A DNA stretch of 32,000 nt, taken from the NCBI RefSeq assembly GCF_000025945.1, contig NC_006138.1, positions 630,001 through 662,000 on the forward strand, written 5' to 3'. The stretch's first letter is position 1. Each line of letters starts with the position of its first letter. The translations under genes and the position numbers were made by a program. Below the pieces are notes generated by a model. That model was not told the DNA's origin and did no database searches. It worked only from the letters and a program-made list of their open reading frames with translations. Below are positions 1 through 32,000 of the stretch, one piece after another. This DNA is from Desulfotalea psychrophila LSv54 (GTDB lineage Bacteria; Desulfobacterota; Desulfobulbia; Desulfobulbales; Desulfocapsaceae).

Positions 1-2
1 GC

Positions 3-431
3 GAATTTTCCCTGCTCTCAGAACAGCGAAAGGGCGCTTTGGCCTTCCAACTTGGCAAAAAAATACGCACTGACCTTGACAAGAACCTCGGTATCGACCT
101 TAACCTGCGAAGATCTCTCCGTCAGGAGATGACAACCCTTCTGGTCAATCTGCCTCTCTTTATCATGCATGACAATGGCAAGGATTGGCCTAAGTGGTTA
201 CAAAAGAAGAGCTACTTCCCAAGATGCCTCCTCTTTTATAACTGCTACAAAAATACCCTCAGCCAGGAAGAGGCGGAGCTTATCGACATCCCTGCAGAGC
301 CCATGCCTGCCGCAGAAGAACAGTCCAGCGCTCCTACTCCACCACCGGCTAAAGGCAAAAAAAATTCGAAGGATAAAACTGCCCTTTCATCCTCCAGACC
401 GGGCGGAATTTTCGGCTTTAAAAAAGATTAA
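3..431 (+). CDS. 3' end of a hypothetical protein (partial, frame open to the left window edge)
   Basis: Frame 3 has no stop from base 3 to the TAA at 429-431. The listed ORF start at 39 is a TTG, so the gene probably starts upstream of the window. The C-terminal ~45 aa are a low-complexity Pro/Ala/Lys/Ser tail (PAEPMPAAEEQSSAPTPPPAKGKKNSKDK). No family recognised. Confidence 0.4.
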   Translation, partial: EFSLLSEQRKGALAFQLGKKIRTDLDKNLGIDLNLRRSLRQEMTTLLVNLPLFIMHDNGKDWPKWLQKKSYFPRCLLFYNCYKNTLSQEEAELIDIPAEPMPAAEEQSSAPTPPPAKGKKNSKDKTALSSSRPGGIFGFKKD

Positions 432-474
432 TTTCCCATAGCAGCAAACTAGCCGAACAATCGCCAGATTACTG

Positions 475-503
475 CCTTCTAACTGTAGCATACAGTTAGA
501 AGG
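475..503 (+). terminator. Perfect 13-bp stem / 3-nt loop hairpin downstream of the partial ORF (terminator-like, no U-tract)
   Basis: ccttctaactgta (475-487), gca loop, tacagttagaagg (491-503) are exact reverse complements. It lies 44 nt after the stop at 431. No T-run follows, so intrinsic-terminator function is uncertain. Confidence 0.35.
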
Positions 504-758
504 ACAGATGAGCTAAGTATCAAAAAAACTTGTGTCTTTTCATAAAAAATACTTGTCGAACAGGTCCCAATTAAGTACCCTCAGTTATTTACCGAAAAAA
601 GATCTTTTCTTTACATCTAGTAGATTTTGCTGCTATTTTGCGCATTGCTAAGCTCCATCCACTCATGAGGCACAGCAAGGTGTTGATTTTTTATAGACTT
701 TTTTTGTTCATATTTATCGGTTTAAATAATACCCGATACAATCGCGCCTAGCGCACAA

Positions 759-770
759 TTGTTGCAACAA
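759..770. promoter_or_regulatory. Perfect 12-bp palindrome TTGTTGCAACAA abutting the hydrogenase RBS (candidate operator or translational hairpin)
   Basis: TTGTTGCAACAA is its own reverse complement. It ends 4 nt before the AGGAGG (775-780) that precedes the small-subunit ATG at 786. Confidence 0.3.
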
Positions 771-785
771 CAATAGGAGGTTGAT

Positions 786-1880
786 ATGGCAGACACGGTA
801 AACACAACTATGAATCCAAAGCTTAATCGGCGTGGATTCCTGAAAGGATGTACGATGGTCGCAGCCGCATTGGGGCTTTCCGATGCGATGATTCCCAAAT
901 TGGTAGAAGCCGCCTCTTCGGGCCAAAGACCACGGGTTATCTGGCTCCACTTCCAAGAATGCACAGGATGTACCGAAAGTCTCCTCCGGGCATCTCACCC
1001 CGATCTCGCCCGTTTAATCCTTGACGTTATCTCCCTTGATTACCACGAAACGGTTATGGCAGCAGCCGGTTATCAGGCCGAGGCTAACCTGCACGACACC
1101 GTTGATAACCACCCCTTCATCCTTATTGTTGAAGGGGCTATCCCAGTAAAAGACAATGGAATTTACTGTAAAATCGGCGGTAGAACAGCACTGGAAATTC
1201 TTGGTGAGGTTGCACCGAAGGCCACGGCGATCATTGCCATTGGTACCTGTGCCACTTCCGGTGGTATCCAGGCCGCATCTCCCAACCCCACCGGAGCCGT
1301 TGGCGTTGAGGACCTTCCTGAGTTGACAGGCAATGTACCCATTGTCAACATCCCGGGATGCCCACCAAACCCCGTTAATCTATTAGGTACAATCCTTTAT
1401 TATCTTACCTTCAAGAGACTTCCTGCTCTCGATAGCCAAAAAAGACCTCTCTTTGCCTACGGACGAAGAATTCACGATCAATGTGAACGCCGTGGCCACT
1501 TTGACGAGGGTCGTTTTGCTGAAAAGTTCGGTGATAAGTTTCACCAGATGGGCTATTGCCTCTACAAGGTCGGCTGTAAAGGCCCTGAGACCTTCGCTAA
1601 CTGTCCAACAGCACGCTTTAACGATGTTGGTGTCTGGCCAGTAAGCATTGGCCATGGTTGCATCGGTTGTACCGAGAAAAATTTCTGGGATACCATGACT
1701 CCGTTCTACGAAAGATTACCCAACGTAAAGATCCCCGGCACCGGTATCGTGGCCGATGCAGATAAGATCGGCAAGGTGCTGGTTGGTGCTACTGCCGTCG
1801 GTGTTGCAGCCCACGCCGCAATCGGAATTGGCAAACGCCTTATCAAGGGTAAGCCGAAAGAGAAGGAAGACAAGGAGTAG
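786..1880 (+). CDS. [NiFe] hydrogenase small subunit, Tat-exported, with C-terminal membrane anchor
   Basis: Strong RBS AGGAGG 6 nt upstream. Twin-arginine signal NRRGFLKGCTMVAAALG. Fe-S ligand motifs FQECTGCTES, GTCATSGG, GCPPNP, CLYKVGCKGP, GHGCIGC. Hydrophobic C-terminal helix VLVGATAVGVAAHAAIGIG. Confidence 0.95.
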   Translation: MADTVNTTMNPKLNRRGFLKGCTMVAAALGLSDAMIPKLVEAASSGQRPRVIWLHFQECTGCTESLLRASHPDLARLILDVISLDYHETVMAAAGYQAEANLHDTVDNHPFILIVEGAIPVKDNGIYCKIGGRTALEILGEVAPKATAIIAIGTCATSGGIQAASPNPTGAVGVEDLPELTGNVPIVNIPGCPPNPVNLLGTILYYLTFKRLPALDSQKRPLFAYGRRIHDQCERRGHFDEGRFAEKFGDKFHQMGYCLYKVGCKGPETFANCPTARFNDVGVWPVSIGHGCIGCTEKNFWDTMTPFYERLPNVKIPGTGIVADADKIGKVLVGATAVGVAAHAAIGIGKRLIKGKPKEKEDKE

Positions 1881-1959
1881 GGTCTTTTTAAGAATCAATA
1901 TACCCGCCAGGAGCGATACTCCCGGCATGGTGTTCATATAATTTTCGGAGGTTTTACGT

Positions 1960-3660
1960 ATGGCTCAGCGAATTACCATTGATCCTATTACTCGGATCGA
2001 AGGTCACTTAAGAGTAGATATTGAAGTTGACGGTGGAAAAGTAACCAAGGCCTGGTCTTCTGGACAGATGTACCGCGGAATTGAGAATATCCTCAAAGGC
2101 CGTGACCCACGTGATGCATGGATGTTTGTCCAACGTATTTGCGGTGTGTGTACCACTGTTCATGGACTTGCCTCTGTTCGCGCCGTTGAAGATGCTCTAC
2201 AACTCCCAATCCCCCTTAATGCCCAACTCGTTCGAAATATGGTTCAGGCTATTCACTGCCTGCAAGACCATATTGTCCATTTTTACACCCTCTCTGCCCT
2301 CGACTGGGTTGATGTTGTTTCCGCACTTGATGCTGATCCGGTAAAGACAGCAGCACTTGCTGAAACCCTCTCTAACTGGCCAGGTAACAGTGCTAAACGT
2401 TTCTCTGCTGTAAAAGACAAGCTCAAAGGACTTGTGGCCAGTGGCCAGCTTGGACCCTTTGCCAACGCATACTGGGGCCACCCAGCGATGAAACTGCCAC
2501 CCGAAGCCAATCTCATGGCAGTTTCTCACTACCTTGAAGCCCTGGATTACCAACGCAAGGCCACTCAGGCACTTGGTATTATCGGTGGCAAAAATCCTCA
2601 TGTCCAGAACCTCTGTGTTGGCGGAATTGCCAACAACCTCAACCAGGACAACGAGACTGGTCTCACCATGGAGCGTCTCTACTTCATCAAACAGCTCATT
2701 GAAGAGGTACGTGACTTTATCAAGATGGTCTACCAAAGCGACGTTGCCGCCATTGGCGCTCTCTATAAGGAATGGATCCCATATGGCGCCGGAGTAACCA
2801 ACTATATGGCAGCGCCCGATATGTTCACCGACGTCGAGGGCACCAAGGGCGATCTTCCAGGTGGAACCATCTTTAATGCTGACCTGTCCACGGTTAAACC
2901 CTTTACCACCATCTCTGATTCATACTTTAAAGAGAATGTTGAAGAGTCTATTGCCCGAGCTTGGTATGACGGTGACTGGTCTAAAAACCCATTTGAAGAG
3001 GATACTGATCCCAAGTATACCGACTTTCAAGACGAAGGACGCTACTCCTGGATGAAGGCTCCACGTTTCCAAGGAAAGCCAATGCAGGTTGGTCCTCTTG
3101 CCCAGGTACTTGTCGGCTATGCCCAGGGGCATGAGCTTACCGTAAAGGCGGCCAATGACTTCCTGGGCCGTCTCAACTCTGTAGCAGGCACTAATCTTGG
3201 CCCAGAGATTCTTCATGGAACCATTGGCCGCCATGCTGGTCGTGCTATCCGAGCAGGTATGATGGCAGATCTTGCCCTGAAGCATTGGGATCTACTGGTA
3301 AACAATCTTGCCACCGGTGATTACGAAATATTTAATCAACCTGTCTTCCCTAAGGGCGAACAGCGCGGTGTTGGTATCCATGAAGCTCCACGCGGTATTC
3401 TTTCCCACTGGATTATTATTCAGGATGGCAAGATCAAAAACTACCAGGCCGTTGTACCTTCAACCTGGAACGCAGGTCCGCGCGATGGCCAGGGACAACC
3501 AGGACCATACGAGGCATCCCTTGTGGGTAACCCTATTGCCGAGCCAGAAAAGCCTCTTGAGGTTCTTCGTACCGTTCACTCATTTGATCCATGTATTGCC
3601 TGTGCTGTACATATGCTAGATCCGGAAGGTAAAGAAGTTATCAAGGTTAAAGCCCTCTAG
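1960..3660 (+). CDS. [NiFe] hydrogenase large (catalytic) subunit
   Basis: RBS GGAGG upstream. N-terminal Ni-Fe ligand motif RICGVCTTVH and C-terminal DPCIACAVH, followed by a 15-aa extension (MLDPEGKEVIKVKAL) of the kind removed by the maturation endopeptidase. Cys, not Sec, at the active-site positions. Confidence 0.96.
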   Translation: MAQRITIDPITRIEGHLRVDIEVDGGKVTKAWSSGQMYRGIENILKGRDPRDAWMFVQRICGVCTTVHGLASVRAVEDALQLPIPLNAQLVRNMVQAIHCLQDHIVHFYTLSALDWVDVVSALDADPVKTAALAETLSNWPGNSAKRFSAVKDKLKGLVASGQLGPFANAYWGHPAMKLPPEANLMAVSHYLEALDYQRKATQALGIIGGKNPHVQNLCVGGIANNLNQDNETGLTMERLYFIKQLIEEVRDFIKMVYQSDVAAIGALYKEWIPYGAGVTNYMAAPDMFTDVEGTKGDLPGGTIFNADLSTVKPFTTISDSYFKENVEESIARAWYDGDWSKNPFEEDTDPKYTDFQDEGRYSWMKAPRFQGKPMQVGPLAQVLVGYAQGHELTVKAANDFLGRLNSVAGTNLGPEILHGTIGRHAGRAIRAGMMADLALKHWDLLVNNLATGDYEIFNQPVFPKGEQRGVGIHEAPRGILSHWIIIQDGKIKNYQAVVPSTWNAGPRDGQGQPGPYEASLVGNPIAEPEKPLEVLRTVHSFDPCIACAVHMLDPEGKEVIKVKAL

Positions 3661-3718
3661 CAGGAGACTTTTCACCCAAACTTTTTTTATCCGGTAACAC
3701 CATATGGAGGTAAACCAA

Positions 3719-4363
3719 ATGGCATTATATGAAAAAAAATATTGTTGGAGTCTGTTGCTCCGCATATGGCACTGGACGTTCGCATTATCGATTGTTGCAC
3801 TAGTCATCACTGGCTTTTATATTCACTTCCCCTGGACCAACACCCTGATAGAGGGAAGCGCCAGCTGGCCCATGGCCCGGGCCAGATTTATCCACTTTGT
3901 CGCAGGCTATGCCTTTTCCTGTGCCATTTTTCTCCGAGCCTACCTGTACATTTTTGGTAATACTCAGGAACGGATAAGCGACATACTACCAATCAACAAG
4001 AGAAACATCAAAAACCTAGGCGAAACGCTCTTACTGTACACCTATACCACCGATGAGCATAACGGGCGTTTTGGTCACAATGTCTTGGCTGGAAGCTCTT
4101 ATCTGCTCACCTTTTGTGCAGCAATTGCCATGATCGGCACGGGATTCTTCCTCCTCTTTCCAGAGGTGGGATTTATTTCAAGTTGGGGCGGAGCTCTCTT
4201 CCAAACCCAGGCAACGGCTCGCTTCGTCCATCACATTATAATGTGGTGGTTTATGATCTTTGCTGTCATCCATCTCTACCTCTGTATATGGAATGATATT
4301 CGCTTCCCGGAAGGCTTGATCTCTTCAATCTTCACGGGCGTAAAATTCACCCATAAGAAGTAG
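3719..4363 (+). CDS. Ni/Fe-hydrogenase b-type cytochrome subunit (HyaC/HydC-like membrane anchor)
   Basis: Four predicted TM helices with conserved His positions (RIWHW, FIHF, VHHIIMWW). It sits immediately after the large subunit. The ORF opens at 3704, but the ATG at 3719 has GGAGG (3706-3710) at good spacing. Confidence 0.85.
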   Translation: MALYEKKYCWSLLLRIWHWTFALSIVALVITGFYIHFPWTNTLIEGSASWPMARARFIHFVAGYAFSCAIFLRAYLYIFGNTQERISDILPINKRNIKNLGETLLLYTYTTDEHNGRFGHNVLAGSSYLLTFCAAIAMIGTGFFLLFPEVGFISSWGGALFQTQATARFVHHIIMWWFMIFAVIHLYLCIWNDIRFPEGLISSIFTGVKFTHKK

Positions 4364-4366
4364 AAC

Positions 4367-6715
4367 ATGAAAGGCGTCGAAATTTTTATCCGCGGCACTG
4401 TCCAAGGAGTAGGGTTTCGACCCTTTATCTACAATCTGGCTCGCCAACATGGACTTTCGGGTACGGTATGCAACACCGGTGACGGTGTTGCCATCCATAC
4501 CTCCTGTTCCAAGGAGGAGCTTGAGGCCTTTATAGGGGCGGTGCGCAGCAAGGCACCACCCCTGTCCCGCATCCAATCCATTGAACACGGCCCCAAAGAG
4601 ATAGAGATAGAAGATGGCAGATTTACCATCAGCAAGAGTTCCGGCACCAGTTCTGCCGATGCATCCATTCCCCCCGATATTGCCCTCTGTGCTGACTGCC
4701 TGAGTGAAATGCAGGACCCAAACGACCCACGCTTTGCCTATCCCTTTATCAACTGTACCAACTGTGGTCCACGCTTCACCATCGTTGAAAAAATCCCCTA
4801 CGACAGACAACAGACATCCATGAAGGTCTTTCCCATGTGCGAGGCCTGCACCCGGGATTATGAAGATCCGGGCAATAGACGTTTCCATGCCCAACCCAAT
4901 GCCTGTCCCCTCTGCGGCCCACAGGTTTCCTGGCATGATCAGGCAGGAAATAAAATAGAGACAAAATCTCCCTTAACAGATACAGCCGTAGCCCTCGCCG
5001 CCAACAAACTTGTGGCCATCCGTGGCCTTGGAGGTTTTCATCTCTCCTGTAATGCCCTGGAAGAAAAGGCCGTGGCCCAGCTCAGAGAACGCAAGAGACG
5101 CCCCCACAAGCCTCTGGCCATCATGGTTCAGAGCATCGATATTGCAAAAAAATACTGTTTTATCAGTGAACAGGAAATAGCTTTACTGAGCTCCATTGAA
5201 CATCCCATTGTCCTCCTGCAAAAACGCCCTGACACGGATCTGGCCCAAGGACTTGCCCCCCATATCACCGAACTGGGGATCATGCTGGCCTACACCCCGC
5301 TGCACCACCTCCTCTTTCAGGAGAGCACCTGCCCCCAAGCCCTGGTGATGACCTCGGGTAATAGCAGCGGCACCCCGATCTGCACCGGTAATGCGGAGGC
5401 CATTGACCGCCTTGGCCCCATTGTTGACAACTTTCTTCTCCACAACCGGGACATCGTAACAAGGATAGATGACTCAGTGACACGCGTCAGCGGGAAAAAA
5501 CCACTGATACTGCGCAGGGCCCGGGGCTATGTCCCCTCTCCCATTCACTGCAAGTGGACCCTCCCCGCCACCATTGGTTGCGGCGGTGGACTCAAGTCCA
5601 CCTTCTGCCTGGGGAAAAAGAACAGCCTCTTTACCAGCCAGCACATCGGAGATCTCTCCAACCTTGAATCCTACGATTTTTTTCAGGAATCCATTGAACA
5701 CCTGAAGAAGGTTTTTGATATAGAACCAGAAATTGCCGTCTGTGACCTCCACCCGGACTACCTCTCGACCCACTATGCCAAGGCACTGGGCATCCCCCTC
5801 TATCAAGTGCAACATCATCATGCCCATGCAACCGCCGTTATGGCGGAACACGGCCTTAAGGATCCCGTCATCGCCATCATCCTCGATGGCACCGGCTACG
5901 GCGACGACGGTACCAGTTGGGGTGGCGAAATCCTCCAGGCCGACCTCACCAGCTTTACCCGCTTGGCCCACCTGAGCCATCTCCGCCTGCCGGGAGGAGA
6001 TAAGGCAGCAACAGAACCATGGCGAATGGGCATCTCCGCCCTGCACAGCCTCTATGGAGATGGCCTGAGCGACAAAAACATACCCACAGCGCTCCGACAA
6101 ATAGAGAGGGACAAGAGAGAGCCCCTCCTCTCAATGCTGAACAATAACTTCAATAGCCCCCTCACCTCAAGTTGTGGTCGCCTCTTTGATACAGTCTCCT
6201 CCCTATTGGGTATTTGTCAGAAGATGAGCTACGAGGGACAGGCTGCCATGGAACTGGAGGACAGGGCTCGAAGATGCCTGAACTCTACCTGGAAAAACGA
6301 TTTAATTTCAGAGGATTACGACCAGTTCCCTTTTCTCCTTGACGACAGGGGGATAACGTGGGAAATTAACTCATTACAGCTCATTAAAACAGTTCTTGAT
6401 GATATCCAGATGGGCAAAAAAACTCCTGAAATTGCACTTCGATTTCACCTTTTGCTTATCAAAAACATAACAGCCTTGACCCTACAACTCTGCACGCAAA
6501 CGGGCCTCAACCAGGTCGTACTCTCCGGCGGCTGTATGCAAAATGCCATCATTCTGGAAGGGCTACGCCATACCATGGCTACACACAATATATCGGTCTT
6601 CACAGGAGAGAATATCCCCATCAACGACGGTGGTATCTCCCTCGGCCAGACTATAACAGGAGGTCTGCAACATGTGTCTCGCAATTCCCATGAGGGTAAC
6701 CAAGGTAGAGGGTGA
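4367..6715 (+). CDS. hypF: Carbamoyltransferase HypF
   Basis: 782 aa. N-terminal acylphosphatase-like segment (RGTVQGVGFRPF), two Zn-finger pairs (CADC...CTNCGPRFT and CEAC...CPLCGP), then YrdC-like and Kae1-like regions. It starts 4 nt after the cytochrome b stop. Confidence 0.95.
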   Translation: MKGVEIFIRGTVQGVGFRPFIYNLARQHGLSGTVCNTGDGVAIHTSCSKEELEAFIGAVRSKAPPLSRIQSIEHGPKEIEIEDGRFTISKSSGTSSADASIPPDIALCADCLSEMQDPNDPRFAYPFINCTNCGPRFTIVEKIPYDRQQTSMKVFPMCEACTRDYEDPGNRRFHAQPNACPLCGPQVSWHDQAGNKIETKSPLTDTAVALAANKLVAIRGLGGFHLSCNALEEKAVAQLRERKRRPHKPLAIMVQSIDIAKKYCFISEQEIALLSSIEHPIVLLQKRPDTDLAQGLAPHITELGIMLAYTPLHHLLFQESTCPQALVMTSGNSSGTPICTGNAEAIDRLGPIVDNFLLHNRDIVTRIDDSVTRVSGKKPLILRRARGYVPSPIHCKWTLPATIGCGGGLKSTFCLGKKNSLFTSQHIGDLSNLESYDFFQESIEHLKKVFDIEPEIAVCDLHPDYLSTHYAKALGIPLYQVQHHHAHATAVMAEHGLKDPVIAIILDGTGYGDDGTSWGGEILQADLTSFTRLAHLSHLRLPGGDKAATEPWRMGISALHSLYGDGLSDKNIPTALRQIERDKREPLLSMLNNNFNSPLTSSCGRLFDTVSSLLGICQKMSYEGQAAMELEDRARRCLNSTWKNDLISEDYDQFPFLLDDRGITWEINSLQLIKTVLDDIQMGKKTPEIALRFHLLLIKNITALTLQLCTQTGLNQVVLSGGCMQNAIILEGLRHTMATHNISVFTGENIPINDGGISLGQTITGGLQHVSRNSHEGNQGRG

Positions 6716-6944
6716 TCCCGATGACTTTACAACCAATCAAATCGCAACGGTGGATGTCGACGGTATAAGCAAAGAGATTCGCCTTGATATAGTAGATCAC
6801 TGGCCCAGTATAGGTGACTATCTCATCATCCATGCAGGCTTTGCCATCCACAGCCTTGAACCAAAGGAGGCAGAAAGGAACCTGGAATTGCTCCGCGAAC
6901 TCGCAGCAAGCACCCCAGACGAACTCCTCTACAAAATACCATGA
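6672..6944 (+). CDS. hypC: Hydrogenase assembly chaperone HypC/HupF
   Basis: 90 aa with the hallmark MCLAIP N-terminus (Cys2). RBS AGGAGG upstream. Overlaps the hypF 3' end by 44 nt and hypD by ATGA. Confidence 0.9.
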   Translation: MCLAIPMRVTKVEGDPDDFTTNQIATVDVDGISKEIRLDIVDHWPSIGDYLIIHAGFAIHSLEPKEAERNLELLRELAASTPDELLYKIP

Positions 6945-8029
6945 AACATATTGACGAATATCGAGACGCCAAGCTCGCCAAACCACTGGTCGCCGAGCTC
7001 AGAAGGTCAGTAACCAAGCCCCTGCGCATAATGGAAGTCTGTGGCTCCCACACCATGTCAATTTTTCGCAACGGTATCCGTTCAATCCTACCCGAGGGAA
7101 TGGAGTTGCTGTCGGGCCCCGGATGTCCCGTTTGCGTTACCTCTGCCGCCCATATGGATGCCTTTATCTCCATAGCCGAAAGAGATGGGGTACGGGTCGC
7201 CATCTTCGGTGATCTCTTCCGGGTACCGGGAAGCCAAGGGTCGCTAGCCAACGCCAGTTCCCGCGGGGCCAAGGTAGACATTGTCTACTCACCCATGGAC
7301 GCCCTGGAAATTGCCAAGAACAATCCAGACGAACTGGTGGTCTTTCTCGGCGTTGGTTTTGAAACAACCACCCCGACAATTGCCGCCACCATCATGGCGG
7401 CCAAGATACAAAAGATTAAGAATTTTGCTGTTTTTTCCACCCAAAAAACAATGCCTGCCCCCCTGATTGCCCTGCTTCAGGACCCCGAACTCAAAATCGA
7501 CGGTCTGCTCTGCCCCGGCCATGTTTCTGCCATTATCGGCTCAGAGGTCTACGAACCCCTGGCCCGGGACTATAATCTTGCCTGTGTGGTTGCCGGTTTT
7601 GAAACCGCTGACATCCTTGGCAGCCTCATCCAACTGGCCAGACAGGTAAACGCAGGCGAGTTCAAGGTAGAAAACTGCTACAACAGGGTAGTATGCAAAG
7701 ATGGCAATCCACGTGCACGAGCCATGGTCGAACGCATCTTTGAGCCCTGCGATATGCAGTGGCGCGGCCTTGGCATGATTCCGGAAAGTGGTTTGAAAAT
7801 CCGGGAAGAATATGGTGAGTTTGATGCAGAGAGACGTTTAGAGATAGAGCTAACAGAAGTAGCGGAGCCCAAGGGTTGTCTCTGTGGAGAAATACTTAAG
7901 GGCCAGACCATCCCCCCACGCTGCCCTCTCTTCAACAAAGGTTGTACGCCAATGAACCCGGTGGGTCCCTGCATGGTTAGTAGCGAAGGCACATGTGCCG
8001 CCTATTACAAATATGGCCAGGACCTGTAG
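6941..8029 (+). CDS. hypD: Hydrogenase maturation Fe-S protein HypD
   Basis: 362 aa with motifs GPGCPVCVT, GFETTTPT and LLCPGHVSAIIG, and a C-terminal Cys cluster. The start overlaps the hypC stop (ATGA). Confidence 0.95.
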   Translation: MKHIDEYRDAKLAKPLVAELRRSVTKPLRIMEVCGSHTMSIFRNGIRSILPEGMELLSGPGCPVCVTSAAHMDAFISIAERDGVRVAIFGDLFRVPGSQGSLANASSRGAKVDIVYSPMDALEIAKNNPDELVVFLGVGFETTTPTIAATIMAAKIQKIKNFAVFSTQKTMPAPLIALLQDPELKIDGLLCPGHVSAIIGSEVYEPLARDYNLACVVAGFETADILGSLIQLARQVNAGEFKVENCYNRVVCKDGNPRARAMVERIFEPCDMQWRGLGMIPESGLKIREEYGEFDAERRLEIELTEVAEPKGCLCGEILKGQTIPPRCPLFNKGCTPMNPVGPCMVSSEGTCAAYYKYGQDL

Positions 8030-8060
8030 CCCTGGGCTAAAAATATCAAAGAGAGAAAAT

Positions 8061-9077
8061 ATGTCCGATAAGAAAGTACTTCTCGACCACGGCAGTGGTG
8101 GCCTTGCCAGCCAGGAACTTATTGAAAACCTGTTTATTAAACATCTTGACAATCCCATTCTCCGTAATCTGGAAGACAGCGCTATTCTGGAAAACAAACC
8201 TGGCAATATTGCCTTTACCACGGACAGTTATGTGGTTGACCCACTCTTTTTCCCCGGTGGCGATATCGGCAAACTGGCCGTCCATGGTACCATCAACGAC
8301 CTGGCCATGCGGGGCGCAGAACCACAGGGACTCAGCCTGGGACTGATCCTGGAAGAGGGCTTTTCCCTCGATGAACTCGAACGGGTAATCATCTCCGTGG
8401 CCGAGGCCTGCCGCGAGGCAGATGTCTATGTGGTCACCGGTGACACCAAGGTGGTTCCCAGAGGCAAGGCCGACAAGATATTTATCAACACCGCAGGCGT
8501 TGGTATTGTCGATCCTAAGCTGCAAATTTCGTCAAAAAAAGCACGAGCTGGGGATAGTATCATTCTCTCCGGTAGCATGGGCGACCATGGTATCACCATC
8601 ATGAGTAAGCAGGCGGGAATCGCCATTGATGGCAACCTCCGAAGCGACACCATGGCCCTGCACAAGATGGTGGCAAAGCTCTTAGCCGAATTGCCTGCCG
8701 GTAGCATCCACACCCTGCGTGACCCGACCCGGGGTGGAGTGGCAACTACCCTCAATGAAATTGCTGGCAACAGTAAGCTTGAAATCGAGCTCATTGAAGA
8801 GTCTCTCCCCATAAGGGCAAACGTTCGGGCAGCCTGTGAAATGCTGGGACTTGACCCGCTCTATCTTGCCAATGAGGGAAAATGCCTCATTATTGTCTCC
8901 CCCGAGCAGACAGAGCTAGCCCTGCAAATTCTCCACAAGACAAAAGAGGGTCAGGAGGCTGTTGTCATTGGCAGCCTCAAAGAGGGCAAAGCTGGCCGCG
9001 TATTGGTAACAACACCAATCGGTGGGGCCAGGGTTGTTACGCCACTCCACGGCGAGCCTCTCCCCAGAATTTGCTAA
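8061..9077 (+). CDS. hypE: Hydrogenase maturation carbamoyl dehydratase HypE
   Basis: AIR-synthase-like sequence ending in the diagnostic C-terminal PRIC. The ORF opens at 7995, but the ATG at 8061 (MSDKKVLLDHGSGG) matches the usual HypE N-terminus and does not overlap hypD. Confidence 0.93.
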   Translation: MSDKKVLLDHGSGGLASQELIENLFIKHLDNPILRNLEDSAILENKPGNIAFTTDSYVVDPLFFPGGDIGKLAVHGTINDLAMRGAEPQGLSLGLILEEGFSLDELERVIISVAEACREADVYVVTGDTKVVPRGKADKIFINTAGVGIVDPKLQISSKKARAGDSIILSGSMGDHGITIMSKQAGIAIDGNLRSDTMALHKMVAKLLAELPAGSIHTLRDPTRGGVATTLNEIAGNSKLEIELIEESLPIRANVRAACEMLGLDPLYLANEGKCLIIVSPEQTELALQILHKTKEGQEAVVIGSLKEGKAGRVLVTTPIGGARVVTPLHGEPLPRIC

Positions 9078-9107
9078 CAGCGATAAAACACTATAAATAG
9101 GGATCCT

Positions 9108-9590
9108 ATGAAAAAAATTGGTATCGCCGGTATCGGCAACTTGATTTTGCGAGATGAAGGTTTTGGTGTTCATACGGTTAAATATCTCATAGATAACTAT
9201 ATCTTCCCCGATAATGTCGAGATCCAGGACATAGGCACTGCCGGCATCTTTATGGCTCCTTTCTTGGAAGAGTGCGACCCGGTTTTTGTCATTGATGTGG
9301 TTGATATCGAAGGAGAACCAGGATCCTTTCACTATTATGATCTCGGCGATGTAAAGGCGGGGAAATTCCAAACCCGCATGTCCCCGCACCAGCTGGGACT
9401 TCTCGAAATACTTGAGGTATGCAAGCTCCGTGATGCAGCCCCGGAACATATAGAATTTTATACAGTTATCCCCAGTGAGCTCACCGAGAGTGTGGAACTG
9501 TCAGAGATAGTCGCTGGACGTATGGTAGAGGTTGCCGAAATGATCGTTACCCGCCTTACGGAAATGGGCGTCAACGTGGAAAAACGTTAA
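9108..9590 (+). CDS. Hydrogenase maturation endopeptidase (HyaD/HybD/HupD family)
   Basis: 160 aa. N-terminal IGIAGIGNLILRDEGFGVH resembles the GxGNxxxxDDGxG motif of large-subunit C-terminal processing proteases. Context lies inside the hyp cluster. Confidence 0.88.
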   Translation: MKKIGIAGIGNLILRDEGFGVHTVKYLIDNYIFPDNVEIQDIGTAGIFMAPFLEECDPVFVIDVVDIEGEPGSFHYYDLGDVKAGKFQTRMSPHQLGLLEILEVCKLRDAAPEHIEFYTVIPSELTESVELSEIVAGRMVEVAEMIVTRLTEMGVNVEKR

Positions 9591-9603
9591 CCAGGGGTTA
9601 AAC

Positions 9604-9951
9604 ATGCATGAAATGTCCCTTGTCCAAAATCTTTTTGAGCAACTCAGAGATCTTGCCAAAGAGAATAGGGCAGAAAAAATAATCACTGTAACCATGTCAA
9701 TAGGACCACTTGCCGGAGTAGTGGTAGACTCCTTTCAATTTGGTTTTGATGTTCTCTCCGCCGAAGAACCACTTTGCAGCGGAGCTGAACTCAAGATAGA
9801 AATTCCCCCTGTTACCTTTACCTGTACAGACTGTGGTTTTGCCATGGAGTCCACCGAAAAGAGCCTGGACTGTTGCCAAAAGTGTGGTGAACTCTTTTTA
9901 ATTTCAAGCGGCGGAGATGATCTTATCCTTAAACAGGTTGTGATGGAGTAA
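9604..9951 (+). CDS. hypA: Hydrogenase nickel insertion protein HypA
   Basis: 115 aa. MHEMSL N-terminus (Ni site) and two CxxC pairs (CTDCG ... CQKCG) forming the Zn site. Confidence 0.93.
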   Translation: MHEMSLVQNLFEQLRDLAKENRAEKIITVTMSIGPLAGVVVDSFQFGFDVLSAEEPLCSGAELKIEIPPVTFTCTDCGFAMESTEKSLDCCQKCGELFLISSGGDDLILKQVVME

Positions 9952-10035
9952 GCCACAACCCGTTTTTTACTAAATAGACGGCCACCTCCCCCTCTGGAGA
10001 GCTGGCCCTTTACCTTCGATACAAGGAGAAAAAAT

Positions 10036-10800
10036 ATGTGTACCACCTGCGGTTGTCCAAGCCCCTCTGATACTGCCCACTCCCACGATCACGATCACGA
10101 TCATGATCACAGCCACACACACAAAACCGTTGACGTTCATACCAGCCTCTTTGCCGCCAACGACGCCCTGGCCAAGATGAACCGCGAACACTTCAACGAA
10201 ATTGGTGCCGTTGCCCTCAACCTTATAAGCAGCCCGGGCTCCGGAAAAACTACCCTGCTTGAACATACCATCGAAGCCCTCAAGGGTGAGATTAAAATTG
10301 GTGTTATCGAGGGTGATATTGAAACAGAGCGCGATGCAGACCGCATCCGAGCCAAGGGTGTGCCCGTGGTTCAACTGACCACCGGCGGCGCCTGCCATCT
10401 TGATGCGGCCATGACCCATAAGGGATTTCACCGCCTGGAAAAAGAGCCGGGATACGAGACTGTGGATCTGCTCTTCATCGAAAACGTGGGTAACCTTGTA
10501 TGTCCATGTTCCTTTGATCTGGGTGAACATGAGCGGGTGGTACTGGTCTCCGTACCAGAGGGCCCTGACAAACCTGCCAAATACCCCAAGGCATTTACCA
10601 GCTCCGATACCTTTGTCATCACCAAAACAGACCTTCTTCCATACTTTGACTTCCCGGTAGAAGAGGCTCGGGCAGAGGCACTCCACCTCAACCATCATCT
10701 TCGCACAATGGAGCTCTGCGCCACCAAGCAGGACGAAGGTTTTCAACAGTGGCTTGACTACCTGCGTGAACTGGTGGCCAAGAAGAGGGGACTGAAGTAG
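10036..10800 (+). CDS. hypB: Hydrogenase nickel incorporation GTPase HypB
   Basis: N-terminal CxxCGC (MCTTCGC), His-rich tract HSHDHDHDHDHSHTH, P-loop SPGSGKTTLL, and an ENVGNLVCP motif. Confidence 0.95.
   Translation: MCTTCGCPSPSDTAHSHDHDHDHDHSHTHKTVDVHTSLFAANDALAKMNREHFNEIGAVALNLISSPGSGKTTLLEHTIEALKGEIKIGVIEGDIETERDADRIRAKGVPVVQLTTGGACHLDAAMTHKGFHRLEKEPGYETVDLLFIENVGNLVCPCSFDLGEHERVVLVSVPEGPDKPAKYPKAFTSSDTFVITKTDLLPYFDFPVEEARAEALHLNHHLRTMELCATKQDEGFQQWLDYLRELVAKKRGLK
10084..10110 (+). repeat. Hexanucleotide tandem repeat (CACGAT)x3-CATGAT-CAC encoding the (His-Asp)n tract of HypB
   Basis: Read directly: cacgat cacgat cacgat catgat cac. It is in frame within hypB. Confidence 0.9.
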
Positions 10801-10824
10801 CATTTCCCCTCTCTCTGCCAGCAA

Positions 10825-10866
10825 AAAAGAGGCCCGAGCGAAGAGTTCTTCGCCCGGGCCCTCTCT
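10825..10866. terminator. Bidirectional stem-loop terminator between convergent hypB and the DUF4125-like gene
   Basis: ggcccgagcgaaga (10831-10844) pairs with tcttcgcccgggcc (10847-10860), with one mismatch. The stem is extendable by agag/ctct. An A-run lies upstream and a T-rich stretch downstream, so it can serve both strands. Confidence 0.6.
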
Positions 10867-10895
10867 TTCACAGAGCTCAGAGTTTAAAAAATTCC

Positions 10896-11483
10896 CTATT
10901 GCTTCTTCTCCGCTGCATCGGCTGATGCATACCCCTGTTCCCGGGCTAAATGGTCATAGATTTCCTCGGACATACTCCTCCCCTCGGCCTGATACCTCTG
11001 CACATCCTTATAGAGAAGCTTCAGAGTCTCTTCAGCGTAAGTCTCCAGCTCCGCCTGGACATAGGTGGAAAAGCTTGCCCAATCAAGGCCCTGCTCCTCA
11101 CCAGCAAGTTGTCGTCCCCGAGACATCATCCGCGGATGCTTGTCAATAAAGGCCCTCTGCCAGGCCAGTTGTGCCGATACTATCTTGGCAATAAAAGGAC
11201 TCTCGTTCTCAGAGGGAATGAGATTTCCCATCCGTGCATATTTATAGATCATCAGGTTACGGCCAATATGATGGGCCCGACCAAGATCTCTCAGATAACT
11301 CTGTAAAGTTGCCTCCGACCAGACAGCGAGTTGCGAGGTTCTGTGCAGGCGAAAATCAGCTGAGATCTCGCCAACGGATGGTAGGGATTTTTCCAGAGGG
11401 TTTTTCCCTCCCGAATCATTCACCCGAATAAACATCTGCCACTCAAAGGCCAAGACCTCTTCAACAATTTTTTCCCTATCCAT
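10896..11483 (-). CDS. Hypothetical helical protein, DUF4125-like (family assignment from memory)
   Basis: The ATG at 11483 has GGAGG 7 nt upstream and overlaps the stop of the upstream gene as TAATG. About 195 aa, no signal peptide, helix-rich composition. The ORF track start at 11498 is a TTG. Confidence 0.7.
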   Translation of the reverse strand: MDREKIVEEVLAFEWQMFIRVNDSGGKNPLEKSLPSVGEISADFRLHRTSQLAVWSEATLQSYLRDLGRAHHIGRNLMIYKYARMGNLIPSENESPFIAKIVSAQLAWQRAFIDKHPRMMSRGRQLAGEEQGLDWASFSTYVQAELETYAEETLKLLYKDVQRYQAEGRSMSEEIYDHLAREQGYASADAAEKKQ

Positions 11484-12430
11484 TATCGTCCTCCCCAAAA
11501 TCCGGCGCGAAATTCAGCGTCCTCTATCCCTGCCAAAATCAGTGGTACCTGATCCAGCAAAAAAGGCGTCTTTTCCCTAATGAGCCCCTGCTCATAAAAC
11601 TCTAATATAAGCCGCTGACAAATTCTCTCAATGATATTCTGCTGACAGACCCATGTATCTTCTCCACCTGTCATCTCTGCATTGGAGCAAAGAAGATCTC
11701 TTAAAAGTGGTGCCACCTCCACACCAAGAAGGGGCAGACGTTCAAGACCTCGAAGCAGCCACTTAAAATAGGGGGCATAGGCCCTGTTGAGCAGATAGAT
11801 CAGCTGCATCGCCTCGGTACAAAACTGGACCTTAGCATGCGCCATCACATAGGGATCTGAACGCATTATACCTCGCTGCCAATTATACTGCCCCGCTTGG
11901 CCAGCGCGCATGCAACCATCTGCCACCATCTTCAAACGAATATCTTCGGGGTAATAGGCAAGCAGGGCATCCCGCCAGGCAGTAAAGGTACCCAGAGGAT
12001 CAACAAAAACCTCGCCATTGGTGCAGAGGCTAAGATGAGAGGAGGGAATATTCCACTGGCCAAGGGTCCGGGGCGGAGCGGTCAAGCCTGTGTAACGTCT
12101 GTAAAACGAGGAGATAGACATGGCGCCCACCCGCCCATCTTCCCCCTGGCTGACCTGTCGGGGAGAAAAACCTGCAAAAGACTGCGGCAACTGGCAGTAG
12201 ACTGCCTGCAGGGCCTCACCATGAAGGGCAAAATCTTCATCGGTCAACCAGAGACAAAAAGATGGGCCCCAATCATGGTCCCGGGAAAACTGATCATCAA
12301 AGCCAAGACACTCGGAACCCGGGCCCACCAAGCCCACCGCCACCCGATCCATCAGAACTCCAAACCGATCGTAAAGAACATCTCGACCACACTCCTCATA
12401 GTACTTTCTACTCAAGATCAAACCATCCAT
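11483..12430 (-). CDS. Nucleotidyltransferase-like protein, DUF4037-like (family assignment from memory)
   Basis: 315 aa. RBS GGAGG immediately upstream of the ATG at 12430. N-terminal GPGSECLGFDDQFSRDHDWGP resembles the pol-beta-superfamily GS-x(9-10)-DxD nucleotidyltransferase signature. Confidence 0.7.
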   Translation of the reverse strand: MDGLILSRKYYEECGRDVLYDRFGVLMDRVAVGLVGPGSECLGFDDQFSRDHDWGPSFCLWLTDEDFALHGEALQAVYCQLPQSFAGFSPRQVSQGEDGRVGAMSISSFYRRYTGLTAPPRTLGQWNIPSSHLSLCTNGEVFVDPLGTFTAWRDALLAYYPEDIRLKMVADGCMRAGQAGQYNWQRGIMRSDPYVMAHAKVQFCTEAMQLIYLLNRAYAPYFKWLLRGLERLPLLGVEVAPLLRDLLCSNAEMTGGEDTWVCQQNIIERICQRLILEFYEQGLIREKTPFLLDQVPLILAGIEDAEFRAGFWGGR

Positions 12431-12457
12431 ATCCCCTCCATAAGAGCAAAAGCTATA

Positions 12458-12486
12458 ATTAGCTAATGCACCATAATTTCTATCAA
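12458..12486 (-). promoter_or_regulatory. Candidate sigma70 promoter for the DUF4037/DUF4125 pair (TTGATA-17-GCTAAT on the minus strand)
   Basis: Minus-strand TTGATA (12481-12486), a 17-nt spacer, then GCTAAT (12458-12463), about 28 nt upstream of the ATG at 12430. Pattern match only. Confidence 0.3.
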
Positions 12487-12503
12487 AACAGCCATATTTA
12501 CCC

Positions 12504-12532
12504 TTGACCTGAATAACACTTCTTTGTAGTTT
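12504..12532 (+). promoter_or_regulatory. Candidate sigma70 promoter for the lipoprotein operon (TTGACC-17-TAGTTT)
   Basis: TTGACC at 12504-12509, a 17-nt spacer, then TAGTTT at 12527-12532, about 77 nt upstream of the ATG at 12609. Pattern match only. Confidence 0.3.
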
Positions 12533-12608
12533 AACCTAACGTCAATATTCCTGCTCGGGCCACTTGCCACAGTAAGCCAGATGCCACAATTACAATGAGG
12601 TTTTAAAG

Positions 12609-14045
12609 ATGATGATCTGTATGAAAAGACTCCCATGGTACATTATAGCACTCTATCTAGCTATTAGCCTCGGTGGCTGTGGGGCAACTCTGAATCAAAA
12701 AAAGCTTGGGACATTCAACCAACATCTACAGACAGGCCGACACCAGCAGGCCCTTGACCTGGCCATGAATGCAGGCGACTTTGATCAAGAGGACAGAGGA
12801 ACAGATCTCCTCTGGGATCTGCAGGCAGGAAACGTCCTCACCCTTCTCGGCCAGTTTAAGAGAAGCAACTACGTCTATGATCAGGCAGAGCTCTTGATGA
12901 AAGATAAGGATACCGAAGGAATGGCGACGAAGGGTGTCGGCAAAATCGGCTCCATGTTGATCAATAACAGTGTCAATGGCTACCAGCAAACGGTATACGA
13001 TTCAGTAATGATTAATACCTATAAGGGTTTAAACGACATCCTCCTCCATGACTGGCAGAATGCCCGCGTCGAATTCAATAGGGCGGCCGATCGACAGCGA
13101 CGAGCAAAAGAACACTTTAAAAAGAAGATTGCCGAGCAGGAAAAACGTCTAGCCAAGGAAGAGAAAAAAAGCAGGCGACAAAAGGCAGGACCTAGCTGGA
13201 ATATGCGAGGTGCCAGTGCAGAAATCGACAAGAACTTTACCGAATTGAATGGTTGGAAGGCCTATGGCGACTACATCAACCCATACACCGACTATCTTCA
13301 TGGCCTCTTCTTTATGCTGGCGGCAAGCGGCAATAGCAGATCTGACTACGACAAGGCTGTTTATTCATTCAAACGGGTGGCTGGCACCCATGGCCGCAAC
13401 AAGGTCATTAAAAAGGACCTCTATCTTGCTCGCAAGCTCCAGTCGGGTCAGTGGAGAAAAAACAGGCTCAGCCCACGAGTATGGGTTATCTTTGAAAATG
13501 GTCTGGCCCCTACCGTCGACGAAATTATTATTCCGGTACCTCTCTTTCTGGTTACCAAGGATGTTGACTATGTGCAAATTGCCCTGCCCAAAATTGTCGA
13601 GCAACCGGGTGCCTACCCCAACCTGCAGGTATCAGCGGCAGGAAAGAAACTTGGCTCTACCCAGCAAATCGCCAGCATAGACCGAGTGGTAGAGAGTGAA
13701 TTCAAAAAGGAATATCCCTATAAGGTGACCGAGGCCCTGATCAGTGCCGCCATAAAGGGAACCATCCAGTATGTGGCTGAAAAAGAGGCGGGGGATCTCG
13801 GCAGCATCCTCAGCATCGTCTACCAGGCAGCCACCACCCATGCGGATACCAGAAGCTGGACGGCCCTGCCCAAAGAGGTACAGGCCCTACAAATCAAAAA
13901 GCCCAAATGTAACAGCATTACCCTCAGTGCGAAGGGAATGCTACAGCCAGTGAAGGTGGCACTTCCAAAAAACCGTTTCAGCATTGTTCATGTTCGGGCA
14001 GCAGGAGTAGGTAGCCAACCAACTGTACAGGTTGTTGGCTTTTAA
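12609..14045 (+). CDS. Large lipoprotein of unknown function, COG3014-like (Campylobacter Cj0089-like)
   Basis: Signal peptide with lipobox (LAISLGGC). GAGG RBS 8 nt upstream of 12609, with an alternative ATG at 12621. About 475 aa, with a highly basic predicted coiled segment (RQRRAKEHFKKKIAEQEKRLAKEEKKSRRQK). Size and position match the first gene of the COG3014/YcfL/LpoB-like trio as I recall it. Confidence 0.75.
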   Translation: MMICMKRLPWYIIALYLAISLGGCGATLNQKKLGTFNQHLQTGRHQQALDLAMNAGDFDQEDRGTDLLWDLQAGNVLTLLGQFKRSNYVYDQAELLMKDKDTEGMATKGVGKIGSMLINNSVNGYQQTVYDSVMINTYKGLNDILLHDWQNARVEFNRAADRQRRAKEHFKKKIAEQEKRLAKEEKKSRRQKAGPSWNMRGASAEIDKNFTELNGWKAYGDYINPYTDYLHGLFFMLAASGNSRSDYDKAVYSFKRVAGTHGRNKVIKKDLYLARKLQSGQWRKNRLSPRVWVIFENGLAPTVDEIIIPVPLFLVTKDVDYVQIALPKIVEQPGAYPNLQVSAAGKKLGSTQQIASIDRVVESEFKKEYPYKVTEALISAAIKGTIQYVAEKEAGDLGSILSIVYQAATTHADTRSWTALPKEVQALQIKKPKCNSITLSAKGMLQPVKVALPKNRFSIVHVRAAGVGSQPTVQVVGF

Positions 14046-14069
14046 TAGGGTAGATACAGGAGACAGACA

Positions 14070-14456
14070 ATGTTACAACGTATAATATTTATTCTCGCGC
14101 TCATTCTCGCCCCGCAGCTAGGCAGTAGCGCTATCATCTCTTCCTCTCATAGCACAGCCACCTCTTCTCTGCAGCTGGGGCCAAAGGCGGCAAAATATAT
14201 AGAGGTCAGCGAAATACGGGGCGGTCGCCTGCCAAGCGGGCTTTTCCGGGCCCGCTTTATCGGAGACAGCACCAGTAGCTTTAAAAAAGAGATTAAATAT
14301 CGCTTTGTCTGGCTGGATTGCTCAGGATTTGAACTCAGCGGTATAACCAGTACCTGGCAGAGCATCAGGCTCAGCCCTAAGGATGAAGTACGCCTGCAAT
14401 CAGTGGCCACCAGTCCCCGGGCAAGTAACTTTCAGGTTATCATCAAAGAACTCTAG
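14070..14456 (+). CDS. YcfL-like periplasmic protein (DUF1425/COG5633-like)
   Basis: 128 aa. Cleavable signal peptide (ILALILAPQLGSSA) with no lipobox Cys. The YRFVWLDCSGFEL motif resembles the YRF-W-D-G-E core of the YcfL family. RBS AGGAG upstream. Confidence 0.7.
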   Translation: MLQRIIFILALILAPQLGSSAIISSSHSTATSSLQLGPKAAKYIEVSEIRGGRLPSGLFRARFIGDSTSSFKKEIKYRFVWLDCSGFELSGITSTWQSIRLSPKDEVRLQSVATSPRASNFQVIIKEL

Positions 14457-14492
14457 AAAACCCTTTAAATATCCCCCAACAGGAGAAGTAGA

Positions 14493-15104
14493 ATGCGTTC
14501 ATATCTTTATCTTATTTTTGCCATCGCTATCAGCCTTGGTCTCACCGGTTGTGTCCAACAAAAAACAGTACGACTTCAGGCGGACGACCTTGGTGAACCG
14601 ATGACAACCGGACTCAGCAACCGTGATTTTGAAATTGCTGCCAACCACACCATACAGTCCATGCTCGGCTCCGGTGCCGTTGCCCCGGTCAATGGCAAGA
14701 AAAATATTCTGGTGATTTCTCATATCCTCAATGACACCATGCAACGCATCGACACAGATCAGCTCATTAAAAAGATCCGTATCGCCCTTCTGCAGAGTGG
14801 CATGGTTAAAACCACCACCGCAATCGGCCTCAACGGCGCGGAAGATCGCATGAACGACGCCTATAGCCAATTGGCACGTTCCAAAAGAATCAACAAACGT
14901 ACCCTGCAAAAGCAGAGCCTCACCGCTCCCAACATGAGCCTTTCCGGTAAGATCATCCAACGTAACCAAAGAGTTGACGGCGGTCGCCAGCTGATTGAAT
15001 ACTACTTCCAGCTCACCCTGACCGATCTCAGTGATGGCCTTGGCGTCTGGGAAGGAGAGACTCCTATCCGTAAGCTGGCCAGTAAAGACAGCGTTTCGTG
15101 GTAA
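14493..15104 (+). CDS. LpoB-like lipoprotein (COG3417, penicillin-binding protein activator LpoB family)
   Basis: 203 aa. Canonical lipobox LGLTGC. The C-terminal LSGKIIQRNQRV...YYFQLTLTDLSDGLGVWEGE matches the LpoB/YcfM globular-domain pattern. RBS AGGAGAAG upstream. Confidence 0.8.
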   Translation: MRSYLYLIFAIAISLGLTGCVQQKTVRLQADDLGEPMTTGLSNRDFEIAANHTIQSMLGSGAVAPVNGKKNILVISHILNDTMQRIDTDQLIKKIRIALLQSGMVKTTTAIGLNGAEDRMNDAYSQLARSKRINKRTLQKQSLTAPNMSLSGKIIQRNQRVDGGRQLIEYYFQLTLTDLSDGLGVWEGETPIRKLASKDSVSW

Positions 15105-15115
15105 GGAACCCCTCA

Positions 15116-16507
15116 ATGAAAAAACATATTGCTGCCCTCCTCCTGCTCACAGGCCTCGGATGCACCAGCACCGGCTGGAGCACGGAACAAATGGCATCGA
15201 GCGCAGAGCCCGGCTACCCCACAGATTCCATGGCCACCATGGTTGTGGATGAAGCCGATGCCGAAGCAGGCCAGATGTCTCTGGAAGAATTCGAAAAAAC
15301 CCTGTCCCTGGACAAGGCACGTCTTGAAGATAGTGGTAAATTTTCCTGGGTGGGCTACGCCTACCAGACAGTTTCCGTGGGCAAGGCGCACCCTAACTGG
15401 GGTAAGTCCCGGGTTATTGCCGCTCAAAAGGCCATTATGGCCGCCGAAAACAACTTTGCCAAAGAGTTTGGCCAGAAAATTTCCTCGGAAAAAATCGCTG
15501 CATACTATAACGATGGCAACGAAAAAATCCCCGACTTTGACCCCACGGCAGAAGGCGAAAGCAGTCAGTGGAAACGTATCTACCACAAGCTTACCACCCT
15601 GGCCGAAAGAAAAATTGACCAAAGCCTGGCAGACCTCGGTCTTGATCCAAAAGAGCTTGAACTGATCCCCGAAGAACAGCGCTATCTCAAATTTCGTGAT
15701 GCCTTCAAATCAACCATTAACAGATCGGCAATTGCGGAACTCAGTGGCCTTCTCACCTTCAAAACCTATGAGGGCTTTGACAATGATGGCCAGTATCAAG
15801 TCGGAGTGATGATGGTACTCTCACCCAGGATGAAGCAGCTCGCCTGGGATCTGGCCCGTAGCAAAGGAAACATTGCCCCAGTTGCCGGCAAAGCAGGTTC
15901 CCGACAACTGAACAAAATTGTTACCTCTGAGAATATCAGCCTCATCCCTGATTTTGGGGTAAAAAGGCTCTATGATCGCAATGGCTATCCGGTACTGGTC
16001 TCCTTTGGCCAATGGGCCATCTCAAGCACCGGCGGGAATGGCAAAAAAATATCCCGCAAACGAGCCCACGCCTACAAACAGGCGGAGGCCCAAGCTGACC
16101 AGGCCCTGGCAGAATTTTTAAACTCCCGCATCAACTACTCGGATATGAATGAAAGCGGGGAGGAGAGCAAAAGCGAAGGGGTGGTCGATGAACAGAACTT
16201 CAAGAGCAATGTCGATATCACCTCCATCATCGATATTACCCGTGAAAATTCGGTCAAGAAGAGCAAGGTCAATATTGTTGGTATCCGCGAACTGCGACGC
16301 TGGAGTGCAGTACACCCTCAAAACAACAGTGCCAGAATTGTAGGTGTTATCCGCTACTGGAGCCCGGTTAACGAAAAGCAGATGCGGGCAATTCGTAAAT
16401 GGAAACCAAGTCGTCCCATTGCAGAAAAAAGACAACCCGCTCCCGTCCCCCGCACAACCGGCGGCATACAACAGAGCCAGGAACGTATGAGTCTCGATGA
16501 TTTCTAA
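15116..16507 (+). CDS. Exported (probably lipid-anchored) protein of unknown function with two LPP20-like modules
   Basis: ATG at 15116 with AAGGAA RBS, and signal peptide MKKHIAALLLLTGLGC (non-canonical lipobox). Two similar units: VGYAYQ...RVIAAQKAIMAAENNFAKEF...YQVGVMMVLSP and VLVSFGQ...AYKQAEAQADQALAEFL...RIVGVIRYWSP. Confidence 0.7.
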   Translation: MKKHIAALLLLTGLGCTSTGWSTEQMASSAEPGYPTDSMATMVVDEADAEAGQMSLEEFEKTLSLDKARLEDSGKFSWVGYAYQTVSVGKAHPNWGKSRVIAAQKAIMAAENNFAKEFGQKISSEKIAAYYNDGNEKIPDFDPTAEGESSQWKRIYHKLTTLAERKIDQSLADLGLDPKELELIPEEQRYLKFRDAFKSTINRSAIAELSGLLTFKTYEGFDNDGQYQVGVMMVLSPRMKQLAWDLARSKGNIAPVAGKAGSRQLNKIVTSENISLIPDFGVKRLYDRNGYPVLVSFGQWAISSTGGNGKKISRKRAHAYKQAEAQADQALAEFLNSRINYSDMNESGEESKSEGVVDEQNFKSNVDITSIIDITRENSVKKSKVNIVGIRELRRWSAVHPQNNSARIVGVIRYWSPVNEKQMRAIRKWKPSRPIAEKRQPAPVPRTTGGIQQSQERMSLDDF

Positions 16508-16563
16508 GAGCCTGAGCGAAATTTTGGCCATCTTATTTTGTAACAGACCCTAAGGAGTTTATT

Positions 16564-17760
16564 ATGCGCCTTTTACTAGCACTACTTCTAATGCTTTCCC
16601 TCTCTGTTTCAGCCCTTGCGGCCCAGAACATCAAAGAGGAAAGCCAGACAGTCACCGGTTATGGCAGCAACCCATCCGCTGCCATCGGTGATGCCCTGGT
16701 GCGGGCCGTAGGTCAGCTTAAGGGGGTAAAGATAGACTCCAAACGGATCTGTTCCCAGCTCTCCCAGGAAAATAGCTATGGGCAGGATGGTGAGTGGCAG
16801 GAAGAGTTCACCAGCAGTGAAAAGGTTCAGCAACTGCTCAAGACAAAAACAAAGGGGCAGCTGGCGGGCTATCAGGTCATTGATGTCCAAGAGGGAGAGA
16901 ACGGCTACGAGGCAAGGGTCGAGGTCAAGTACCATCGTTTCAGCGAACAGGGCTACTCTGCAGATAACCGCAGAAAGCTTGCCGTAGTCCCATTCGCCAC
17001 GGGGAAATCACGTTTTATGCTCCTCGGTGACGCCACCCCGGCCGCCAAGGTGGAGGAAGAGTTTCGCAATCGGCTCATTGACCTCTTTACCCAGTCACGA
17101 CGCCTGAGTATCCTTGATCGCCAGTACGGTGAAGCCTTTGAGACAGAAAAAGACCTCTGGCTGAGCGACGACGCAGCCAGCGGTGAAACGGCACGCCTAG
17201 GCAATGTCCGGGGAGTGGATTACCTGGTGGTCGGCACCATCCGCTCCATATGGAGCAAAAGGTATGTGGAAAAAATTCAACTGACCGGCGAGACCATCTC
17301 TACCTATGCGGGCAAGGCCCAGGTGGACTACAAGATCATCCAGGCGGCAACACGCCAGGTAAAGTGGTCTGACACCATCACGGTTAAATTCAGTGACCGC
17401 AATATCAGGAGAATGCTCTCCCGTTTTGGTTCAAGCCAGGCTGGAATGACCAATGCCATGGCCGAACGGGTTGCACAGGAGGCACTTGCCAACATCTACC
17501 CCATGCGGGTAGTTGGGGTAAAGGGCAAGACCGTCATTATCAATCAGGGAGGCAAGAGCCTGAAAAAGGGTGATAAGCTCCATGTCTACTTCGTAGGCGA
17601 GGAGATGATTGATCCCTATACCAAGGAGTCCCTTGGTCAGCTGGAAGAAAAAATTGCTACAGTGCAGGTGATTCGCCCCACCGCCAAGGTGACCTATACC
17701 AGGGTTATCGCAGGCGATGCGGAACTGATCGAAGCAGGTGCCATTATCCGTCGTAAATAA
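16564..17760 (+). CDS. Secreted CsgG-family-like protein with N-terminal LPP20-like module and C-terminal beta domain
   Basis: Signal peptide MRLLLALLLMLSLSVSALA-AQ with no Cys. The CsgG-like core has KLAVVPFATGKS, FRNRLIDLFTQSRRLSILDRQ and GVDYLVVGTIRS. The C-terminal part MRVVGVKGKTVIINQGGKSLKKGDKLHVY... resembles the small beta domain seen at the end of FlgT/CsgG-like proteins. RBS AAGGAG. Confidence 0.75.
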   Translation: MRLLLALLLMLSLSVSALAAQNIKEESQTVTGYGSNPSAAIGDALVRAVGQLKGVKIDSKRICSQLSQENSYGQDGEWQEEFTSSEKVQQLLKTKTKGQLAGYQVIDVQEGENGYEARVEVKYHRFSEQGYSADNRRKLAVVPFATGKSRFMLLGDATPAAKVEEEFRNRLIDLFTQSRRLSILDRQYGEAFETEKDLWLSDDAASGETARLGNVRGVDYLVVGTIRSIWSKRYVEKIQLTGETISTYAGKAQVDYKIIQAATRQVKWSDTITVKFSDRNIRRMLSRFGSSQAGMTNAMAERVAQEALANIYPMRVVGVKGKTVIINQGGKSLKKGDKLHVYFVGEEMIDPYTKESLGQLEEKIATVQVIRPTAKVTYTRVIAGDAELIEAGAIIRRK

Positions 17761-17765
17761 GAGAA

Positions 17766-17796
17766 GGGGGTTTTAGAGATCATCTCTAAAGCCCCC
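17766..17796. terminator. Bidirectional hairpin between the convergent lipoprotein operon and the yhaM-like gene
   Basis: gggggttttagag (17766-17778), atcat loop, ctctaaagccccc (17784-17796). This is a 13-bp stem with one G-U pair. It starts 6 nt after the stop at 17760 and lies 30 nt from the stop at 17827. Confidence 0.6.
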
Positions 17797-17826
17797 TCCA
17801 GCTGTTACTGCTATTCAATTCCCAAG

Positions 17827-19137
17827 CTACCCTTTTTTGTGCTTAGCCCGCATGATCTTAAGGATAGTCTTATCGGTTGCCACCATCCCGTAGTTGCTCA
17901 AGTCGCCAATATTCTGCACGGTCTGTCTGGTCGAATCGCCAATAATTCCATCGGTATCCTTAACGCTCACCCCCTGCAGAGAAAAAAGGGCCGCCTGCAC
18001 AGCCGCACCCGCTGCCGTATTCAATTTTATGGCACAACCGGCCTTTGCCCCGTCACAGATAACACCGGCAAGATCCTCAAGGATATTCTTTATCGCCCCC
18101 TCCACCTGCTGAAGATCACCGCCGACAAGGTAGGTGATACCAGCCGTAGCTCCGGCCCCGGCTGCAACCGAACAGCCACATACCGCCGACAGCCTGCCCG
18201 TGTGAGCCTTGATATAGGCGGTGATAATATGACTGAGTCCAATGGCCCGCAGCACCGACTCCCGATCGGTTTCAATAAAATCTTTAATGGCCCAGATGGG
18301 AAGAATGGCCGTAAGGCCATGATTGCCGCTACCACCGGAACTCATAGCCGGCAGGTTGACCCCGTCCATCCTGGCATCGGCTGCCGCCGAGGTAAGCATA
18401 CGGGCACTGGTAGTCATATCCTTTACCAACAGCTTCTGCTTGAGCAGACGATCAATGTCCTTACCAATACCAAGACCGCTGCCATGCTTCAAACCATACT
18501 CAGCAAGACGGAGATTATGCTGCACCCCCTCCTCTAAAAAATCCAGATCAGCCTCATCAAGCTCATTGGTGAGATCAAGGATATCTTCCAGGGTAAGACT
18601 TCGTAGCCACTCTTCAAGTTCAGCAAGCTTATTACCCGTGGACATTGCCTCGGTGGCCACCAAACGGGGATCTGCCACCTCTTCACCGTCAAGCATGAGA
18701 CTGACAATATTGGTATGGACATCGGTGATAAGGGATTCTGCCACATGACCGCCACCGCTGATAGTGGTCTTTACATAGAGTCCGGACTCCTCACGCAGGT
18801 CAACCTTAACCCGACCCTCGGCCAAAAAGGCCGAGGCCCGGGCAACCATCTCAGGGCTCAAACTAGACAGAACCTCAAGTTTTCCATAGGCATCACCCCC
18901 AAAGGCACCCAGGGCACTGGCCGTATCAAGTCCCGTCAAACCACCACTGCCAGGAATCACCACGGCAAGTCCATTCTTATAGATATTAGGATCGATAATA
19001 AGATGAATATGGTCAAACTTCAGGCCCGGCAGGAGGGTCGCAGCTGCTGCAGCACCAAGGGCAATGGCAACAGGCTCGGTACAGCCCAGGGCCAGACAAA
19101 CTTCCATCTCAAGAATATTTTTTACGCTAAATTTCAT
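17827..19137 (-). CDS. L-cysteine desulfidase family protein (UPF0597/YhaM-like, serine dehydratase alpha-like)
   Basis: About 436 aa from the ATG at 19137 (MKFSVKNILEMEV...), the usual size for this family. It has the conserved GCTEPVAIALGAA N-terminal motif and Gly/Ala-rich stretches (SGGSGNHG, VCGCSVAAGAG). The ORF track start at 19182 adds 15 unlikely residues. Confidence 0.85.
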   Translation of the reverse strand: MKFSVKNILEMEVCLALGCTEPVAIALGAAAAATLLPGLKFDHIHLIIDPNIYKNGLAVVIPGSGGLTGLDTASALGAFGGDAYGKLEVLSSLSPEMVARASAFLAEGRVKVDLREESGLYVKTTISGGGHVAESLITDVHTNIVSLMLDGEEVADPRLVATEAMSTGNKLAELEEWLRSLTLEDILDLTNELDEADLDFLEEGVQHNLRLAEYGLKHGSGLGIGKDIDRLLKQKLLVKDMTTSARMLTSAAADARMDGVNLPAMSSGGSGNHGLTAILPIWAIKDFIETDRESVLRAIGLSHIITAYIKAHTGRLSAVCGCSVAAGAGATAGITYLVGGDLQQVEGAIKNILEDLAGVICDGAKAGCAIKLNTAAGAAVQAALFSLQGVSVKDTDGIIGDSTRQTVQNIGDLSNYGMVATDKTILKIMRAKHKKG

Positions 19138-19293
19138 CTTTCTCCGATGTCCAATGTTAAGAATAATAGGGCAGAGCACCACAGCTGATGATCATAAACA
19201 AGAAAATGAGGCGAAAATTATTCACGTACCATGACAGATAGCAAAGAGAGGGTCTCTCAAAATGTGCATTTGCACAAAACAGAAGCGATTCCC

Positions 19294-20052
19294 CTAAGTA
19301 GCCTGGGCAGCTTCTATATGAGATTGAATCAACATGGAAATTCCGGGTAGAAGGCCCAAGCCATGAGCATAGCTGTCAACGGCAAGTCCCACGTCCACAA
19401 GTCTTCTCTGCCATGAAGCCTCCTCACCAATCATATCACGCCTATAGTGCAAACCGGCCATAAGAAAAAACGGAATCATAAAGACATGGGAATAGCCCCC
19501 GGCAACAATCTCTGCCGGAATATGTGAGCTGTCGGGCGATTTTTCCACCACACCGACAAAGATATTAGCCCCATACTCCCGCCGCAGCATGGCCTCTAGG
19601 GCAGGGTAGGAGGTCCAGCTCGGATGATCCGTGCCATGCCCCACAATCAAAATGGCACTCTCTGAATGGGACAGAATCAGATCCTTAAGGAGATAGGCCA
19701 TTATCTGGTAATCCTTAAAGGAGGAGAGGAGGGGGAGACCAAGTCGACAGGCCATATCGGCCCGACCGGCCTCTCGACCAATCTTATGAAACTCATGGCC
19801 CGGAAAGAGGTGCAGGGACTGAACAACTGCCTCCTTGTGCCCCGCGGCTTCGAGCTCCGCAAGAATCCGGGAAACGGTCTTTACCCCGCTCCTCCCCTCT
19901 CCCTGCAACTGTTTGGCCACCACCCTGCTTGAATAACTCCAGTAGAAGGTACAGTCCGGTAGCCTGGGTTGCAGACATTGCTCAATATGTCGATAGGTAG
20001 ATACGGCTGGGCCTGTGCTGCCAAAGGCGGTAAGGATCACGGTTTTTTTCAT
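19294..20052 (-). CDS. cbiK: Sirohydrochlorin cobaltochelatase CbiK-type (anaerobic chelatase)
   Basis: 252 aa. N-terminal MKKTVILTAFGST and the internal IVGHGTDHP motif are typical of the CbiK/CbiX class II chelatase fold. Confidence 0.8.
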   Translation of the reverse strand: MKKTVILTAFGSTGPAVSTYRHIEQCLQPRLPDCTFYWSYSSRVVAKQLQGEGRSGVKTVSRILAELEAAGHKEAVVQSLHLFPGHEFHKIGREAGRADMACRLGLPLLSSFKDYQIMAYLLKDLILSHSESAILIVGHGTDHPSWTSYPALEAMLRREYGANIFVGVVEKSPDSSHIPAEIVAGGYSHVFMIPFFLMAGLHYRRDMIGEEASWQRRLVDVGLAVDSYAHGLGLLPGISMLIQSHIEAAQAT

Positions 20053-20223
20053 AATTCACCATAGAAAGAAAGATCAGTTACAGAAGTTATGCCCTATACA
20101 GTATCATCTTTGCATCGCAAAAAAAGCTACTTTGAGCAAAAAGAGTGGGAATATGATATACCTACTCTGCTCTTAACGGATAACAATAGACCTAAAATCT
20201 CCATACCATTTCGAGGATTACCA

Positions 20224-21495
20224 GTGAACAGAAAGATAGAAATTGCCGTCATTGGCTTAGGCTACGTAGGACTTCCCCTTGCCGTTGAATTTGGCAAAAT
20301 ATATCCTGTTATTGGTTTTGACCATAACCCCGTCCGCATATCCGAGCTCCAGGCAGGTAATGACATCACCATGGAGCTGACAGCAGAAGAGCTTGCTCTT
20401 GGCCAGCAGCTCTCCTTTTCAGCAGATGCACAGGACCTTGGCCGCTGTAATGTCTATATTATCACCGTACCAACTCCCATTGATAAAAACAAAAAACCCG
20501 ATCTTGGCCCCCTGCTCAACGCCAGTCAGGAGGTGGGCAAGGTGCTGCAAGAGGGTGATGTGGTGATCTATGAATCAACGGTCTACCCAGGTGCCACCGA
20601 AGAGGACTGCGTTCCTGTTTTAGAGTCGGTTTCCGACCTCACCTTTAACAGAGACTTTTTCGTGGGCTATAGCCCTGAACGGGTTAATCCCGGAGATAAA
20701 AAACATAGGGTAACCACTATTCAAAAGGTCACCTCCGGCTCAACTAGCGAAACCGCCGACTTTGTTGATAGCCTCTACAAGAAGATCATCATCGCCGGCA
20801 CCCATAGGGCCAGCAGTATAAAGGTGGCCGAGGCGGCAAAGGTCATCGAGAATACCCAGCGAGATGTCAACATCGCCCTGGTCAATGAACTTGCCCTGAT
20901 CTTTAACCGCATGGAGATAGACACGGAAGAGGTGCTGGAGGCGGCCGGCACCAAGTGGAATTTCCTCCCCTTTCGTCCCGGCCTGGTGGGTGGACACTGC
21001 ATCGGTGTTGATCCATACTATCTCACCCACAAGGCCCAGGAACTTGGTTACCACCCTGAAATTATCCTTGCCGGCAGGCGCATCAACGATGGGGTCGGCA
21101 GCTATGTGGCCGCAGAACTGGTCAAGGCAATGCTCAAGAAAAAGTGTCCCATGGGAAGCGCCCGGGTACTGATCATGGGCCTCTCCTTCAAGGAAAACTG
21201 CCCGGACATCCGTAACTCCAAGGTCATTGATATCATCAAAGAACTACAGAGCTTTGGCATAGAGGTAGATGCCTATGATCCCTGGGTGCAGAGATCTCAG
21301 GCCGAAAGAGCCTATGGCATCAGCCCCATTGAAGCACCCGCTCCCAAAAGCTACGACGGTATCGTCCTGGCCGTGGGTCATCGGGATTTTGCCCAAATGG
21401 GTGCCGAAGCCATCCACGCCCTCGGCAAAACACCCCATGTTCTCTATGATATTAAGTGCCTACTCCCCAGCGACCAGGTAGACCTACGCCTATAG
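20224..21495 (+). CDS. Nucleotide-sugar dehydrogenase (TviB/VipA/WbpO-like UDP-N-acetyl-hexosamine 6-dehydrogenase family)
   Basis: Rossmann motif [18 protein letters not shown], catalytic-region [12 protein letters not shown], and a C-terminal UDP-binding domain. The ORF is open from the ATG at 20089, but the GTG at 20224 has GAGGA 5 nt upstream and puts the GxGxxG at the usual distance from the N-terminus. The start is uncertain. Confidence 0.85.
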
Positions 21496-21541
21496 GATTA
21501 CCTATAGAAATTATCGAGCCCACTCTCATAAACAAGATCGC

Positions 21542-22354
21542 TTAGGGAAGTTGATAAACGGGCCGCACCTTCTTATCCAGATAATAGGGCATCATCTCCT
21601 GAGCAAGAGCTGCCAAGGTGGCCTGCCGATTAGCCGGAGCGGGATGGGTGGAGAGAAATTCCGCTGGCCTGGAACCGCCTTCCTTTGCCATTTTCTCCCA
21701 TAGGCTCCCGGCTGCCCTTGGATCATAGCCAGCCAGGGCAGCAAATTTAATTCCCATAACATCTGCCTCATTTTCAGCAGCCCGGCTATTGGGCAGGGTC
21801 ACGGCCAGACTAGCGGCAAGCACCGTCCCGCTCATAATAGCCCCCCGATTGTCACTATCCCTCGTAGCAATGGCCATCCCAAGGGTGCCAATGCTGGAGG
21901 CCATGGCAACGGACATTTTTTCTGCGGTATGGTTAGCCAGGGCATGGGAAATTTCATGGGCCATCACCTGAGCAAGCTCGTCATCAGTCAACTTCAGCTT
22001 ATTAACAATCCCCGTATAGACTGCCATCTTCCCGCCCGCCATACACCAGGCATTAACAGTTTCATCTGCATCGATCACCTTCACATCCCACTGCCACTTT
22101 TTTGCCTCGGGATGGCTGATAATCGCCTGAGCAATAATACGACCCGTAATCAGGCGGACACGCCGACTCAGGGCAGGATCCGAATCCACCTTTCCATCCT
22201 TCTGCAAGGGCTGAATAGTCTGCACATATGCCTGCCGAGAGGAGGCCACAGCAGATTCAGGGGAGACCAGCATCAACTGCGAACGTCCGGTAGGGCTGGT
22301 TGCACAGGCACTCAGAGAGAAAAGCATAAAAAAGGTTATCAACCATCTGTTCAT
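21542..22354 (-). CDS. M48 family zinc metalloprotease lipoprotein (LoiP/YggG-like)
   Basis: HExxH motif (AHEISHALANH), a downstream ENEAD glutamate motif, and lipobox FSLSAC after the ATG at 22354, which has an AAAGGAG RBS. The ORF track start at 22471 adds 39 residues with no RBS. Confidence 0.85.
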   Translation of the reverse strand: MNRWLITFFMLFSLSACATSPTGRSQLMLVSPESAVASSRQAYVQTIQPLQKDGKVDSDPALSRRVRLITGRIIAQAIISHPEAKKWQWDVKVIDADETVNAWCMAGGKMAVYTGIVNKLKLTDDELAQVMAHEISHALANHTAEKMSVAMASSIGTLGMAIATRDSDNRGAIMSGTVLAASLAVTLPNSRAAENEADVMGIKFAALAGYDPRAAGSLWEKMAKEGGSRPAEFLSTHPAPANRQATLAALAQEMMPYYLDKKVRPVYQLP

Positions 22355-22438
22355 AAAAACTCCTTTAAAGATTTGCCCATCGCTGGGCCTGATAGGATTA
22401 ACATCTCCAAAACAGGATACCCTACAATACCTTGAAAC

Positions 22439-22479
22439 AAAAAAAATCCCCCTCATATCAAACAGCGACATGAGGGGGA
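22439..22479 (-). terminator. Rho-independent terminator of the TRAP operon
   Basis: On the minus strand, tccccctcat/atgaggggga form a perfect 10-bp stem (22447-22456 / 22470-22479) with a 13-nt loop. A run of 8 T follows directly (A-run 22439-22446 on plus). It lies 29 nt after the dctM stop. Confidence 0.8.
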
Positions 22480-22507
22480 TATCTATTCCGAGCAGAGTTC
22501 GTGGAAC

Positions 22508-23794
22508 CTACATCAACAAATTAGGCAACCACAGTACGATTTGCGGGCAGAAGGTGATCAACAGAATCACACCGATGGTAACCGCACAGAAGGGCAGGGC
22601 CTTCACGGAAATTTTCTCAATTGAGACATCGGCAATACCCGAGGCAATAAATATATTTTCCCCCAGAGGCGGTGTAGAGAAACCAACACCACAACAACAA
22701 ACCAGAACAACACCAAAGTGAATTGGGTCAACCCCAAATGCTGTCATTACAGGAAGCAGTACAGGAGTTACCAAGAGGATGATGGCCAGGGTCTCCATGA
22801 ACATACCAAAGAAAAGGAGAAGGATAAGAACAAATATCCAAACCAGATTTACATTGGTTGTCATGGTCAAAAGCCACTCTACGATCTGATTGGGAATACG
22901 GTACTGAATGAGCAAACGACCAAAGGCATAGGCGGTAAACATGATAACAAGAACACGACCGGTAATCCAAGAGGTGGTCTCGAGACATTTCTGCACAGAC
23001 TTGAAGGTAAGTTCACGATAAATAAAGATACCGACAAAGAGCACATAGAAGATTGCTACGATAGCAGCCTCTGTAGGGGTAAAGATACCAGTATAGATAC
23101 CACCGAGGATAACAACCGGGGCCATGATAGCCCAAAAGCCATCCTTAACAGATTTAATCAGCTCTTGAGCTGACCACGCCTCATCCCCTTCAGCAGGCTT
23201 CATCTTACGACACATCCAGAGATGCATTGCACAGAGGCCAAGACTGATGATCAAACCGGGAACAACACCACCAAGAAACATTCTGGTGATAGATTCCTGA
23301 GAGGCTACACCATAGATAACCATTGGAATACTTGGAGGAATAATAATACCTACACCACCCGCTGTAGCAGTAGCTGCCGCAGCATATCCCTTATCATAAC
23401 CCTTATTGACCATGGCAGGAATCATCAACATGCCAACCGCTGCAGTTGTCGCAGGGCCGGAACCTGAAATTGCGCCAAAGAAGACACAGGCGAGGGCAGT
23501 AGAAACAGCAAGACCACCGGGAATGGGACCTACCATCTTTTCAGCCACGGTGACAAGTCTCTTGGAAACACCAGCCTTATCCATCAAGGCCCCGGCCAAA
23601 ACAAAGGCGGGCAGAGCCATAATAGGAAAGGAGTTTACCGAGGTAAAGGCAATTTGAATGAGGGTTCCAAGATCCTGCCCCACGACCATAAATGACACCA
23701 TGGCAGAAACGCCAAGCGCCACGGTAATGGGTGCTCCCAAAAGCAGTAATCCCGCAAAAGAGCAAAATAAAACAGCTGTTACAGACATACTCAT
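22508..23794 (-). CDS. dctM: TRAP transporter large permease subunit
   Basis: 428 aa polytopic membrane protein with the typical DctM length and Gly/Ala/Ile-rich helices. It follows dctQ by 8 nt. Confidence 0.9.
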   Translation of the reverse strand: MSMSVTAVLFCSFAGLLLLGAPITVALGVSAMVSFMVVGQDLGTLIQIAFTSVNSFPIMALPAFVLAGALMDKAGVSKRLVTVAEKMVGPIPGGLAVSTALACVFFGAISGSGPATTAAVGMLMIPAMVNKGYDKGYAAAATATAGGVGIIIPPSIPMVIYGVASQESITRMFLGGVVPGLIISLGLCAMHLWMCRKMKPAEGDEAWSAQELIKSVKDGFWAIMAPVVILGGIYTGIFTPTEAAIVAIFYVLFVGIFIYRELTFKSVQKCLETTSWITGRVLVIMFTAYAFGRLLIQYRIPNQIVEWLLTMTTNVNLVWIFVLILLLFFGMFMETLAIILLVTPVLLPVMTAFGVDPIHFGVVLVCCCGVGFSTPPLGENIFIASGIADVSIEKISVKALPFCAVTIGVILLITFCPQIVLWLPNLLM

Positions 23795-23802
23795 TCCCCC
23801 TT

Positions 23803-24387
23803 TTAAGCTGACGCCGATGGCGATTTTTCTTTCTCGTCAGAGGCAGAATCATCATCATGGGCGAAGGTTTTTTTGCTTTCCTCTACTGCTGCCTTGTCCG
23901 GATCCATGATCTCTTTACCCAGGACAAATTTGATGTAGTCTACCTGAATGATACGTATACTCATCAAACCAAAGCTTAAAGGAAAAACTAAATAAACTAC
24001 CCAGAGTTGCCAATCAAGGGCGGGGGTTGCATATGGAAATTCTCTCAAAAATTGAATCTCTTGACATCCCTTATAGATCAAAACAGCATTGAACCAAAGC
24101 CAAACGGCATCGCTCAAAAGAAAGCAGACAGTAGAAACCCACTTGGGAAAGAGATTAAACTGCAGGGTCACACGGTTATGGGCGCCAAGTCGCGCCGCGT
24201 AAGAGGCTCCAAAAAATACAAACCAAACAAAGGAGTAACGAGATACCTCTTCACTCCAAGAAAGGGGAATACCAATCTCGCGCATAATGATCTGGAGGAA
24301 GAGGACCAAAACAAAAAATGCCAGTAAAATCTGGCACATGTATGACTCAACCCCATCTAGAATGGCAAGAACAACTTTTTTCAACAT
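23803..24387 (-). CDS. dctQ: TRAP transporter small permease subunit with hydrophilic acidic C-terminal tail
   Basis: ATG at 24387 with an AGGAGG RBS. Four predicted TM helices, then about 35 hydrophilic residues (DPDKAAVEESKKTFAHDDDSASDEKEKSPSASA). Position between dctP and dctM. Confidence 0.85.
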   Translation of the reverse strand: MLKKVVLAILDGVESYMCQILLAFFVLVLFLQIIMREIGIPLSWSEEVSRYSFVWFVFFGASYAARLGAHNRVTLQFNLFPKWVSTVCFLLSDAVWLWFNAVLIYKGCQEIQFLREFPYATPALDWQLWVVYLVFPLSFGLMSIRIIQVDYIKFVLGKEIMDPDKAAVEESKKTFAHDDDSASDEKEKSPSASA

Positions 24388-24412
24388 ACGAGAACCTCCT
24401 ATAAACAACAAT

Positions 24413-24434
24413 GCCGGTCCACAGAGGGACCGGC
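24413..24434 (-). other. Intercistronic stem-loop between dctP and dctQ
   Basis: gccggtcc (24413-24420), acagag loop, ggaccggc (24427-24434), an 8-bp GC-rich stem. It sits in the 66-nt gap between the dctP stop (24454) and the dctQ start (24387). Such hairpins commonly stabilise the binding-protein part of the transcript. Confidence 0.5.
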
Positions 24435-24453
24435 ACCGTTTAAGGACAAAGAC

Positions 24454-25452
24454 CTACTTCTTGCCAATAGCTTCCAAATACGCGTCAACACGATCTTTAC
24501 CGCCAACGAATTCCAGCATCTTAGGCCATACATGTTCCTGTGCAAGCTTCTTCCAAACTGCCTCATCCTCAAGGGTATCAATCTGAGTACCACTGGCAAT
24601 CAACTCTTTCTTAACCCGGGTAGACTCGGTGAGTTGGAAGGCCAAACAGAACTCTTGAGCATCTTTACCAGCCTTGGTCACGATATCTCTTTGCTCTGGA
24701 GTGAGGCCCTTCATTACACGCATACTTACGATCATTGGTTGAAGCTGATAGGTGTAATGTACTTCAGTTATATACTTCTGAACTTCATTAAACTTGAAAG
24801 CCTGGAAGGTGATATAACCATAACACTGACCATCTACAACACCCTGCTGAAGGGCGGTAAAGGTCTCAGGCCATGAGATAGGTACTGGATTTGCACCCCA
24901 TGACTTATAGGTTTCAAGCAATACCGCACTTTGAGGTACGCGGAATTTGAGACCCTTTACGTCATTGATGTTTTTGATTGGACGAATGTCGTTGGACAAC
25001 CAGCGATAATCAGTATAGGTGTAACCAAGTACTTGAAAACCACCCTCTTCCATTGCATATTTGTTGAGAATCTCAAACCCTTCGCCGGTGGTTCCGCGCA
25101 CAACCTCATAAATGTTTTCGAAGAGGTATGGGAGGGTCAATATACCAAGCTTCTTAACAAAGGGTACGGTGTTAGCAATACCAACAACAGCAACATCGAG
25201 ACTACCTGAACGTACATTCTGGATCATCTCTGTTTCACCACCCAACTGACCGGATGGGAAGATCTGTACTTCTATGTCTCCATCTGTACGCTGCTCAACT
25301 ATCGTTTTGAAACGCTTGGCAATAGCTCCCATTTCAGAATCAATAGGATCGCCCATACCAACGCGAAGAATCTTGCTTGGAGCCGCCATGGCGGGGGCTG
25401 TCAAGGCAAAAAGCGCGCACATACAAAGAACTAAACTTTTTTTACTCAGCAT
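24454..25452 (-). CDS. dctP: TRAP transporter substrate-binding protein (DctP family)
   Basis: 332 aa, signal peptide MLSKKSLVLCMCALFALTAPAMA, and DctP-like length and pattern. First gene of the dctPQM order on the minus strand. Confidence 0.9.
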   Translation of the reverse strand: MLSKKSLVLCMCALFALTAPAMAAPSKILRVGMGDPIDSEMGAIAKRFKTIVEQRTDGDIEVQIFPSGQLGGETEMIQNVRSGSLDVAVVGIANTVPFVKKLGILTLPYLFENIYEVVRGTTGEGFEILNKYAMEEGGFQVLGYTYTDYRWLSNDIRPIKNINDVKGLKFRVPQSAVLLETYKSWGANPVPISWPETFTALQQGVVDGQCYGYITFQAFKFNEVQKYITEVHYTYQLQPMIVSMRVMKGLTPEQRDIVTKAGKDAQEFCLAFQLTESTRVKKELIASGTQIDTLEDEAVWKKLAQEHVWPKMLEFVGGKDRVDAYLEAIGKK

Positions 25453-26361
25453 AAAACTCTCCCTCTAAATTAAAAACTTTTCTGCTAAAGCAATGACGCA
25501 CTCAGCAGCTAAAAAAAAAGCCCCTCTCAGTTTATACAGCCTACAACCGGATCAAAAAAATCAGATGAACCAGGGCGTAGGAAAAAAATTAGAAAAGGAA
25601 AAATGTGTAGGGTAAATATCGAAGACGGTCCAGAAGCAACGCAAAAAATGGTACGGACGAAAAGCAAAGAGCGAGAAGCACAGATGATTAGCAGACAGCA
25701 GAGTGAAAGATCTTTTCGCCAGCTTTGCCGATAGCGATATAAATCCCACCTGGGACTGTATCGACTCGGCGCCTGACTATTATGGCGAAGGTCACTGCTT
25801 GTAAAACCAGACAACTCTTGAATCATTTTCATTCCTTTTTCGTCTGAAAGATAGAGTCCTTCTCTGCTACTACTGAACAAATGTACGACTTACCTAAACA
25901 CATACACAAATCGTGCCAGTTTGAGATAACAAAGCAAGTCCGAGCAGTTAACAATAATACCCCTTGCAAAAATAACCAAAGAGCCCAGTCATTAATGCTT
26001 TCCTGCATCGTTTCTAACATACCAATGACTATTAGTCGCAAAAACGGGTAGGTAAAACAATGCAATACTGAATCAAAAAAAAGCAGACAGGCCCTTACCT
26101 AACAATTATTCTCAGAACAAAAATATATCACAAAAAAAGCATATCCGCACAAAAATAATGCAAGAAGGAGACTTAGGTCAATACCACCACCTTTTTTTCC
26201 AAACAAATGAAGCCACATAGGACATAAGTTTTTTTTGCATTATTGTGAATAAGAAGAAAAAATCTCCATCGGCATCTCAGCATAAATATACTATGCTTAA
26301 AATGAGCAAAAACAGAACTCTCACCCTCGACCAACAGACAAGCCTCAGACAAGGAAATACC

Positions 26362-27129
26362 ATGGCCAATATATCACCTATCGCAACATTCCTAGGTGGC
26401 TTCGCAAGCCACAGGGCAAGCTGCCAGTGGGCATCCTTTGATGCCTCCGGCGGCATAAGTAGCGGTCCATACCGTTACGGCAACGTCAGCCTTAAGGTGG
26501 GCGACGCCCCCTTCAACGTAGAATGGAACCGGGAAAGGATACAGGAAAGCCTGGAGGCCCACTGCCTCCTCTCGGCCGGGCAGGTACACGGAGAAAAGAT
26601 TTACAGCCTAACTAAGCCTATCAAAACGAGCCTGGAGGTTGAAGGCTACGACAGCCTTATCACCAATCAGACAGGAGTTGCCCTGATGATTCAGCAGGCT
26701 GACTGCCAGGCCATACTCCTCTTTGATCCGGAGCAGGCTGTTATTGCCGCAGTCCACGTTGGCTGGCGTGGCAATGTCAGCAACTTAATCGGCAAAACAA
26801 TAGAGGAGATGACAAAGACCTTCCACTCTGCAAGCAGAGACATCCAGGCATTTATCAGTCCCTCCCTGGGACCATGCTGTGCTGAATTCAGCAACTACAG
26901 AGACGAGTTTCCTACCGAATTCCAGGAGTTCATGGCCCAGGAGTCCCATTTTAATCTCTGGAAAATCTCAGAGAAACAACTTACCGATGCGGGCCTGCAG
27001 AGAAAAAATATTAGCCTTGCGGAAATATGTACCTCTTGCCATGATAACTACTTTTCATATCGACGTGCCTGCCGCACAGGAGATGGCACAACGGGAAGAA
27101 ACTGCTCTGCTATAGTGCTCGAGAGATAA
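26362..27129 (+). CDS. pgeF: Peptidoglycan editing factor PgeF / YfiH (DUF152, polyphenol-oxidase-like) family protein
   Basis: 255 aa from the ATG at 26362 (AAGGAAA RBS). Family motifs include LIQQADCQAILLFDP, AAVHVGWRG, and the C-terminal CTSCHDNYFSYRR Cys/His Zn ligands. The ORF track start at 26245 is a GTG giving an atypical K-rich extension. Confidence 0.85.
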   Translation: MANISPIATFLGGFASHRASCQWASFDASGGISSGPYRYGNVSLKVGDAPFNVEWNRERIQESLEAHCLLSAGQVHGEKIYSLTKPIKTSLEVEGYDSLITNQTGVALMIQQADCQAILLFDPEQAVIAAVHVGWRGNVSNLIGKTIEEMTKTFHSASRDIQAFISPSLGPCCAEFSNYRDEFPTEFQEFMAQESHFNLWKISEKQLTDAGLQRKNISLAEICTSCHDNYFSYRRACRTGDGTTGRNCSAIVLER

Positions 27130-27132
27130 AGA

Positions 27133-27807
27133 ATGAAACTACTCCTTATTGAAGATGACCTAACCATCGCAGACCTTATCCAAAAGGGTTTAGAAGAGGC
27201 AGGCTTTGCCGTTGACTCCTGCCATAATGGCAGAGAGGGACTAAGCCACGCCCTCAAGGGTGCCTACTCTGCCGCAATTATAGACATCATGCTCCCGGAA
27301 CGGGATGGACTGAGCATTATTGAAGAGATGAGGGCAGCCGGCAAGGAGACCCCAGTACTGATCCTCAGCGCCAAACAGTCCGTTGACGATAGAATCCAGG
27401 GGCTACAGAGGGGAGGCGATGACTATATGATCAAGCCCTTCTCCTTTGGCGAACTTCTTGTCCGGGTGCAGGCCCTGATCCGCCGGGACCAAAAACACTC
27501 TCCTCAGACAAGACTATCCATAGGACCACTGGAGATGGACCTTCTCCGCCAGCAAGTATGCCGCGATGGCGGCCAGATAGAGCTCCCCGCCAAGGAGTAT
27601 GCCCTCCTTCTCTATATGGCAGAGAACGCAGGCACCGCCCTCTCCAAAACATCCATCCTGGAAAAGGTCTACGGCTACAACTTCGACCCCCAGACCAACG
27701 TAGTGGACGTACTTGTCTGTCGACTGCGGGCCAAGATAGACAAGGGGTTTGGCCAACAGCTGATTCAAACTATCCGGGGTGTGGGCTATGTTCTTCGCAG
27801 CCACTAG
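27133..27807 (+). CDS. OmpR-family response regulator (CusR/CopR-like)
   Basis: Receiver domain with DD...D (IIDIMLPERDG) and K (IKPF), plus a winged-helix C-terminal domain (RGVGYVL). Closest by eye to heavy-metal-type OmpR regulators. Confidence 0.9.
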   Translation: MKLLLIEDDLTIADLIQKGLEEAGFAVDSCHNGREGLSHALKGAYSAAIIDIMLPERDGLSIIEEMRAAGKETPVLILSAKQSVDDRIQGLQRGGDDYMIKPFSFGELLVRVQALIRRDQKHSPQTRLSIGPLEMDLLRQQVCRDGGQIELPAKEYALLLYMAENAGTALSKTSILEKVYGYNFDPQTNVVDVLVCRLRAKIDKGFGQQLIQTIRGVGYVLRSH

Positions 27808-29161
27808 AGAACTCCGCCGCAGCCCATGGGCAACCCTTCTGCCTCTTCTCTGCGGAGTGCTCTTCGTAGCCATTAACCTGACTAACACAGACTCCCGTCT
27901 ACGCCAGGACGACAGACAGAGACTCAACCACCTCCTGCAAAACTATATAGAGGAGACGGCAATAGACCGGCTCCGAACAAAACCTTTGCAAATACTTATC
28001 CCCAACCTGGAACGACTGGGACCACTGGCCTTTATCCGCATCATCCACGGCAAAAAACAGCTCCTTATTGCCCACGAAAAGCATCTTCCCTTCCCCCTCA
28101 GCGACCTGAGCAATATCCACCACCGGGAAAATAGCATATGGAGAATAATCGCCAGCAAAAAAGGAGAGGTGGCCCTCAACACCATGACCCGGGAAATTGA
28201 CGGAGAGCTCTCCCTGCAAGCCGGAATGATATCGAGCAACTATCCACTCTACCAAGGGCTGCGCCAAAATGCCCTGACCGGCCTCAGCCTCTATACCTTC
28301 CTCTGCCTCCTCTGCGGATATATTGTTCAGCGCAGCAGCCAGGCGGCCATCCTCAACACCTGCAAAAAAATTGGCACCGGAAACAGGGCAAAGGGTTTCA
28401 GCCCCCTGCCGGAAAGAGGGCACAGCGAAGCGATGAACCAACTGCACCGCAAAATCAACCAACTTGTGGAGCATAACAGCAGGCTTATGTCAGAATTGCA
28501 GGGCTCGCTGGACAATGTTGCCCACGACCTACGCACCCCCATTGCCCGCCTGCGCTCAACGGCTGAATATGGCCTGCAGGGAGGCAATGACCTACCCCGT
28601 CTTCAGGATGCCCTGGCAAATTGCCTTGAGGAATCTGAGCAAATATCTGCTATATTACGTATCATGATGAGCGTGGCCGAGGCAGAATCTGGTACCATGC
28701 GCCTTGAACCATGTAAAACCGACCTGGAACAGGGATTGCTTGAGGCCATAGACCTCTACGCCTACAGTGCGGAAGAAAAACAGATAGAGGTGCGGCAGAG
28801 TCTAAACAAAATGGTCTACGCCGAGGTTGACCCCATACGCATACGCCAGGTATGGGCAAATCTGCTTGATAATGCCCTCAAGTACGGTAAAGTCGGAGGG
28901 CAGGTCAACATCGAGCTCTGGCAGGATGAGGATTACGCCTTCATCTCCTTCCGGGATAACGGCATGGGCATCTCCCAGACAGAGAGAGACCGCATTTGGG
29001 AGCGCCTCTACCGAGGCGACCGAAGCCGAACCGAAAAAGGGCTGGGGCTGGGACTCAACTACGTTAAGGCGGTAACAGAGGCCCACGGCGGCCAGATAGA
29101 GGTGCAGAGCGAACTGCACAGGGGAAGCTGCTTTACCGTGAAGTTGCCAAAAAATATATAA
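27788..29161 (+). CDS. Sensor histidine kinase (two TM helices, periplasmic loop, HisKA + HATPase_c)
   Basis: H-box VAHDLRTPIARL, N-box NLLDNALKYG, G-boxes RDNGMGI and GLGLGLNYV. The start is either the ATG at 27788 or the GTG at 27779. Both overlap the regulator 3' end, which suggests coupling. Confidence 0.88.
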   Translation: MFFAATRELRRSPWATLLPLLCGVLFVAINLTNTDSRLRQDDRQRLNHLLQNYIEETAIDRLRTKPLQILIPNLERLGPLAFIRIIHGKKQLLIAHEKHLPFPLSDLSNIHHRENSIWRIIASKKGEVALNTMTREIDGELSLQAGMISSNYPLYQGLRQNALTGLSLYTFLCLLCGYIVQRSSQAAILNTCKKIGTGNRAKGFSPLPERGHSEAMNQLHRKINQLVEHNSRLMSELQGSLDNVAHDLRTPIARLRSTAEYGLQGGNDLPRLQDALANCLEESEQISAILRIMMSVAEAESGTMRLEPCKTDLEQGLLEAIDLYAYSAEEKQIEVRQSLNKMVYAEVDPIRIRQVWANLLDNALKYGKVGGQVNIELWQDEDYAFISFRDNGMGISQTERDRIWERLYRGDRSRTEKGLGLGLNYVKAVTEAHGGQIEVQSELHRGSCFTVKLPKNI

Positions 29162-29182
29162 ACAGAAGACCATATCAATAAA

Positions 29183-30124
29183 ATGAAAAATATAATCAAC
29201 ATAGGTAGCCGGAAATCCAAACTTGCCATGTGGCAGACCAACACCATCGCCGGACAGCTCGAAGCGGCCGGCATGGAGACCAGAATCAACAGCATGGAGA
29301 CTAAGGGGGACAAGATCCTCGACAGATCCATTGTCAAGATCGGCTCCAAGGGCGTCTTCACTGAAGAGCTGGAGGTACAGTTGGCAACAGGGATCACCGA
29401 TATTGCCGTCCACTCCGCCAAGGATATGCAGTCTCAACTCCCCGAGGATTTTGAGCTCATCGCCTTCAGCCAACGAGAAAAGGTCAACGACGTGTTGGTC
29501 AGCGACGACAAAGAGATCGATCTGGCCGACCCGACAAAAAAGATCCGGATCGGCACCTCCTCTGTCCGGCGGCGGGCCATGCTCAAGCAGTACTACCCCC
29601 ATGTACAGGCAGTTGAAATGAGGGGTAACCTGCAGACCCGCATCGAAAAGATGAGAAATGGTGACTGCGACGCCCTGATGCTGGCCTATGCCGGGGTCAA
29701 GCGAATGGAAAATGACGATATGATCGTTATGGAATTTGACACCGCCCGTTTTACCCCGCCTGTGGGTCAGGGCTGCATTGCCATAGAGGCCGCCACCAAC
29801 CTCGACCCGGCAAGACGAGAGGCAATTCGCACGGCCCTTAACGATGCGGACAGCGAGAGCTGCCTCCTGGCCGAGCGAGCCTACCTGAAAAAGCTTGAGG
29901 GCGGTTGCAGCATTCCCGCCTTCGGTCTCGCCTGCCTGGAGGGAGAAGAACTGGTTATGCGAGCAGGACTCTCAAGCCTTGACGGCACCAGAATTCTGGT
30001 AAAAGAGGTCAGGGCCAATCGCAGTGAAGCCGAAACACTGGGCAATAATCTGGGCGAGTATATTCTCGAAAACGGCGGTCGTGAGATGTTGGCGGAGATT
30101 CGTCGCCAGCAAGCTGGAGAGTAG
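29183..30124 (+). CDS. hemC: Hydroxymethylbilane synthase (porphobilinogen deaminase)
   Basis: 313 aa with IGSRKSKLAMWQT, GDKILD, KGVFTEELE, VHSAKDM and RGNLQTRI, and the cofactor Cys in LEGGCSIP. Confidence 0.95.
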   Translation: MKNIINIGSRKSKLAMWQTNTIAGQLEAAGMETRINSMETKGDKILDRSIVKIGSKGVFTEELEVQLATGITDIAVHSAKDMQSQLPEDFELIAFSQREKVNDVLVSDDKEIDLADPTKKIRIGTSSVRRRAMLKQYYPHVQAVEMRGNLQTRIEKMRNGDCDALMLAYAGVKRMENDDMIVMEFDTARFTPPVGQGCIAIEAATNLDPARREAIRTALNDADSESCLLAERAYLKKLEGGCSIPAFGLACLEGEELVMRAGLSSLDGTRILVKEVRANRSEAETLGNNLGEYILENGGREMLAEIRRQQAGE

Positions 30125-30187
30125 ACAGAGCCACCTCTACACCTGTGTGGCAGGAGACTGCCGCACAACATTGGGAACGGGATCAGT

Positions 30188-30893
30188 ATGCGTCTTGAAT
30201 GTCATAACCTCTATTTTTCTTATCCGGGTACGGATATTACCATCCTGGAAAAGATGAGCTGCGCCTTTTCCCGGCCCGGCTTCCACTCCGTCTTCGGCCC
30301 ATCGGGGGTGGGCAAGAGCTCCTTTGCCAAGCTGATTGCCAGGGCCAACAGTCCCACCCAAGAAGACTATCAGGGCAGCATCGTACTTGATGGCATCGAA
30401 AAGATTCTCTACTCATACAACCTCGAACGCCTCCCCGGTTGGGAAAGCACTGGCAAGCATCTGGAAAAGATCGTTGCTCCCGCTAAGCACGCCCTCAAAG
30501 AGAATCTCATCGACATTTTTGAAATCAGGCCCCTTCCTGGGGTCACGCTTCAACAAACTCTCCATGGGCCAACAGAACAGGGTCAACCTCATCCGCTACC
30601 TTCTCCAGGATTTCGACCTTCTTATCCTCGATGAGAGCCTGGCCAACGTTGACGAAAAACTGCGCCAAACAATCATCGTCCATATCAAGGAAATTTTTCC
30701 TGAAAAGATGTTTCTCTATATATCTCATAACCTGATGGAGGTCTCCTCTTTCTGCGATGAAATCATGGTCTTTGGGGCCAACAATGAAAAAAAACATTAC
30801 CGGGTAATCGAAGGCCAGAACTGCCAGCTGAATAGAGAAGTAGACAAAAGAAAACGAGATGTTACAATGCTAGAAGTAATGAACTCCTTCTAA
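30188..30893 (+). pseudogene. ABC transporter ATP-binding protein (NitT/TauT-type), reading frame broken by a +1 frameshift near 30527-30543
   Basis: The frame-2 ORF (30188-) carries Walker A GPSGVGKSS. The frame-3 ORF (-30893) carries the signature LSMGQQNRV, Walker B LLILDES and H-loop ISHN. Deleting one base in the C4 run (30530-30533) or the G4 run (30539-30542) joins them into about 235 aa (…LIDIFEIRPFLGSRFNKLSMGQQ…). Confidence 0.8.
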
Positions 30894-30923
30894 GTATTTC
30901 AGAACTATATCTCGGAGAATAAG

Positions 30924-31679
30924 ATGCTTTTTCGAAGAATATATCAGTTTCTTATCGTCTACCTCACCGGGGTAAGCACCCTGCTGCTCATCAAGCATAG
31001 CCTGCAGCTCTCCAACTACGTCATCCCCAACATTCCACTTATCCTGGAGACCGCCCAGACTAACGCAGGCCCCTATTTCCTCGATGTACTCAATACCCTG
31101 GGCATAGCCGTGCTCGGGCAGATAATCTCCATCGCTCTGGCCTTTAGCGTCGGCATTGCCGGCAGAAGATCTTCCTGGATGGGTTCTTTTATCAAGATGG
31201 CTGCCTACAATATCCAGGCATATCCCATTGTCGCTCTGGCCCCGATCATCTTTATCCTTCTGGGCGACGGCTTTATCCCCCGACTTCTTATCGCCTCCAT
31301 GATCTGCTACTTCCCCCTCCTCCTCTCCGTCCTGGGCATAATGTCCACCCCAATTAAGGATATCGAACACTTCTACCGGGTCACCGGCAGAATGCGCTGG
31401 CAACTTGAGGTAAAGATCCGGGCCTTTGAAAACCTGAATAAACTGACCACCGTCATTTCCGGCAGTGCCACCCTGGCCATGGCAGGGGCCATTGTGGCCG
31501 AATTTATTGCCGCCAATGCCGGCATTGGCTATTCAATCCGTATAGCCCTCTACCAGAGCGATCTGGCCAAGATACTTATTGCCCTCTTTATGATCGGCAT
31601 CGTCATATCCGTCTACCAGGGCTTTTTGGAATCTTGCAGTGAAAAAGCCAAGATACACTGGGGAATAGCGGGAGACTAA
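30924..31679 (+). CDS. ABC transporter permease (binding-protein-dependent inner-membrane component, NitT/TauT-type)
   Basis: 251 aa, about 6 TM helices, with an EAA-like loop region (HFYRVTGRMRWQLEVKIRAFENL). GGAGA RBS. It follows the ATPase. Confidence 0.85.
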   Translation: MLFRRIYQFLIVYLTGVSTLLLIKHSLQLSNYVIPNIPLILETAQTNAGPYFLDVLNTLGIAVLGQIISIALAFSVGIAGRRSSWMGSFIKMAAYNIQAYPIVALAPIIFILLGDGFIPRLLIASMICYFPLLLSVLGIMSTPIKDIEHFYRVTGRMRWQLEVKIRAFENLNKLTTVISGSATLAMAGAIVAEFIAANAGIGYSIRIALYQSDLAKILIALFMIGIVISVYQGFLESCSEKAKIHWGIAGD

Positions 31680-31716
31680 GTCTGAGTAGCATACCCTCAA
31701 CCTTAAAGGAATCTGC

Positions 31717-32000
31717 ATGAAAACAATATTCGCCCTCATCCTCGGTTGCTGCCTCCTCACCTTCTCCACCAGCAGCGCCTGCGCCCAGGAGGAGACCCTG
31801 CACTACCGACTCAAATGGCTCTTTAACTCAAGTGTTGCCGGCGATATCTACGCAGAGAGCGGGGGATATTTTGCCAAGGAGGGACTAAAGGTCAAGGTCA
31901 AGGAGGGAAGTCCAGAGAAAAACGCCATCAAGGAGTTAGAACTGGGACAGGCAGATTTTGGGGTGGCCTCAGCCGATCAGGTTATCAGGGCTCTGGAAAA
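31717..32000 (+). CDS. ABC transporter substrate-binding protein, NMT1/THI5-like (partial, runs off the right window edge)
   Basis: It is not in the ORF track because no stop is reached. ATG at 31717 with an AAAGGA RBS. Translation MKTIFALILGCCLLTFSTSSACAQEETLHYRLKWLFNSSVAGDIYAESGGYFAKEGLKVKVKEG... shows a signal peptide plus the NMT1/SsuA-like N-terminal pattern. Confidence 0.75.
   Translation, partial: MKTIFALILGCCLLTFSTSSACAQEETLHYRLKWLFNSSVAGDIYAESGGYFAKEGLKVKVKEGSPEKNAIKELELGQADFGVASADQVIRALE

What the first reader, a model, noticed from the sequence alone, without database searches (positions are those of the whole stretch)
12609..17760. Five-gene operon encoding only exported or lipid-anchored proteins: candidate undescribed envelope complex
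Five co-directional genes are separated by only 24, 36, 11 and 56 nt. They are bounded by a divergent promoter region (12431-12608) and a terminator hairpin (17766-17796). Every product starts with a signal peptide or lipobox, and none has a recognisable enzyme motif. The first three (about 475, 128 and 203 aa) match in order and size the COG3014 / YcfL / LpoB-like trio. I recall that trio as Cj0089-Cj0091 in Campylobacter jejuni and as ycfL-lpoB in E. coli. LpoB function (PBP1b activation) is established only in enterobacteria. Outside them the trio has no established mechanism that I know of. Here it is extended by two further genes built from LPP20-like and CsgG-like modules. Those domain types are known to form outer-membrane-tethered oligomeric rings, such as the CsgG curli channel and LPP20/FlgP-type disks. 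No curli subunits (csgA/B/E/F), flagellar genes, PBP or obvious cargo gene are nearby. My inference is a multi-lipoprotein periplasmic or outer-membrane scaffold, or a secretion/assembly conduit of unknown substrate.
Basis: partly seen in the sequence, partly recalled or inferred. Interest (0 to 1): 0.8.

Follow-up and report, generated by a model that had tools for sequence, protein, structure and literature searches.

The report
Conserved envelope operon with FlgT-like protein
Five neighbouring genes of Desulfotalea psychrophila, all encoding exported or lipid-anchored proteins, form a self-contained gene cluster that recurs in many bacterial phyla, has never been studied as a unit, and most likely builds a scaffold under the outer membrane related to the outer rings of some flagellar motors.

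Summary
The window comes from Desulfotalea psychrophila LSv54, and the genes are DP0586-DP0590 (gene 4 is DP0589). The five co-directional ORFs, their spacings and the closing hairpin are exactly as described.

Family assignments:
- Gene 1 is a COG3014 lipoprotein, modelled as a TPR-like domain plus a beta domain with no match among solved structures.
- Gene 2 is DUF1425/YcfL.
- Gene 3 belongs to the LpoB family. It is only 20% identical to E. coli LpoB and has a short linker.
- Gene 4 is DUF6844, homologous along its length to Francisella FTT_1539c (PDB 4QVR).
- Gene 5 carries a CsgG-like domain only in its middle. As a whole it is a non-lipidated, three-domain FlgT-like protein.

Synteny is strong. 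Nearly all of 62 genomes found through gene 5 keep the order 1-(2)-3-4-5, across at least seven phyla. Of 37 metagenome loci found through gene 1, 32 carry gene 5 and 12 carry gene 4. No flanking gene family is conserved across taxa.

The most likely function is an outer-membrane-tethered periplasmic scaffold, a non-flagellar counterpart of the FlgT/FlgO/FlgP H-ring. A CsgG-type channel and a true PBP1b activator are both disfavoured. No paper in the searched library describes the cluster as a unit.

The parts
12431..12608 (.). Divergent intergenic region, presumed to hold the promoter of the operon
   Evidence: It lies between the - strand DUF4037 gene (11483-12430) and gene 1. A GAGG ribosome-binding site sits 12 nt upstream of the ATG at 12609. 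The scan found no sigma-70 consensus site here, so the promoter is inferred.
12609..14045 (+). Gene 1 (DP0586, inferred numbering): COG3014-family outer-membrane lipoprotein with an N-terminal TPR-like helical domain and a C-terminal beta domain carrying a long helical hairpin
   Evidence: The lipobox is ..SLGGC, and Gly-Cys is at least 90% conserved in 42 homologues. NCBI names the identical protein 'COG3014 family protein'. It has no Pfam or NCBIfam model. The AF2 model has pLDDT 86.7 and pTM 0.88, with helices at 24-280, a beta domain at 290-478 and a helical hairpin at 357-409. Foldseek gave only weak TPR matches (MamA, NlpI, PilF, LapB; E >= 1.6e-3), 235-414 alignment columns long, too few to span both domains of the 478-residue model. 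It is homologous to Cj0089 and HP0018 according to the literature (PMC11394524).
14070..14456 (+). Gene 2: DUF1425/YcfL-family small periplasmic protein with an Ig-like beta sandwich
   Evidence: Pfam DUF1425 scores 80.8 bits, E 7e-23. It matches PDB 4GIO ('putative lipoprotein'; I recall it as C. jejuni Cj0090) at E 1e-5, and 3O0L. Here it has a signal peptide without Cys, whereas 91 of 107 homologues have a lipobox. It is absent from several clades.
14493..15104 (+). Gene 3: LpoB-family (PF13036 / TIGR02722) outer-membrane lipoprotein with a short linker and a conserved C-terminal Trp
   Evidence: Pfam LpoB scores 128.6 bits and TIGR02722 scores 195.8 bits against a cut-off of 110.6. The lipobox is ..LTGC, and the Cys is invariant. 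It is 20% identical to E. coli LpoB, E 0.69. A family profile reaches PDB LpoB (2MII) only at E 0.22. It ends ..VSW, and 112 of 120 homologues end in Trp.
15116..16507 (+). Gene 4 (DP0589): DUF6844-family periplasmic protein with two homologous modules and a flexible tail ending in an invariant ..DDF-COOH
   Evidence: It is identical to DP0589. Pfam DUF6844 scores 77.5 bits at residues 154-247. A profile matches PDB 4QVR (F. tularensis FTT_1539c) at E 8e-35 over residues 32-461. There are 710 clusters at 50% identity in the representative library. The N-half matches the C-half in hhalign at 94.6% probability, E 7e-8. The C-terminal Phe is invariant in the alignment and present in 74 of 78 loci. 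The ORF is open from the GTG at 15098; the start was taken at the ATG at 15116.
16564..17760 (+). Gene 5 (DP0590, inferred numbering): non-lipidated periplasmic FlgT-like protein with an N domain (weakly LPP20-like, about 22-126), a middle domain (CsgG/LpoB/TolB-N fold, about 137-311) and a C domain (FlgT_C/TsaP-type beta barrel, 314-397)
   Evidence: Pfam gives CsgG 26.1 bits (residues 163-293), LPP20 E 0.013 and FlgT_C E 0.074. Among 42 family members, CsgG hits 37, LpoB 29, FlgT_M 11, FlgT_C 9, LPP20 4 and FlgO 2. The AF2 model has pLDDT 80.1. Foldseek's top matches are FlgT 3W1E (E 1.1e-20) and FlgT in the LPHT ring 8Z5N (E 1.7e-19), both over about 400 columns. The C domain matches TsaP 6VE2 at profile E 1.5e-9. 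The signal peptide ends ..ALA/AQ with no Cys.
17765..17797 (.). Strong hairpin between convergent genes, a likely bidirectional terminator closing the operon
   Evidence: It has a 15-bp stem, dG -26.3 kcal/mol and z -4.2, and 0 of 200 shuffles fold as well. The terminator scan did not list it because no T-run follows.

Best explanation
The operon encodes a self-contained, cargo-less protein assembly that hangs from the inner face of the outer membrane.

Proposed mechanism:
- The lipoproteins anchor it. These are gene 1 (TPR plus beta domain), gene 3 (LpoB/TolB-N fold on a short tether) and, in most organisms, gene 2 (Ig-like YcfL).
- The anchors recruit two soluble periplasmic proteins: the FlgT-like gene 5 and, where present, gene 4.
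- Gene 5 is proposed to oligomerise through its CsgG/TolB-N-like and FlgT_C/TsaP-like domains into a ring or lattice.
- Gene 4 and gene 3 are proposed to dock onto partners through their conserved C-terminal aromatic tails (..DDF-COOH and ..VSW-COOH). The TPR domain of gene 1 or the N-domain of gene 5 is the likely acceptor. In the Vibrio H-ring, the C-terminal loops of FlgP and FlgO dock onto their neighbours in this way.
- The assembly is a non-flagellar counterpart, and possibly the evolutionary source, of the FlgT/FlgO/FlgP H-ring module. Its role is structural: keeping the outer membrane and its link to the wall in order.

Shown: the family and fold assignments, export signals, conserved gene linkage, lack of conserved neighbours, and the conserved tails. 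Inferred: physical association, oligomerisation, tail docking and the envelope-stabilising role.
For: 1. Linkage. Loci found through gene 5 keep the order 1-(2)-3-4-5 in Desulfobacterota, Gamma- and Alphaproteobacteria, Campylobacterota, Verrucomicrobiota, Lentisphaerota and Kiritimatiellia, with gene 4 replaced by a short ORF in Chlorobiota. Loci found through gene 1 carry gene 5 in 32 of 37 cases. Rearranged versions (L040, L050, L054) still keep the genes together.

2. Self-contained. No flanking gene family recurs outside a single genus-level clade, apart from generic ABC-ATPase- and chemoreceptor-type families.

3. Division of labour. A lipobox is found in 114/135 gene 1, 91/107 gene 2 and 117/123 gene 3 homologues, but in only 6/79 gene 4 and 3/112 gene 5 homologues.

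4. Gene 5 equals the FlgT architecture over its full length. Its C domain is homologous to the ring-forming secretin partner TsaP. Its middle domain belongs to the fold of the oligomeric CsgG and PelC rings.

5. In the Vibrio H-ring, soluble FlgT forms a C26 ring. The lipoproteins FlgP and FlgO form C58 rings tethered to the outer membrane, and they dock through C-terminal loops (bioRxiv 10.64898/2025.12.02.691832). FlgO falls in the same fold group as LpoB and CsgG.

6. Tails. A C-terminal Trp occurs in 112/120 gene 3 homologues and a C-terminal Phe in 74/78 gene 4 homologues. The gene 4 tail follows a variable linker.

7. Phenotypes of homologues:
- Deletion of H. pylori HP0018, a gene 1 homologue, causes hypervesiculation (PMC11394524).
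- Cj0091, the C. jejuni LpoB-family member of the trio (my identification with gene 3), is in the outer membrane and is needed for adherence and colonisation (PMC3100323).
- A transposon insertion in FTT1538c, in the same Francisella operon as the gene 4 homologue FTT_1539c, is mildly attenuated (PMC4696196).
Against: - No direct evidence shows that the five proteins bind each other or form rings. No multimer prediction could be run.
- Similarity to FlgT is at the fold and architecture level only: 15% identity and TM about 0.3 because the domain orientations differ. The window protein does not reach the Pfam thresholds for FlgT_C or LPP20.
- Gene 4 shows no detectable relation to FlgP/LPP20.
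- Cj0089 fractionated with the inner membrane in C. jejuni, which does not fit an outer-membrane anchor for gene 1.
- The phenotypes of homologues are mild and come from distant organisms.
Confidence: 0.45

Rival explanations
1. The cluster is an adaptor or regulator of peptidoglycan enzymes. Gene 3 would act like LpoB, activating a class A PBP. Gene 1 would act like the TPR lipoproteins NlpI, CpoB or LpoA, docking wall synthases or hydrolases. Genes 2, 4 and 5 would be accessory. This overlaps with the best explanation and does not exclude it.
For: - Gene 3 passes the NCBIfam LpoB model at 195.8 bits, against 218 bits for E. coli LpoB.
- The ycfL-lpoB pair is also adjacent in E. coli.
- The TPR part of gene 1 weakly resembles NlpI.
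- HP0018 co-precipitated AmiA and MltD.
Against: - Gene 3 is only 20% identical to E. coli LpoB, E 0.69.
- Its tether after the lipid Cys is about 22 residues, against about 55 in E. coli. That is too short to reach through the wall in the way Typas et al. describe.
- LpoB function and the UB2H docking domain are reported to be restricted to enterobacteria (PMC3060616), while the cluster occurs in at least seven phyla.
- Asp106 and Arg111 of E. coli LpoB, which I recall as needed for PBP1b binding, align with Ser and Asp in gene 3. That alignment is of low confidence.
- No PBP or hydrolase gene is linked to the cluster.
Confidence: 0.22
2. The cluster is an accessory outer ring of a trans-envelope machine encoded elsewhere in the genome, such as a type IV pilus or type II secretin (like TsaP) or a flagellum (like FlgT).
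For: - The C domain of gene 5 is homologous to the secretin-associated protein TsaP.
- The overall architecture is that of FlgT.
- In Oceanimonas and Oceanisphaera, genes that I read from their translations as pilB, pilC, pilD, coaE and a pilin lie directly downstream.
Against: - The pilus neighbourhood is limited to one clade. No secretin, pilus or flagellar family recurs next to the cluster across taxa.
- The cluster is present in Chlorobium, which lacks flagella according to general knowledge; this was not tested here.
- Gene 5 lacks the LysM domain of TsaP.
Confidence: 0.12
3. The cluster is a CsgG-like outer-membrane secretion or assembly channel for an unknown substrate.
For: The Pfam CsgG domain is above its cut-off (26.1 against 20.8 bits) in gene 5, and it is found in 37 of 42 family members. 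Foldseek matches CsgG at E about 1e-6.
Against: - The CsgG match covers only the middle domain (profile positions 36-169 of 210). The full-length match is FlgT, 14 orders of magnitude better.
- Gene 5 has no lipobox, whereas CsgG is a lipoprotein.
- The same domain scores with LpoB, LptE, TolB_N, FlgT_M and GNA1162, so it marks a fold group and not a channel.
- No csgE/F/A/B-like genes or any conserved substrate gene lie nearby.
Confidence: 0.06

Closest known systems
Vibrio flagellar H-ring module (FlgT with the lipoproteins FlgO and FlgP; PDB 3W1E, 8Z5N; bioRxiv 10.64898/2025.12.02.691832)
   Same: Both have a soluble three-domain FlgT-type protein (gene 5; Foldseek E 1e-20) working with small outer-membrane lipoproteins. 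One of these lipoproteins has the LpoB/FlgO fold group. Both have partners with conserved C-terminal docking tails.
   Different: The cluster is never linked to flagellar genes and is present in Chlorobium. No FlgP/LPP20 homologue could be demonstrated; gene 4 is DUF6844. The COG3014 and YcfL components have no H-ring equivalent. Identity to FlgT is only 15%.
C. jejuni Cj0089-Cj0090-Cj0091 lipoprotein operon, with H. pylori HP0018 and HP1457
   Same: It has the same COG3014 / DUF1425 / LpoB-family trio in the same order. The best solved-structure match of gene 2 is 4GIO, which I recall as Cj0090. The trio is co-transcribed in C. jejuni.
   Different: It was described as a three-gene unit. The downstream genes cj0092 and cj0093 are annotated only as hypothetical or periplasmic, and whether they are gene 4/5 homologues could not be checked here. 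An unclassified Campylobacterota MAG does have all five genes (L052).
E. coli ycfL-lpoB and the PBP1b activator LpoB
   Same: Gene 3 and E. coli LpoB both pass TIGR02722 and PF13036. Both are adjacent to a DUF1425 gene.
   Different: E. coli lacks genes 1, 4 and 5 at this locus. E. coli LpoB has a linker of about 55 residues and no C-terminal Trp. The two proteins are 20% identical. The PBP1b-activating role is reported only for enterobacteria.
Francisella tularensis FTT1537c-FTT1540c operon (FTT_1539c, PDB 4QVR)
   Same: Gene 4 is homologous along its length to FTT_1539c (E 8e-35). That gene also sits in a small operon of envelope proteins.
   Different: The identity of the other Francisella genes could not be checked with these tools. 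I found no publication describing 4QVR in the searched library.
CsgG curli channel, PelC ring, and TsaP secretin-associated ring
   Same: The middle domain of gene 5 shares the CsgG/PelC/TolB-N fold. Its C domain is homologous to the beta-barrel domains of TsaP.
   Different: There is no lipid anchor, no curli or Pel genes, no LysM domain and no linked secretin.

Membership tests
LpoB (functional PBP1b activator) | Matches the family models PF13036 / TIGR02722 above their cut-offs | tested here: met
   PF13036 scores 128.6 bits. TIGR02722 scores 195.8 bits against a cut-off of 110.6. E. coli LpoB scores 218 bits.
LpoB (functional PBP1b activator) | Outer-membrane lipoprotein with a long disordered linker (about 55 residues in E. 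coli) that spans the periplasm to reach PBP1b | tested here: not met
   The lipobox is present, but only about 22 residues separate the Cys from the conserved start of the globular domain, here and in 17 homologues. The E. coli comparison is.
LpoB (functional PBP1b activator) | Cognate PBP1b with a UB2H docking domain in the same genome | not testable with these tools
   The rest of the D. psychrophila genome could not be searched. The literature reports UB2H and LpoB as restricted to enterobacteria (PMC3060616).
LpoB (functional PBP1b activator) | Close sequence relationship to experimentally characterised LpoB | tested here: not met
   BLASTP gives 20% identity, E 0.69. The family profile reaches PDB 2MII only at E 0.22.
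YcfL / DUF1425 | Pfam DUF1425 above its cut-off, and homology to the solved entries 4GIO (recalled as Cj0090) and 3O0L | tested here: met
   80.8 bits against a cut-off of 28.3. 4GIO at E 1e-5 and 3O0L at E 1.2e-4.
COG3014 | Membership of the COG3014 family: lipoproteins of about 450-500 aa encoded upstream of the ycfL/lpoB-like genes | tested here: met
   NCBI labels the identical protein and many homologues 'COG3014 family protein'. The lipobox is conserved. The position upstream of DUF1425 and LpoB genes holds in more than 100 loci. No independent COG profile search was available.
DUF6844 (FTT_1539c family) | Pfam DUF6844 above its cut-off, and full-length homology to FTT_1539c | tested here: met
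   77.5 bits against a cut-off of 27. 4QVR at E 8e-35 over residues 32-461. All 44 aligned members hit DUF6844.
LPP20 / FlgP family (claimed for genes 4 and 5) | Significant match to the LPP20 profile | tested here: not met
   Gene 4 has no LPP20 hit in 44 members at E <= 0.05. Gene 5 scores 16.3 bits, below the cut-off of 25.9, and only 4 of 42 members hit, with a best E of 0.002. hhalign of the gene 4 halves against the gene 5 N-domain gives a probability below 1%. The fold of gene 4 was not modelled.
CsgG curli channel | CsgG Pfam domain above its cut-off | tested here: met
   26.1 bits against a cut-off of 20.8, covering profile positions 36-169 of 210 only.
CsgG curli channel | N-terminal lipid anchor (CsgG is a lipoprotein) | tested here: not met
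   The signal peptide ends ..SALA/AQ without Cys. 109 of 112 homologues lack a lipobox.
CsgG curli channel | Genomic association with csgE/csgF and curli subunits, or with another substrate | tested here: not met
   There is none in the window and none conserved in the flanks of the gene-5-anchored loci examined.
CsgG curli channel | Transmembrane beta-hairpins forming a 36-stranded barrel in a nonamer | not tested
   No multimer model was possible. In the monomer model the best overall match is FlgT, not CsgG.
FlgT (flagellar H-ring protein) | Three-domain N-M-C architecture as in 3W1E | tested here: met
   Foldseek gives E 1.1e-20 to 3W1E and 1.7e-19 to 8Z5N over about 400 aligned columns. 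FlgT_M and FlgT_C hits occur in 11 and 9 of 42 family members.
FlgT (flagellar H-ring protein) | Encoded with, and acting on, flagellar genes (flgOP, LP-ring, MotXY) | tested here: not met
   No flagellar gene lies in the window or recurs in the flanks. The gene is always linked to the COG3014/LpoB-family genes instead.
FlgT (flagellar H-ring protein) | Pfam FlgT_N / FlgT_M / FlgT_C at gathering threshold | tested here: not met
   The window protein scores 13.9 bits for FlgT_C against a cut-off of 27. FlgT_N and FlgT_M were not reported.

The most novel reading that the evidence does not exclude
The cluster builds a free-standing, non-flagellar ring or lattice of the H-ring type under the outer membrane. 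A FlgT-like protein would be held by LpoB-fold and TPR lipoproteins through C-terminal aromatic tail docking. This widespread module would be the ancestral context from which two known proteins were recruited: the enterobacterial PBP1b activator LpoB (through a longer linker and loss of the Trp tail) and the flagellar H-ring protein FlgT of Vibrio-type motors.
Probability: 0.2. Interest if true: 0.8.

Novelty: new variant of a known kind. Interest (0 to 1): 0.6.

Why it matters
Each component has turned up separately, always without a mechanism:
- Colonisation and adherence in Campylobacter (Cj0091).
- Hypervesiculation in Helicobacter (HP0018).
- Mild attenuation and immunogenicity in Francisella (the FTT1537c-1540c operon).
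- An orphan crystal structure (4QVR).

Showing that these proteins belong to one conserved 4-5-gene envelope module gives a single testable hypothesis for all of these observations.

The result also places two well-studied proteins in a wider evolutionary frame. LpoB of E. coli and FlgT of Vibrio appear as specialised offshoots of a much more widespread, non-flagellar and non-PBP1b module.

The near-invariant C-terminal Phe and Trp tails offer a simple point-mutation handle for experiments.

Tried and rejected
1. A genome scan with the diverse gene 4 alignment A4 failed because no stretch was conserved enough. The gene 5 alignment was used instead.
2. LPP20 or FlgP relatedness of gene 4 was looked for with Pfam on 44 members, with hhalign of A4 against A2 and with hhalign of the gene 4 halves against the gene 5 domains. 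All were negative except the internal duplication of gene 4.
3. hhalign of the gene 3 family against the gene 5 middle domain was negative, with probability below 1%. The two therefore share at most a fold group, through Pfam cross-hits.
4. Sequence searches of the PDB gave nothing for gene 1, either as a single sequence or as a profile.
5. Rfam found no RNA family in 12000-18200.
6. The sigma-70 and terminator scans gave counts no higher than shuffles and no site in the presumed promoter region. One promoter-like site lies at 16538-16565, in the gap between genes 4 and 5, and is not distinguishable from chance.
7. A search for conserved flanking genes (possible cargo) found only synteny within single clades.
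8. Literature searches for DUF6844, COG3014 and 'FlgT-like' or 'FlgT homolog' found no description of the cluster.
9. Whether C. jejuni cj0092 and cj0093 are gene 4 and 5 homologues could not be settled. Only their annotations were found.
10. Chance adjacency of unrelated genes was rejected on the synteny evidence.

Full report
**Source and observation**

Gene 4 is 100% identical to DP0589 of Desulfotalea psychrophila LSv54, so the window comes from that genome.
- 12609-14045, 478 aa
- 14070-14456, 128 aa
- 14493-15104, 203 aa
- 15116-16507, 463 aa from the ATG (the frame is open from a GTG at 15098)
- 16564-17760, 398 aa

The gaps are 24, 36, 11 and 56 nt. Upstream lies a divergent DUF4037 gene, and downstream a convergent gene of the serine dehydratase alpha-chain family (PF03313).

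The hairpin after gene 5 has a 15-bp stem, dG -26.3 kcal/mol and z -4.2, but no U-tract. All five N-termini look like export signals. Genes 1 and 3 have a lipobox, gene 4 has a lipobox-like sequence, and genes 2 and 5 have a type I signal peptide (read by eye).

The consensus scan found no sigma-70 site in the 178-nt upstream region. A single transcript is therefore inferred, not shown. The rest of the window holds a NiFe hydrogenase with its hyp maturation genes, a TRAP transporter, a two-component system and metabolic genes. It holds no curli, flagellar or PBP genes.

**What each protein is**

*Gene 1.* It has no Pfam or NCBIfam model. NCBI labels the identical protein 'COG3014 family protein'. 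The Gly-Cys of the lipobox is at least 90% conserved. The AlphaFold2 model is confident (pLDDT 86.7, pTM 0.88). It shows a helical repeat domain at about residues 24-280 and a beta domain at 290-478 carrying a long helical hairpin at 357-409. Foldseek against the PDB found only weak TPR matches: MamA, NlpI, PilF and LapB, with E no better than 1.6e-3. These alignments are 235-414 columns long, too few to span both domains of the 478-residue model, so I read the beta domain as having no match among solved structures.

*Gene 2.* It is DUF1425/YcfL (80.8 bits). It is related to PDB 4GIO, which I recall as C. jejuni Cj0090, and to 3O0L.

*Gene 3.* It passes PF13036 and the NCBIfam model TIGR02722 'LpoB' at 195.8 bits. 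E. coli LpoB itself scores 218 bits. Yet the two proteins are only 20% identical (E 0.69). A profile of the gene 3 family reaches the LpoB structure 2MII only at E 0.22. The tether between the lipid Cys and the globular domain is about 22 residues, against about 55 in E. coli.

*Gene 4.* It carries DUF6844. It is homologous along its length to the unpublished crystal structure 4QVR of Francisella tularensis FTT_1539c (E 8e-35). The family has 710 clusters at 50% identity. Its two halves are homologous to each other (hhalign 94.6%, E 7e-8).

*Gene 5.* It scores just above the Pfam CsgG cut-off, but only on its middle part. Across 42 family members that middle part also hits LpoB, LptE, FlgT_M, TolB_N, GNA1162 and FlgO, so it marks a fold group and not a channel. 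The AF2 model (pLDDT 80.1) matches the Vibrio H-ring protein FlgT over its full length: 3W1E at E 1.1e-20 and 8Z5N at E 1.7e-19. TolB, CsgG, PelC, GNA1162 and HpaA follow at E about 1e-6 to 1e-5, on the middle domain only. The C-terminal domain is homologous to the beta-barrel domains of the secretin-associated ring protein TsaP (profile E 1.5e-9).

**Is the five-gene unit conserved?**

Yes. Three look-ups of gene 5 homologues gave these arrangements:
- Stutzerimonas: the same five genes.
- Azospirillum: the same five genes.
- Chlorobium: the same order, with a 123-aa ORF in place of gene 4.

A scan of one genome per species with the gene 5 alignment returned 62 loci. I annotated them with profiles of all five proteins. 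Nearly all show 1-2-3-4-5 in that order. The taxa are:
- Desulfobulbales and other Desulfobacterota
- Marinobacterium, Stutzerimonas, Pseudomonas, Motiliproteus
- Rhodospirillales
- Campylobacterota
- Opitutales
- Lentisphaeria and Kiritimatiellia

A variant 1-3-4-5 without gene 2 occurs in Endozoicomonas, Oceanimonas, Oceanisphaera, Kistimonas, Shewanella and Alkalilimnicola. Rearranged versions keep the genes together: L040 and L050 have g5'-g4-g5-g1-g2-g3, and L054 (Sedimentisphaerales) has g4-g5-g1-g3.

For the reverse question, 80 metagenome loci were anchored on gene 1. Of these, 37 have at least 3.8 kb of downstream sequence:

| Arrangement | Loci |
|---|---|
| 1-2-3-5 | 18 |
| All five genes | 12 |
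| Trio only (1-2-3) | 5 |
| 1-3-5 | 2 |

Desulfocurvibacter africanus also has the trio alone. The common core is therefore 1-(2)-3-5, with gene 4 as a frequent accessory. Both samples are biased towards relatives of the query.

Clustering of the flanking ORFs of the gene-5-anchored loci found no gene family that recurs beyond single clades. The module has no conserved cargo or partner gene.

**Features seen across the families**

A lipobox is present in 114/135 gene 1, 91/107 gene 2 and 117/123 gene 3 homologues. It is present in only 6/79 gene 4 and 3/112 gene 5 homologues (a regular-expression test). The usual pattern is therefore three lipoproteins plus two soluble periplasmic proteins. 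D. psychrophila is atypical in gene 2 (no Cys) and gene 4 (a possible lipobox).

Gene 3 homologues end in Trp in 112 of 120 loci, whatever the architecture. Gene 4 homologues end in Phe (usually ..DDF) in 74 of 78 loci, after a variable low-complexity linker. Two of the four exceptions are split ORFs. E. coli LpoB ends in ..SQQ, seen in the Sbjct line and confirmed from my recollection of the sequence.

**Mechanism proposed**

The near-atomic Vibrio cholerae motor structure (bioRxiv 10.64898/2025.12.02.691832) shows three things:
- Soluble FlgT forms a C26 ring.
- Two small lipoproteins, FlgP and FlgO, form C58 rings tethered to the outer membrane.
- The C-terminal loops of FlgP and FlgO dock onto the neighbouring subunits.

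The cluster studied here has the same logic. It combines a FlgT-like soluble protein, lipoproteins (one of the LpoB/FlgO fold group) and conserved C-terminal tails. It is never next to flagellar genes, and it occurs in Chlorobium, which lacks flagella according to general knowledge.

I therefore propose an outer-membrane-tethered periplasmic scaffold, either a ring or a lattice. Genes 1-3 would anchor it and genes 4-5 would be recruited, with tail docking as part of the assembly code. TPR domains commonly bind C-terminal peptides; this is established for the Hsp70/90 EEVD and PTS1 systems. Gene 1 has a cluster of invariant Asn, Lys and Arg residues in helices 129-190, so its TPR domain is a candidate acceptor. 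That step is pure inference.

A structural role in the envelope fits the hypervesiculation of the H. pylori HP0018 mutant. It also fits the outer-membrane location and colonisation defect of Cj0091 and the mild attenuation of an FTT1538c insertion. Two results argue against it. Cj0089 fractionated with the inner membrane. HP0018 co-precipitated the wall hydrolases AmiA and MltD, which keeps a wall-remodelling adaptor role alive as the main rival.

**Rivals**

- *True LpoB-type PBP1b activator.* Disfavoured by the short tether, the low identity, the reported restriction of LpoB and UB2H to enterobacteria and the wide phyletic spread of the cluster.
- *CsgG-type channel.* Disfavoured by the absent lipid anchor, the FlgT-type architecture and the lack of any substrate gene.
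- *Accessory ring for a secretin or flagellum encoded elsewhere.* This cannot be excluded. It is supported only by the TsaP-like domain and by one clade in which genes I read as pilB, pilC, pilD and coaE lie downstream.

**Comparison with what is known, and novelty**

The trio has been described in C. jejuni (PMC3100323). HP0018 has been studied in H. pylori (PMC11394524). The gene 4 family has a deposited structure. LpoB and FlgT are well studied.

Searches of the held literature for DUF6844, COG3014 and FlgT-like proteins found no description of the 4-5-gene module or of a non-flagellar FlgT-like protein. The library is incomplete, so earlier work in subscription journals cannot be excluded.

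I rate this a new variant of a known kind, namely outer-membrane-tethered periplasmic scaffolds, and not a categorically new system. Interest is 0.6. The reasons are that the module is widespread and unifies scattered observations in three pathogens. It also suggests where LpoB and FlgT came from and gives a simple experimental handle. Its function remains inferred.

Noticed in passing
window 15065-15104 and 16460-16507; loci L006-L151: The gene 3 family ends in a C-terminal Trp in 112 of 120 loci. The gene 4 family ends in a C-terminal Phe (usually ..DDF) after a variable linker in 74 of 78 loci. E. coli LpoB lacks the Trp.
   Followed up: partly
window 12609-17760 compared with L008-L026 and L028, L030, L034: Gene 5 of D. 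psychrophila is 51-58% identical to its Marinobacterium, Stutzerimonas and Pseudomonas counterparts. It is only about 35-40% identical to those of other Desulfobacterota such as Desulfococcus, Desulfobacterium and Desulfocapsaceae. This suggests lateral transfer of the whole cluster between phyla. GC content in the region is not unusual.
   Followed up: no
L040:6279-12876 and L050:6527-12855: A rearranged, divergent version of the cluster (g5'-g4-g5-g1-g2-g3) carries an extra short gene 5 paralogue (297-316 aa) and very divergent genes 1-3.
   Followed up: no
L033, L037, L039, L043, L044, L049 (about 10100-15500): In Oceanimonas and Oceanisphaera the cluster is followed directly by genes that I read from their translations as pilD, coaE, pilC, pilB and a pilin, on the opposite strand. 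This is seen only in that clade.
   Followed up: no
L003:7614-7985; L004:6607-6986; L017:7549-8990; L022:7558-8965: Chlorobium has a 123-aa ORF with no Pfam hit in place of gene 4, and one Chlorobium strain has gene 2 split into two ORFs. Gene 4 is split into two ORFs in Marinobacterium aestuariivivens and in one MAG. These may be pseudogenes or assembly errors.
   Followed up: no
L007 (MAG labelled Aminobacteriaceae), L022 (MAG labelled Phycisphaeraceae), L062 and L067 (bins labelled Bacteroidaceae and Anaerovoracaceae): Some carriers have taxonomic labels that sit oddly with proteins of the Marinobacterium type at 51-55% identity, or with a Gram-negative envelope module. Binning contamination is possible, so the phylum count should be read with care.
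   Followed up: no
window 786-10800: A NiFe hydrogenase (small subunit, large subunit, cytochrome b) is followed by the maturation genes hypF, hypD, hypE, a HycI-type protease and hypB, directly upstream of the finding.
   Followed up: no
window 10896-12430 (- strand): A pair of overlapping genes of unknown function, DUF4125 and DUF4037, diverges from the operon.
   Followed up: no
window 16538-16565: A sigma-70-like site (TTGTAA, 16 nt, TATTAT) lies in the 56-nt gap before gene 5. It could be an internal promoter, but the number of such sites in the region is no higher than in shuffles.
   Followed up: no
window 12609-12623: Gene 1 has two candidate starts: MMICMKRL at 12609 and MKRL at 12621. 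The NCBI protein is 474 aa and so uses the later start.
   Followed up: partly
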